Below are positions 1 through 64,000 of a DNA stretch of 64,000 bases, piece by piece (within the stretch, counting starts at the first letter, position 1; each line of letters starts with the position of its first letter). A program made the position numbers and the translations under genes. The stretch lies in contig CM039008.1 in NCBI GenBank assembly GCA_017499595.2, forward strand, positions 558,001 to 622,000. The letters are read 5' to 3'. A model generated the notes under the pieces. It was not told the DNA's origin. It did no database searches and saw nothing but the letters and a program-made list of their open reading frames with translations. Source of the DNA: Psilocybe cubensis. Its lineage: Eukaryota.

Positions 1-1165
1 GTCAACTTTTCAATGTCCTTGAAGCTTTTCATGCAGAAAATCTGCCTTGTAGCTCCTGGGTCGCGCAGCGTATATTTGAAATCCTTTGCTTAACTGCTTG
101 AACAATTAAAGGGGCCTTGACTATACCACCGCTTAGAATGATTTTAGCGCTACGGGAATGAACGAAGACAGTTCGCCAAAATCCATCTGTCCGGAGAATC
201 AAAATTTTATCAGAACAACCTATCGGCAAAGGCCATAAAGTCAAGATGAGCACTGTATTCTGCTCGGGTAGAATGAACGCTCACAATGAAATTCATGTCT
301 GGCGAAACACAAGAACGCCGTTCTGCGGCGCAAAGTGTAAGTATCTGTTTCGTGAAGTCCCGGTCTAAAGCTCCTCCACCACGACATTTGCTTCGTAACG
401 CTCCGGCGGGAAGCCCAGATTCAGATCCAAGCCAGTGCCACGTTATTGCAGAATTGTGTTACGAGAGTCAAAATCAGGTAGCCTTTCATCTGGATTCTGT
501 AATATACTTATGCTATGTGGTGGCATAAATCTGGATTATCTCCAGGCGCCATATTTGCGATACACCGAACGGCAATGCCACGTCTATTTAATTTACCTGG
601 GCCTTAAATGCTTATTCCAGTCCATTCTGCAGTCAAATAGTATGCCCTGCCTTAGTGTAAAGTAGTAGTTGAAAGGCGTTTTTCGTCAATCCGTTGGAAT
701 CTTGTTGAACGTTTTGCGTAAGTTGGAAAATGAAATTCGCATTTTCCCGGTCCATAGACACTAACTTGATAATCTTGATTTAACGACGTGGGATGCAAAT
801 TACTGCAGGATTTCTTCATAGACTAAATGGCAAACGGCAAAACTACGTCCAGCTACAACTAACGCAGAATTACAGTCGCTGCAAACTGCACCGTCGTTGA
901 TCAGATGTCTCTGTTCTTACAGAGTTGTACAGCGCAGAGTTCCTAACTTGATTGCGCTCGCAAATTTTTCTTCAAGAAAATTGGCACCAAGGATTTTCAG
1001 ACTTTCAAATATTTTATTTGACTTCACAGCTGTCAGGTCGATACTCCGCCAACTCAACGGGCTTTTAATCGTTACTAAGCATCTGTAACTATCACGAATA
1101 TGAAAGTCGAAACAGAGGTGGCAAAAACAATTATTGCGAACAAAATTAACCAGTCGCCGATAACC

Positions 1166-4100
1166 TCAGTTCCATTTGAGCGTCAAAGGCTGATTCAACG
1201 TCACATTAACCCCAAGTGCGACAAGCTTGGCCTGTTGAGGAGCATACGTCCACGACGACACGATTCGGTTATTCGCAGAAACAGACTTCGGCTTAGACCC
1301 GACGCCCAGAATGGTGATATCCTGCAATTTCGGTCCCACCTGGAACCCACCAGATCCACTGACAGTGAGCTCGTTTTTGGTCGCCTTGAACACGAGGTTT
1401 CGACTAGGTCCGGGTGGGTTGCTGATGCCGTCATCGAGGTAAGCACTGCCTTGTGCTAGACCTTGTGCATTGAGGGATACGAGGAGAGAGAACGGGCCTT
1501 GGCGAGTCTCCTCAATCGTGTACGCTGGTTGGGCGTGCAGAAGGATAACAGACCCACCGCGGATGTGGACGTTGATGTGGCCTAGCGGAGCAGAAAGTGT
1601 GGTTGGCTGACCAGGTGTAGTCTTGAGGACATCGTGGGTGTACCAATCGCGCCAGATCACCGATCCACGTCCGGGGAATACCCCTGCCATTATGAAATAC
1701 GTTCTCAACTCGGTTTGGAGGAAAACAAAAAGAAACATTATTACCTGATACTGTCGTAGCGTTGGGCAGTAAAACCGGAGTGACGAGGATGTCACCGCCA
1801 ACCAAGAACTGTGCGTCCACGCTGAAGAGCTCTGGCTCATCCGGGAACTCATAGAACAGCGCTCGCACCGGTGGCGTCCCGGTAGTAGACGAATTGGCAA
1901 AGAGAGTATACTGCAACCGGTCCATCGCACATCAATCTCACAAGTCAAAAACGAACGAAGAAATTTGACTTGCCCAGTAGGGAAGCAGAGAATACCGAAT
2001 GGCGATGGCGGTTCGCGAAGCATTTGCGACGCTGTCCCATCGATAGGGTTCTTGTGATATGGCTCCTTTAATGTTGTGATTACGGAAGAACGGGGTGAAG
2101 GCGGAGAGCTGCATCCAACGGTTGCACAACTCCTCATCGGTGTTCCCATCTGCGATCGAGGAAGAAATCGCCCAGTCAATAACTTCGGATGAAATGCGGT
2201 AGCAAAGAAGAGCCAAAAGCAAACGCACTAAAACCACACGTGTCTGCACCAACGAAGGGAATCTGGAACAACTGGAATTGGAGAACTCCCTATTTGGAAG
2301 CGGTGGGATTAATGCACGGGAATAACACGAGCCAGTTTGATTGTGGGCACTTACTGCGATGCTGTACCGGAGGTAGGACCACAGGCTGAAGTTATCACCC
2401 AACTTCGAAGCAAGAATCAGCAAGTGGAAACATTTGGAGTAAATGTTCTTGTGATAATCAAAACATACCCAGTGTCCTGTCCATTTTCCTGACGAAGGGA
2501 ACGTCGAGCGACTAATCAAGAACGGTCTTTTATTTGGAATGATAGATTGGACCGCAATGTTCGTGGCTTTTTCTTCCATCAATCCCCAAAGATTATGAAC
2601 ATCTAGCTCCACCTGCCCATCTACGTGTGTGGCATTGGTGGCCAGCGCATGGATAGATAAACGCCCGTTTCCTGGGGCGCGTCAACAAGTTTTCGTAAGT
2701 GACACGAAGATGATTGCCAGGGTATATAGCTCCATGGTATAACTCACCATTATGAATTGCATAGGGAGGCGTATTAAGATCGACATTTGTCTGCTTCCCC
2801 GCACCTAACCCACGCCTGCTCAAGCCAGAGAGCGCAACCGTCGCAGTATCCAAGTTACAGGTCAGTGTTCCATTGACAGTGATGTTTCCACTGGGACCAT
2901 GAACTGTAGAGTTATAACTTGATACATTGGTTTAAAAGTGAGATGCGATCAACCAGATAGATATTAATCGTTGCACATACCATTCCGGGTAGTCTACAAT
3001 AATAGACAGACCTTCAGAACATAGAAGTATGTCACGAATCTAAAAACAACTGACCCAATACCGGGTTGCCCGGTTCGCCCGGGAGGATGAAAGGAGGACT
3101 AGTGTTGCTGAGATCCGCACCAGTACCACTGCGAAATGAGGGTGAAAATTATCAGCGGGAAAGCACTACTGTCACTCTCAAAAATGTACCCTCACCAAGA
3201 CCCGTCACAGAACGAGCTAGCCTCATTCATATCGAGCCATATCCCGGAGAACTCGATCCCTAATTTGCTCCAGTTGCGGAACGATTCTGTCCACCAATCT
3301 TGGGTGTTTTTCTGGAACCAATCAGGGAACACCTTTTGGGCGCGGAGAGGTACGTCAAGACTTGAAATGATCCAACCAGAAAGGACGTCACAAACCGTAT
3401 ACCCCGGCCACACCTGCCCAACATACTCAGTGCCATCCGGGTTGGTGATAAAAACACCTCTAAGGGCAGCAGAGTCCACGATAAGTAACGGCGGGGAGTC
3501 GGGAATCAAAGACGCGGAGCATGTAAACGGAAGCTTACTTTTCAACTCCTTTTGTGTAGGGATCATACTAGAAATAGAAAACATGACCATAATCAGCTCC
3601 ACTACGCGAGTCAAACAAATCGCCAAAAGAAATAAGGGAACGTGAAGGATCACGTACAATATCGGTCGCATTGATCTGTTTCGGGATGGCCGCATCAACG
3701 ATAGGGATGTCTGGCGGGATTGATGGCGCCATCAGATTGCCATGTCAATGCGTAAAAATCAGATTTCCTTACAGTGCTGATTGTTTGCATTCTACGGGAA
3801 ACAGATTAAACGGGAAAGTTCAAGGACAAAGAAGTGCACAACACACCAATTCCCGAATGAACGTGCGCATTTCATCGGGAGGGAAGCTGACAGGGTCAGC
3901 GGTAAAATCACGAACGGCATGGTATAAATCGATGTCGTTCCACATAACTGAAAAAAGATATTAAGAAGGATGATTAACAGTGGATACAAATGACTCGGTG
4001 GGTCTGGAATGAAGGAGGCCCGAACAGACCTTCCAGCGGGATATTTGCAGCACGCATATTGGTCACTTGGCTTCGAACATCGGCAAGGTTTTCGTAACCC

Positions 4101-5556
4101 CAGCTGAAGAGATGTCTCAGTTGAAGACACACGTAAAAATTAATCCTGATTCCTCAACGTACCGGCAAAGATGGAAACCAAAGCCCCACACAGGTTGCCA
4201 AGATGGGAGACCCACTAAAGTCCCATATTGTTCGATAACTGACTTTGGGGTGGGTCCTGAAAGAAAGTAAAAGTCCAAAACGCCCCCGATCATCCTATAT
4301 TCAATTAGAGAAACATTGGATTGGGGTGGCGTCAAAAGCAATATGTCGCCACCAGCCGCACTTTAAAGACATTACTTGTCAATTCCACTAAATACCTGCT
4401 AGAAGTTTTTCGGTGACACACCTCAGCAAAAAAACGCCATGTGACTGAGATGTGTTTGTCTTTTCATCAAAACGATGCTCAAGATAAACTGGATGTGATC
4501 CATATCTGGATAAAACCATGAATCAATCGGTCAGTTCATTCCAAGCAAAAGATTTAAAGAAACGCCATCACGTGAGTAACGCGACGAAGAAAACGTACAT
4601 ATTTTCATCAACCGGGTCAGCAATATCTCGTGCCCACATAGTTTGGATTGTTCCACCATTGGGGCCCACATTTCTGCGGAATCCGGAGCTAGCAACAACT
4701 TCTCCCAGGCCGTAGATATTGGTGTTCAATGGAAGAGCGGACGATAGCTATTGGAAATGAAAACGTCGAAGGCTTTTTGAGTCAATGCAAGTTATATAGT
4801 AGGGAACTTCACACCTGAAGATATTGATCTTCAAAAACTAAAGGAAAGCCGTTAAGGGCGGTGGAGTTATCGTCGGGAATTACAGCAGGGATAGGGGTCT
4901 TAGGCAATGACGCAATCCTCGTGTCGAAGAGGGGCGCTGCATGTGGCTGCGAACGACGAGTGATCCAAAATGCAAAAGGAGAAGGTTGATGGTTAAACAC
5001 AAGGTCCGACGTTTTTTGGAATGATTTGGAGGGTGCTGGAGGCCTTTCGACCACCGATTCCGGAACTGTGAATTGCTTATTGGCGGTGTCGAAGATGTTG
5101 ACATGAAGACTTTAAGCAAAAAAGATTGTAGCATTGAAAGACGGAGATGGGCATAACACTGCTTACCGAGAGTTAGTTTCGTATGTGACTTGAATGGTGA
5201 GATCCGCAACATCTGTGCCAAATGCATTGCAAGCCTTTCCGTTCAAACCAAGTTTGGCTGTCAAGCCCGTGTTTGTCTGCTTTAGAGAATGGAGCTGGTA
5301 GCCTGTGATACATTGAATCAGAGAGTAATCATGTCTGACCAAGTAAACATCACTTACCGGGACAACTGGAGACATCAAGACTATGGGTAATGTTACTGGC
5401 ATCGGGACTTTCTTGTCGCAAAAAATGCAGGGGTTGCCTTTCAGCTTGTATTAGCAACGCGGGCAGCCAAGTTGCCCAGAGCAGCCAGCTATTAGTGCTG
5501 AGCATTGCGGGGAATAATGAGGAACTATTTAGCGTTGTCCAGTGGGGCAAAAGCAT
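1166..5556 (-). CDS. Secreted glycoside hydrolase family 31 (alpha-glucosidase-like), multi-exon
   Basis: Spliced ORF pieces carry GH31 motifs: GIWLDMNEASSF (nucleophile), GHW-LGDN (acid/base), RWMQLSAFTPFFRNHN and YRMIGGVLDFYF. The start is probably the second Met (5505, signal-like MLSTNSWLLWATWLPALLIQA). Ends TLKWN*. Confidence 0.93.
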
Positions 5557-6508
5557 GCTTTGTGGAGGTTTATATTAGTTTCATTATCACGATGTTCTCC
5601 ATGTCAGCTGTTCCTCACGTCACTGAGCACTAGGTAGGAAGCGTACTCGTGGAAAGCTTTTGCCTATATTTGCAGTGTATTCCGATCGATGACCGTATGT
5701 GCGCACACTGGGAATGGTGGGACCAGCGCGAGGTGTCGCAAGCTTCAACCTTCGAGAAACGGTGTGTATAAACAAAGTCAACGTGGATGGTGGTGATGAC
5801 TATCCATCGGCTCATGCTGAAAGATTTATAAGCGAAGGTTATATACATTAAGAGCCTAGGAAGACGCTATCGAAAAGAGAGGGCGAACCTGAGGTGTTAT
5901 TCACCATCGCAAATACTGATTTTCCAGTTACTCGCAACTGTAAGCGGTGCATGGAAACAAGCTGAAAGCACACACGCTCGCCACCTCTCCCACTTGCGAC
6001 TCTGGTGTCTTTGACCAGAGTGTGCCTTAAGTCCGTTCCCGGCGATAGCCTGTCCGCGAAGACGAGAAGCATGGCCTACTCGCTAAACAACACAACTTTG
6101 AAAGTTTCATGGGAATTTTGGCATTGAATAACCTCTTTAAGAGCGAGACGGTAATATCAGAGCAAGTCAAGATGGTGGTCGGCGTTCAAATACACGAAAT
6201 GTGCATATCAGCTGAGCAGAAGGTATAAAAATACTTCACAGAGGAATGAAGGCGATTTTGCCTCCAGAGGACCAGAAATTCAAACAATCAAATCAAATCA
6301 CGTGTGCGTGACAGCGTGACTTGCACGAACAGTCACTTCCACGCGATGCTCGTCCTCCGTTTCCGCTAATGCCACTTTTTTAAAGCACCAACGTTTAATA
6401 GCGGCTACGGAACGTCCAAGATATCTTGAGTTTGTCCAAGTTCGATTTTCTATTTGGATTTCACACCAAGCATTCCTTTTACTCTTATGAATAGGTTGCT
6501 TCAAATTC

Positions 6509-8605
6509 ATGACGACACCTAGTGGCCGAAGAACCAGAGCTTCCATCGACGCTGAACTTGAACTACTTGAAGCTCAGCTCCAGACCCTAATTTTACGGGA
6601 AAGCGACATTCAGAAAGTGATAGACCATGCCCAAAGAATGAAAGATGCACTCACTCTGGAGAGACTGTCCACCGAGAAACAGAAAGCTGAACTCGAGGCT
6701 CAAAAAGAGCCCATTAACTGGCTTCCGGTCGAACTGCTTATCCATATCTTCTCTGCATATGCCGTCCTCGGATATTCAACTGACAACCCCCATCCATCCG
6801 TTACTGTGTCCCATGTTTGCAGGAAGTGGCGAGATATTGTTCTCGATGCTCCTGATCTTTGGCGCCGGATTGTTCTGCGGGGATTCCAAAGAAGAGCACC
6901 CTTTCGAGTGTATTTGGAACGGTCAATGGACTCCCCTCTGGATATAGACTATACAACTATGCCGCGCATTTCTACATCTGAAGAACGCTACCAAGTCATG
7001 AAGTTAGCGGAAATATGCAACCCGCATTTCAGGCGCGTGGAAAGTCTATCTATTCAGGTGAAAAATGCCATAGCCTTCCTTCCGTTTATCTTGATTATCA
7101 AGGATCATGTCAAAATGCTCCCTCGACTACGCCATCTAAATGTTGCAATATCCGCGCAAGACCCATCGTTCCATGACATCTCTAGTCTCCTTGATGCCGA
7201 CCGAATTGCTCTCACAAATGACACAGTTTTCATTCCAAGCAGCAGCAATCTTCGCCGCCTAAAGATAGAAAAGATACCATTGTTCAATTTTCCTGCCTCA
7301 TTAATTGCAAATCTCGTATCCCTGGAGATCGTCTACTCTCCAAGGTCGACGACCAACCATTACTTTGTCAAGATGTCTTCTCTCTGTCGCTTCTTGACAC
7401 TCACCCCACGGCTAGAGGAGCTGGTTCTGGCTAACACTGTACCATATTTTGACGTGTACCCTTCTTCTGAGGCGCCCGACGTCTCAGCAAGGGAAAATAA
7501 GGAAGAAATGCAACCAGTGAATCTCCTCCATCTCAAATCGATCGACTGGACTTTTCCCTTCTGTGGAGACATTCATCGTCTTCTATCTTTGATCAATGCG
7601 CCAGGTCTGGAAAGACTCGATCTCTGGGTCAACGATCCTCCTAGGCGTCTCGACATAGACTACGTCCGAGGCTATACGTACACCTCATCTTCATACTCTC
7701 TGCGCAACACAGTCACGTATCCCTCACTCCGCGATCTTAGCGTGCAATACGCAGGAGAAGAGGCGTCCTCTCTTTCTTTGCGAAATTTCTCCTTCCCTGC
7801 CCTAGAAAAGCTGGCCTTTACCAACATTGACACCGCGGCTCGAAGACCCGGTGGATATATGCCATCCCTACCTGTATTTCCGCGCCTAGAATCCATATTT
7901 CGCGACCCCCGCCTTCCGAATCTGACGCACCTGACGCTATCGCACTTTGAAATCTGGACAGAAGTGGGTCGCGTCGAGGCAATGCTCGGATATATGCCGC
8001 TGCTCACTTCCCTTTCTCTCGATGCATGCCCTGGGACTTGCAAGCTCCTGAACGCCCTGCAAGAGCAGGTCGTTCCAGCTACTAACAGGGTCCAAAGCGC
8101 GCGGAGGGGAGCGGTGCGTGGCGTCAAGCTTTGCCCGAGGCTAGAGGCTCTGTCGTTCTGGGGGTGTCAAGACGTCGACTTTGCGACGCTCCTTGCGGTT
8201 GTTTACTCCCGGAACAGAAGCGCCAGTGGCTTCGCAGAAGAAACCACGCATAAAGACGAGTCTGCTACTCCGAATGGAGCAACACAGGCAATCGTCACGC
8301 GGGGACTGCGGGATGAGAATAATGGGGGCGCCAGTCATAGGACAGAGCCGGCCCAGATGGGAAGGAAGATTAAACCGTTGAGGAAGCTACGCCGCGATCC
8401 ACCCGAACTACCAGGGGCACCGTCGGCTGAAAATGTAGCAGCTGCAACACGGTCTATGGCCACAGTCATGATACATGCTGCACGCCGTCCAGCACAAATT
8501 ATCTATTTGCGCATGACGGACTGTAAGCTGATTAGTGAGGAAGAAGCCATACAATTTAAAAGCCTCGGTGTTGTAGATGTAATTTGGTCTGGGTCGGACC
8601 AGTGA
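6509..8605 (+). CDS. F-box protein with N-terminal coiled coil and LRR-like C-terminus, single exon
   Basis: 698-aa uninterrupted ORF. F-box-like INWLPVELLIHIF...VSHVCRKWRDIVLDAPDLW, followed by repeated LxxLxL segments (LPRLRHL, FPALEKL, CPRLEAL). Confidence 0.88.
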   Translation: MTTPSGRRTRASIDAELELLEAQLQTLILRESDIQKVIDHAQRMKDALTLERLSTEKQKAELEAQKEPINWLPVELLIHIFSAYAVLGYSTDNPHPSVTVSHVCRKWRDIVLDAPDLWRRIVLRGFQRRAPFRVYLERSMDSPLDIDYTTMPRISTSEERYQVMKLAEICNPHFRRVESLSIQVKNAIAFLPFILIIKDHVKMLPRLRHLNVAISAQDPSFHDISSLLDADRIALTNDTVFIPSSSNLRRLKIEKIPLFNFPASLIANLVSLEIVYSPRSTTNHYFVKMSSLCRFLTLTPRLEELVLANTVPYFDVYPSSEAPDVSARENKEEMQPVNLLHLKSIDWTFPFCGDIHRLLSLINAPGLERLDLWVNDPPRRLDIDYVRGYTYTSSSYSLRNTVTYPSLRDLSVQYAGEEASSLSLRNFSFPALEKLAFTNIDTAARRPGGYMPSLPVFPRLESIFRDPRLPNLTHLTLSHFEIWTEVGRVEAMLGYMPLLTSLSLDACPGTCKLLNALQEQVVPATNRVQSARRGAVRGVKLCPRLEALSFWGCQDVDFATLLAVVYSRNRSASGFAEETTHKDESATPNGATQAIVTRGLRDENNGGASHRTEPAQMGRKIKPLRKLRRDPPELPGAPSAENVAAATRSMATVMIHAARRPAQIIYLRMTDCKLISEEEAIQFKSLGVVDVIWSGSDQ

Positions 8606-8955
8606 TGGCGACAGGTGTAGCATGGTACAGGTGCAGTCTTGTAGGATTTACAAATACAATTCCAAAGAAAACACGCTTTTGTCGGATTACCTGTATCATT
8701 CGTTGTCGAGTTGAACTTTTTCTGGAAAGATATTCACTCCCAAGCACAGTCACTTCGTCGTGAAGGTGTGAAGGTGCTCAAAGGTCGTGTTCATATCAGT
8801 CCAAGTCTAGTCCATGTCATTCTAGTGATCAAATTGAGTTTTCGATCACGATGTCCAGAATCTGATTTGAACAGGGCGAAACCCGAAAATCAATAGGTCT
8901 CCGTGCGGGTGCATCCAGATATCCAGTTATATTTAAATGGGCACCAATCGGATTT

Positions 8956-10571
8956 CTACACGAGTTCCCAAACGCTGCCTTCGCTGGTGTGCATCTGCTA
9001 TGGAGGAAAGAACCAGCGCCCGTGTCAGCATACATATATCTGTCAGAGCCCAAGAAGGCGCCACGAGATCGCTTACGTCCTCAGGAATGTCTATGTTTAC
9101 CAGCGCGTTGAGGACTCCCTGCAGAGAAGTACGGAGATCCCTCGCGTCAGCGAGGAGTTCCGCTAGCGACAGACCAAAGCGAACTTGCCTGTCCAGTCCA
9201 TTCTTCAACTTCTTTAACCTGCTCCGGCGTAATAAAATCTCGAGATTTACGAGAAGCAAAGACCATATGAATCCCAGCTGCCCTGATAACAGAATTCGGT
9301 AACGCCTGTGGAGTAGGAGGTATCTGGGGTGTGGGATTTGAAGATTGGGCAATAACGGGGGTGACAGGCCCCGTGGTAAGAGGCGTCCTCTCCACCGTAG
9401 ATACGGCGGACCGGGCACGCCAGCAGGCCGCAAGATGAAAGAGGTGAAAGGTCTCCATCTAAAAGGCAAAAAATGTCAGTAAATCAACCTCCACGAATAT
9501 TTTTCTTGTGATTTAAAATTCTGACTTCGAGTGTGGATAAATTCTCGACCATCTTCTGAAGGTATTCAATAAGATGCTCGTTGTGATCTGGGAAAGATGT
9601 TTGTCTCCCTTGCGACGAGTAGAAGCTGGCGAAAACGGGCCCGTCGTCTGAGAACTTCTGGTGGGAACATGATGTTTTATCAACGTACCTGTCAGCTGAA
9701 GCATTGACCGTCCCTGAGATGATGTCCGACAGAGAGGTAGATGGTTTCGCGGCATGCAAAGCTTTGACAAGCTGGACCCTATTTTAGTACATATGGAAAT
9801 CAAGCGATTTAAGGTAACTGCAAACCTCATTTGTCAACTTCTCGTCGGCGGCGACCTGCAGAGAGAAAAAATAAATACGTCTCTCCAACTCATAGATAGA
9901 TAGATAGAGCAGAAGCTTACAGGCTTGCTGATTCTATACGCTGGCTCATCGCAGCTTTCTGGATTGGCAAAGTCGAAATCGACGTTGCGAGAAATCGACA
10001 CACAGGCGTCTGCCACTACGACCGTTCCCGGACGTATGTCGACTAGACCACCACAAGAGCCCAGCCTTATTCAAATTCAGCCCTTTGTACTTACTTCATA
10101 AAAGGAATAGGAACCTAATAATGGCGAGGTCGCCGCTGACACTTTCCCTGATTTCACGCACGAAGAAGTCCATATTTGGACTGCCCATACCAATGCTTAT
10201 GATTGATACGGGTACACCTTTATATCTGCCTGTAATTGTCAAGAAACCGCGCTCGGAATTCAACACGAACGGCTTCGGTTTTGCGTCGAGAAACGAGGCT
10301 ACAGTGTTCGCCCGCGACGGCGAACCAACGGTGACCTAGATAATAACGTACGTGTCAGATGGCTTGAAACGCGTCTGAAGCGCGTCCTCATCGCACAATA
10401 CGATTCGCCACCTCTCCAGGGCGGACCCCAAGATGATAGACGCGTTGGTCTGCTGTCCGTGGAAAATCTAGAAAAAGACAAGATCGAAATCATCATCATT
10501 TCACACCTTACTTCTTCCGTAGAGACCAGTTGTGAGAGGTACGTACTCGCGTCTGTCAGGGTATCTTTCAT
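8956..10571 (-). CDS. Uridine/purine nucleoside phosphorylase (PNP_UDP_1 family), multi-exon
   Basis: Spliced translation includes MKDTLTDA..., VTVGSPSRA, SERGFLTITGRYKGVPVSIISIGMGSPNMDFFVRE, LGSCGG, ASFYSSQGR and METFHL. Last exon QMHTSEGSVWELV*. Confidence 0.88.
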
Positions 10572-13547
10572 TCTTGAAATTGGCTCTTGCTGTCTGGAAG
10601 AAACAGGGTCTTTTAATGTGGTGGAATTTGGAGACTCCGGGTGGATGTCTAATCTATCTTATCGGCGGGTGTACTACAGACAGCGGGATGTGACGAGATG
10701 TGACACATGTGGACTTTAAACTCCGCAGGGTCCGGGCCCTTTTCGCTAATACACCCACAACTGGCACCTGATGCAACGAGTAAGCCCCTATGTCCGATTT
10801 CGCATTTTTTTGCATTTCTTCTGCTCATATCGGTGACTGGAACACGCTGACCATAATACGATGGACCAGGCGGGAGGCCAACCCACGACCTCTCCAAAAC
10901 ATAGACGATCCTGTCACCATCAAATTTGGTAAACGCACTTGTTGAGCACAACCATTACGACCTATCCTGACGTTCCGATCACAATTCCCTCATAAACCCC
11001 AGAATGGTTACGGTAGAAACCTGCTGAGAAAAAGTACCAACTTCTCCTCCCTAATAACTTACTTCGACTATGTAGGCTTAGGTCCCCGTCAAGCTATCAC
11101 ACGCCGCCTTTTCCCCTTGGAAAAGACCCGACACCCCTTGACATGAACCTGGTATATTTTTAAACACCCCAGTTCTCTGGACAACGGGGCGTTGCGTGTG
11201 GTCAGGAGAAATGGAACGCCTGATCATCAGTGGCGAGCGTCGGAATAAATAACCTTCCATGTATTTTTTTTGCGTCCCTATCTCGTAAGAACATACGTAT
11301 GTTTTCTCACCTTCAAACTCTGAAGAAACATTCACGGGAAGGTCAACGAGCGCTACTGTGCTGATCTACGGTCAGTCGCAATAGGGCGTCAGAAGTGCTA
11401 TTTGCCTGATAATTTTAGAACTTTAAGCTTTTCATTATATTCAAGCCCGTGATTCGGTTTCATAGTTTCCGTAGGTGGCAGTCGATTTTTTATTTTAGGA
11501 TTGATACGTCTGTTTGCTCCTTCAGCCTAGTCTCAAACGTTGTTAGCAGACGTAAAGATGGGTGCGAAGGATAGTACGTCCGAGTAGAGATGCACACCAA
11601 TATTTAAGAGATCCGTTCTGTCATAGTACGTATGTTCTTTGGGGAACAACTAATGTCCGGTGTTAACCGTCTCAAGTGCTGTTCCGTCCCTGCCACCTCA
11701 CCTCGTCATTCCATACGATCAAGCGAATAGCCGCAATCCAACATGACTCACTCTCTGGAGATTCCCAACTTGTCGCCCCAAAACGTGGAGAGGATTTGAG
11801 GGAAACAGTAGTGGGATACGAAAGGTGCGTACATCAGAGACTGATTGAGGAATATACCTTCATCTAACCGCGATAAGATCAAGAAATTAGAGCGCAATGG
11901 GTGCGCCACACGGCTAGACGAGAAGCTACACTTTGGAGGATACGTAGACGCCTTCGATATCTTTTCTCTCTCCTTCCTACACGTCCAGACTGGACCATTG
12001 GAAGCACTGACGTATGGTTATCAGGAAACCCTCGGTAAGTGGTATATTTGCCAAAGGCTGTGGTCCAAACTCCAGGTTACTCAGTGTCAAGTTATACCCA
12101 CCGAACCGACGCCTACATCTACAACCAGGTTCGTTGCTGCAAGGGAATGGTTTTCTGCAATGTTTACATTACAAGATGCACTTGTTCCCACGACACCCTA
12201 CGACGATCTTTGACATGTACAAGCGATCGTCAATTCAGTGGATTCATACCTCATCGTATGAGCGGCGACTACAGTGACAACTGGCAGCAGTCAGAGGCGT
12301 TTGTTGATTATGTACAACTATCACGATTCAGCTAGATGTAATCGTGTAAAATATTTGCCTATCCGTCCCGCTGAGCTGCATTCTATCAGATGTGCACGTT
12401 CGCAGAAATTTCAACTTTTCGGAGACCATGTGTATCTGGGGCAGTCTGGGCGTGTAGGGAATGATATCAAGCTTAACTGACATGAACGCTGCTGACTGCC
12501 TCAGGCCGTTACGCCAAGAAGGCAATACTCATGCTTGTCTGTTCCCGATTCCCGCTACTTTCGGAGCCGCACTGGAGTACCCCCATTTGAACATGAGTGA
12601 ATTTTTTGGACTGTGGAAGCTGTCATGCGGCGTATGTGTTGCAAGAGATGGCTGTATCCTGTGCGATGAGCGTGGTGAGGACTCTGGGATTCGCTCGAGA
12701 AGGAGGATGATTTTGACGCCCAGAAGAGACCGAAGGAGGCTTCCTGATTGGAATTTCCCGACCCAATGACAAGGCACTGGCCAGATCTGATTGAGGGATC
12801 GGGATCTGGAGTTTTGTGATCTGTTGAGACTCCGACGAGTTTGTGTGTGTTTTGTTCTAAAGATGTCAGTTACCTTTACGATTCGCGCCACAAAAGAGTG
12901 GCTGGAAATGGCCGGAGGCACAAGCACACAGATCGTGAAACATCACGAGAACCCTTATTTTCGATCACTTGGGGTTTTATGCGCTTGAGGATTGGTCGTT
13001 CTATTTGTTCGTGAACCTAGCCGCATAAGGAATCCCAAGTTCCGAGCATCTGGTAGATTTCAGAACTGGGAACCTGTTTGGCCGGTCTACATACTTCCAG
13101 ATTGTCGAAAATTCTCGGAAAAGATTCGACTACTGGTAATCCGCTGACCGTGCCTGTGAGCCTGTGTTGCAAGGGTTCATCAACCGGTGTCATGAGCACC
13201 TCGAACCAGATTTACTCGACGATCAGACTGGATTGTTTGCAAGAAGCACCCCTTCCTGGGATAATACGTCAACAGCGCTGGAGTTGGGAAAGAACAAAGG
13301 GGGCATTCGTAGTCGGGTGCTAGCGAACAGCAAGCATACGGTTGTCCATAAACTCTGCTTGTATCCGCATTTCGTTCCGCTCTTTGCCTTTTATCTGAGA
13401 CAACTTGTCCTCTACCGATCACCCCGCAGCCGGCTACTCTTACGTCCCTCCCTTTTATCTCTCTGGCGTCTAGAGCACCTTGGCCTACCGATCCTAACCA
13501 CCTGCGTCGAGGTATTTGCAATCGCACTCGACACCGCCGTTGCCGTT

Positions 13548-15039
13548 ATGAGTCGGTACAGTGGTAATTTTGGTCCATCCTCCAACTCAACGACAAAGTC
13601 TCCCGATTCTTTCCAATGCACCACCGTCAAATCTGAAAAGCAAGACGATCGAGCGTCGCAGTCGGATTCAGAGGATGGAAGCTATGCACTGTATGGTGAC
13701 GCGCACAAACTGGAGGACCTCGAAGGTGCGTCACGCTCCACATTTTGTATCCCTATATTTGTTTGACATTATATTCAGATGAGTCGAACACCGCGTTGAC
13801 TTCACAAACTCTGAATGCCGACGGGACGCCTAAGCGCCCTATGAACGCCTTTATGATCTTCGCCCGTCGGAGGCGACCACAAGTATCAGCAGAAAATCAG
13901 GCGATGAGAACAGGAGAAATCAGTAAGATTCTGAGTAAGGAATGGGTCTCAATGCCTCCGGTACTTAACACACATATTCAACTTCCTATTTTTGTCTTAC
14001 GCAAATCTAGTCTGACAAGCAATTTTATTTGGAGCAAGCTAAGCAGTTGAAGGAGACTTTCAACACTCGTTATCCTGACTATGTCTATCGGCGCCGGCCT
14101 AACAATTCCAGGAAGCGTCGACGCTCAGATGCTGGTGGGTCTGTACGACCACCTGACCAGGCACATGGCGACCAAGATGACATGGCGGGCAGTGTCGATC
14201 TCGAAGCATCACCTACCGACGTTGATGATCACCTTGACGTGTCGTTACCGTCGCCGTACTCTCGACCGTCGTACATTTCTCCGTCTTCAGTTGACCCGTC
14301 TAAGTACGGGAGTCACTCTCGTGGTCTTGGACACCAGATTTCCTCAGAGTCCCTCTTTCGTTCCAATGGACAATATTCCTCATCATTACCCCCAGCAGAA
14401 CGCATGGGGTCTTCCCTCGGTTCTACCGGTTCTCCTCGTCTATCAATAGGCCACGGTGGAATGGCCTATCCCTACGGCCAAACTGCTGGCCACAACCCGA
14501 CCCCGCCCCACTTCGGCGGTCAGTCGTTAAATTCACCCACAGGTTGGCACCCCAGAGTGGATCGCTCCAACCCATCATGGATGGGCGGGGGGCCAGACCG
14601 TCTTCCCAACCCAATATCAACACAGAAACCATACTCCAGTTCGTGGAGCGGCTCAGCTGAACTTCCAAATACTCCATCTAGTGCCTCCCCCTCTTCTGCC
14701 AATTACTTCCCTACATTAAACACCCCGTTCTACCCGAATCAACCACACATTTCACCGTTCCAGTCTAACGCTTCTACTTCTCCTAACACTCTTCAACCAC
14801 AAAATCCTACGTTTGATTCGCTTGGTCATATTCAGGGCAATCCAATGGCGAGAGACTATAATTCACGAAACTACGATCCTTCATCTATCTCGCCGCTATC
14901 CTACCCCGCTTCGGGGAATCGTGACCCCCTGCCGTATTCTCAACGGCACCTTCCACCAGTTCAGACTGGGTCGATATACCCCGAACAATCATTGTCATCT
15001 GGACAAGGTCAACAATCGCCTTTCTGGCCAAGGGATTGA
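13548..15039 (+). CDS. HMG-box transcription factor (SOX/TCF/MATA-type box), 3 exons
   Basis: PKRPMNAFMIFARRRRPQVSAENQAMRTGEISKILSKEW...YLEQAKQLKETFNTRYPDYVYRRR. Introns ~13726-13778 and 13961-14010. Pro/Ser-rich C-terminus. Confidence 0.92.
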
Positions 15040-16960
15040 GGTATTACCAAAGTTGGTCCCCCTCTTGGTGTTTATTCGTTCGTCTGATACACTCTTCAAT
15101 TCTAATGTATCCACTCTATATTCACGCTTTGTTTTTTTTTCCGCTATGTTGAATATCTTCTTGGGTTGTAGTGTTTCTTTCTTATCTTTGCTTTCGCTGG
15201 TCATCGTTCATCTACATTTATATTTCACTTAATTCCAGCGACCTGGAGTTGACGCGGGCGTTTGTTAGTTAGCGTCGAGGCCCGGCGCTAAGGATTGAAT
15301 TGGAGGTGTAAAAATTGCCTCAATCAATTGAGGATCGCTGGATAGTTTTCTAATGTATTGAATTGTATTTTCTATTGAAAAGTACTCTATTCAAAAGCAA
15401 AGGTTATTGAAGTCTCCTTCGATCAAGTTACCGGCGGTACAATTGAATATGCCATTTACTACCCATACATTTGAAATTATTGTTGATCACTTTTTACATG
15501 GGATCAAATTATTGACGCGGATTTCTACTAAAATGGTTAGCTCTTTCCCCATGACCCTAGCTAAAAGCTTCAGGCTTATGGCATCACCTTAACATTGCTC
15601 CTACGACAGAAATTTGAAGAGCAGCTCGAATCTTGATAACGCTGAAGAGCTTTCATCTCACGGTTGTGGTGTCAGCTGGGTAGGCTGTGCATAGCTGTGC
15701 GTGGCACCTCGAGGTCAGCTAGTCATCCTATCTCTCTCGCCAAGCGTGACGTCAAAAATAGACAATCCAGCTGGGAAGACCTCCTTGGAGCTTGGATGAC
15801 CGAAACTGTCCATTGATTGTATCCAAAGGAAAAGAAAAGAAGATAGGTAACACAACTAAGTTGTTTTGTTCAGTTGTGAATGGGAGTGGGAGCTTTTTGA
15901 ATTGCTTACATTTAAGGTATATATCCTTATCTATGAGTGGTTCTAGCCCAGGGCTCCCAGGGCTCATTCCTCTCAGGGCTCATTGCTCAATATGTACATC
16001 ACCGCTGAAGACATGCTGCTGGCTTCTTGACTTCTTTATTGATCGATACTAGTCGCGTTTCTGGCTGTCGCCGGGTCCGCAGATACGCGAACTTCTTCAA
16101 GCAGGTGCGCTTTAGACATCTATGGGAAAAGCAATGTGTCAACGTACGAGTTACCCTCCTCATTCAAAATGTCATTATACCTATCTATCATCGTACTTTG
16201 TTGTTTTTGTTGCAGCCAGAATCAGATCCACGCACATTGTTTTTGGCAGAGTATATGTTTTTATTTCATTTTATTTTTATTCCTGTAATTACAAGTCGTC
16301 ATAAGCTATAGTTGAAGTATGGCTGATAGTATTGCCCCACGTCCCTTCAGCACTAGGTCGTATTGAAAAAAAAACGGTGTGCGGTGTGCAGGGCACAACA
16401 TATCAGTGCTATATATATCTCATTTCCAATTGTAGATTAGCCACAGGCAGGCTTGTCTGCTGTTGGCGTGGTAAATAGCTGACTGCGGCGTACAACACAA
16501 TAAACAACCTCAATCAACCTTAAGAGTTTCACGGGTGTCAGACCCAGAAGAGAGGCATAGGTACAGAGAGTCGATTTTCAAATCTAGCGATGTTGATTAG
16601 GAGCAGAATGTCCGAAATTAAAATATCCGACATTGATATAGCCCCAGTGAACGAATGACCGTGTTCCATCTTGTGCCATTTGCTCCTACTCTAAGCTGTT
16701 AGGCTCCCGGTAGTCTTTAATATGCAAATTTTATTAGCTTGCCCGTTCGCCGAGACGCTATTGCAAAACGCTCAAAGTAATCACGGCGAACTATGGCAAA
16801 TTATGGAGAAGTCGGTTAAAATAATACCCGGATACCGGACCAGATGTCGCTGGCATGGAATGAGAGAGCTGTTATAAACTCTCTTGCCACTGGATCTCAT
16901 ACGACTACGCAAAGCTATCGTTAACGGCCTTCATATCTCAATACGATACATTCCACCACT

Positions 16961-18121
16961 ATGTCACCATCACCACACGTAGTACCAATCGCAGATTCGA
17001 CCTCTGTTTTCAAACCAGATCTTTTCAAAGGGAAAGTCCTATTTTGCACTGGTGGAGGTTCTGGTATATGTCGTGGAATGACAGAAGCAATGGTCAGTGA
17101 TTCTATTAATTACCCTTGAGAATTCCTGACTGACTTTAACTGCGCAAAAGATGCGCCATGGTGCGAACGCAACCATCGTTGGGAGGAAGTGCGTGTGTTC
17201 CATGTTGATCCTTTCGTTCGTTGATTTTCATTCGACGAAGGCTCGAACGTTTGACCCAGGCTGCCAAAGAGCTCTCAGAGGCTACTGGTCAAGAATGCAT
17301 AGCTGCACAAGGAGATGTTAGACAACCCTCCACCTTAAAAGAAGCAGTCGCCAAAACTATTGCAAAGTTCGGAAGAATTGACTACGTCATCAACGGTTAG
17401 AAATTTGCTTATATGCCTCATACCAGAGTCAGACTGATTCTAATGCGTCGTATTTTTTGTCATAAAGGTGCTGCTGGAAATTTCTTGGTTCCTATTTCTG
17501 AAATGTCAGAGAACGCGTTCAAGACTGTCATGGAAATTGATACCGTATATTCTTTTCTCCCCCAAACATGTGGGGTTGTCACTTATACTTGTACAGATCG
17601 GAACTTTCAACACAATTAAAGCAACTCTCGCTCACATTCGTGCTTCGAAGGGTGCTTACATTCACGTTAGCGCTACTCTTCACTACAACGGTAAGTTGGC
17701 AATCCGCGTATCCGAAAACTGTTTCTCATGTTCCGCAGGCACACCCTACCAAGCTCACGTCTCCGCTGCGAAAGCCGGCGTAGATGCTTTGTCCGCCGTA
17801 TTGGCAGTCGAAGAAGGTCCTAATGGTGTCCGCTCTAATGTGATAGCACCAGGGCCTATTGCTGGTACCGAAGGCATGGATCGTCTGTCACCAAAAGGAG
17901 ACGTTCCCAACCAGCCTGGTCTTCCAGCCGGTCGTATGGGTGTGGTAGGCGACATTGGAAACGCCACTGTTTTCTTATTCAGCGACGCCGCTGCTTTTAT
18001 TACTGGTCAAGCTCTCGCTGTAGACGGCGGTGCTTTGCATCTCCAGTCGACGTTCCTTCCCTACCCTCAATCCGTGATTGATCCTCAACGCTTTGCTCAT
18101 CTTATCAAACCCAGACTATAA
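16961..18121 (+). CDS. Peroxisomal-type 2,4-dienoyl-CoA reductase (SDR family, SPS19-like), multi-exon
   Basis: FKGKVLFCTGGGSGI Rossmann motif, NGAAGNFL, YQAHVSAAKAGVD, VRSNVIAPGPI. C-terminal PRL resembles a PTS1 variant. Confidence 0.9.
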
Positions 18122-21100
18122 ATGTCAGGGAATCTAGTTCCATTTTGGATTTCTGTCTTTTTTTTTTGTTCAAATCGTTTAATTATATTTGTACTTATGA
18201 CATCTGGCGGCAAACAATTCTCTAAACAGATCCTCTGACTTGAAAAGAATGCCCTCGTGGTCTTTTTTTATCCCCGCGCCTTCTTTGGTGGTCGGATGCA
18301 GGCGAAATCAACCGTACACAGCCTTGGAAAGAAGACACACAGTGCTTATCGTATCCTCTGCTTAATCCCGCTTTCGGGTGGAATATGCATGCTCACCGCT
18401 CGCAAAGAAGGCAATTCTCAGCAAGCATGTGTGCGTGTGTCCTTAAGAGTAATTTTTTACTATTTTATTTTGTAACTTGCATATCAGATGAAGAAAATGG
18501 ATATGCGTTTTATCATCGGACTGGCGAATGTCCGCCGCAAGTCCAATCTGTCGTGAGTCGCGAATGAGGAGGCTTCTCGTCGATCTCCGGTCCGTCTCAA
18601 AAAAGATAAACGTTCCCATCGGACCGCGCCATGGCTTGTGAGGCCCATGACTTCGATCTCCAAGGTTCAGCACACTTACTGAACCCTTCGCAATTGCCTC
18701 CAAGAACAATCTACTGAAATTGATGCATCAAACATTCGAATAATCCGCTCTTCGAAGAACGCCTTCCACATTTGGCACATGCCAGTCGGGGGACTACACT
18801 GTCCTTGACCATTTTGCGCCGAAAAATATCCGACAATGAAAAAAGTGTCTGGTGTCAAATGCTTATTATGACTGCTTTAAGGTTTTGGCCACGAGATGGA
18901 AGAACGCAGAAGGGGGTGTCCGGACAACGTGGATCTCGCGATATCGTGCAAAGATTGTACCTCATAGCTACATGGGCATATGGGAAATCTCACATCAGAC
19001 AATAACAACGAGTGTTCATGCACTGGAGTGGTACTGGGTGCTGTTAAGCCAGATAGGAAGCGATCAGGAATTTGTGCTACTGTCGATTGAGGGAAGTCCT
19101 TGCGACTGATGCGCCAATCGAAGGTTGCGGTCTGGTAAGTACGGTACGGCCTGGTATGGCATTGCGGGTGTTTCTACGTTCCTGAGCTTACGCATTGGGC
19201 TCATTCTGTGCCGGGAGCCCGATGGTCATTCTTCAGTGAATATGAGGACATTAATATAACATGTCCACCATTTCTGCCCGCGATGCCCACTTCACTGTGC
19301 CTTCTGCCTTCGTCCTTATCCCATCGCTGCGGGGAATGAGAAAATTGAAAATAAAATTGCAGTGATGTCGAGATACCTAGTTGATGTTCTTCTTTTTGGA
19401 GGGTACCCCAGACGAATCCATATCCCACATGAAGTGGTCATGGTCTACAAACAATTTGACTTTACCTCGCTCGCTTTACCATTCGATGCATTCTCTGCTG
19501 GAATATCTGATGAGCCGCTGGCTCTCTCCGACGCCACAGTTGAAAAAGAGAGATACGATCTGCGCAGGTGTCTCTTGTCGCTAGACTAGATGGGCCGTTC
19601 CCCGGTCAAGTCGAAAATAAAAAGGAGTGAAAAATAATGCGAACCTCGAAACTTGTCGGGTGCATTTTTCCTGGAATACCACTGGGGTTCTTTGTGGCTC
19701 ACCACTTCTTCAAACCACTCCATAAGGCGTGAGCGATATGGAAGGAAACTTGTCCAAGTGGGGCAAGCTACGCCTCTTGGCTGAGCAAATCCGGAACTGT
19801 GGGATCCATATGATAAATTTTTGATAGGAATCACGCCCAACTGGCTTTGCTCATCATTCGTCGATCTTCAGGACTTCAGTGGAAGGAATAGAGCCTGATT
19901 TAACCCAATAGCGTCTTAAATTTGATTAGATGCTGACCTGGATCTGGAGCGAAGGAATCCGACGTTGTCTGGTGTGGGTTTAGTTTCCTTCCCATGTCCC
20001 ATGATCCCCCGCTTTTTCAGACATACCGATGTTGATGCACTGTTGTTGAACAACCTCCCGGGCGTATGCTGAGATCGTCATGGTCATGGTCTGTGAGTGA
20101 CGGAACCTGTCAAAACGGCCCCCTAGTGTCTTTCGGGGGTGTCGCAGTTTTGCCCTTTACAAGAGTTCAATATTTCTGGAATTTCGAAATCATGAAATTT
20201 GATAAAGTAACGGATGTTTGATTTAGAAATGGAAACAGCTTCAGGCAAAATTTTGGGTGTTAGTAAAAACCCATGAAACTGGGGTGAGACGGTGTTACCG
20301 CACCTAGATGAAGCGACAGCTGTGGGCAGGAATGTTGTTATTTTCGAGGATGACAGTGACCAACCCCTACGACTATGTTCGCCCAAGACCCTTTTAGGTT
20401 CCTTCCAGATTCCCGGGACAGGTGACCATAAACCACATAGGCGTCAGGTTCTAGTTGCAGATTCTACTGCAAGTGTTCAAATTAAAAGGCCCCCCGTGGC
20501 CCGTACAGCCTCTGGGTGATAATAAAGTTCGTAAGTGTTCGTAAAGCCACCTATATTCTTCCAAGTATTCGACGAGGATGAGGGGATATTAGAAGTGTGT
20601 CCATACGCTTGTGAAAATGAGCAGGCTAGAAGAACCTGTCTTAGCACAGCTTCAGTGGAGCCAAGTGGCGGAAGGATATTCAGAGTTGTAAGATTCACAC
20701 CATGGTTCGTTTCGCGGATTAAGGAACACACCACAATGCATGCGACCCTGAAGGTTCTGACCGGTCTTCAAGCTTGTTTGTAGATTGTGGACAATTATAG
20801 GAAACTCGTTGCACGACGCGTTCTAGGGTTCAAGTAAACGTGTGTGGGAAAGTATCAAAATAAGCGTCATTGCGTAGCGAGTAGGAAAGTTCACCACACC
20901 AAACTATGAACCATCAAACAGGCTCAGCCACTGAGAAAGTACGCGGCTTTAGACAAGTAATTTAGCATCTTCTCGTTAATTATTTGTACGCCCTTTTCAC
21001 CACAGAGAGAATGAAGATATGCTCACATGATATACTCGGAGGATAGATAGAAGCCTCTATCTACCATCATGTGCGACTGTATGAACGCGGTGTCTCTGTG

Positions 21101-23160
21101 TCGATAAACGATTTAGGCTCCTGCCGAGAATGTTGCTTTTTGGTCGTGATCCTTGAAAGTGACGGTGTATGGGAACACAGAGTCATTTGAGATTGGCAGG
21201 TAGACATCGGATAGTGCCATCAGAAGAACGACTTAAAGGTTACGAGGACTTCACATAGCTGCCATGGTGTGAAAACGCCAAAAGCTTCAATTCAGGCATC
21301 CAGAGATACGAGCTAAACGGCAAAATAAGCAACAGTATCCATTCTTCGGTGTCAATGAAGGATCATACCGTCGACCATTATTCGCCACCGTAGCGCAATT
21401 GTTCACACCCTTGGACGGCCTCTTGAGCACTTCTTCCAAAAAAACTCCACGCGAGAAACGACAATGATTCGCGGGATAGCCCCACCAGATGTCCTGTAAT
21501 AATCCGTAAACGTACTTCAGCAAAACCGCCGCGTTACACCGTGTGCGTTGCATCAGTGGAACTTAAGGTTGTCACGGGCCTTCTGACGAAGACGTTCTGC
21601 GAGAAGAGGACATAAAAGTCAATATTTTGAGATAAAAAATCCGTGGACGCGTCTAAGACTATTTTCCATCTGGGGCGGATCGTGCATTTGAGCTTTGGAG
21701 TGTATGATACGATGCCATTATGTAGATTTTGGGATAATAACTTATGTGAGGTAAGCAAAGGGGGGAAGAATAGCATGCTGTATCCAAAAAAAGTATCAAC
21801 ATTGTGGGACTTCAGAATGCAAGGGTAAATACAGACGAACCAAATTTTTGTCATACTGCTTTTCCTCTCCAAACTCTGTAACCAGAATACTGCACTGCAT
21901 CTTACGCAGGTACGAGATACTCCCCGCACGTTCTAATAAGCACAATTCCTCCAAAAAAGACACCAAGGGCCGAGGCAATGCTGATGTTGCCTGGAAGCTT
22001 CTCGGGTGCAAACACCTCTGTGCGCAAAAACCTGCGAAAAGTGTTTATACGTGATCAAGGAATGACCAAGAAGAAGGCCTTCATACCTCGAGAAAGCACC
22101 CTCGTTAGGGTCAGTCAGTGAACCTCCATGTTGAGGATGCGGCAGGTATGATGGTTGAGCTGGAGCGGCGGTGCGGCGAGCCATTTTATAATGAGCGTTA
22201 AGGGCAACCTCGACGAGCGTGCTGGCGGCGTGTGCTCGAAACAACCTTACGTAATGCCTGCCTAAAATTTGAGACTCCGACTGATTGGTCATCATTCTAT
22301 TCAACACAGCTCGTTCAACTCGGCCTTTTCGTTCCTTCTTACTCCCTTCCAATTAAGCGCCTGCAATATTTCTCGCTTCAAAAACGAATTTATATCCTAC
22401 CATGAAATTAATTTCTGCTACTCCAATAACTGGGCATAACAATTGTAACAACCAAGTTAAACAAACAACCTGGTTTTGACCTGGTTATCAGCTTACTGAA
22501 CTCCTGCCTCTGCCTTTCTGTTTCTTCTTGCTCTAGTCCACCATCATGGAAATATTCAAGAAATATTTCCAGTTGAACTGCATGGTCGGAGTCGTTCCGC
22601 CCCACCGAACATCGGACAAGCTTGATGTCTGATCAGAGAGACTAACAGAGACACAATGACCAATGCATCCCAGTCGCTGTCATAGGTTTCAGAACGGCTT
22701 GCTATGTTTAGCCTCAAAGGCACTTCGACGAGCCCTTGGTGGTTCGAACTGAAAAATCGTCGGCATCTCTTCCTTAGGTCGAGTTTGGTGCCAAAGTATC
22801 ACCTGCGACACCTCTGATCCTCTGATCGAATCCTTTCCGCAGTTCCCGTCGAAGAGGCCTCTTCATATGCAATTTTCACAATTATCGAGACAAAAGTCAC
22901 CATGCCGAGCCTATAGTATCGGATAGTTTTCTGCCGTGAGCCTTTATGCTCCCAAACATTGCATGGGTCCATACGCAAAGCGTTGACAAAGGTTAAACAG
23001 CTCCTCTGGTCTAGGACAATGTGAACCACACCCCCAATGCCTATATAAACCATACATTGCATCGAAGCACTCTTCCCTCATTCCATCTGGACTCATTCCC
23101 TTCCATTTTTTTCTCATTCGGAGTCCCTTGGATTTTTCTTTCTATTTGCATCTTTTCAAT

Positions 23161-25064
23161 ATGCGCTCATCAAATCCGCTTTCATTCCTCGTTCCTATCC
23201 TGCCTATTCTTCTTCCTTCGTTTGCTCAAGATCAGGGATCGAATTCCTCCGAGTCTTCGTACGGTCAAGAATGTGTTCAAGCCCTTCAATCTGCGGGCTT
23301 CACCCAACTTGCGACGGTTCTGACTCAAGTGAACGATACACCTCCCGCTCAGGCCCTTTTCAGTGAGCTTTCGAGTGGTAGGAATTTTACGCTCTTCGCG
23401 CCAATCGACCAAGCGTGTGAGTACTTTACAATCACTCAACATCGCAGTTGCTCAATTCTCTTCAGTCCAAAACGTCTCGTCCAACGTCACAGGCAATTCC
23501 ACCCTCCTCGCTGAATACCTGTCCTACCATTTCGTCCAAGGCGAATTCCAGAATGCATCTTACACCAACACATCGTCTGAAGGTGGTGGTGGAGGTGCCG
23601 GAGGTGCGACGTCTTCTATGTCTTCGGAAACTATGACTTCTTCATCGGAAACCCAATCTTCTGAGACCTCGACCGAGACTGCTTCTGCGACTACCGCTGC
23701 TTTGTGGGGAGGACTTTTTGGTCGTCAGGATCAGGGCGGAGGCAGTAACTCTAGCGAAGGGCCAGGTCCGGGCCCACATCCACAACCCTATGCTGGAATC
23801 TGGCAGAACGTTACCATCGGCCGCACCCTTCTCAACTCGTCAAATCTTGTTCATCTCGAAGGCAACAAGAGTCAAGTTCTTGTTTGGACGAGATACGAGC
23901 AGAACGGTAACATTTCGATTCTCAACCAACCGTGCGCGCCTATTCATTTTTATACTTCCATGATGTTGATGCTGATATATATTTTTGTAGACAAAACGTT
24001 ACTGTGGTCAATTCCACCGTATGGAGGAATCTCTTCATCAACGGTGTGACCGGCGTTATCGTCCCTCCCGGCAACCTCACTGCTGCTCTCACTGCCGTCA
24101 ATGCCACTGCCGCTCAGAATCTTGTGTCGACCATCCAGATCCCCGCCGAAAACGGTACGAACGTGACAGCGCTTGAAGCTCTCGAAAGCGCCCGAGGAAT
24201 TACTTTATTCGTTCCCAACGACGAGGCATTTACATCGGAAGTCAACGAAACTTTGTCCGGATTGCAGAGTAATCAGACAGCTCAGACCAACCTCCTTCAG
24301 AATCACGTAAGTGTTCTGTTCCGTTTTTTGCCGCTGAATATCTTATGCCATTCTCAGTACATCAACGGCACCAGTTTGTACTCGACAGAGATCACCAACA
24401 GCACGCAAGGCGTTACTGCTGCGGGAGAGCCTCTCACCTTCTCTAGGAACGAAACGGGTCTCTTTGTATCAGGCACCAATGGATCAACCGCCCAGATCAT
24501 TCGTCCAGACGTTCTCGTCCAAAATGGCGTTGTGCACATCATCGATCGCGTCTTTGTAGTCGAATCGTCGAATCCATCGGAAGCTGGTACTGCGTAAGCT
24601 TTATATTTTTTTCCGGGACATATGAAGATTTCTAATCTACATCATACAGTTACGAATCTGCCTCGTCGCAAGCTGCCATTAGTTCTACCGCATCAGGACC
24701 TATAGGTGTCGCCGGCGTAGGTGGTGTAGGAGGAGGTTCCACTATGACAGAGTCTCCCTCTTCCACGGGAACTTCTTCGTCATCAGCCTCATCTTCCTCG
24801 TCCTCAGAATCATCTTCATCTTCCTCGGAATCATCATCATCTTCCTCCTCCGAGACCTCTTCATCGTCAACTTCCAGCGAAACCTCTACTAGTACTGAGG
24901 AAGGAGGTGGTGGTGGGGAAAGCACGGTTACCGCCACAGCTACAACTGCCGCTCGTTCTAGAATCTTGGCCAAAAGCCCAACTTTCCAATCTTCCGCAGC
25001 GGAATGTGTTGTGAACTCTTTCCTCATCTCGGTCATTACCGGTATTATTCTTCTTGTTGTTTAA
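23161..25064 (+). CDS. Fasciclin (FAS1 x2) cell-surface protein with signal peptide, Ser-rich stalk and GPI-like tail
   Basis: FAS1 motifs FTLFAPIDQA, LSYHFV, ITLFVPNDEAF and NGVVHIIDRVF. Many N-x-S/T sites. Hydrophobic C-terminus SFLISVITGIILLVV. Confidence 0.9.
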
Positions 25065-25730
25065 GATTTGAGGTTTTTTTTTATCTTCGTGTTTGATTTC
25101 CACTAGAGACATTTTCTATTAATACTAGTATACTGTAATTTGATTGATGATGCACTTCTCGCCTCTAAGTGACTTTGAGTACATTGGTCCACATTTGAAG
25201 TCTTCCAGAGTCGTTCTCCTAACTACTAGTAATCATGATTTTTTTCTATTATGTTGCCAAATGTGTGTCCATGGTTATAACACAAATTACATCAAGCTAC
25301 AAAGTTAGAAACTGATATACGATTCTATTCAATCATCTCAACTGACGCGATCCGCGGTCATTGATGCTTTGTGCTCTATAAAACAAATATCAAGGGCTGA
25401 TTTGTAGATGGCGTCTCAAACCCCACCTGCCTCTCGTTCGTTCTGACCCCTTGCCCCTCTTTTGCTTTCAGTACTCGCTGGGTGAAACGTACTCTATTTC
25501 CCTATCCTTGCAGAGCAGGGATATTATAGCACGCCGAACAAATTTATCACTTTTCAAGGTGGAATCCTGACACTTCCCCGCCCCAAGGTACGTCGCCTGT
25601 CACTTATTCCCGTGAAGATGGTGCCATATCCGACTTTCAGCAAGTCCCCTTCTGGCGATTGATCACTGTCATTTCTGGAGTTATGTCGTTTAACTTGCAT
25701 TATGGTATCTCGGGCTCTGCTGCCTTGCGC

Positions 25731-26710
25731 ATGGATTCTCCAGTTTCGGCTCCTACGGCAGAGCCCACTGTATTTCGTCCAAGCAGGCATACTTTCGATA
25801 TACCACCCTTTGATTTGGATCTGGATTTGGATGCCCAACTCGCCAATCCAACTACGTTATTGGAAATATGCGACCAAACAATCAAGAAGGTTATAGTTGA
25901 GGGAAATGGAGGTGAACCTAATCACCAAGAGACGATTACACAAACTGGAAAAGGTTGTATACCAACTGCGACATTGGGTGGCAGCATGGCGGGGCATATG
26001 TTCAGCTCTGATCGTGAAGGACCATTTATGACCCCAAACGTAAATCCTTCGGCCACGCAGTACACAGTATTTACCTCACTTTCAGGCGAGGCAAGTACTT
26101 CAACTTCAACCTCATTCAGCACTTCATCGCCAAGTTCAATCATTACTTCATCATCAAGCGTATTTAGTACTTCATCGTCAAGTTCAGTCATCACTTTGAG
26201 CTCATCAGCAGGTTTGGGCTTCATACCAAGTGCTTCATTACCGTCCATTAGTACTCTTTTCCTTTTCCCCCCAAAAACCTCCGAATCATTGTTTCCTACA
26301 TCATCCTCTATCCCAAAGCATACACCTTTGCCGAGTTTCAAAGTGTCGGGGCCGCCGAGCTCCAGAAGCATCAGCTCCGATTCGCTTACAAGTATCAATG
26401 TTATAACTAGGTGAGATTGCGTATTGTTTTTCGCTATAGGTACTTACTGATATCGTGGTAAAGTACGGAATTGGCGTCGAATGCTCTCACCAATCATCCA
26501 CATCCAAATTTATCGATCATCATACCCATCGTCTTTGTCATCGCTATCATTTATACTGTCACCTTTGTGTTCGTGATCAGAACTTTGAGAAGACGGCGGG
26601 CGACGCGGATGTTGACGCAGGCAACACCTTTCTCTGAAGAGGCTGACTTGATGAAGAATAGCCAGCTTCCTGCCGGATGGGACCTAGAGCAGAGGCAGCA
26701 CTATGCATGA
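25731..26710 (+). CDS. Hypothetical Ser/Thr-rich single-pass membrane protein
   Basis: Long Ser/Thr-rich ORF, an intron from ~26411, then a TM segment IIIPIVFVIAIIYTVTFVFVI followed by RTLRRRR. Start uncertain. Confidence 0.6.
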
Positions 26711-26944
26711 CGGCGATGTAAAATTGGTTCTTGTCCGAAGTACACTTTGAATCAGATGGACGATGCTGGACAATTTATTTATTACATGTATGAAAATCAC
26801 GGGTTGTCGATAGATTTGGTGAGGCTGTAAAGCTTTGCCGTTCATCAATTCTACAATCAACTGGATTTGAGACGACGAACTGATCGCGACGAGGCTACAG
26901 CGTGTTTCAGAGCGGTAGCAAGCAAAATGGGTTGTCACCGGCTT

Positions 26945-29578
26945 TCAACTTTCTTCTGCCAACTCTCTGACTAAGTCCCGTAGACCAAGTTCTTCTTCAA
27001 TCTGCGATCTCGCCTCAGGATAACTCACAATGCATCAGAGGAAGAGACACCTCACCTGAGCTTTCAACAATCCCTCTTCTCTCCCGGCAGCCGATCTGAA
27101 TAATTTATCCACTTCTTCCAGTGAAACATTAGCAGTCTCAGGAACGAAATATGTTGCCCAAAAATAAGCAAGAGCACACGCTCCAGCAAAAACGAAGAAT
27201 GTGAACCTGGCGTGTCCGCAATATCAGGGATAGACTCAAAATCAGAATATCGAGCCAAATGCAGTGGTCTAAGTACTCACGAAGCTGAAAAATCCACAAA
27301 TAGAGGCGTCAGAAGACCGATGAAAACTGTGGTGAATCAATCAGTATGATGTCGAACTTTGTTCAACTCAAGATAACGCACAATTGTTAATCCAGTTGGA
27401 TGCTGTACTGAGAGCAACGCCTTTGCTCCTCATAGTGAGAGGAAAAACCTCGCTAGGAAGCACCCACCCAATAGGACCAAAAGAGATCCCGTATGCCAAG
27501 GTGAAGCTATATATGCCACTGAAAGCTCATATTAATATAACGAATCATCTATATGATAGCAGATAGCACAAACATACCCAACTGCTACCCAAACCGCAAA
27601 TGGGTGGGCAGACCAGTTTGACTGGAATATCAAGACCTAATAAAAGATAAACAGACGGCACTGATATCAAAGCGAAAATTACTGACGAGAACGGAGATTC
27701 CCAGATGAGATAAAGTCATTACTATGCTCCCTCCTCGAAGCAATACTTTTCTCCCGACTCGATCGATCCACACAATAGCGGGGAGAACCGCAAGAAGTTG
27801 CACCACCCCAATTCCTCCTGATACGAGCAAAGCAACAGAGTCACCCGAGAGCCCGATAGAGTGAACGAGAGTAGGTCCATAATAAAGGAGTGCGTTGATT
27901 CCAGACCATTCTAAAGGGTACGGCGGTCAATTCCAAGGCCCATGAGAAGATCATCTGCGTGAACGAACGTTGGAAAAACATGATCAACACCCCAATCCAT
28001 GTTCTATCTCTGTACTTCTCTTGAAATAACTTCTTCCATGCTTTCCACTCTGTTGCCAGACCTGTCTTCCCAGGAGTATTCCCAGTCCCTTCGTCCAGTT
28101 CCAGTTCTCTTTGAAGTGTCCGCTGTATTAGTGTTGTTTCAACACGCATTTCTAACAGTTCTAATTGGACTAGCATGTCACCACCATCGTCACTTGCGTC
28201 CCTTAATCGTAGTCGAGCAAGACTGGCACGCGCTTCTTCGTATTTACCATGCATCACAAGCAATCGAGGTGAAGGCGGAAGGAAAGCACATCCCGCCGCA
28301 AGTACGAAACCGGGAATGAGCTGGATGCCCAGAGGAATGCGCCAGGACATAGAACCAGGAACTGTTAGACGTGAAATCTAAGTCAACCAGTCCAGTTAAC
28401 ATCATACACGCTTCTTACTGTCTCTCGTCATAAAACCAGTCCAGAATCCAAAAACTACACCAAGCACGATAGAAAATTGTTCAAGGGCCATAAGTGACCC
28501 TCGTACCTCCGGGGGACTGATTTCTGCCATATACAGCGGGGACAACATGCTTTCCAGAGTTTAAAAAAAGTTCAAGTTCCCGAAAGTAGAAAGCTCACCT
28601 TAACGCGCCAACTCCAAGCCCGCCTATCGCCCTTCCAATAAAGATGTGGCTAAGCGATTGTGCGAAACATTGAAATGACGACCCAATGCAAAAGACCACT
28701 GTTAAATAGATGAGATGGGTGAATAAGGATAGAGGGGAGACCAGAGTGTGTGGGTTTAAATTAGCTAAATGAAGAGTTTATTTTAATTTGCATCGGAGGT
28801 GAAGTGATTCGAGCGCGCATGAAGATCCGTTTCAAACGCTTGTACATGATGTTTCCCAACGCATCTGCGGCCACGACCTTGACGATGATGCACAACGTTT
28901 AAGATAACAACTGGCACGTCGAGGGCCTTGAAAATATCCACACCGGCCCGCTTACTTAGTTCGTTGAAGAAGCTGCTTACCACAAGCAAAGATTATGGCA
29001 CTGCTTCTAGAATATCTGTCGGCATATACACCAGCAGACAGTGCCCCAGTAAGAGCACCAAGCTCAAGGACAGCAGCTAAAACGCGATCAAGACTGTGAA
29101 TAGGACTGACTTTAGCAAGTAACTCACTCATGATACCCTTCTGAAGAGGTGTCACTGGCCATCGAAGCATGAAATCCTCCATCACGAGTACATTTGCAAT
29201 CTGCACGCGTCAATAAAAAGTTATCGACCAAAGAAACTTTACTTACCACGCCTTGATCGTATCCAAATTCTAACCCGCCAATTGATGCAAAAAACGCGCA
29301 CAACAATGCATATTTGTTATGACGTAGCCCGGGGAGCCCTTTGGGACCATAAGCATATGAATAGTGGTGCGTCGTTGGGTGTATGGTGAATGTGCCCTCA
29401 TGTATTTGGATAGTCCTTGATTCTTCCACATTCGGGTTTACGAGAAGAGTAGCTTCCTGGGAAGGTGGATAGTCCTGATTTTCGTCATTGCTAGGTGACA
29501 ATGCTATATATCCCGCATTTTGCGTGTTCTAAGGGACCTGGTGAGCGTTGAACCAATTAACGATGAAAGACTCACCAT
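26945..29578 (-). CDS. MFS sugar porter family transporter, multi-exon
   Basis: IGGLEFGYDQGV, ADRYSR, LYMAEISPPEVRG, WRIPLGIQ, PPSPRLL, IDRVGRK, YFVPET. The first coding exon is only ATG (29578-29576). Last exon IEEELGLRDLVRELAEES*. Confidence 0.92.
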
Positions 29579-30169
29579 ACCGGGATGCGGACCCAGAGGC
29601 TAGAGCTTTGTGCTTAACGTCAATAAAGGCGAAGTAAAGCAATTGGTCGTCGTTGTTGGCAATGGCGGGCGTGCGTGACTCTGACGGTCGGAAATGGCCG
29701 ATCGGGGTTGTTTGGAGTCACGTGATACAAAGTGTTGATCGGCGATCGCGTTAAGAATTGATCCTTTCGGCGTTGGCCGTATTCTAGTGCAACTGGCTAC
29801 TTGAGCTTCCACTGCGACTTGCATGACTGCCACGCTCGCAAGATGAAGTTCATGCTAGTTGGGGCACAAGCACAAGTCAAGTTCAAATACACCTAGACGT
29901 TGAGTCAGAGCATTTTTATCATACTCGACATTTGTAACTTAACACTCATCGGTCATACTCATAGATCAAGCCATGTGCCCCAGTGGTTGCCGATATCCTC
30001 GGCTGCCACAATGTCTTCTATTGAGTACTGAGGGCTAGTAACCTAGAACTAATGGCGATATCTAAACAGTGAACAAATGTTCAGGGTTCTACAAGGCTTC
30101 TCAATATCGGCGGCGGTTGACAATAAACATAAAGATAGGAAATGCAGCGCGCTGTTCTTGCTTTGTCCC

Positions 30170-31972
30170 ATGTCGTTCATTCCGCCTGAGATCTATCTGG
30201 GTATCGCGCATGCCAATCAAGTGAACGCCTACAACTCCAGTAAGTCTTGTATTATTGTTGTGCTGTATTCCCTATCTGAACACTCCTAACGAAGTTGCTT
30301 GTGCCAGCTGGCTGGTCTATAACAACATTATACATTTTGGAGAAGAGGTAACATTCATTACCAACTTTTGGACGTCAGGGAGGCTGAATGAGCTTGTTAA
30401 GGTGGATGCTATTTGGAAGTAAGTCATAAAGAGTCGACCAAGGCGAGTATTGACGTATACAAGGGCGCGATGGACGGGCATCAAGCTCCTCTATGTTGTT
30501 ATGAGATACTTCGGCCCAACATGGCTTATGTGGGTTGACTGGAATTGTTTCGTTTGCGAAATTGAGAACTAACTCATATTCTTAGATACAATTTTGCAAT
30601 GAATGGTGTGTGCAAACAGCCCCTCTGTATTACTCTAATTGAACCTCCCTTTAGCGATTTCGGGCGCCCATCTATCATTGTTAGTGAGTCATTCTGGCGA
30701 CTGTTAGTTGAACCACACATCTGATACAGTGACATATGCTAGAGGTTTGTGTTCTCACGGCAACCTTATCACACATCTGGTGTTCAATTTACAATGCCAG
30801 CTGCAAGTTGTTAGTGGTTTTCCAGACGTTGTGAGTCATTTTCTCATTCACGTTTGGCTTTTCCTAAAGTGTTTCCCCCTTTCTAGTGGTCCAATGCTTC
30901 TCTCAATCACGACGGATACGATAATTCTGGTTCGGTTGCGGGTTTGGTATGAGGCAGAGTCATATAGTGAGTAATTCTTACTAAGGTTATCGTGTCGTCT
31001 TTTTAATGTAGAGCTCCAGTATGGTTTTATACTTGCCTACTATGGCTTGGTACGCTTAACCTTCTATTTCAACAAGGTGGAATGCTTGCTTACCGTGATG
31101 TCTTATATTGTATTTAGCCACAGTTGTTGTGCGTTCTACTATCCTAAACTACACGGCGCCGGCCTGATTTGACACACAAACTCTTTCAGATCGCTATAGT
31201 TTGTCCAAGCGTGCTTGCTTCTTCGGTAACCGCAAATGCTCCTGTTCCCGGTATTCGAGGATGTGTGCCTCCTTTCATAGCTCAAGAACATCTATACTTG
31301 GCAAAAACACCTCTGTAAGATTTTATGCTTCACTTGAACATCACTTGAAGGCCCAATATCTCTGCTGTATAGGATGCTGCAACTTAGTATGAACATCGTG
31401 ATCCTCGCCTTGACATTGATTAAATTTCTGCAAACAATCTATTTGAAGGATGTTGGTAAATCTACGACTATAAGTTTCCAATCTCTTTTTGGGATTTTCT
31501 TTGCAGAGGGAGTATTGTATTTTGTGGGCTACATTGGTATGTTTTCGATCTATTTCACGGTTATTGCAACCGAAACCAAATGTTACCGGTGCGAATTATG
31601 TCTTCCTCAGGCACCTACCTAGTTTCAACAATCATCATATGGGGAAAGCCAGCGCTTCTGGCATACGTCAACGTTTCACAATGGTAGGAGGCTCAACGGC
31701 GCTTATATTCATCCATGTACTTACTCAACGCGATCAGTTATCTCGTTGCATTCTATAGCTATGCAGTAACTATTGATCTGTTTCTCATACTGCAACTGGT
31801 CATGACTAATATTTTCCGGCATCAGGGAAGCAGCCTCATTCTTCATCTGCGAATAGCCGGTCGTGCCTCGTTACGGCAACCCGTCACCTTCAATAACTGT
31901 ACGGATCTCATATTCAGAATAGACCAGCAATTAGACGCGCAGAGGCAGTCCGTGGAGACGAGAGTAAATTAA
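30170..31972 (+). CDS. Agaricomycete multi-pass membrane protein (DUF6533-like), many small exons
   Basis: Spliced N-terminus ...ACASWLVYNNIIHFGEEVDAIWKARWTGIKLLYVVMRYFGP, later FFAEGVLYF and GSSLILHLR, all typical of this family. Internal exon boundaries not all resolved. Confidence 0.72.
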
Positions 31973-32823
31973 TATGGTAAATGTATGACTCCTTGATTGT
32001 AATACCTCAGTCATTACCTGAAGTAATCCGTCAATCAAATGATCCACTTCATAATATCCAAGCTCAAGGTAGGGGTTTGACTCTAAGAAATTTTAATAAT
32101 ACTAGCTTTATGATTAACATTGCGTTGAGAAACGCAAATACAAATCCTTTATAGCCAAATTCTGCTTTCATAATGGTAAATACATCCGTAGAATTGTTGA
32201 TCATCTGTGGATCATCATGTAAATTTTTTTCATGGTTATCTTTTGCCACGGTAGACTCAAGCCTTTGTCGAAGAATACACCGTGTTCGCAGATTTGATTC
32301 GACCAAAGCAACCGTTGCTGCATTATTCCCGACTTTACTCAATAGGGTTGACACCGTTTGACGCGTGTGTAGATTGTGGATTTCACGTTTGATGGTTTCT
32401 ATGCATTGAAGCAGTAAGTTTCTACACAGCCAAATTATCCCTGACGGTTAAAGTCATTGTGTCTTATCGTAGTTTATATATCTTGAAAAATACATCGAGC
32501 TGGTTCTCTCTTCAATCGGTGTTTCATATGCGTGTTCCTCATTCTGCTCCTTTTTCTAGTCCAGGGCCGACGTCGGTGGCACACCTCAGCTTGTAGAATA
32601 AATATACACTGGACACTGCATTTCTCATGTCATGATATCAACCGTTCTTCTGAAATAGATGCAGGTAACGACGTGATATGCCATTCCTCCCCAGTGCCTC
32701 CTTCGCCTCAACAGCACCGCACTGGCATAGACCGATAACTCAACGAATTGAGCTACTTTAAGAAGGGAGCTATCTCGTTACATTCTGTATTATGCATTCT
32801 GACAACTCAGACACCATCTCCTA

Positions 32824-33676
32824 GCTCACTGCAGAACCTCCAATTGCGCTACCCATACCTGCCCAAAACCGGTCAACACACCCTCTAGCGTTGAACCAGA
32901 GCTTTCCACATTGGCCTTGCTCCCGTCACAAATGCCGAGCTTACCATCATTTTTCGCCACACTGTCACCCTCGACTCAAAGTTTCACTCCTTCACAAAAC
33001 ACCGTCAGTTCTTCAGAAAGTAGAGAAACCACATCATCCAATCTCAGTACCATGCAAAGTCCCACCGAGGTAGTATTATTATTTCCAAATGATACATTGA
33101 ATTTACTTACAATTAATGTCCGACACAGTCCTCCAGAAAAGCGTTGCCGTCTAACTCGCAATCTTCAATAAACACATCATGGCAGTCCGCAGACATAAAT
33201 TCTCGATCCGTCGGGGTAATTCCGTCGAATTTATTACCCCAAACCTCCACTAAGGTACATCTTGATCGTTCGTCTGCAAAATTTGCCATCTCGAATCCAG
33301 GATTTTTTATAGATCCCTCAATCTACTGCAGGCTTCCAGAGTACAACGCTTCTATCTAGTACAAGTCTCCCAGAGACTACAATCATCTCTCCTACTACCA
33401 CACTGAATCAGAGTAGCGCAGGAAGTATCGAGACTACATCTTCGACAAAGTGAGCACGCTACGTTTCTGGAAAATATGGGTACATTCCTTCTAAATTTTT
33501 ACAAACTACTTAGAGATATTGTATTCAACAAGGGACACCGATCATTTATTGCCCTTGGAATAGTAGCATCGCTGTTTGCGGTCAGTCTCATACTGTGGTC
33601 AATATTCTTTATCAGAAGGAGGCACTTTCGTCGCGTTAAGACGGGTATAAGACAAGCTATCTCAGTGAACCGCTGA
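32824..33676 (+). pseudogene. Ser/Thr-rich TM orphan family copy 1, lacking the first coding exon of its paralogs
   Basis: Nucleotide similarity to 34577-35478 and 58943-59968. TM segment FIALGIVASLFAVSLILWSIFFI then RRRH. The ATG-xxx-CAG|GT unit of the paralogs is missing at ~32780. Confidence 0.55.
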
Positions 33677-34576
33677 AGTTTCACTCGTTTCCCTGTAGAT
33701 AAGATATCCATGTGTATTATATATATAGCGCTCGAATGCTTTGTTGTCGAGAACAAATCGATGCCATCTCAATAACTTTAAATCAAGTTAATCAACCTCA
33801 ATTGAATAGCACTACAGTGGTAATTCGAACAGGAAGACAGGGTCTTTTTTGGATACAGGCAAACAGGTTCATATCGACCTTGGATTTTATGGGAATTATT
33901 GTGCATTTAAGTGCATTCCCTAGCAAATATGTTTATCCACAAGGTATGTCGAGACTGTAGGTCAGCCACAAAGTAATGTAATATCTGGCGTCCACCAAAA
34001 AGTTTTTTCAAGGCAATTCTAAGGTCGTGAGCCGGCGATGCCGTGCACGTGGTTAAAAGATTTTGTTGTTACTCGGCATGTTCATGCCGACAAGGTGGAA
34101 CCCAAGATAAACCATGATAATTGTGATACAATAGTGATAATAATCTAGTTACATGTACCCTGAGTGATGTTTGGGTAGAAACTATGGTTCTTACTATAGC
34201 GAGCAGATTTATTCTTATAAAAATATGGTTTGGTTTAAAAATCTGTGTTTAAAAAAATTCCACCAGCAGGACTGCCGATGGGCGGCCCGATGCTGACCCG
34301 ATATCGCCGATCCAAATTGTGGTGCCCCTTGGGTTCAATCAACATGATGTGTTTCAAATGCATCTTGTTCTAGGAAAGGTTCAATTCAAGGAAGAATAAA
34401 GGGGAGATAGAAAACCCTGCTGGAAGATTACAGTGCAATTATAGTATACGGAAGAATGTAAATGGTATGAACTGTCTTTCTTAAATGCTCAAGGGTAGCG
34501 ACGGGGATGCGCTCTGTGATTCGACGCTTATCCTTTAATTGAGATAGTTGAGGGGTGGTGGAACTATTTGGCTATC

Positions 34577-35478
34577 ATGGGCCAGGTATTGCTCATCTCA
34601 GTCTGTATTATTATACACTCTAACGACCCGCCCAACATACCCCATAGCATACTTGCGAGGCTCAGATTCGGAACACTTTTGAATTGGTTAATTTACCACA
34701 CAATATCTCTCTATTCGTGAAACCCAAATCTCCCTTGCTCCCTCTAAGTGCTCCCAGCTTGCCACCGGCTTTTTCTCCAGTATCATCTCCTTCGTTAGAA
34801 GCAAACTCAGCTAGTTCCACTCCTTTTGAAACTACCACCAATTTTGCAGAAAGCATATCGACCACATTCCTTACTTCTAGCTCGTCAAACGGTGCCACAC
34901 AGGTAGCATACTATCTGCATTTAATATTTGACTACTCATAGAATCCCCAAACCAGTCTTTCAGACAAGCAAATCCATCGAAATCTGATTCATCTAGCCAT
35001 TCCTTAACATCAATATTATAGCAGTCCAACGCACACGTCGCGGGTTCCTCATCGTCCATTGATCAAAGCTTTACCAAGGTAAGTCTTATATGCCGCCAGA
35101 AAGGATTTCTATTGCGCATTCAAACTCTTCTTAGCTCTCTCTCTCTAGTAAAATAACCGAGGGCTCTGTTATCAATACCTTGCCTTCCAAGCTTACTACC
35201 AAGCTGTTTACTACCGCTCTGACCCAGAGTAGTGCAAGTAGTACTGAGACTACGTTTTCAACCAAGTGAGCATGTTACATTAATAGGAAGTCGTACATTA
35301 TTAATAAATCCTCATCTACTATTTTAGCGGTAATTTAATTCACAGTAGACATCAATTATTCATTGCCCTTGCAGCTGCAGCGTCGATTTTTACAGTCAGC
35401 GTCATATCGTTGTCGATTTTTATTATTAGAAGGAGGCACTCGCGCCGCATTAAGAGGGGTGTTAACCAGGGTACCTAA
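34577..35478 (+). pseudogene. Ser/Thr-rich TM orphan family copy 2 with an in-frame nonsense codon
   Basis: ATG GGC CAG|GT start. TAG at 35019-35021 where copy 1 has TGG. TM segment LFIALAAAASIFTVSVISLSIFII then RRRH. Confidence 0.58.
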
Positions 35479-36062
35479 TAGTCGATATCTTTTTTTGCCA
35501 GTTGCAATTTCTAATCATGAGTGGATTTATTTATCCCAATTTGTGTCATTGAGAACAAGTCGGGTGCCTCCGACTTGGATTAATTCCCATTATAAAGCCA
35601 GAGAAACCTGGATTATGTAGACTTTAGAGTCATCCGTCCCTGATAGACTTTTACTAGACTCGACCTCAGTGGAGGTCTCGTGGGATTACAATTCTAAGTT
35701 TGTTTCTGACATGGTAGACTATATTTAGTAACAACCTTTCCTTGTACCTGGTCAAGCTATTACAAAGTTATTGTGATTTCATTAGAGTCGAGGTGGCTTT
35801 CCTTTAATATACTATAATTGTTTTTTAGTCTTGAGCTAGAATATGTGCGCTTCCAGAAGCCCACACTTGAAGCCTGAGCGGTGAACAATGGGTGTTCCAC
35901 GTGATACGGCGACCGCCAAAAATATATGACGGAGAATTGACACCGATTCCGCTGGTCGTTGCTTTGCGGTTCCCATCATCAGTGTCAGTTTCAGTCGGAC
36001 TCAACCACGCTCTTTTCTCTTGCTTTCTTTCTTTACTTACAATCACACTCAACAACACCATC

Positions 36063-37569
36063 ATGATTTGGTCCCTTCTGACCGCCTTTGTTATTGCGGG
36101 AATCCACGGGGCAGCCACAGCGGCGGGCACCTCAGGTCCAGCAGCATGCGTTACTTTTGACATCAACTGGAATCTGTTGGCATTTGGGTTCAATGGGAAG
36201 GATTACAATGCTGGGACACAGGACACGTGGACCTCATCAAGTGCGTCTGAATCTTGCTTTAATTCTTGAGTTTTGTTAACCACTCATTCAGGTGCTCCAA
36301 CGGATATCACGACTCAGGGTCGCCCGTGAGTCTTGCTTGCTCAATTAACGGATACGAGCTAAATTGCCCCCAGACCGTTCGATAGCGCCAACACAACGTG
36401 CTACCTGGCCCAGGTAAGAAACATGCCCCCTAGGATCGCCGTGGCTGACCATTTTGCTCCAGTTCTTCAATGCCATCTACGTTCTCAATGCCGACAGCTC
36501 AAGTCCATCTTCAATCTACATCTATGATGTTGCGAAAGCCTCTTGGTCCAAACAGAGTGTGGACGTTGGTACATTCGATCCAACCAACTTTGCCGCCATC
36601 CTGGACCACGACACCAACGTCTTCTGTGAGTGCTAGCCTCGTCACACCATTTAGGCTTGAATCTATTTTTATCCGACAGACTCCTACTCCGCTGGTGACA
36701 TGTTCTCGCTCGACATGCAGTCGCAAACAGCTGCCATTCCGAGCGCTATTCCGTGGAAGGAGGTGCAGAAACCTGATCTTTCGTCTGATCCAGACGGCAC
36801 CTCGACGCCCGGAGCGAACACAGCTGGATACGAACCTGTCATGGCACTTGCCCAAAACCATGTCCACTTCCTCGGTGTCCCAGGCCTGGCCCCAGGCAAT
36901 GCCAAAATCTTTGTGATTCACTGTAAGCTCCGTTCTCTTTTTTGCCTTTAACATCCGTCTTACACCCCCTGGAGTCTCGTTCATGCAACCAGCACCACAA
37001 TTCTATGGCACCGCCTTCCCTGACACCCATGGCAAAGCCGCGTCGTTCTTCCTTGACAGCGGTGTCCAACAAGAATTTGCGTTCATTCCCGACGACGGAA
37101 GCGCGACATATGTCATCAACGTCGAGAGCAACACCACGAAAACACTCTCCGGTCCTCCCCAACGTGATCCATTTGCCTCGTACAGCGCTTCCACCAGCGC
37201 CCTCGTTCAGTTGAACACTGCCGGACAGGTAGCATTTTTGGCGTATGACCCCAAGACCACTACCAGCGGTATGAATTCCTAAAATGACCTCCCCAGTTCT
37301 ACTTTTTTTGACAATATCTCACAGGCGGTACATGGGCCACAATCTCCAAGCTTCCTTCGGCTTTGTCATCTGGTTCATCTTCAAACGGTTCTAGCGCCAC
37401 AGGAAACACGACCGGTTCTTCGGGCTCTGGTTCTGGAACGAACTCATCGTCGGGCAACTCATCCGGGTCTTCCAATAACAATAAATCTGATGCTGTTTCT
37501 AGCATCCGACTGGGTGCTGGAATGTTCCTCGCTGCTGGAATGACTCTTATTGGGATGCTGTCTCTATAG
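36063..37569 (+). CDS. Secreted, probably GPI-anchored hypothetical protein (beta-rich ectodomain, Ser/Gly stalk)
   Basis: Signal peptide MIWSLLTAFVIAGIHGA, clean GT-AG exons, Ser/Gly-rich linker and hydrophobic tail MFLAAGMTLIGMLSL. Confidence 0.78.
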
Positions 37570-38259
37570 TGGAGCTTCGGACTTTCTTCTTGTCTTTACG
37601 CTTGAACTTCTTGCTGACCAAAACCACCATCTTCACCTCACTCCCTCGTCTAACTATACGAACCCCTTAATCAACGACACAACCACGCACTGCAACCCAC
37701 AACAACATTCTTCTCTTTCAAAATCCACTCCTACAAGCGTACATCTTTGATCACTCCTAATACTCCTTTTTTTTGGATGTTCGTACTCGTACACTTCGCT
37801 TTTCACTGCTCTGTACCGGATTTTTTTTTCTCTTTTTTGTCTTTTCGGAGTCATGGACATTATAGTATAGCATGTACGTACGCACAAGAACATTTTGCAA
37901 TTCGGTAGTTTTTGGACCGTCGTTTATGTCATGGGACGCTTTGGACATTCCGTAGCCTTGAATTTCGATTCATTGATCACTTCAGGTGGGTAGACAGATG
38001 TTCCCCATGATGTAGATACAACTGGCCAGTTCCCGTGCTGAAAAGCATCATCACTTACACTGTACAGCACTACGAATATCCTGCGTCAAAACCCAAAATG
38101 TTACGCATTTCGATCTCTCTCGTTCACCATTCTGCCATACGGGATGATATGGCGACTTTGATGATTGATCTGTGTTGGCCCGCCAGCTTTGCTCTTTGCA
38201 TTTCGTGGTTGTCGAATTTGAAATTGCGTTGGCAAAGTCATTCAGCCACGTACGTCATT

Positions 38260-38976
38260 AGGGACCTTCAGAATTGAAATACGACCCGACTAGTCGGTCG
38301 TATTTCGACGCCACCGATTTGATGATTCGAAGTCCGACTGTGCTTGGCCTTGTCTTGGACTGTCACTTCGATGTCACTCCCAATGACGTAGACAGCGTAG
38401 ATAATTTTTAATCAACGTAGATTGTTGGATAGGCATTGAGCGATACTAAGAAAAAATGGCAAGGGAAACAGAGATGGGGTTGATGAGACCGATTCAATGC
38501 TTACTTCTTATACTCTCATTTCGGTATTGACGTGTTTGGTGCATCTCCTGTGTGGTTAGAGAATTAAACAATGATTAAGCAAACAAAACACGTCTCGACA
38601 CGTCGCGAAAACGTCCTCACGAGGTGCTGTTGCAGCAGTATCTAAATTACACGCACTGATGAGTGAAATATTTCATATCATCAGCCCTTGATCATGCAAA
38701 CGGGACCAGAAAGAGGGTCAGTGCTTCATGGAGAGCAATGTCTTAATAGTCTACTATGTAAAGGCCTGAAATGAAAGCCTCCATAGGATTGGCGATGGGA
38801 AGAGGATTCAAGATGGTGGAAGCCAGTCAAAACCATCGTTATCAACAAGTTATCAATAAGAGGAATTCCGTCACATCAGTCACAAAGCGGACCTTGAACT
38901 TCGACTTAGTAAGCGTAATCGCACAGGGCCAAATACGACCGACTAGTCGGGTTGTATTTCAATTCTGAAGGTCCCT
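38260..38976. mobile_element. MITE-like non-autonomous element, 717 bp
   Basis: ~46-bp terminal inverted repeats AGGGACCTTCAGAATTGAAATAC(G/A)ACCCGACTAGTCGGTCGTATTT with one mismatch. Flanked by ATT on both sides (38257-38259, 38977-38979). No credible internal gene. Confidence 0.85.
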
Positions 38977-39792
38977 ATTGTACTTAGCTGGGACTGAAAT
39001 TGAGTCACTTGCCGAAAAACTGGCCGCTGAAGCTAGAGTGCCATAGAGATATAGCCATTCGAAGTGCAATTTTATTTTAGGCAGAATAGTACTTTTCTAA
39101 GTATCACAAGACTTCTATCAAACGGTTCATTTGCTTTGAACTTTGAAGCTTCAACTTCGCCCATCACAATGCGGAGTTAAATTTGGCTAAGTTAATTAAT
39201 GTTTACGCTCCGATTCATTGTCCGACAGGGACGCTCTCGGATAATGCCTTGCGATCAATGTCTCCTTCCTTCTCTCTCCTAATGCACAATGCTAGAGTCC
39301 CGCCATTTCAACTACGACATCCAATTGTCGGCTTCTGATAACAACAGCAAGGAAACACCGCATCTGCTCCCAAAATTGCTACACAAGAGCAATCCGGAAG
39401 TCTAACCGTGAAAACCCTCTATAGCTTTGAGGTGGTTGCGCCATCGGCAGCTTAAAGCGCGCCATATTGGATATCTAACCTGGTAGGCAATTCAGCTAAT
39501 GCTCTCTGTAATTCGAACAGTATCTCACATTAGGTCACTTTTGTTGTCATCTGACGCTCGGGTTTCCTCTTTCCTTTAGATAAGGCGTGCTTGTGGACAC
39601 GGATGTCTAGCCATCTGTGTAAATGTTCTGTATTGCGCGGTCGGATGGCGATATTGCTTCGATATTGCGCTGGTACCGTAATTACCGCATACTGCAAGAC
39701 TGTGTATAAATACTTTGGCGGTATTGGGATGGAAGAGTATACACAACATCTATCTTCCTTGATCTACTCGACTCAACAGCACACCTCTTGAA

Positions 39793-41230
39793 ATGGCACC
39801 CTCCGTTGCGCAAATTGAATCCGTCGTCTCCGACCCAATCCAAGTCGCGAAGGAAAACTTGAAGACTCAAGCAGCCGAGAAAACCGGGGAGATTGAATAT
39901 GACACTAGCAAGGTACATTTTAGTTTTTCTACCGTCTATGATCAGCAGGTTTAGTTTACCTCCTATTCGCAGACTCCCTCCTATCCAGCCTACCTCCCTT
40001 ACTTTGACGTCAACGAGAAGTTCCCTCCTCTGGAACTCTTTGGTATGCAACTTCGCTATCGTCACACTCTTTTATTTATTCAGAATTTGTAGACCACGTC
40101 GACCCTGGATCGCGCGCTGACCCCAAGAAGCCCCATCTTCTTACACCTAACGTCGAGACTACTCACATCAGCCCCTATCTCGGTACCGAGGTGAAGGGAA
40201 TCCAGCTCTCGTCTCTTGGAAAGGAGGGATTGGACGAATTGGCATTGTTGGTCGCGGAGAGAAAGGTCGTCATTTTCCGTGATCAGGATTTCAAGGATTT
40301 GGGCCCCGAGCGCCAGATCGAAATAGCCAAGTAGGCTTTTTGACAATTTTTTTGAAGGGGGGAACTGATTAAATGGTTAAGGCACTTCGGCCCCATCCAC
40401 GTTCACCCGACCTCTGGAAACGTGAAGGGTTTCCCAGAGTTCCACGTCGGTCAGTACAGAATCAAAGTCTCATTTATTTAATGCTCATATATTCTGTCCT
40501 GCAGTTTATCGTGATGCTAAGCACAACCGATTCCAAGAATATACTGGAGGCAACCGCATCAACCATACTTCATGGCACTCCGACGTCTCGTACGAGCGTC
40601 AACCTCCTGGCACCACCTTCTTCTTCATCCTCGACCAAGTGAGTACTATTCCAGGAACTTTAAAATGCATGGCATTTAATCAATGCGTCACCAGCCCGAA
40701 GTCGGAGGAGGAGACACCCTCTTCCTGTCCCAAGTTGAGGCATACAACCGCCTTTCCCCTGAATTCCAGAAACGCCTCGAAGGTCTCAAGGCCGTCCACT
40801 CCGCCGTCTACCAGGCCGACTTCTCCAGGAAGCGCAACGGCCCTGTCCGCCGCGAGCCCGTTGAGACTGAGCACCCTCTCGTCCGCGTCCACCCGGTAAC
40901 TGGAGAGAAGGCTCTTTACGTCAATCAGGGATTCACTCGTCACATCGTTGGCTACCGCGCTGAGGAGTCCGAGTATCTCCTCAAGTTCCTCTTCGACCAT
41001 ATTTCAAAGGGTGCCGACTTCCAGATCAGGGCACGGTACGAGCCTGGAACTGTAGTTGTCTGGGTACGTTATTTGCTGTATGATTGTGAACTTACTTTCT
41101 GACTGATATACACCCCCTGTAGGATAACCGAGTGACGGCACACTCTGCGACCCCTGACTTCAGCTCTACCTTCCGCAGGCACGCCGTCCGCCTCACGCCC
41201 CAGGCCGAGGTACCCTCAGAGAAATTCTAA
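39793..41230 (+). CDS. TauD/TfdA family Fe(II)/2-oxoglutarate dioxygenase (sulfonate dioxygenase-like)
   Basis: WHSDVSYERQPPG (HxD), GGDTLF, EHPLVRVHPVTGEKALYVN, VWDNRVTAH. Confidence 0.93.
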
Positions 41231-41860
41231 ATTCTGGTGGCTCAGAACCCCTGCTGATATGTTTGATATGGATGAGCCGCACTGAAATCTTTTACAAATA
41301 CGCAATTGTACTCATACCATGTATATTTTTGTCTTTAATTCAACTCCATGTATTCCGCATTTCATTTCGAGGAAGTGATGAAAAGGTTTGTTGTTGTGGG
41401 CCAGAGAGGACAGGATGAGCAGGTGCCCACGGGACATCTTGATGCAATGATGGGATAGATGATAGAAAGCCTTGTAAGCGAAATGCGTTAGACGCTCGAG
41501 CTGTGTTCTGGCGCTTACGCGTCGCGAGTGTCTGCTTTGCGTCCCGGTTAAAGACTGAGGCGAGAATCGGCAAAAAAAGAGGTATAGATAAGCAATTACC
41601 ATGTCATAGGCGCAGCAACTGTGATTGGCGTATGATATGTGGGGTTTGCGTGGAGAACAGTGAATGTCGAACGTTGACCATTGAAGTTGAAGGTCAAAAG
41701 GAGTTGAAAAGGAGATTCATCGGTCAATAGGATGTCATAATCAATCATCAATTGAACAACAACAACAACAACTCACGGCAATCACAGGATTTGCCCCTGT
41801 CTTCGTTCTGACAGTGGAAATGAAGTCCCTTAAGCCCTAAATACCTTCGCGGGCGGAAGA

Positions 41861-43148
41861 AGGACCCTCGGCATTTAGCCCAAAGGACGTTCCGTCGGAC
41901 GGACAAAAATTTTGAAAATCGACCCCTTAGGACGTTCCAAAACCGGACAAAAATGACTGATTTTGAGCAAAATGTCGTTCCAGAATTCCGGACAGAAAAG
42001 TTGCAGGACCACCGAGGTCGATCCAAAAACCGGACATATATCATGATCAACGACCCTCAAAATATAAGTCATCGGTTAGTATAGAGGCTAAGCGTGTAGT
42101 CGCTCCCCGCCCTTTGTAATGTGATACTACGTTGTTGTTTCTAATCTCGATATCGCCTTTTTAGTATTTTGCCCTTAGTAAACCCATAGTTCAAGAAAAT
42201 TGGTATAACCGTAAGAATAACAACAAAATGTAATGAGATTTTACAAATTATGAATTTGGCTACTTTCGATCACCTAGCTACCTCTGTCGACCTAGCTACC
42301 TCTTTCAGCCTCTTTCCTTGCATTGTTTTCCATGGCTAACAATATAATTGACCTCAACGACAATCGCCCTTTTGTCGACTCAGACTGGATTTTGCAAGGC
42401 AAAAAATATCCTTCTCCAGCTCCAGCATTTATTGAAGATGCAAAAAAGGCACTGTTGACGGTTCCATCGCCCTTTCAAGAAGATATTCCCCCATCCAATC
42501 AGTGTCTCAATTCATTACTACTCAACTGCCAGAAATATCTGTGGAAATCATTTCAGTCAAGACAGCGGCATGGTTCAGCAGAGACGCACCAACCACAAAC
42601 CCTATCTGCCTTCGTACACGGCCTATACCCAACATTACATTTCTCCGCAACCTAGTGCAAGTTACTCACTCTCCTCCATCATAAACCCTTGCTTGTCACT
42701 CCAACAGGTTTTGAGGTCCATGCACAAGATATTTCCCTTTACAGAACACTGTTTGCCGGAGTAGGAAGCATAAAAAAGGCGATGAAAATGTTTGCAAAGC
42801 GAAATTTAGATATTATTACATAGATTTTCTGCATCACACATTCAATTGTAGTTATGTATTCCTACCATCAGCTTTTTTTCGATTACAGGCATCCACAAAA
42901 TGGTTCAGAAGTATCCTAATTGCTGCTGCGCGGGCGCAGCAGCGAAAAAATTGAATTTTGTGCCTGTCCGGACACGAATTGGGCCTCTGGAGGGTCGTTC
43001 CCAATTTCCGGACAAACTTCCGAAAAAATTGATAGGTCGTTCTATATCCGGACAAAAATTTTCAAAATCGCTGAAAATCGGGTCGGACAAAAATCCCAGA
43101 AATCGACTTTTTTTGGGAACGTCCTTTGGGCTAAATGCCGAGGGTCCT
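41861..43148. mobile_element. Non-autonomous TIR DNA transposon, 1288 bp, 8-bp TSD
   Basis: Perfect 33-bp TIRs AGGACCCTCGGCATTTAGCCCAAAGGACGTTCC. TSD GCGGAAGA at 41853-41860 and 43149-43156. Repeated subterminal CGGACA motifs. Frameshifted internal ORF fragment at ~42332-42660. Confidence 0.93.
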
Positions 43149-43299
43149 GCGGAAGAGAGTAAGTATGTAAGTACCATCCATCATGCATCAATGTTAATTA
43201 TCAAATCTTTGGGGCTCGCGCCGGCAAAAACGCCGTAGTTCGTACATGTAGCACCAGGAATTATCTAGGCTGCTTTGCAGTAGTTGGGTTGCGCCCCTC

Positions 43300-46200
43300 A
43301 TGGCAATGGATATTCTGACTTCCCCCACCTTCATCGCGTCTGCTTCGTTAGGAGCGCTCGCTGTGTATTATCTTGCTGGATCACAAAAGCGGGACTCGCG
43401 ACATCCTCCAGGCCCGCGGCGTCTCCCAGTGATAGGCAATGCACACCAAATGCCAGACAAAGATCCTTGGCTCGTATTTGGAGAATGGGGGAAGCGATAC
43501 GGTACGTGGTTGAGCATTGAAGCGTAAAAGAGCGTGTTCATCATTGGGCCCGATACTGGTGCTTGTGGGTTAAAAATTAAAAAAGAAAATAAAAAAAGAA
43601 AATACAAAAAAGGAAAGAGAAGGAGGGAAGGGAGGGAACGAATTCACCCTTCATTTCATACTACTAACATCGTTACTACACTGTTAGTATCTAACATATC
43701 AGTGGTTCGCATTGCTTCACGATTAGCCGGCTTGGTTCAACTCGGCTAAACTCTTGATTCTCGCTTAGATGAACAAAAATACACGAAAAATAAATCAAAC
43801 ATGGTAAGAGCCCCGAATACATTTCATGGAATCTGATGCTCGCTTACGATTTGACCTCGCATAGATAGCACTGTGCAACGGTTAGATGAAGGTGCGCACA
43901 TCTCCGACGCCAAGGCAAAGGACTTAGCTGGAAACTGCAACAATTCACAGCAGGGCACCAACAACGCCCACCCGCCGTTCCCGCCGTGATTCCCCAACCC
44001 ACACCAGCAACAACACCCAGAAAATCGAATTGAATACGCGTTGCCGACGCATCCACCATCCCCATGCTCATCAGCCGCGTCCCCCATCCATTCCCAGGCT
44101 CGTCAAAACTAAACACCGCGCTTCCCACTTCGAAGACGACGCGCTCGCGTCACGTTGGGGCTCTTGACGACTTGAACGTGCTTTGCCGACGCGTTCACCA
44201 CCCATTCCCGTCCTCGTCAAGGCTATCCACCGCGCTTCGTGCCTCGAAAACGATGTGCTCGGATGATGTTGAGGGTTCTTGGCAAGGTTAGTGTCACTGA
44301 CAGCCTCCATATGATGCTGTACTCACCATACCACACTCATACACACCCAGCAAGTCGTATCGAACACGTTTCAATGCCTCTCTACACCCCGCCTCCCAAA
44401 CTGGCCGTGCTCATCTTACAAAACATCGTCGCTGTGCTTCCCGCTACGAAAACGCCATGCCGGTGAGATTTCTTCTCAAGGTGAGTGACCCCGACAACCT
44501 CTTTAAATTTTAGTGCCATACTCACCAACATAACCAGCTCGTTCATGGCCAGCTAGGCACGATGAGCCTGAACACGCTGCGACAACGCGTCCTCTATCCC
44601 TTCCCGCAGATCCGCGTGTGGGGCTGTTGTCAAGGTTAGGGTCGTTGACAGCCTCTATCTCACCATACCCAACTCGTACGTCTCTGCACATGTACGTGTG
44701 TTCCACGTAGTGACGTGCTCGTCTCGCAGATGAACTCGTCGCTGCGCTTCCCGATTCAAAAACACCACGATTTCTTCTCAAGGTTAGTGACCCCATCGAA
44801 GTCTTTTTACTGGCACGCTGTGTTGATGCGTCCAAGTCTTCTATCCATCCCTGCACATCCAATTGTGTCCGCCACGAAATTAACACCCATGAAGTCACAT
44901 CCTTGAACAAAGCATTCCTGCACTTTCGCATGGTGTGTCCCTTGAAAACGATGCGCGTCAAGGTTAGTGATGGTGTTGACCACATTTGAAGAATGCTCAC
45001 CAAGAAAAACACGGACCCTCGCATCCAGACCCACTGACCGCATCATTCTCACGTTGACGGCCGGTGTGGTAAGTGCCGTCTCACACGAAAAGTGATTCTG
45101 GACACTTGGGCATGCTGATGCGTAAAACGCGCTCCTTGGGATGGGCAGATTGATGTTTGTGGTGTTCATGAGGGACACATAGCCTGCTGTGCAGGTGAGG
45201 GGTTGAGGGTGCTAATTGGGCGAAAAGGGAAGGATGATCGAAGACGCGGTAGCTAGAGGATCAACTCTGGTAATGTTTGAGGGTTTCTGAAACTTGTTCT
45301 AGATTACGGACAAATAATAAGGAGTACAGTAAGTGATTTATTAATTTTATAGCAAGTTGTAGTACTAATTTCAATGGTTTCTACTATTACATGAATGAAA
45401 TCCAGATGTCATGAGCATTTAGGTCAGTTTAGGCCATCGCTCCTCGGGAACATCTACCCATCCCACATAACAAGGCTTGTCAGGTCGCTTGGTGTACCGA
45501 CCTTTGCATTTGACATTTCCACAATCACGACAACGGTTGTGGCAATGCTTGACCCGTTGGCGACCCGAACATTGTGTGGAGCCGCATTTTGCACAGGTAC
45601 GAGGCCGTTTTCCCTTATCTAAAGCGTGCGATCGTTGAATCTGTTCACGCACACGTTTCTCAGACAGTGCTTCGCGATTTACACGATTGTGTACTGCAAG
45701 ATTTGTCGCGGTAGTAAAGGTTTTTCGAGTTGTTGAGTGGGGCAGCAAAAGGTCGGAATTTGCACTTTGCAACGGTGTCTGTTGGTCATCGTGTACAGGT
45801 GTGTCTTTGTTGTTACCATGCACCTCTGAACGATTTGTATTAAAGGTTCCAACAGAAACGGACGTTGGAAGAAGTCCGTCATCGACACTCAGTGGTTTCA
45901 GAGTTTTCTCTGGTACACGGGGTGCCGTTACTGAGCGAGATGGGTTGCTAAGGATTGCTGCCAATGGTTTCCGAATGTCATATGTTGTAAAAAGAGACTC
46001 TTTAACATTGAGGTTTGTTTTCCAATGTGCATAGTACGATTTTAATTGTTCAATTAACTGCAGTAAATGAATATTAGGATACTAGTCATGTTTAAGCTAT
46101 TTTGTGCTTACCTTGTATGATATCTCTGAATTGATATCAGCGTAGTGATTCCAGACCTTCACGGCCTTTTTCCAGATTGGGCCGGATGTCAGAGAGTTGT

Positions 46201-49200
46201 AGTCGGGATTGGCTTGCATAAGATCTCGGAAAAGCTGCTTTTCAATGTCGTTATGAATCGGAAGAATGGGCTTTCGTGTGTGTTGCATTTGAGCTAGAAA
46301 AGCATGACGTTGCTTTTTGTCAATGCTAGGAATAAATTCAGACATCCCAGTTGCAATGCGAATGCTGGTTGGAATCGGAAGAATGCCTAACGTTTCGGTG
46401 GTAGGAATGTATAGGTTTCCGTTAACCCATCCAGTAATTTCCACGGGATTTATTAGAACATCGTGAAGAAATGACAATCGCTCCTGAATGCTGTTGGTTA
46501 ACCAGATTGAGAAATGGCTGCGATACTTTTGTCCAGTGCTATTGAATGTTCCAACCTAACAAAACAGTTTAATATGATAGAGTAAGTAACAGTAGATATG
46601 GTCTTTCTTACCACAAGGTTGTGGTGCAGAGTGAAATCAGCAAGGCATGAGTAAACATGTTGCACTGATGCACCCGACGATGGAAGATGTGATCTAAGAT
46701 GAGTATGTACTCCACCCTCTGTCATGTTTGTTCCACGAAAACATCGATAGATAGTGAGACTTGGTGCTGCACTATCAATCCCTATTGCCGCATAGAGAGG
46801 AATTCCGGGTGGATCAGATATAAAACCGCGTCGTGTCAAATCAAGAATATGGCCCGAGGTCTTCCAATCATTAAAGTTAAACAAAGGAGCACCTGTTGTA
46901 GCATCTTTGAGGGGGCCAAAAGTTTCAAAAACCTTCTTTAGCAATCCATGCAGTATGTCAGCTGGTGGAATGATTCGTTTACATCGTTTCCATAACCAGC
47001 GTGGACGAAGCTTTTGGATTTGCTCAAAAGTCAATGGTGGTGTTTGCATTGCGCCCCATGCACTAATTTTGGCACGGTCTTCACCGTCAGGAATAAATAT
47101 TGCATCCCGAAGCTGTCGGGCAAACTCTGCACGTAAACCATGTGTTGAGGAGATATGAAACATGTTGAAAACATGGAAAACGTCTTTGAGGACCCGGCTC
47201 CGAATTGTACTGTCCCAGGTATTTGGATACTGGTCCAGTACTTGTTGGCCTAACGATGCACTTTCTGGGTCAATATTGCGAGGATGGTCTGTGGTTATAG
47301 GAGGTGCACTAGTAGGCCGATGATTTTCAACAACAAGATTTCCGATTGAAGGAATTGAATCATCATCAAAAGTTGCATCAAGTGAGAGGTCGTTATCATC
47401 CAACTCTGCCAAGCTGGCAGTCAATAGATCCTGATTGGATGACTGATCTAGAGACATAGGGCTTGTTTGAGCTCTAGAAGACGAGTCCGACTGACTTGAA
47501 TGATGTGTCCAAAATGTTGGCGAAAAGGTCTTTAAATGACTTCGTAAACAGACAAGAGTAAATGGTGGTGTCCCAAATGATGCAAGTGAACAGTTCCGAT
47601 GACTGCTGATTAGTGCACCAGGGACAAATACTTCTTCAATGTCGACAGCAGTTCTTGTAGTAGTAATATTGATGCCATCGAGTTGCCTATCATCTTTGTG
47701 GGATGAAATTTTTCCTCGAGCAATCACAGATGCCTTGTCGGTGTTGAATAAGAGAACAGGAATGCCTGCATTAAATTGAGAAGGAAGAACTTGCGGTGTT
47801 TCAAGAGTCGAAAGTTTGTTGTAAATGCATATACAAGCATATGCATCACAGGCTGCATAGGCGAGTTGATCGCGAGTAAGGATTTCATTTTCCCAAGCAC
47901 TGCTAATGCGCTCGGGAACGTTTTTGTTTAATCGTTTTCCCAAAACCAATGCACATAGATCAGCCAAACTGCATCGTGCGGAAGATATTACCATTTTGTC
48001 TTTTGCATATTTGGCAAGGTCAAGAGCGCCAACAAAAGGTTTGGGTGACTGGGAAGCAGTTTGAAGATGCTTTAAATCGGCTTCAACAAGCCGTCCAGCT
48101 TTCACAATATTTGGATTTTCCAATAAAATCCTAAGCTGACTTGGAAGTGTACCGCCTGCTAACATATCACCAATCTAATCAGAATTTTATTAGTTTACAT
48201 TTAATCATTGGTTTAAGTAGCTTATACATTACCTGAAGAATGTATATGGATGATTTATATGCTATTTGAATAATAGCTGTTTGTCCTCGATGCAGAATAT
48301 GGCCATTAGATGATACTTCAACATTCCACTCGGAATCAAACCCTATCACGATTTTTTTGTCAGGATGACTTGGATCAAGATCATCAAGAATAGAGGCCAT
48401 GGCAGCGTCTATGGCAGACGCTGTGCTTTTTACAAAAATAGCAATAGGCGGTGTCGGTACGGCAAGTGGTTCAAGATCTGGATACTTTTCAACTGGTACC
48501 ACAGACTCTCGAAGAGACGGCCAGGCATCTTCAAGGAATGCCTTGTCACTGGCAACGTTATCTGTAAATGCAAGCTTGGGTTCGGAATGACCATACATCT
48601 TGAGTGAGTGAAGCATTTGCTTGAGTGCGAGCTGGTATTGAGAATGTGACTTTGTTGCAACAAGGCTACATGACCGGATCTCGCCCCTTTCATTGGTGAC
48701 CGTAAGCAATCCCGTAAATATTTCTTCGCCATTGACCTTGGCAATATGCTTTGTGATCTGATTACAAAAATAAAGTTAGTAAAGAGTTATAGTAGTGATA
48801 ATAGACAACTACCACCTTGTGGCTATGATCGAGTGCACAAATTTCTGCACTAAGCATAGACATATGCTGGTTGAAATCATGGATATGCTCCATAATGAAT
48901 CGGTCGTACATGTTCCGGATCCATTGTGCGCTTGGTGTAAATCCATGCCTGCCATGAGGACTGATATCATCAAAACGTGGAAATGACATATACTTTTCTT
49001 CCCGCCATTTGTCCAGTTTACGGCCAGCTAATTGGTTCAAATACTGAAGATGAAGCTCATCATACTTCAGCAAATGATGCACTCGAATTGTGTCCGATAT
49101 TTGCTTTGCACCCAAACCGTTCTGGAACGACGACCTTACATACTGAAAAAGCCGTTTGGATATCGCACTACGATGACTAAGAATGGCGGGGAATTCAGCA

Positions 49201-52200
49201 GCCAAATCTTGTGGAAGTGCCGAGAGAATGCGGCTATCCCAGCTATTAAAGGTCACAGTGTGCTTTCCAGACTTTGGATGAGTGCAGACACTGCAACGAT
49301 AGCGATATCCAATAAGATAGAATTCGGAATCAATATCAATGCATCGGCGAGGATATGATATATTTGCGTGACGTTGTAGTGTTGACTTGCAAATTGGACA
49401 GGGAATGCGTTTGAATAATGCTTGAGGGTCCCACAAATAAAAGCGGATATCCCACAGCTCATGGGGAGACGGTTTGTTGCGTTGAAGAATGAAATATATT
49501 GCTGGTCTAGGAAACCAAAATGAACAGTTTTTGGAATACAAGGGGGGAAGGCCATGCTTGTCTCGTTTTTCGGGCGCAGATTCCAAAACTTTGGCTTCGA
49601 AAGCCTCGAGAAGCCAAACAGGACGCGCATGACGGATGCGCCTACCTGTATTTTCTTGGTACTCACTGTCCTCAACATTCTCATCAACTGGATCCAGCTC
49701 ATCACCCTTTTCATCCTGATTCTCCTCAAACCCAACATCTACACCAATTCCCTCGCCCGACATTCCAGTTTCTTCATCTTCGTCCTGGTCTTCATCGGCT
49801 AGTTCAACCGGTCTCTGGGGATCTTCATCCGGAATAATTTCAATTGTTGACAACGATGTGGGTTCGGAGACATTTGGTAGCACAGGATTTTGAGCGAAAA
49901 GAGGGTTGGGGAGTGTTTGGCGAGTTGATGGGTCCACCGATACGAGAGGTGATCCACCGGACAAATTTGGCATTGAATTTCCTCGATGAAGAGGAAAAGG
50001 AAGTCCCGATGGCGGGCGTGAAGGCTGAAAAGTGCCTGGAATGGTCTATGACAATGGTAAACCATGTTAGTTGTAAACAAGTAGATAAAATTAATAAGAC
50101 TCACCACACGGCCGAATTCTATTGAAATCTGAGGCTTACTTTTCCGTGGCCGCCCAACAGCTTTCTTTACAACAGGTGTTTGTTGTGCTTTTGTGCCAGA
50201 ACCTTTCGGCCTGCCTACGGGGCGGCGATGAGCAGAAGAATCTGTGTCTTCTCCCACTGCTCTGGATTTACTCTTGCTTCCCAGCGGTCGCCCACGCTTT
50301 CGAGGACGTGAAATCAAGTCCACGGGATATGGGGTAGCTGATCCGGACTCGTGGAAATGCGCAGGTGTCGTTACATTGAATAACGTATGAACTAAACAAC
50401 CAAAATAAGCCGCCGAGACTTCAACATCAACAAGGGTTACACATACCTTCTTTTTCCCTCGGTTGACTGGGCATGGGAACGTCAAATGTACGTTCGGAGA
50501 CATGCGACAATCTAAGAGACCTCAAGTCAGCATACTTTGTACAATGTGAGTGATGCAATTTGTGGCTCACAATGGGCCGCCTAGTCTCGTTGATTGCTGT
50601 GGATACGAAGATTCCAAATCCATTGTTGTTGGATGCCAATCCATGATAATTCACAGTACGTGAGGGGAGATGAGGGACAGCAAAAGGTAAACAGCGGTAA
50701 GAATACGGCGCAAGCAAGGTACAGAGGAGTGCTGAGACGGCCGCGCGACTCGAGTAGACGCAGACGCGACGTGAATGAGACGGGATGAGATATTTCCCAG
50801 TCATGTGAATAATTACATAATATTCTCAGCATCAGTATCCAGCATCAGCCACAGGCATGGATAGCGAGCCCATCATTGAGTGAAATTCAGGCAATATCAT
50901 TCACGTCGACGTTTTCGGGCAGTCATTGATCATCATCAATTCCACAAAGGTGGCCAAAGACCTGCTTGATAAGCGCTCGTCTATTTACTCCGATCGACCC
51001 CACTTTGTGAGTTTCTCAACTTTCTTCCCAATTGCTCGTATTGCTTAAACTCAACAACATCGTTTCTTCAAGACATTTGCGGGAGATCTGTAAGCCTATC
51101 CCCCCATTACCATCCTAATGAATATGATGAAAGTGACTATTGGCATGCCTTCAGAGTTCACTACGACGAAACATTTGTTCTCCAGCCATATGGCGAGAAT
51201 TGGAGAAAACAGCGCCGTATGGTCGCTAATGATTTTTCGCAGAGCATGGTCCCCCGTTATTTCAGCCTGCAGGACAAAGAATCGGCGAGGCTAGTGCGAA
51301 ACTTGATCAAAGACCCCAGCAAGTTCATATCTGAGGTCAATCTGTGCGTACACACCCTTTCCTTTATTTAATTTGGATTATTGTCGATATTTTGTCTGAT
51401 GTTTTGAAACCACTAGGCGAATAGGAATCATCATCCTCAGAGTGACGTACGGGTATTACGTTGAGTCTGCCGACGACCCATTTTTGACAACACCGCTGTT
51501 GGCGATGGCGAATTTTGGGAAAGCAACGCAGCCCGGAAATTTCTTGGTCGATTTCGTGCCTGCTTGTACGTCGTGATCATTCCACAAGGTGGACAGAGGG
51601 AGCGGAATTTAACAATGGAATCTGCAGTGAAGCACATACCTCGATGGATGCCGGGAGCGGGTTTTCTGAAGACTGCTGAAGAAATGCATAAAGTGATGTG
51701 GTCAGCAACATGGAACAATTACGAGTGGTGTAAAAACAACTTGGTATGGTCCTGACGAAAGCTGGTAGTGACGACTTGTTACAATGCTAAAACGAGGAGC
51801 AGAAAACAGGAAAGACGTTAATGCCAAATCTTTGTGGTACATTTATCCAGGAAGCAGGGGAAAATATCACGGAGGATGACGAGTTGAAACTTGGTTGGGC
51901 TGCGTCAAGTGTCATGGGAGGAGGTCTTGATACAGTAGGCCTTCGCCTTCTTCTTGCTAAGTTGCGACATATGAGGATTGTGTTTGACAGAATGTATCCT
52001 CGGTTATGACGTTCTGGGCTGCTATGATTCTGAACCCCCAAATCCAAGCAAAGGCGCAGGCAGAACTTGATAGTGTTGTCGGAAAGGATAGATTACCCAC
52101 CATATCAGATAGGCCACGATTGCCGTATATCAGGAGCATAATGGCGGAGGTGTTTCGTATGGGTCCTTCTATACCTCTAGGTCAGTTTATCACCTGTGCC

Positions 52201-52773
52201 GTTTTTGCTAACGCTGACAAAGTCCACCCTCCAGGAATACCCCATGCAGTTAGTGAAGATGATGTTTATGAAGGATATCATATACCCAAGGGCGCCTTTA
52301 TCTTGCCCAACGTTTGGTGTGTACAAACTTGGTCCAACGTAGTCACTCATTGACACTCGATGCCAAAGGCACATGTTGCACGACCCAGAAGTCTATCCAG
52401 ACCCGATGGAGTTCAAACCCGAGAGATTCAATGGTAGCGAATCAGAGATGAAGAAGGCGACAGACCTCGTCTTTGGATTCGGCAGACGAGTTTGTCCAGG
52501 AATGCATTTTGCGGAAGGCACACTCTTTGCAATTATTGCAACTACTCTCGCGACCTGCCATATTCTGCCTGGACTCGATGAACATGGGAAGGAAGTGTTG
52601 CCCAAGTTTGCGTACACCCCGGGGACAATTACGTATGTTGCTTTCTTGCATTAGATTTGTAACTTCTCCTGATATGGGTTGATAGTTTCCTGGAGCCATT
52701 TCCTATGAGGCTAAAGGCGCGCTCTCCGGATGCCATTTCTTTGTTAGAAAATGTCCCTTCGGATGTTGAGTAA
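43300..52773 (+). CDS. Cytochrome P450 (fungal CYP64-clan-like), intron 1 interrupted by a 7.3-kb transposon
   Basis: Exon 1 (43300-43501) has a TM anchor and PPGP hinge. Exon 2 from 50891 continues in frame (YG|NIIHVDVFGQ...LLDKRSSIYSDRP). GGGLDT, EVFR, PERF and heme motif FGFGRRVCPG are present. Stop at 52771-52773. Confidence 0.9.
44076..45030 (+). repeat. Degenerate tandem modules in the non-coding arm of the transposon
   Basis: CAAGGT(T/G)AG(T/G) recurs at 44283, 44477, 44631, 44779 and 44959. Similar blocks at 44076-44146/44191-44261 and 44424-44492/44735-44793. Confidence 0.65.
45419..50503 (-). CDS. ~1599-aa transposase: AT-hooks, DUF6729-like Zn domain, DDE core with nested DEDDy 3'-5' exonuclease, C-terminal Cys cluster
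   Basis: Six exons (50503-50105, 50045-48816, 48757-48233, 48174-46612, 46555-46112, 46057-45419) joined by five phase-0 GT-AG introns of 54-59 nt, with no stops. Motifs: GRP x3, CPIC..YRYRC, ALDHSHK, FTDN, GFDSEW, EADL, YAACDA, KDVFH, RGTNMTEG and CAKC...CRDC. Exact start uncertain. Confidence 0.88.
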
Positions 52774-52980
52774 GGCAGCGGTGGCCATGATAGGCTGGCT
52801 TGAGATAGATTTACGAGGTAATATAAAAGGTAGAAGTATTCAGGCAAATAGGGCGTACACCACGAGTTTGGGAAAGAATACTCTTCTGAACAACAATTAA
52901 GATACATACATACAGTTGGTGATACATCGGCCATGCCATAGCCATATAGACACCCGTAATGGAGTCTACTTGACAATAGA

Positions 52981-53118
52981 AACAACACCCCGAGCTTCAA
53001 AAGAAAACCAGTTGAATTATTGTTCAGCGTGCAGGACGAAAACACATACAACAACACCCCGAGCTTCAAAAGAAAACCAGTTGAATTATTGTTCAGCGTG
53101 CAGGACGAAAACACATAC
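52981..53118. repeat. Perfect 2 x 69-bp tandem duplication
   Basis: AACAACACCCCGAGC...GAAAACACATAC repeated exactly at 52981-53049 and 53050-53118. Confidence 0.95.
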
Positions 53119-53255
53119 CTGACAAGGAGTCTTTTGCAATGCTTGTACTCTGTCGCGAACTTAGTATGCTTGTAGATATATAAAAACGTTTGAACTTTTC
53201 AAAGCTTACCAGCCCTTTTATGATCTCATAAACGCTTGTAACATCACGGGTAAAA

Positions 53256-53326
53256 TGGAACACGCGGGAATTGCACCACGCGCAACCGTTGGACTAATCT
53301 GTCCCATTAACCTATGCCATGTTACT
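53256..53326 (-). other. Degenerate tRNA-like / Pol III-type sequence (pseudo-tRNA or SINE head)
   Basis: Box A-like TGGCATAG and box B-like GGTGCAATTCC at tRNA spacing, T-arm hairpin, partial acceptor (AACA/TGTT) and D stems, followed by TTTT. The anticodon arm does not pair. Confidence 0.35.
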
Positions 53327-53480
53327 TCCTGACCACCCGTCACTCTGGGACCCTAACCCAGGCCGGCCATGGTTAGTCGTGAACGTTGAACGGTGACCGA
53401 ACCGTCACATATACCCACTCGCCAACAAAAAGCCGGTGAACGCTTTCAAGTTTTAAATCTTCGATGCTGAATACTATCAG

Positions 53481-54867
53481 TATGAAAAAATTGTCCAGCC
53501 GCTTGATGGCCATAGCATCACTGGCGAGTACATCCCTGCTCTTCATGGATTTGGTGGAAACGTTCAGGCAAGTCTCCCGGAACTGAGCTTCCCCATCGAC
53601 GCTCGCGTCCTGGCTACGCTCAACCAGCCGTCTTCGGAGTTCCAGTACAACAACGACACGGTGGGCGGGGACCAAATTGTGCTCGGTGTGGGCTATGTCC
53701 AGAACAGCTCCAGGGAGGGGACGCGCAGCAGCGCCTACACCGGATACTACCTCGCTGCGGCCGCGAGGCAGAACTTCGTCATTCTAACTTCGGCGACCGT
53801 TTTGAAGCTCGTTCAGACTGGAACGACCGCAAATGGGCTCAAGTCGTTTCGGAGCGTACAGTACGCCCATGGGACTTTGACATGTGAGGCATGATAACCC
53901 GTATTCCAACGTAAGGATGGGGCATGCTAATACAGGTGTTTAGTGACAGTGACTGCGACTCGAGAAGTCATTCTTTCCGCAGGGGCTATCAACACGCCGC
54001 AGATCCTCCAGCTCTCTGGAATCGGAAATGCAGTTGACTTGCGAAAACTGAACATAACCGTTTTAATCAACAATCCAGCAGTGGGGAGCAACCTTTATGA
54101 CCACACACTCCTTCCCAACATCTTCGTTGTCCAAGATGCAGTGGCCAACCAGACATTTGACGATTTATTGCGAAACCAGGCCCAGATAGAAGATCAAGTT
54201 AATCTCTGGATCGCTAATAGAACTGGCCTTTTTATCAATAATATTGTAAACCACTTTGGCTTTTCCTGGATTATGTTGGACCCAGGGGAAGAAGACCCTG
54301 CACCGGGTCCCAACTCGCCCCACTACGAGATGATTTTTGCTGTGCGTTGACGGTATATAGTATTTTTTGATGCTCAAGTGGCACTAACACGCATCAACCC
54401 ACAGAATCTTTTTTTCGAAAAGCCTGGGCCCTTTAGACCAGACGAAGGCAGCTATTTTACGGTTGGAACTATGCTAACTAGCCCAGAGTCCAGTGAGTAT
54501 CACTCTGATTCCTGTGAACCATAGTTTTTAATTATTGGCATGTCGCCTTTTCATAGCTGGGACCGTTAAACTTGCCAGTGAAGATCCATTGGCCCCGCCG
54601 ATCATCGACCCCAGATACCTCACTGAGGTGTTTGACATTATAGCAATGCGAGAGTCCGTCAAAGCCGTATTGCGCTTTACAGCGGCGCCTGCATGGAGCG
54701 ACTGGATCGCCGGGCGCTTCGGCGCTGCATTCCAAAATGCCACGGACGACGCGTCGATCGACGCCTACGTTCGCACTCTCACAATATCTGACATGAACCT
54801 CGTCGGCACTGCGTCCATGTCGATGGTCGATGACCCCTCCGGCGTTGTTGGCCCCGACTTGCTGGTA
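53481..54867 (+). pseudogene. Truncated GMC oxidoreductase (aryl-alcohol oxidase-like) fragment
   Basis: GTRSSAYTGY, REVILSAGAINTPQILQLSGIG, VGSNLYDH, PPIIDPRYL. No N-terminal GxGxxG exons found upstream. Similarity stops after GVVGPDLLV. The catalytic His position reads DMNLVGT. Confidence 0.8.
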
Positions 54868-55012
54868 CACTGTGCGCATGCCGTTACGAGAAGGCGCAAT
54901 GAGTGTAATGAAGTTCATAATCTGGAAGAATTCAAGTGGAAACGATGATTGTTCAAAGTAACAAATATTACCACCTCTTCTAAGCTTCAATATTTGATCC
55001 CCTCACTGCCCC

Positions 55013-56238
55013 TCACTTCCCAGCATTAACCCGCTTAACAACATCCGCCAGCTCCAAAAACGTTCCTACCACGTAATCCACGTCCCCTCCATTTTCCTTG
55101 GTCTTGACATCTACATACTCACCAGTGCTCGGATCGATGTCCTCGCCCGGCCGACGGATGTACACTGAGCGCATGCCGACTTTGGCCGCTGCGCGCAGAT
55201 CGTAGATGTGTGCTGCAACGAGCGCACAGTGCTCAGGGGGCAGGGAGAGGTGACGCGCTGCGTCGATGTAAGCTTTGGGATTTCTGGTGATATAGATTAA
55301 GGGCAGAGTATGTTTTAATATCTGGAGTTGAAGGGTGTACTGATGTGTGAGCAAGAAGTACGCACGGTTTGAAGGTGTCGAAGAACTCGGTGGAGAATAT
55401 CATGTCCCACGGCAGACCTGCGAATTTGGCCTGCAAAGGGCAAGGGCAATCAATTATTCAACTTGCAAAAGGTTAATGATTGTAAAGCCGGAAATACATA
55501 AGTACCATGTCGACGAGCAGACGGACATTCCCATTCGATAGTGCAGCAGTGATGGTGTGCTTCCTAAGCTCGTGTAGACCATCAACTGTGTCAGGCCATC
55601 CTGATTAACCCAGAAATCATACACAATATGCCATTGTCTGCCCGGAGGTCAAGTACATTCCACCATAGAACGACATCGCTTACCGCTGAGACGATGCAAA
55701 GAGAAGTTGATTGACTGGCGCGCAGTTTCATCCCACAACCGGCCGACGTGGGCCCATTCCGGCTTGTTCAGCTGCTCGTCTAAAATCTTTATCCAAGTAG
55801 TTAGCGTCATATATGCGGCGGTTGCAGGCGTAAGATCCACGTCCACGTACTTGTTTGTGTAGGATATCAGAATTCAATGAACCCTGCGAGGTGCCTGTAG
55901 CAATTCGTCCTCTAGAAAGGGTAAGTTGGATTTAACGACTGGGAAGATGAATAGGAAAGCCAAAGGCGTGTAGAGTGCATTAAGCACCCGGACCTTGAAA
56001 GACGTACATCTCCTTTAAGCACTCACTCCACCAATCTTGGGCGAATTTTCCCCAGTCTGTTCCTGATATAAATTTTTTTTTGAGAACTAGAATGAATGCG
56101 TAATGAGAGCGTCCTGGATTTACCCTCAAGCTCCGCACCATATCGCGCACCCAGGGCTTGCAATGTAGCAACAACATGTCCGCGCCAGTCGACAACCGTC
56201 CCGAAGACATCAAACAGCAGTGCTTCGATTGGGGCCAT
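55013..56238 (-). CDS. HAD-superfamily hydrolase (haloacid dehalogenase type II-like), copy A
   Basis: LLFDVFGTVVDW (motif I), LSNGN (motif II), FKPNP and LVAAHIYDL. Confidence 0.88.
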
Positions 56239-57141
56239 AGTAGTTAACGGTGAATATTAGGGCTCAAGCTCAATTTCGACTCGCTTAGGACTCGAAAGGT
56301 ATAGCGCTGATCAACGATAGTGCAATGCTCCTTCCTTTTCGTCTGGGGGGGTGTCTTTTATAGTCCATGGTATAGATCACGAGTACCAATGTCGCTACGC
56401 GTGCCCCCGCGCAAGTCGCATTGTCAGTGGCAGATTAGTCACTTAGGTGGTTGCTATCGGAGCGAATCGGATGGGTCCTTCACAGGTATAGGTCAAGCAG
56501 TTCAGGTCTGTTCGCACGACCATTTGGCGCTAAGAAATCATACAGTAGACTCGTCGAGATCAGTTGTATGTGTGGATGCCTAGAAAGAACAGCAGGACAA
56601 ACAAGCGCCCAGGGTAAATTGATGATGATGCGACAAGTGATATGGAGCCTTCTAACTTGTCTGTGCGAAAATGCCTAGGAGACGTTCAACTTCAAAGCCG
56701 AGTTCTGCAGAATTGGAGCTAAGGGCCCGTCGGGTGAGTTTGCACTTTATGTTCCGGTTGCAGGCGAGAATCGGTAGAAAAGGAGGTATAGGGCACAGTA
56801 GGTGCAGTTAGTGTATGTTGCGTGGAGCATATGTGAACGTAAAGGTGAACGTCGACTGGAACTTGGAATATCTCGGTCAATAAACGCCCGATGAATCGCA
56901 ATACATTCGGCGATCAATTTGTATTTCAATTGAACTTCACGACGTAGCATGCCGCAGGCTAGGCTTTGAGTGACTTTGTGCAATGAATGAAGAGTTCTGA
57001 GAAAACAGAGTTCACTCACACTATTTTGAATTAAAAATGCTATAGAGTTTCTTATAATCTGGGAAGAAGGGATAATAATTCTTTATCACGTACACACAAA
57101 TCGGCCCCCACCACTACCACCTCTTACAAGCTTCAATACCC

Positions 57142-58336
57142 TCACTCAGCAGCGTTAACACGCTTAACAACATCCACTAGCTCCAAAAATGACCCTACCA
57201 TGTAGTCCACATCACCGCCATTCTCCTTGCTCTGGACCTCCACATGCTGCCCCGTGCTCTCATCGATGTCCTCGCCCGGCCGGCGGACGTACACTGTGCG
57301 CATACCGACATTAGCCGCACCGCGCACGTCCTGGATGTGCGCTGAGACGAGCGCGCAACACTCCGGATCGAGCGAGAGGTGGCGTGCGGCGTCGAGATAA
57401 GCTTTCGGGTTCCTAGAGGGATGAATCACGAGCAAGGTATGGTTGGATCTGGAAGTGAGCAAAAGTTTAGGGGACAAGGACCAGGATACGCACGGTTTGA
57501 AGGTATCAAAGAACTCGGTGGAAAATATCATGTCCCATGGTAGGCCTGCAAATTTGGACTGTAAAGGAGGTGGTCAATACCAGCTTACAGGTAATTGGCA
57601 TATTTATGTTGTGACTCATACCAAATCGACGAGCATACGAACATTCCCGTTCGACAGAGAAGCGACGATAGTGTGCTTCCTAAGCTCATGCAGACCATCA
57701 GCGGCATCAGGCCATCCTACATTGGCCAGCAATTAATACATAATAACACGACATTTTCAGGTTACAAGTTTAACATTACCGATATCATTACTTACCGTTC
57801 AGTTGGTGCATAGAAAAATTTATCGATTGGCGCACCGTTTCATCCCATAGCCGGCCGACGTGAGCCCACTCAGGAGAGTCTAACACCTCATCTAAAACCT
57901 TTGACAAAGGTGATTGGTTTCGTCGTTGCATAACCGTTGTGGGAGGATCACGTACTAGTCTGTGTAGAACATCGGAATTCAAGGGGCCCTGTGAAGCGCC
58001 TGTGGCAATCCGTCCTCTAAAAAGAATAATTTGACATTAACAACTGAAAGACGCATGTGCGAGCCAACAGGCGTGTAGAGTGCATGAAGCACTCAGACCT
58101 TGACAGACATACATCTCCTTTAAACCCGCACTCCACCAATCCTGTGTGAATTTTCCCCAATCCGTGCCTAAAAAAACTTTGAGACCTAGAAACAAGGCAA
58201 AGAAAAGGTATGTTTGCTTACCCGCAAGCTCCTCCCCATATCTTGCGGCCTGCGCCTCCAGCTTAGCAACGATATGGCCGCGCCAGTCTACGACCGTTCC
58301 GAAAACATCAAACAGCAGTGCTTCGATCGGGGCCAT
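57142..58336 (-). CDS. HAD-superfamily hydrolase (haloacid dehalogenase type II-like), copy B
   Basis: Same exon structure and motifs as copy A (FDVFGT, LSNGN, FKPNP, LVSAHIQD). Confidence 0.88.
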
Positions 58337-58942
58337 AACAATATTTGTTGAAGGTAGACCGTCGAGACTTCAAGCTAAAGCTGACCTAATTGGAACTTTG
58401 AAAGGTATAGTACTGATGAGTAGTAGCTGCGACGGGTTGCGCTCGCCGGTTCTTCTGGGGTGTCTTTTATAGCCCATAATATAGATCACGAGCGCCGATG
58501 TCCCAGCCGCAGGATCCCCGTCCATGTCTCCGGTGAGTCGCGTTGGCAAAATCAGACGTGAGATTTGGGTGGCTTTTATCGGGACAATAGGATGGGCCTT
58601 CACAGGTACATGCCAGGTTTTTTTATTTCCCCCTCTGACGTCCCCGAGGCAACGCTGCCGCCTTCCACTCATCGGGTTGAGTTGCAAACGCGAACGAGTC
58701 TTCTTTGCCTTCACGATAAATAAAGATCTTTTCTAGGAAACTGTGTGATGCAGACGCGTGAGGGTAATTGTATACTGTCAAATTGTCTGTGGTGTGCTAC
58801 TTCCTTGCGCCTGTATTTCTAATCATGAACAAAAGCAACCAACCGCAAAAGGACACAACATGTTCTGGGTAAAATGTCATTTAAGCACCATAATAATAGA
58901 CTTTAAGTATAAATAGATATAAAAAGATAGATCAACAACCAT

Positions 58943-59968
58943 TTAGTACAGTGAAATAGCCCGGGTACTAATAACACCTCTCTTGAGACGATGCCAGTGC
59001 CTTTGCCTGCTTAGAAATATTGACAGCAATATAATGCTGACTGCGAAAATTGATGCTGCAATTCCAAGGTCAACGAATAATCGTTGTTCGTTCTTGGACA
59101 CAGTGCCTCTACGTAGTTATTAAGGAATTCAAACAGTAGACTTTTCTGTAGATGTAGCATACTTACTTGGTCGAAGGCGTGGTCTCGGGACTACTTGCGC
59201 TACGCTGATTCATTGTGGTATATGTCTGGGTAGGCATGGTTGGATACCCACTAAACCTATTAAGAACCGTTGGCAATATATAAAAATTTCTGTAAGGAGA
59301 TGTGTCTCCATAAATAAATTCGTGTACCTCGCGTTGTGGTTGGGCGCCAAAGCCAATCCGATGCTCGACACAGGGATAAGAGAAATTGTTTCAAAAATGG
59401 TTGTCTGAGTCTCTGAAGCATACTATGAGATATTTTGTGTTGGCTGTTAGCATGTATAATACATACGTTTCCTAGCAATATACAAAAACATGCCTTGGTA
59501 AAGCTTTTGGACGACAGGGAACCCGCAACTTCTGCAGACGGTCGTGATATCGATGAATGGCTGGATGACGGCGTTGCTTGTCCGGAAGACTGGATCGGGA
59601 ATTATTCATTTGACTCAATGTATCGTATGCATAAACATGATACCTCGGTGGTACTTTGTAATGAATTTGAAGTAGTGAATGTGATTTGAATCGTTTCTGG
59701 CGGCAGGTTGGTGCTAATGTTTGAAGTATAGGAAAAATTCTGTCCCAGAGACGATGTCATCGAAAGAGCCGTCGGTAAATTGGGCATACTCAGAGGGGAC
59801 GAGGCCAATGATGAAATATTCAAGTTCTCCGCTATGCTAGGGATTGTATCACTTGGAGTCAAGATATTTACGGTTGGTCCAGTTTGAACCATTGAGGTTA
59901 ACTACGGCGACGCTCGGTGAGTTGGTAGAACGTATAATACAGGTTAAAATGATTACTACCTGGTCCAT
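58943..59968 (-). CDS. Ser/Thr-rich TM orphan family copy 3, apparently intact
   Basis: ATG GAC CAG|GT start and in-frame Ser/Thr-rich exons. TM segment LGIAASIFAVSIILLSIFL, then basic tail RQRHWHRLKRG...AISLY*. Confidence 0.6.
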
Positions 59969-61460
59969 TGTAACTCCAGACCTTCTCTTCAGACAGGTAA
60001 GTTGGGGTATGCAGCCGAGGTCAGCACTGCTGTAGTGAAATGTCGGAGCACAGGAAAAGTCGATAATTTGCATCCAGATTGTTACCCTCGTCTATTTAAG
60101 CAGGACCGTTGATATCATGACATAATAAATGCAGTATTACTTGCCTCTGTAGCAGGCCTATGAAGCAGGTCCTTTTCCCTGAAGCTTCAATATATGGAGA
60201 CCCATCATACGTTTCTCTTAGACAGATTTCGATATGATGAAAACAAGAGCAAGTTGCCAGGATATGAGGGTGATAAGAACAGGAATGTTACAGAGACAGA
60301 ACGTCTAATTTTAGTCTCGACGTCGATCCACGTATTCTTAATTTCTTATGCCTCCATAACATGATTACCACTTGTATTACACTGGAAGGCCCATGTTGTC
60401 AATTTGCTTATGGTACCATCCTGCGCGTGTATTCCAGTCCTATTGGCTGCCTTCAGAAAAGGGAAATAACTTAAGATGACAGCCAACATATTAAGAAATC
60501 AATACACTCATCAATAGGAATCCTCCCTCAGAGACGGTCACTAAAGCTTGGCGACGATCGGCCTAGCGTTGCTGTAGCCGGCACCAATCGGCTTAATTTT
60601 GATGGAAGGATTTTACCAACACCAGCAGCAACATACTATGGGTGATCAGTTGTTCGGATTGGACACTGATTCGGATCGCTAACTGTGTTCCGTTCCTCAC
60701 AAAAATTGATACATACATTCTAATGTATACTCTCTGCATGAAAATGAGAAAAATTGACGGAAAATGAATAGGTAATGGGTAGAATGAGTGAATGTCCGAA
60801 CCGACTTCCAATCACCCCCATCATTGCCATCAATCTGAGTTAACAAGCGGCATCGCGTTACTATGAGCGATCGTATTGTCGGCACGATTCGGAGTTGCAA
60901 TTTTTGCTGATGGCCAATGGCAAGCGACCATCAATCCGAAGACAAGGTGCCTCGCACTTTGCTCGTGCTCACTGAAAATTAGATGGCTCGGATTTTTTCC
61001 CTACACATCAAAATTCTTCATTGGAAATTTCACAGCCAATATTTAGCCTGTGAGTCCCTAAATTTGCGAGAAATGGAGCAAATCCTCGAAACTTTGGAAA
61101 TGCCTGCAAAAAAGCTTTTCAGGCCCTATGTAAGCGTCAAGGTTAACATGTGCGAAGTCAGTGATAGATATCAGGTGGAACGAGCGATACTGTATTTAAA
61201 CATTGCTATAATTAAATAAAATGATTTTGTTGTAACTTGAAATGCAAAATGCTAGCAACTAATAATAGGCGCCGATGAGGCGTTCGAGGGCATGAGATCA
61301 AATCATATGACGGTGTTATATATATTAAAGATCGACAAAGGTCAATTGATAAAAATAAAGGTAGTTATTTTGTCAGAAATACTTGCCCGTAAATGCCAAA
61401 TAATTGAGTCCTCGTGCAATTGTTATCCTTCAGGTAGGTCATATCGGTAAAATTGGGCGC

Positions 61461-63759
<2,299 letters not shown>

Positions 63760-64000
63760 CTCCCGGTAGGCAAAAAGAAATTAGAATGATATTAGCTCAC
63801 CTGAGATCTCATTATATATACTCAAGAATCTCACTAAAGGGGCTCACAAAACGCCCATAAGTCCTGGTAGCAGAGAGGATTGAATGGCTACCCGGGACAT
63901 TGATGGAACATCATGGCGGTGTCAGAGGCACATGAACGCCAGCAAAAGGTTGGTATGGTACTACTGAACTCTGGCAGATGCCATAAATTATTTGTGTTGT

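What the first reader, a model, noticed from the sequence alone, without database searches (positions are those of the whole stretch)
43539..50878. Intact exonuclease-carrying (Dada-like) DNA transposon with defined ends, inserted in a protein-coding intron
Seen: a complete element bounded by the direct repeat CATCATTG and weak inverted termini (GGGCCCGATA... versus the reverse complement GGGCTCGCTA...). If the GGGC/GCCC ends belong to the element, the duplication reads as 6-bp ATCATT. Known (from memory): Dada elements have MULE/hAT/IS256-related transposases, 6-7 bp TSDs and no long TIRs, and are noted for targeting U6, U1 and tRNA genes. Inference: this is a young fungal member whose target is not a small-RNA gene. 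It may be a lineage with relaxed or different sequence specificity, with ends resolvable to the base.
Basis: partly seen in the sequence, partly recalled or inferred. Interest (0 to 1): 0.85.

Follow-up and report, generated by a model that had tools for sequence, protein, structure and literature searches.

The report
Young Dada-type transposon in P450 intron
A 7.3-kb jumping gene of the rare Dada type, still intact and transcribed, sits inside a short intron of a cytochrome P450 gene of the mushroom Psilocybe cubensis, and other strains still carry the empty site, so its ends can be read to the base.

Summary
The 8-bp repeat CATCATTG flanks a 7,324-bp insert (43547-50870) in a 57-nt intron of a P450 gene. 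All three DNA runs laid on the locus carry the empty allele with a single CATCATTG.

Reads from other copies diverge exactly at 43547 and 50870. The ends form an imperfect inverted repeat, 17 of 26 bases.

The insert encodes an intact 1,601-aa protein in 8 exons. In order it has a CCCC zinc finger/DUF6729, a DDE triad, a DEDDy exonuclease inserted before a DxxH motif, and the catalytic E. The Dada paper describes this architecture for Laccaria bicolor (PMC3706591). Laccaria proteins are 53-58% identical.

The fold of the core is closest to the IS256-family transposase ISCth4. Sister copies are 99.8-99.9% identical, and spliced transcripts exist. A second, convergent spliced transcript lies in the left arm.

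No small-RNA gene is at the target.

Verdict: a real, young element of the Laccaria-type Dada lineage. It departs from the published Dada description in duplication length, terminal repeats and target.

The parts
43539..43546 (.). Left copy of the 8-bp target-site duplication CATCATTG
   Evidence: The empty allele holds it once (joint 43538->50871, 'both' = 8).
43547..50870 (-). The transposon, 7,324 bp. Strand given is that of the transposase gene.
   Evidence: Loose ends of other copies lie at 43547 (48 reads in X14) and 50870 (50 reads in X14). X8 contigs start at 43547 and end at 50870. The skip of 7,332 equals 7,324 plus 8.
43547..43572 (+). Left terminal inverted repeat (imperfect)
   Evidence: 17 of 26 matches to the reverse complement of 50845-50870.
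50845..50870 (-). Right terminal inverted repeat (imperfect)
50871..50878 (.). Right copy of the 8-bp target-site duplication
45419..50623 (-). Transposase gene. The coding sequence has 8 exons and encodes 1,601 aa: 50623-50571, 50511-50447, 50391-50105, 50045-48816, 48757-48233, 48174-46612, 46555-46112, 46057-45419 (stop 45421-45419). The 7 introns are 54-59 nt.
   Evidence: Spliced mapping reproduces P0001 (KAH9475789.1) letter for letter. 5 of 7 introns are among the spliced joints listed for the X9 contigs. A sixth is hinted by a 17-letter loose end at 48759. The intron 48175-48232 was not seen.
48900..49532 (-). DUF6729 region, with the CCCC zinc finger (C351, C354, C386, C389 at 49400-49284)
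   Evidence: Pfam PF20499, E 1.6e-19. The four Cys are invariant in 24 sequences (first-sequence positions C216, C219, C251, C254). They are invariant or nearly so.
48828..48830 (-). First catalytic Asp, D541 (motif DHSHK)
   Evidence: Invariant in 25 of 25 sequences.
48560..48562 (-). Second catalytic Asp, D611 (motif FTDN), 70 residues after the first
   Evidence: Invariant. There is a weak Pfam MULE match over this stretch, E 0.0096, below the cut-off.
47788..48418 (-). DEDDy 3'-5' exonuclease domain (residues about 659-849; D686, E688, D753, Y826, D830). It is interrupted by intron 48175-48232.
   Evidence: Pfam PF01612, 1.8e-12. WRN exonuclease 2e6l, E 9.4e-16. In the model of relative P0073, VIA Z 16.4, rmsd 2.1 over 136 residues.
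47173..47184 (-). DxxH motif (D1051, H1054)
   Evidence: Invariant in 25 of 25 sequences.
46717..46719 (-). Catalytic Glu, E1206 (motif TEGGVH)
   Evidence: Invariant in 25 of 25 sequences.
45455..45592 (-). C-terminal Cys-rich motif (CxxCG...C.G...C...C.DC...C.GR)
   Evidence: Present in about half of the 25 aligned relatives, including the Mucoromycota one.
43774..45250 (+). Second, convergent spliced transcript with 6 GT..AG introns: 43892-43950, 44287-44350, 44481-44537, 44676-44729, 44783-44836, 44963-45028. It lies over degenerate repeats of about 150 bp. Its coding status is open.
   Evidence: X9 contig of 1,121 nt, word depth 38.2. Intron phasing is and the repeats (D1-D4). The 3' limit is inferred from the contig length. 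The spliced longest open frame is 188 codons against 96 unspliced, and 18 of 2,000 shuffles reach 188.
43300..43501 (+). Host cytochrome P450 gene, exon 1
   Evidence: Open frame from ATG 43300, followed by donor GTACGT at 43502.
50891..51006 (+). Host P450 gene, exon 2. Later exons run to about 52654.
   Evidence: The frame continues across the restored intron. Pfam p450 matches are at 51991-52353 (2.7e-18) and 52346-52654 (2.1e-17).

Best explanation
This is an autonomous DNA transposon of Psilocybe cubensis, 7,324 bp long. It belongs to the exonuclease-bearing fungal lineage that Kojima and Jurka filed under the Dada superfamily (their Laccaria bicolor elements).

Shown:
- It inserted recently into the 57-nt first intron of a P450 gene and duplicated 8 bp of target (CATCATTG).
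- The site is still empty in other strains.
- Sister copies are almost identical.
- Both of its transcription units are spliced and expressed somewhere in the species.
- Its 1,601-aa protein has every catalytic residue of an RNase-H-fold DDE transposase with a DxxH motif. It also has every catalytic residue of a WRN-like DEDDy 3'-5' exonuclease inserted between the second D and DxxH.

Inferred mechanism:
- The zinc-finger/DUF6729 part and the core bind the imperfect 26-bp terminal inverted repeats.
- The DDE site frees the 3'-OH ends and joins them to target DNA cut with an 8-bp stagger. Repair of the gaps gives the duplication.
- I take cut-and-paste as the most likely route (about 0.6), as in eukaryotic Mutator-like, hAT and P elements.
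- The exonuclease probably trims 3' ends or flaps during excision or integration. That is the 2013 paper's suggestion and is untested.
- Target choice in this copy is not a small-RNA gene.
- The insertion stretches the P450 intron from 57 to 7,389 nt, which very likely harms splicing of that allele. I did not test this.
For: Mobility and ends:
- Empty allele with one CATCATTG in 3 of 3 DNA runs laid (X11, X8, X14). Other copies end at 43547 and 50870.
- In X14 the element depth is about 130 against about 56 in the flanks (table 2).
- Imperfect terminal inverted repeat, 17 of 26, p 1.6e-5.

Intactness and youth:
- The coding sequence equals P0001 with no stop.
- The 90% cluster has 5 members. 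P0105 has 1 mismatch in 1,527 aligned residues and P0106 has 2 in 930. Each, like P0001, is recorded on a 3,050,190-bp contig.

Expression: spliced X9 contigs cover the element.

Family:
- Pfam DUF6729 1.6e-19 and DNA_pol_A_exo1 1.8e-12.
- Invariant C..C..C..C, D541, D611, D1051xxH1054 and E1206, and the DEDDy residues, in 25 fungal relatives.
- D-D spacing is 70, against 68 in Dada-U6_DR and 66 in ISCth4.
- The paper states that Laccaria and Ectocarpus Dada carry a DEDDy exonuclease between the second D and DxxH.
- Laccaria bicolor proteins P0334 (53% identity over 83% of the 427-aa exon) and P0360 (58% over the 261-aa core).

Fold: AF2 model of relative P0073, mean pLDDT 76.3.
- ISCth4 (IS256 family): Foldseek E 1e-3; VIA Z 12.3, rmsd 3.9 over 284 residues, model range 112..1056.
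- WRN exonuclease: Z 16.4.

Leads only: the nearest ESM Atlas clusters are commonest in Chordata, Basidiomycota and Oomycota.
Against: - I could not compare the protein directly with a curated Dada transposase. Every named relative I could see was fungal.
- The duplication is 8 bp, not the 6-7 bp given for Dada. The ends are inverted repeats, whereas Dada-U6 is said to have none. The target is not a small-RNA gene.
- The 8-bp length rests on one insertion. The ends are fixed by loose-end positions whose flank consensus agreed at only 0.54, so several copies are mixed.
- None of the three DNA runs laid demonstrably holds the filled allele. The insertion at this site is seen only in the window itself.
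- Which copy gives the RNA is unknown.
- Cut-and-paste is assumed, not shown. The empty alleles carry no footprint, so they look like never-occupied sites rather than excisions.
Confidence: 0.85

Rival explanations
1. Same element, different mechanism: it moves by copy-out/paste-in like bacterial IS256 and ISCth4. That route goes through a circular or tandem intermediate in which the two ends are joined with a spacer of about 6 bp, followed by integration with an 8-bp duplication.
For: - ISCth4 is the best transposase match of the fold.
- ISCth4 makes 8-bp duplications and prefers a 6-bp spacer at end-to-end junctions (PMC7780238, passages read).
- In X14, 2 raw reads join 50870 to 43544 with GAG between. 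That puts 6 letters between the last and first base of the element (table 5c).
- The Dada paper itself reports apparent 8-bp flanking repeats for Dada-U1, with tandem copies separated by 6 bp.
Against: - Only 2 reads, below the tool's own threshold of 3 for listing a joint. They could be a chimera or a tandem insertion.
- No structure of a eukaryotic Mutator-like transposase appeared among the matches. ISCth4 may therefore simply be the nearest available neighbour.
- To my recollection, no eukaryotic DDE transposon is known to use this route.
Confidence: 0.12
2. It is a Mutator-like (MULE) or other C/DxxH-group element rather than a Dada, and the Laccaria elements were misfiled.
For: - Weak Pfam MULE hit over the second-D region (E 0.0096, 16.8 bits).
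- IS256/MULE-type fold.
- An 8-bp duplication and terminal inverted repeats are more typical of hAT, P and MULE elements than of the published Dada description.
Against: - The MULE match is below the 27.6-bit cut-off.
- No hAT or P domains were found.
- The CCCC finger plus DUF6729 ahead of the core, and the exonuclease position, match the Dada description.
- Muszewska et al. needed a dedicated Dada profile because no Pfam domain matched the Dada RNase H-like domain (PMC5751038, passages).
Confidence: 0.07
3. It is an ordinary host gene, the 'Werner syndrome ATP-dependent helicase-like protein' of the GenBank record. On this view the other strains carry a microhomology-mediated deletion, not an empty site.
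For: The name given by the source, and the 8-bp repeat, which could mediate a deletion.
Against: - No helicase domain. Only the exonuclease part matches WRN.
- Multiple near-identical copies exist whose ends coincide with the 'deletion' ends.
- The short form restores a canonical 57-nt intron in a P450 gene.
- One strain (X11) shows no depth on the element anywhere along it, yet has the flanks.
Confidence: 0.01

Closest known systems
Dada-1_LB / Dada-2_LB of Laccaria bicolor (Dada superfamily; Kojima & Jurka 2013, PMC3706591)
   Same: - Agaricomycete host and a size of 5.7-7.8 kb, with introns.
- DDE plus DxxH transposase with an N-terminal CCCC finger.
- DEDDy exonuclease inserted between the second D and DxxH.
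- Laccaria predicted proteins are 53-58% identical in the conserved parts.
   Different: - In the text I read, termini, duplications and targets are given only for Dada elements in small-RNA genes, not for the Laccaria ones.
- Here the ends, an 8-bp duplication, a 26-bp imperfect inverted repeat, an empty allele and a second transcript are defined.
- I could not check identity to the Repbase entries themselves.
Animal and Perkinsus Dada families (Dada-U6, -U1, -tA, -tL and others; PMC3706591, PMC8869645)
   Same: The transposase motif set and D-D spacing (68 against 70). They also share an ambiguity between 8-bp apparent repeats and 6-bp spacing of tandem copies.
   Different: - They have no exonuclease domain.
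- Their duplications are 6-7 bp.
- Dada-U6 has no terminal inverted repeats, only 9-bp sub-terminal ones.
- They insert strictly into U6, U1, 5S or tRNA genes. This copy is in a protein-gene intron with no small-RNA gene within 14 kb.
IS256-family transposase ISCth4 (PDB 6xgx, 6xg8; PMC7780238)
   Same: Best transposase match of the fold: Z 12.3, with 284 of 355 residues aligned across the whole core. Also DDE with D-D spacing of 66 and 8-bp duplications.
   Different: - ISCth4 is bacterial, about 400 aa, without an exonuclease or the DUF6729/zinc-finger region.
- It moves by copy-out/paste-in, which is not shown here.
- Sequence identity is only 8-10%.
WRN-type DEDDy exonuclease domain (PDB 2e6l, 2fbt)
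   Same: All five catalytic residues are kept. E 9.4e-16, Z 16.4.
   Different: Here it is a domain inserted inside a transposase, with no RecQ helicase. The GenBank name 'Werner syndrome ATP-dependent helicase-like' reflects this domain only.

Membership tests
Dada superfamily | DDE triad with a DxxH (C/DxxH) motif after the second D | tested here: met
   D541, D611, D1051xxH1054 and E1206 are invariant in 25 of 25 aligned relatives. D-D spacing is 70, against 68 in Dada-U6_DR.
Dada superfamily | N-terminal CCCC zinc finger before the catalytic core | tested here: met
   C351, C354, C386 and C389 (CxxC...CxxC). They are invariant in the 24-sequence alignment and shown.
Dada superfamily | C-terminal CCHC zinc finger | tested here: inconclusive
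   A conserved C-terminal Cys-rich motif is present in about half of the 25 relatives. Its equivalence to the CCHC of Dada-U6_DR cannot be judged without the paper's alignment, because the supplement is closed.
Dada superfamily | Sequence clustering with curated Dada transposases (Repbase) | not testable with these tools
   - No Repbase or Dfam here.
- Indirect: 53-58% identity to Laccaria bicolor proteins, and the same exonuclease position as stated for Dada-1_LB/Dada-2_LB.
- Atlas leads point to chordate clusters.
- All named sequence hits seen were fungal.
Dada superfamily | Target-site duplication of 6-7 bp | tested here: not met
   8 bp. The empty allele has one CATCATTG, and other copies end at 43547 and 50870. 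This is one insertion only.
Dada superfamily | Insertion into a specific multicopy small-RNA gene | tested here: not met
   The target is intron 1 of a P450 gene. There are 0 tRNA genes in the window and 0 Rfam matches at E <= 1 in 40000-54000. This is one site only, and other copies were not examined.
Dada superfamily | No terminal inverted repeats (as described for Dada-U6) | tested here: not met
   17 of 26 terminal bases are inverted-complementary, p 1.6e-5.
Laccaria/Ectocarpus-type Dada | [quoted passage not shown] | tested here: met
   D686, E688, D753, Y826 and D830 lie between D611 and D1051.
Mutator-like elements (MULE/MuDR) | Pfam MULE transposase domain above the gathering score | tested here: not met
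   16.8 bits against a cut-off of 27.6, E 0.0096.
hAT superfamily | hAT dimerisation or BED domains, and an 8-bp duplication | tested here: not met
   The 8-bp duplication is met, but no hAT-family Pfam domain appears at E <= 1 on any of the 6 exon translations.
IS256 family (works-like comparison only) | IS256-type transposase fold, 8-bp duplication, end-to-end junction with a spacer of about 6 bp | tested here: inconclusive
   Fold Z 12.3 and an 8-bp duplication. The junction is seen in only 2 reads (table 5c).

The most novel reading that the evidence does not exclude
Dada-type elements may be eukaryotic counterparts of IS256 in mechanism as well as in fold. On this reading they make 8-bp duplications and pass through an end-to-end junction (a circle or tandem dimer) with a 6-bp spacer, which is copy-out/paste-in.

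This would also reinterpret the published puzzle for Dada-U1 and Perkinsus Dada, where flanking repeats look 8 bp long but tandem copies are separated by 6 bp.

This young, expressed, multi-copy Psilocybe element would be the system in which to test it.
Probability: 0.12. Interest if true: 0.85.

Novelty: new variant of a known kind. Interest (0 to 1): 0.5.

Why it matters
In the two Dada papers I read, ends and targets are documented only for copies inside U6, U1, 5S or tRNA genes. The fungal exonuclease-bearing branch was known from transposase sequences (two Laccaria entries, then about 1,000 profile hits in fungi).

This copy gives that branch a base-resolved anatomy:
- 7,324 bp with an 8-bp duplication and an imperfect 26-bp inverted repeat.
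- Two convergent transcription units.
- An insertion polymorphism among strains of a culturable mushroom.

It also shows that a member of this lineage can land in an ordinary gene. The 'harmless small-RNA target' strategy is therefore not universal for the group.

It is a candidate for an active element: intact, 99.8-99.9% identical copies, transcribed, and apparently missing from one strain. That makes transposition assays, and tests of what a built-in 3'-5' exonuclease does for a transposase, feasible.

On the practical side, the GenBank name 'Werner syndrome ATP-dependent helicase-like protein' for this and its sister genes is an annotation error.

Tried and rejected
- **Whole-genome search for other copies:** no genome is held for this window.
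- **Other copies inside the window:** none by end patterns with up to 3 mismatches, and none by blastn or tblastx of the element against the rest of the window.
- **6-bp duplication with GGGC/GCCC ends:** rejected on the loose-end positions.
- **Target consensus:** the X14 flank consensus sequences at the two ends do not match each other and agree at only 0.54, so several copies are mixed. The left flanks of the X8 copies were among the rows not shown. No target consensus could be derived.
- **Tandem Repeats Finder on the left arm:** it found only the A-rich tract at 43572-43616. The repeats of about 150 bp are too diverged and appear only.
- **Reaching animal Dada proteins by sequence:**
  - The representative search gave 1,019 hits at E <= 0.001, but only 150 are listed.
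  - I looked up the 10 most distant of those. 6 carry names, all fungal, and 4 carry none.
  - The profile search (198 hits, 120 listed) and the core-region search (122 hits, 120 listed) listed only fungal or unnamed proteins.
- **Structural search:** no relative other than ISCth4 and retroviral integrases appeared among the Foldseek and VIA rows. This is no evidence against hAT- or P-like folds.
- **RNA runs:** no RNA holder was listed. X9, guessed to be RNA, proved to hold spliced contigs.
- **Host gene splicing:** X9 has zero depth on the P450 exons, so splicing of the host gene across the insert could not be judged.
- **Earlier findings of this scan:** nothing.
- **Papers:** searches for DUF6729 (0 papers), Dada plus fungi or Agaricomycetes and Psilocybe cubensis plus transposable element turned up no description of fungal Dada termini or of this element. 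Repbase entries and the supplements of PMC3706591 (Dataset S1, Figs S1-S4) could not be seen and may hold such data.

Full report
**What is in the sequence**

The window is Psilocybe cubensis. The minus-strand gene of the region is identical to KAH9475789.1 / XP_047743414.1, a 1,601-aa protein named 'Werner syndrome ATP-dependent helicase-like protein'.

The octamer CATCATTG occurs at 43539-43546 and at 50871-50878. The left flank holds the first exon of a gene (ATG at 43300) that ends at 43501 before a GTACGT donor. The right flank holds ...ATTCAG at 50890 followed by an exon in the same frame. Downstream exons match Pfam p450 (2.7e-18 and 2.1e-17). Without the insert and one octamer, the intron is 57 nt.

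**Is it an insertion, and where does it end?**

No genome is held for the window, and the window has no second copy. I therefore used public runs.

Of 15 runs listed, I laid four on 42200-53000. All three DNA runs show a joint 43538->50871 that skips 7,332 bases, with 8 letters that fit on either side:
- X11: one 775-nt contig with no other letters.
- X8: one 1,370-nt contig.
- X14: 44 raw reads from 31 start places, about the full local depth.

So the empty allele exists, with one CATCATTG.

X11 has zero depth over the whole element. It held 0.24 of the sampled words, and the flanks alone make 0.26 of the query. That strain seems to lack the family, although contigs cannot prove absence.

X8 and X14 carry the element elsewhere. 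In X14 its depth is about 130 against about 56 on the flanks. 48 reads run loose before 43547 and 50 run loose behind 50870. In X8, contigs start at 43547 and end at 50870, with two different right flanks.

The flank bases next to these positions differ between copies (T on the left; G, T or C on the right). The G at 43546 and the C at 50871 therefore belong to the target. The element is 43547-50870 (7,324 bp) and the duplication is 8 bp. The 6-bp alternative is rejected.

With the ends fixed independently, the termini match as inverted repeats in 7 of the first 9 and 17 of the first 26 bases (binomial p 1.6e-5; 5 of 200,000 random pairs from the window do as well). I found no longer sub-terminal inverted or direct repeats shared by the two ends.

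**The genes**

A spliced mapping of P0001 gives 8 exons and 7 introns of 54-59 nt, from ATG 50623 to the stop at 45419-45421. There are no defects.

Run X9 was only guessed to be RNA. It holds contigs in which 5 of these 7 introns are removed, with a sixth hinted. It is therefore cDNA-like, and the gene is transcribed and spliced in some copy.

X9 also holds a 1,121-nt contig on the other strand, from 43774 to about 45250. It has six GT..AG introns and lies over degenerate repeats of about 150 bp that each carry a donor-like CAAG|GTTAGTGA. Splicing raises the longest open frame from 96 to 188 codons, and 18 of 2,000 shuffles reach that. However, the DNA repeats are not read in one frame. Whether this second, convergent unit codes is open.

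**The protein**

Pfam finds DUF6729 (1.6e-19), a sub-threshold MULE match at the second-D region (E 0.0096) and a 3'-5' exonuclease (1.8e-12).

In an alignment of 25 full-length relatives from Agaricomycetes, Tulasnella, Pucciniomycotina yeasts and a Mucoromycota species, several groups of residues are invariant or nearly so:
- C351/C354/C386(/C389).
- D541 (DHSHK) and D611 (FTDN).
- D1051xxH1054.
- E1206 (TEGGVH).
- The exonuclease residues D686, E688, D753, Y826 and D830.

The exonuclease part matches the WRN exonuclease (E 9.4e-16). There is no helicase, so the GenBank name is misleading.

I modelled a 1,184-aa relative, P0073, which is 46% identical to P0001 in alignment A3 (mean pLDDT 76.3). 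Two matches stand out in Foldseek and VIA-align:
- WRN exonuclease for residues 328-485 (Z 16.4).
- The IS256-family transposase ISCth4 for the rest. Foldseek gives E 1e-3. VIA gives Z 12.3, rmsd 3.9 over 284 of 355 residues, spanning model residues 112..1056.

Retroviral integrases follow at weaker scores.

**Comparison with what is known**

I read section 5 and passages of Kojima and Jurka 2013 (PMC3706591). They define Dada by these features:
- A DDE transposase with a DxxH motif.
- An N-terminal CCCC finger and a C-terminal CCHC finger.
- Distant likeness to MuDR, hAT, P, Kolobok and IS256, and by HHpred to integrases and Mu transposase.
- Duplications of 6-7 bp.
- No terminal inverted repeats in Dada-U6.
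- Insertion into U6, U1 or tRNA genes.

They also state that the Laccaria bicolor and Ectocarpus elements carry a DEDDy exonuclease between the second D and DxxH. That is exactly the order found here.

Laccaria bicolor predicted proteins are among the relatives: 53% identity over the 427-aa exon and 58% over the 261-aa core. D-D spacing is 70 here, 68 in Dada-U6_DR and 66 in ISCth4.

Muszewska et al. 2017 (PMC5751038, passages) counted 1,023 Dada hits in four fungal phyla, against two Repbase entries, both from Laccaria. I found 1,019 representative clusters at E <= 0.001 for the DUF6729-bearing exon.

I could not align the protein with curated animal Dada sequences. Atlas look-alikes commonest in Chordata (scores 0.92 and 0.97) are leads only.

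By protein architecture, this element belongs to the Laccaria-type branch filed under Dada. It departs from the published description in three ways:
- The duplication is 8 bp.
- It has an inverted repeat at its ends.
- Its target has no small-RNA gene: no tRNA in the window and no Rfam match at E <= 1 in 40000-54000.

In the text I read, the paper says all Dada with definable termini were in small-RNA genes. A later fish survey reports one copy in a hAT element (PMC8869645, passages). I therefore file it as a variant of a known kind, not as something new in kind.

**Mechanism**

Shown:
- Insertion with an 8-bp duplication.
- Defined ends.
- An intact catalytic set.
- Transcription.
- Near-identical sister copies: 1 mismatch in 1,527 aligned residues and 2 in 930.

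Inferred:
- The transposase binds the 26-bp ends.
- DDE chemistry joins the ends to a target cut with an 8-bp stagger.
- The route is most likely cut-and-paste.
- The exonuclease trims 3' ends. This is the 2013 authors' suggestion.

The empty alleles bear no footprint, so they are probably ancestral rather than excision products.

A bolder reading is IS256-like copy-out/paste-in. ISCth4 makes 8-bp duplications and prefers a 6-bp spacer in end-to-end junctions (PMC7780238, passages). Two X14 reads join the right end to the left end with 6 letters between (table 5c). The Dada paper itself noted 8-bp apparent repeats with 6-bp spacing of tandem copies. Two reads are too few, and I give this reading about 0.12.

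**Effect on the host**

The insertion lies 12 nt upstream of the 3' splice site and stretches the intron from 57 to 7,389 nt. That probably cripples this P450 allele. X9 has no depth on the P450, so I could not test this.

**Verdict**

It is wrong about the possible 6-bp duplication, and its claim about target specificity is unproven. Interest is moderate: the family is known, but this copy gives it a well-resolved, probably active example with properties that differ from the textbook description.

Noticed in passing
window 50870 joined to 43544 (run X14): Two raw reads join the right end of the element to its left end with GAG between. Counting TTG at 43544-43546, that puts 6 letters between the last and first base of the element. 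This could be a tandem pair, a circle junction or a chimera (table 5c).
   Followed up: partly
window 43070 and 50870 (run X14): Six reads join 43070 to the right end of the element on opposite strands, with the shorter side only 22 letters. This could be another copy next to a related repeat, or an independent nearby insertion in that strain.
   Followed up: no
window 42770-42853: A short stretch upstream of the P450 gene behaves as a repeat. In X14, 118 reads run loose before 42770 and 94 behind 42853, and the same loose end appears in X11.
   Followed up: no
window 43148/43149 and 43049-43116: Strains X11, X14 and X8 all have extra sequence, or a rearrangement, between 43148 and 43149 relative to the window. 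In X14, 19 reads show an opposite-strand joint 43049/43116, which suggests an inverted-repeat structure in the P450 upstream region.
   Followed up: no
element 43547-50870, run X11: One run with the same species label as most holders has the flanks but zero depth over the whole element (word share 0.24). The family may be absent from some strains.
   Followed up: partly
proteins P0001, P0105, P0106, P0109, P0110 (P. cubensis records): Transposases of this family and of a second family (46-47% identical) are named 'Werner syndrome ATP-dependent helicase-like protein' or 'Werner Syndrome-like exonuclease' in the source records. Only the exonuclease domain supports those names.
   Followed up: yes
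proteins P0056 (P. cubensis) and P0090 (Lyophyllum shimeji): P0056 is 78% identical to the transposase core, yet its only precomputed Pfam domain is PF17667. P0090 is a Tf2-type retrotransposon polyprotein model that contains a core 57% identical. Both are likely chimeric gene models or nested elements.
   Followed up: no
window 43572-43616: An A-rich tract with a 13-nt period (AAAATAAAAAAAG, 3.3 copies) lies just inside the left end of the element, upstream of the second transcript.
   Followed up: no
window 6494-8605 and 17447-18121: Ordinary host genes elsewhere in the window: an F-box-like protein (2.5e-09) and a short-chain dehydrogenase (1.2e-21).
   Followed up: no

Follow-up and report, generated by a model that had tools for sequence, protein, structure and literature searches.

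An intact Psilocybe cubensis transposon whose predicted DDE transposase core encloses a WRN-like exonuclease

A transposon in a P450 intron

We analysed a 64,000-nucleotide stretch of Psilocybe cubensis DNA (the window; positions 558,001 to 622,000 of contig CM039008.1), in which a cytochrome P450 gene is interrupted by a transposon with the following features.

43300..43501, plus strand: exon 1 of the P450 gene, interrupted by the element (exon 2 starts at 50891)
43539..43546: left copy of the target-site duplication, 8 bp, CATCATTG
43547..50870, minus strand: whole transposon, 7324 bp
43547..43571: terminal inverted repeat on the gene's 3′ side, GGCCCGATACTGGTGCTTGTGGGTT
43774..45247, plus strand: second spliced transcript inside the element
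45419..50623, minus strand: transposase gene, 8 exons, 1601 aa
50846..50870: terminal inverted repeat on the gene's 5′ side, reverse complement GGCTCGCTATCCATGCCTGTGGCTG
50871..50878: right copy of the target-site duplication, CATCATTG

The landing site is intron 1 of the P450 gene (PF00067, E = 2.6e-18, on 51988–52353), which is 57 nt long without the element; the rebuilt empty allele encodes a normal P450 N terminus with PPGP. An empty allele was observed in X3 and X4, DNA runs of two samples from a single study, where a contig joins 43538 to 50871, the eight letters of the duplication fitting either side. Further contigs from these two runs stop precisely at the element's limits, 43547 and 50870. 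The empty site is evidence of insertion, not of excision, given that it could be the ancestral allele. The element runs 5′-GGC...GCC-3′ and is bounded by imperfect inverted repeats of approximately 25 bp that match at 16 of 25 positions, a level that random 25-mers of the window reach at 1.2e-4. The end at 43547..43571 also matches one end of a metagenome element (L007) at 24/25 positions. The second transcript is convergent with the transposase gene, contains five GT..AG introns and includes degenerate repeats of about 150 bp; neither a convincing reading frame nor a Pfam match was found in it.

Gene structure and expression

The transposase gene is transcribed and spliced. Its exons (50571–50623, 50447–50511, 50105–50391, 48816–50045, 48233–48757, 46612–48174, 46112–46555 and 45419–46057, including the stop) were set from joints in spliced contigs and from a public P. 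cubensis protein (P0001; 1601 aa, 100% identical, start ATG at 50623). Contig joints or pieces from runs X1 and X2 cover five of the seven introns, and a sixth is compatible with a loose end of 17 letters; intron 48175–48232 is absent from the contig joints listed and is placed on the basis of a WRN alignment that continues unbroken across it. An earlier reading of this DNA, made from sequence only, had proposed a 1599-aa protein from an ATG at 50503. Its stop-free frame and five phase-0 introns (GT..AG, 54–59 nt each) were reproduced, whereas its N terminus was wrong because a 55-nt intron had been read through from a later ATG. The spliced contigs of X1 and X2 revealed two additional 5′ introns (50392–50446 and 50512–50570), and the correction touches no catalytic motif.

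Motifs and domain order

The encoded protein comprises the following regions, for which conservation was assessed in 60 relatives picked from homologue searches, mostly with both Pfam domains.

50141..50308, minus strand: three AT-hooks, P0001 residues ~68–123; GRP cores kept in the family consensus
48900..49532, minus strand: DUF6729 region with N-terminal zinc finger C351, C354, C386, C389; Pfam E = 1.3e-18
48828..48830, minus strand: catalytic D1, D541 (ALDHSHK), on model strand β1; kept in 57/60
48560..48562, minus strand: catalytic D2, D611 (FTDN), directly after model strand β4; kept in 57/60
47800..48478, minus strand: WRN-type DEDDy 3′–5′ exonuclease insert, residues ~639–845, split by intron 48175–48232
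47491..47793, minus strand: small β-barrel after the exonuclease, residues 848–948; model pLDDT 93, conserved in the family
46690..47193, minus strand: DxxH (D1051, H1054), α-helical insertion domain and helix with catalytic E1206
45470..45595, minus strand: C-terminal Cys/His cluster, C1544 to C1585

The motif order claimed by the sequence-only reading—D, D, [ExoI, ExoII, ExoIII], DxxH, E—holds in one protein on the minus strand (1599-aa numbering: ALDHSHK 537, FTDN 607, GFDSEW 682, EADL 749, YAACDA 824, KDVFH 1048 and TNMTEG 1200), and the three AT-hooks (RGRP 70, GRPKG 97 and GRPRK 117) and both the N- and C-terminal Cys clusters (C351–C389 and C1544–C1585) that it listed are present. Nesting of the exonuclease in the DDE domain needs no assumption about splicing, as FTDN and GFDSEW lie together in one uninterrupted frame (48179–48775) and EADL, YAACDA, KDVFH and TNMTEG in another (46498–48174). 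All ten catalytic residues are kept in 48 of the 60 relatives, the five exonuclease residues (D686, E688, D753, Y826 and D830; P0001 numbering) in 54 and the transposase residues D, D, D, H and E in 51; taken singly, DxxH is kept in 60/60 and E1206 in 56/60. The cysteines of the N-terminal CCCC finger, as in Dada transposases, are kept in 57, 57, 59 and 44 of 60 relatives, in order of position, and the surrounding DUF6729 scores 67.9 bits (Pfam cut-off, 27). DUF6729 clusters are commonest in chordates, an observation that serves as a lead only. The C-terminal region 1544–1585, where Dada has a CCHC zinc finger, aligns poorly across the family.

The insert was recognized by Pfam as DNA_pol_A_exo1 (PF01612; 57.1 bits, cut-off 23.6). 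Residues 659–849 matched the WRN exonuclease (PDB 2e6l) at E = 9.4e-16 with all Exo motifs aligned, and a profile of the family matched WRN at E = 1.3e-31. ExoI (DxE), ExoII (D) and ExoIII (YxxxD) lie on a DnaQ-like fold, as expected of a DEDDy enzyme. Fold and DEDDy residues are shared with WRN (2e6l and 2fbt; 29–36% identity in structural alignments), in which the exonuclease is N-terminal to a RecQ helicase; in the Psilocybe protein, by contrast, it is a loop insertion in the transposase core without a helicase. Pfam found no RecQ helicase domain in the 1601 aa, and we reject identity with the WRN RecQ helicase.

Predicted fold

The sequence-only reading had proposed structure prediction as a check, and the AlphaFold2 model (pLDDT 83.8) indeed displays a transposase fold with an inserted WRN-like domain. 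That domain (model residues 344–550) superposes on WRN with Z = 26.4 and an r.m.s.d. of 1.8 over 185 residues (TM 0.87). Outside the insert, the predicted fold most resembles that of the IS256-family transposase ISCth4 (PDB 6xg8_A), which matches on both sides of the exonuclease (Z = 12.5, r.m.s.d. 6.3, 346/401 residues, model 31..955); the PFV integrase was also matched (Z = 9.5, model 238..986). A family profile search of the PDB revealed no sequence similarity to ISCth4 or any other transposase. In the model, a two-domain module of exonuclease and β-barrel follows the D2 helix and precedes the final strand of the core, and the best structural match of the barrel reaches only Z = 6.4 (Tudor, KOW and SH3-like barrels). 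Strand 753–755 is followed by D756/H759 (model numbering) and helices 773–873, and E1206 lies on a helix; ISCth4 likewise has its C/DxxH at the start of an α-helical insertion domain. At ~400 aa, ISCth4 differs from the Psilocybe protein in that it lacks the exonuclease, β-barrel, AT-hooks and zinc fingers.

Related elements

When ends were searched for in 52 metagenome loci without assuming a duplication, six of nine end pairs had an exact flanking repeat, always of 8 bp, and a stricter scan of 31 metagenome loci gave 8 hits (0.42 expected by chance). The duplication is 8 bp in 9/9 insertions (the window and eight metagenome elements), although one locus alone could still fit 6–7 bp. The terminal inverted repeats of the nine elements match at 14–22 of 25 positions and share the consensus GGCTcGnTAcnggTGTtTGTGG. 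The Psilocybe element shows no target sequence preference. All nine target duplications differ from one another, scans for tRNAs and Rfam families gave no hit in the window or at the eight metagenome loci, and a tRNA scan of the nine rebuilt empty sites found none.

Comparison with known transposons

The sequence-only reading had pointed to this nesting in a Laccaria Dada transposase, and the precedent is real: the nested-exonuclease architecture was published in 2013 by Kojima and Jurka (PMC3706591), who describe a DEDDy DnaQ-like exonuclease between the second D and DxxH in Dada-1_LB and Dada-2_LB of Laccaria bicolor and Dada-1_ES of Ectocarpus, and propose the processing of cleaved 3′ ends as its function. 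The Psilocybe element resembles these in its DDE and DxxH motifs, N-terminal CCCC finger, position of the exonuclease and size (7.3 kb versus 7.8 and 5.7 kb), and its C-terminal Cys/His cluster may correspond to their C-terminal finger; it is assigned to the Dada type from its architecture and the published descriptions of the named elements. The published Dada hallmarks are a 6–7-bp duplication, short subterminal instead of terminal inverted repeats, and small-RNA genes as targets; the paper also describes Dada-U1 and Dada-tIA as having what look like 8-bp repeats, and does not give the termini, duplication or target of the exonuclease-bearing elements (PMC3706591). The 8-bp duplications, the conserved ends (25-bp imperfect inverted repeats in the window) and the unrelated, non-small-RNA targets of the Psilocybe-type elements depart from these hallmarks. 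New here are the exact limits, the 8-bp duplication, the inverted repeats and the P450-intron site with its empty allele, together with the relatives' 8-bp duplications and conserved ends, the ISCth4-like predicted fold and the head-to-tail junctions described below.

Mutator-like elements (MULE/MuDR) fall in the same DxxH signature group, but their target duplications are usually 9–11 bp, and the Pfam MULE match around D2 (E = 0.0096 for the exon alone, 0.058 for the whole protein; 14.3–16.8 bits) is below the cut-off of 27.6. Kolobok is a different superfamily of the C/DxxH group. According to passages of PMC9587614, its KolobokD, KolobokE and KolobokH lineages carry an extra DEDDh exonuclease (KolobokD), lambda-exonuclease-like nuclease or RecQ helicase, and the accessory enzyme of KolobokE and KolobokH lies downstream of the transposase domain; the Psilocybe insert is DEDDy.

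Proposed mechanism and alternative explanations

We consider that the window contains an intact, transcribed and recently mobile DDE transposon of the fungal Dada-type (DUF6729) branch, in which DDE joining would be combined with exonuclease trimming (probability of roughly 0.8). The RNase H-like DDE site (D541, D611 and E1206) would cut and join the transposon ends, and the inserted exonuclease would trim 3′ ends made during the reaction, a role as proposed by Kojima and Jurka; these may belong to the donor flank, the transposon end or a junction spacer. Literature searches found no biochemical study of a nested-exonuclease transposase, in agreement with the sequence-only reading, which knew of none.

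A tentative possibility is that the element moves not by cut-and-paste but by an IS256-like copy-out/paste-in route, in which the two ends are abutted with a 6–8-bp spacer in a circle or tandem dimer. The abutted junction would be the substrate for an integration giving 8-bp duplications, and the exonuclease would act in this route, for instance on the spacer or at the nick in the donor. For ISCth4, the best fold match of the transposase, the pathway is proven, and passages of PMC7780238 describe 8-bp duplications and end-to-end junctions with spacers of 6–8 bp, 6 bp being optimal; in the Psilocybe element the pathway is only hinted at. Duplications of 8 bp are shared (9/9 Psilocybe-type insertions), and 6 of the 52 metagenome loci contain head-to-tail junctions, in which the right end is followed by a spacer and then the left end, with spacers of 6 bp (L006, L018, L032, L043 and L048) or 8 bp (L017). 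A seventh junction, from run X4 of P. cubensis DNA, has a 7-bp spacer. In contig L032 the two termini overlap directly over 123 bp (unit, 5962 bp); L006 and L018 contain introns, which marks both as genomic DNA, and the L018 spacer AATATC recurs as letters 2–7 of the flank past the same copy's right end. Published data on zebrafish Dada-U1 fit the same scheme, in that its tandem copies lie 6 bp apart and its duplication appears to be of 8 bp (PMC3706591). Together, the seven junctions with 6–8-bp spacers hint at IS256-like circle or tandem intermediates, and both the 8-bp duplications and such end-to-end junctions are features shared with the IS256 family. On the other hand, contigs do not show whether a junction belongs to a free circle or to two copies in tandem on a chromosome, circular by-products are possible for cut-and-paste elements too, and fold similarity does not fix a pathway. 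The X4 junction did not arise at the P450 locus, as its spacer (AGTATTG) differs from the flank there (ATCATTG) at two of seven positions. Neither a figure-eight form nor a replication step was seen, and eukaryotic relatives that share the DxxH motif move by cut-and-paste.

It is unlikely that the exonuclease acts on RNA, as a Mut-7/Nibbler-like trimmer of small RNAs that blunts host RNA silencing. The EXO domains of Nibbler and Mut-7 and RNase D are the next-best folds (Z = 18.0–18.4), and a Mut-7 homologue (7jw6) is matched by sequence at E = 5.3e-05, but the DNA exonuclease WRN is clearly ahead of all others both by sequence (9.4e-16) and by fold (26.4 versus ~18). Moreover, the position of the domain inside the catalytic core, beside a DNA-handling insertion domain, points to a function in the transposition complex, and other transposons of the DxxH group carry DNA nucleases, according to passages of PMC9587614. 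We regard as very improbable a host DNA-repair gene or a domesticated, immobile transposase, despite the public name 'Werner syndrome ATP-dependent helicase-like protein' and the observed transcription and splicing: DUF6729 and the exonuclease are the sole Pfam domains of the protein, the gene is enclosed in a 7324-bp unit with inverted repeats and an 8-bp duplication that is absent from the empty allele, near-identical metagenome copies lie at different sites (L005/L038, 99.7%; L033/L035, 99.3%), and genomes contain many divergent paralogues. That adjacent exonuclease and transposase genes were fused by a faulty gene model is scarcely credible. The sequence-only reading had named separate genes as the case that would overturn it, and this is ruled out by continuous exons spanning the motifs of both enzymes, with D2 and ExoI in one uninterrupted frame and ExoII, ExoIII, DxxH and E in the other; no support for an artefact was found, corrections to the model being limited to N-terminal exons.

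Distribution of the family

The architecture family is widespread in fungi. Homologue searches, including a profile search, matched fungi only, yielding 113 long fungal proteins; a separate search, with a query that included half of the exonuclease domain, gave 1981 representatives at E ≤ 0.001. Annotated proteins from dozens of species show the same domain order. The homologues include P0248 and P0257 of Laccaria bicolor. Two of the 60 relatives, P0248 from Laccaria and P0247 from Amanita, have lost most exonuclease residues yet kept DxxH, suggesting that the exonuclease may be dispensable or that those copies are dead. P. cubensis has at least four members (P0001, P0010, P0014 and P0057).

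A nested exonuclease in an intact transposase gene

The transposase gene lies on the minus strand, and its motifs are already visible in stop-to-stop frames:

49799–50521, minus strand: three AT-hooks
48762–50045, minus strand: ALDHSHK (D1) at the end of the frame
48179–48775, minus strand: FTDN (D2) and GFDSEW (ExoI)
46498–48174, minus strand: EADL (ExoII), YAACDA (ExoIII), KDVFH (DxxH) and TNMTEG (E)
45419–46081, minus strand: Cys cluster

The sequence-only reading had proposed that a 3'–5' exonuclease is nested within the DDE domain of a single gene, and this observation is confirmed: every motif occurs in the order claimed in the stop-free 1599-aa model. D2 lies in the same exon as ExoI, and a second exon contains ExoII, ExoIII, DxxH and E; the nesting is therefore inherent in the DNA and does not depend on the gene model. 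Pfam analysis identified DUF6729 (E = 1.3e-18) and PF01612 (3'–5' exonuclease family; E = 2.6e-15, 57.1 bits versus a cut-off of 23.6); a MULE match around the second D scored below threshold. The exonuclease domain of mouse and human WRN aligned over its full length with residues 659–849 (E = 9.4e-16), with DxE, D and YxxxD of the exonuclease all matched. A literature search for the term 'DUF6729' found no paper; clusters with this domain are commonest in chordates in the Atlas, which serves as a lead only.

We folded residues 296–1425 of P0001, the public protein of this gene, with an alignment of 60 relatives (AlphaFold2; pLDDT 83.8, pTM 0.66). In the predicted model, D541 is on beta-1, D611 follows beta-4 and E1206 is on a helix, which are the canonical positions of an RNase H fold. 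The D2 helices and the last core strand are separated by the exonuclease (model residues 344–550), a small beta-barrel (about 560–645) and a disordered linker; DxxH comes after that strand and starts an alpha-helical insertion domain. The match to the IS256-family ISCth4 transposase, the best fold match for the transposase part, flanks the WRN-like insert in the predicted model, in line with the RNase H-fold core and inserted exonuclease expected from the motifs. The transposase fold was seen by VIA-align and not by Foldseek with the whole model, for which the matches listed at the top were exonuclease-type domains; a family profile compared with PDB sequences matched exonucleases only. Folded alone, the beta-barrel reached pLDDT 93, and its matches were weak and generic (best Z 6.4).

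Structural matches of the predicted model
Foldseek, WRN exonuclease: E 1e-11, TM 0.87
VIA-align, WRN exonuclease: Z 26.4, model 344–550
VIA-align, rank 24, ISCth4 transposase (IS256 family): Z 12.5, rmsd 6.3, 346/401 residues, model 31..955, both sides of the insert
VIA-align, PFV integrase: Z 9.5, model 238..986

The Dada superfamily was defined by Kojima and Jurka in 2013 by a DDE transposase with DxxH, and its zinc fingers are of the CCCC type at the N terminus and CCHC at the C terminus (PMC3706591). In the Dada elements of Laccaria bicolor and Ectocarpus, a DEDDy DnaQ-like exonuclease is located between the second D and DxxH; the authors considered it 'likely' to process cleaved 3' ends (PMC3706591). 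The Laccaria precedent named in the sequence-only reading is thus real. The interpretation offered there is supported, but both it and the two-nuclease architecture had been published before. The accompanying statement that no biochemical characterization is known agrees with our literature search, which found none. Muszewska et al. 2017 gave a count of 1,023 for fungal Dada copies that have a transposase domain, distributed over four phyla; their paper does not contain the word 'exonuclease' (PMC5751038). Kolobok transposons, of the same DxxH group, also include lineages with accessory nucleases (PMC9587614).

The family is widespread in fungi. The large exon matched 113 long fungal proteins. 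Most of them come from Agaricomycetes, there are several to a genome, and matches reached Tulasnella, Rhodosporidiobolus and Parasitella. Representatives numbered 1981 at E<=0.001, of which 351 reached E<=1e-30; some of the weaker matches may be plain exonucleases, since half of the exonuclease domain was part of the query. Protein similarity searches for animal, exonuclease-free Dada proteins returned only fungi. Among 60 selected relatives, mostly carrying both Pfam domains, all ten catalytic residues were retained in 48, the five exonuclease residues in 54, D, D, D, H and E in 51, and DxxH in all 60. Most exonuclease residues were lost in the relatives from Laccaria (P0248) and Amanita (P0247).

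Gene model and transcripts

P0001, a Psilocybe cubensis protein of 1601 aa, is 100% identical to the large exon and departs from the 1599-aa model at the N terminus only. The five GT..AG introns of that model (54–59 nt, all phase 0) left a stop-free frame, but its N terminus proved wrong. We compared four public runs with positions 42000–54000. X1 and X2, from one study, are RNA by guess only, and only their spliced joints were used; their coverage is absent over 42000–43600 and most of 50822–52425 (the P450 gene), where they are uninformative. Intron-free joints were present in X1/X2 and absent from the DNA runs X3/X4.

Spliced joints in X1/X2
46057/46112
46553/46610
50045/50105
50391/50447, extra 5' intron
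50511/50571, extra 5' intron

Of the proposed introns, those at 46057/46112, 46553/46610 and 50045/50105 were thereby recovered, and a loose end of 17 letters at 48759 is consistent with the intron 48758–48815. The remaining intron, 48175–48232, was not found among the joints listed, but it is supported by the WRN alignment, which is unbroken across it. Given the two extra 5' introns, translation starts at ATG 50623; the model beginning at ATG 50503 treats a genuine 55-nt intron as coding sequence. Tried as a sixth intron in the frame of that model, 50392–50446 breaks the frame, whereas it is real in the true frame. In one X2 contig, 144 letters on both sides of the transposase stop codon are missing (45328–45473, with 15 letters between retained); the boundaries are not canonical splice sites, and the contig may reflect a variant copy or else an alternative 3' end.

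The public name of P0001, 'Werner syndrome ATP-dependent helicase-like protein', is wrong: Pfam analysis of the 1601 aa found no helicase domain. In public records, several relatives bear the name 'essential for the formation of DNA replication focal centers'. Both names were therefore carried over from the exonuclease domain alone.

Limits of the element and its insertion site

Two samples of a single study, X3 and X4, contain a contig in which 43538 is followed directly by 50871, the 8 letters at the joint being compatible with both flanks; other contigs stop exactly at 43547 and 50870. Together with CATCATTG, which flanks both sides, these delimit an element of 7324 bp with an 8-bp duplication. 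Its two ends match at 16 of 25 positions, a value that a random 25-mer equals at a rate of 1.2e-4. The insertion lengthened the first intron of a cytochrome P450 gene (plus strand; 43300–43501, exon from 50891) from 57 to 7389 nt. In the rebuilt empty allele this intron returns to 57 nt with a normal N terminus, PF00067 is found downstream of the insertion, and X3 and X4 contain the other, uninterrupted P450 allele. Neither a tRNA nor an Rfam family was found in the window, the rebuilt empty site contained no tRNA, and no further copies of the element were found within the window.

The element also contains a second spliced transcript (about 43774–45247, plus strand), convergent with the transposase gene and built of degenerate exon-plus-intron repeats of about 150–190 bp that are mutually out of frame. 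It has no long or convincing reading frame and no Pfam match, and related elements of 5.6–6.6 kb are too short to hold it; it may be non-coding, or else a decayed passenger.

The locus is unusually usable, being intact, spliced and polymorphic with exact ends. Although its architecture is not new, this copy is a good start for testing the inner exonuclease, combining an intact frame, spliced transcripts, exact ends, a filled and an empty allele, and a culturable fungus.

Related elements in metagenomes

A metagenome scan yielded 52 loci, including near-identical elements at different sites (L005/L038, 99.7% over 5643 bp; L033/L035, 99.3%). In a stricter scan of the 31 loci with enough flank, requiring GGC...GCC ends and an exact 8-bp repeat, 8 elements were observed versus 0.42 expected by chance, with the two ends agreeing at 14–22 of 25 positions. 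A second search of all 52 loci, defining ends by similarity alone and assuming no duplication, gave nine end pairs, six of which had an exact flanking repeat, every one of 8 bp. Three had no such repeat: L018, which has a junction on its left; L041; and L042, where the second left end was spurious. L041 (2026–7855) has both consensus ends but lacks a matching repeat at its flanks, and may have arisen by recombination between two copies or by a one-ended event. The duplications of the window's element and the 8 metagenome elements, nine in total, differ from one another (68% A+T), and the ends share the consensus GGCTcGnTAcnggTGTtTGTGG. Searches for tRNA and Rfam families gave no match in the loci of these 8 elements, and the rebuilt empty sites contained no tRNA.

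This fungal branch departs from three published Dada hallmarks, namely duplication length, ends and small-RNA target; apparent 8-bp repeats have been reported for Dada-U1 and Dada-tIA (PMC3706591). The exonuclease-bearing Dada elements of 2013 were without defined ends, a gap that is now filled: inverted-repeat ends, 8-bp duplication and no small-RNA targeting are defined for the branch, and Dada target specificity is therefore not a property of it.

Head-to-tail junctions and a possible copy-out pathway

In 6 of the 52 metagenome loci, a right end is followed head to tail by a short spacer and a left end, and a junction of the window's own element was found in X4.

Junction spacers
L006: 6 bp
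L017: 8 bp
L018: 6 bp
L032: 6 bp
L043: 6 bp
L048: 6 bp
Run X4 (P. cubensis): right end 50870, AGT, then 43543; 7 bp

The X4 spacer (AGTATTG) has only its last four letters in common with the local duplication, and so the junction probably comes from another copy or a free form. L032 (1–6085) has a 123-bp terminal direct overlap and wraps over the 6-bp end-to-end spacer, indicating a circle or tandem array; this divergent relative (37% identity) has a transposase frame without introns. L006 and L018 are genomic DNA, given the presence of introns, and the L018 spacer recurs one letter into the flank past the right end of the same copy.

ISCth4 itself moves by copy-out/paste-in, with 8-bp duplications and junction spacers of 6–8 bp, 6 bp being optimal (PMC7780238). 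The spacer lengths and 8-bp duplications found here fit that pathway, as does the spacing of zebrafish Dada-U1, with an apparent duplication of 8 bp and tandem copies 6 bp apart (PMC3706591). We tentatively suggest, with a probability of roughly three in ten, that the fungal family, and perhaps all Dada, is a eukaryotic counterpart of the bacterial IS256 pathway. In a first step the ends would be brought together across a 6–8-bp spacer, as a circle or tandem dimer; integration with an 8-bp duplication would follow. The nested exonuclease and beta-barrel would be a eukaryotic addition that acts on the donor nick or junction. The contigs, however, do not separate circles from tandem pairs, and circles could also be leftovers of cut-and-paste elements. 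For the putative exonuclease we favour 3'-end trimming within the transposition complex; an exonuclease acting on RNA is an unlikely reading of the domain, as is a host gene of the whole.

The literature search for eukaryotic copy-out found only speculation for KolobokP. If the suggested pathway is true, this would be, as far as that search shows, the first eukaryotic DDE transposon with evidence of copy-out/paste-in, and the published '6-bp duplication' of zebrafish Dada-U1 would be a junction spacer. The ISCth4-like fold and the recurrent head-to-tail junctions, with their 6–8-bp spacers, are a concrete and testable hint that eukaryotes may use a bacterial-style circle or tandem-junction pathway.

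Neighbouring repeats

Just upstream of the P450 gene lies a 1288-bp unit (41861–43148) bounded by perfect 33-bp inverted repeats (AGGACCCTCGGCATTTAGCCCAAAGGACGTTCC); its ends show no relation to the ends of the Dada-like element. Contigs of the DNA runs overlap here in large numbers, X4 contains internal-deletion joints (42041->42746 and 42198->42770), and the unit resembles a non-autonomous transposon present in many copies. A perfect 69-bp tandem duplication (52981–53118) is present as a single copy in an X4 contig (joint 52980->53050), and X1 and X2 splice over this region (52994->53119).
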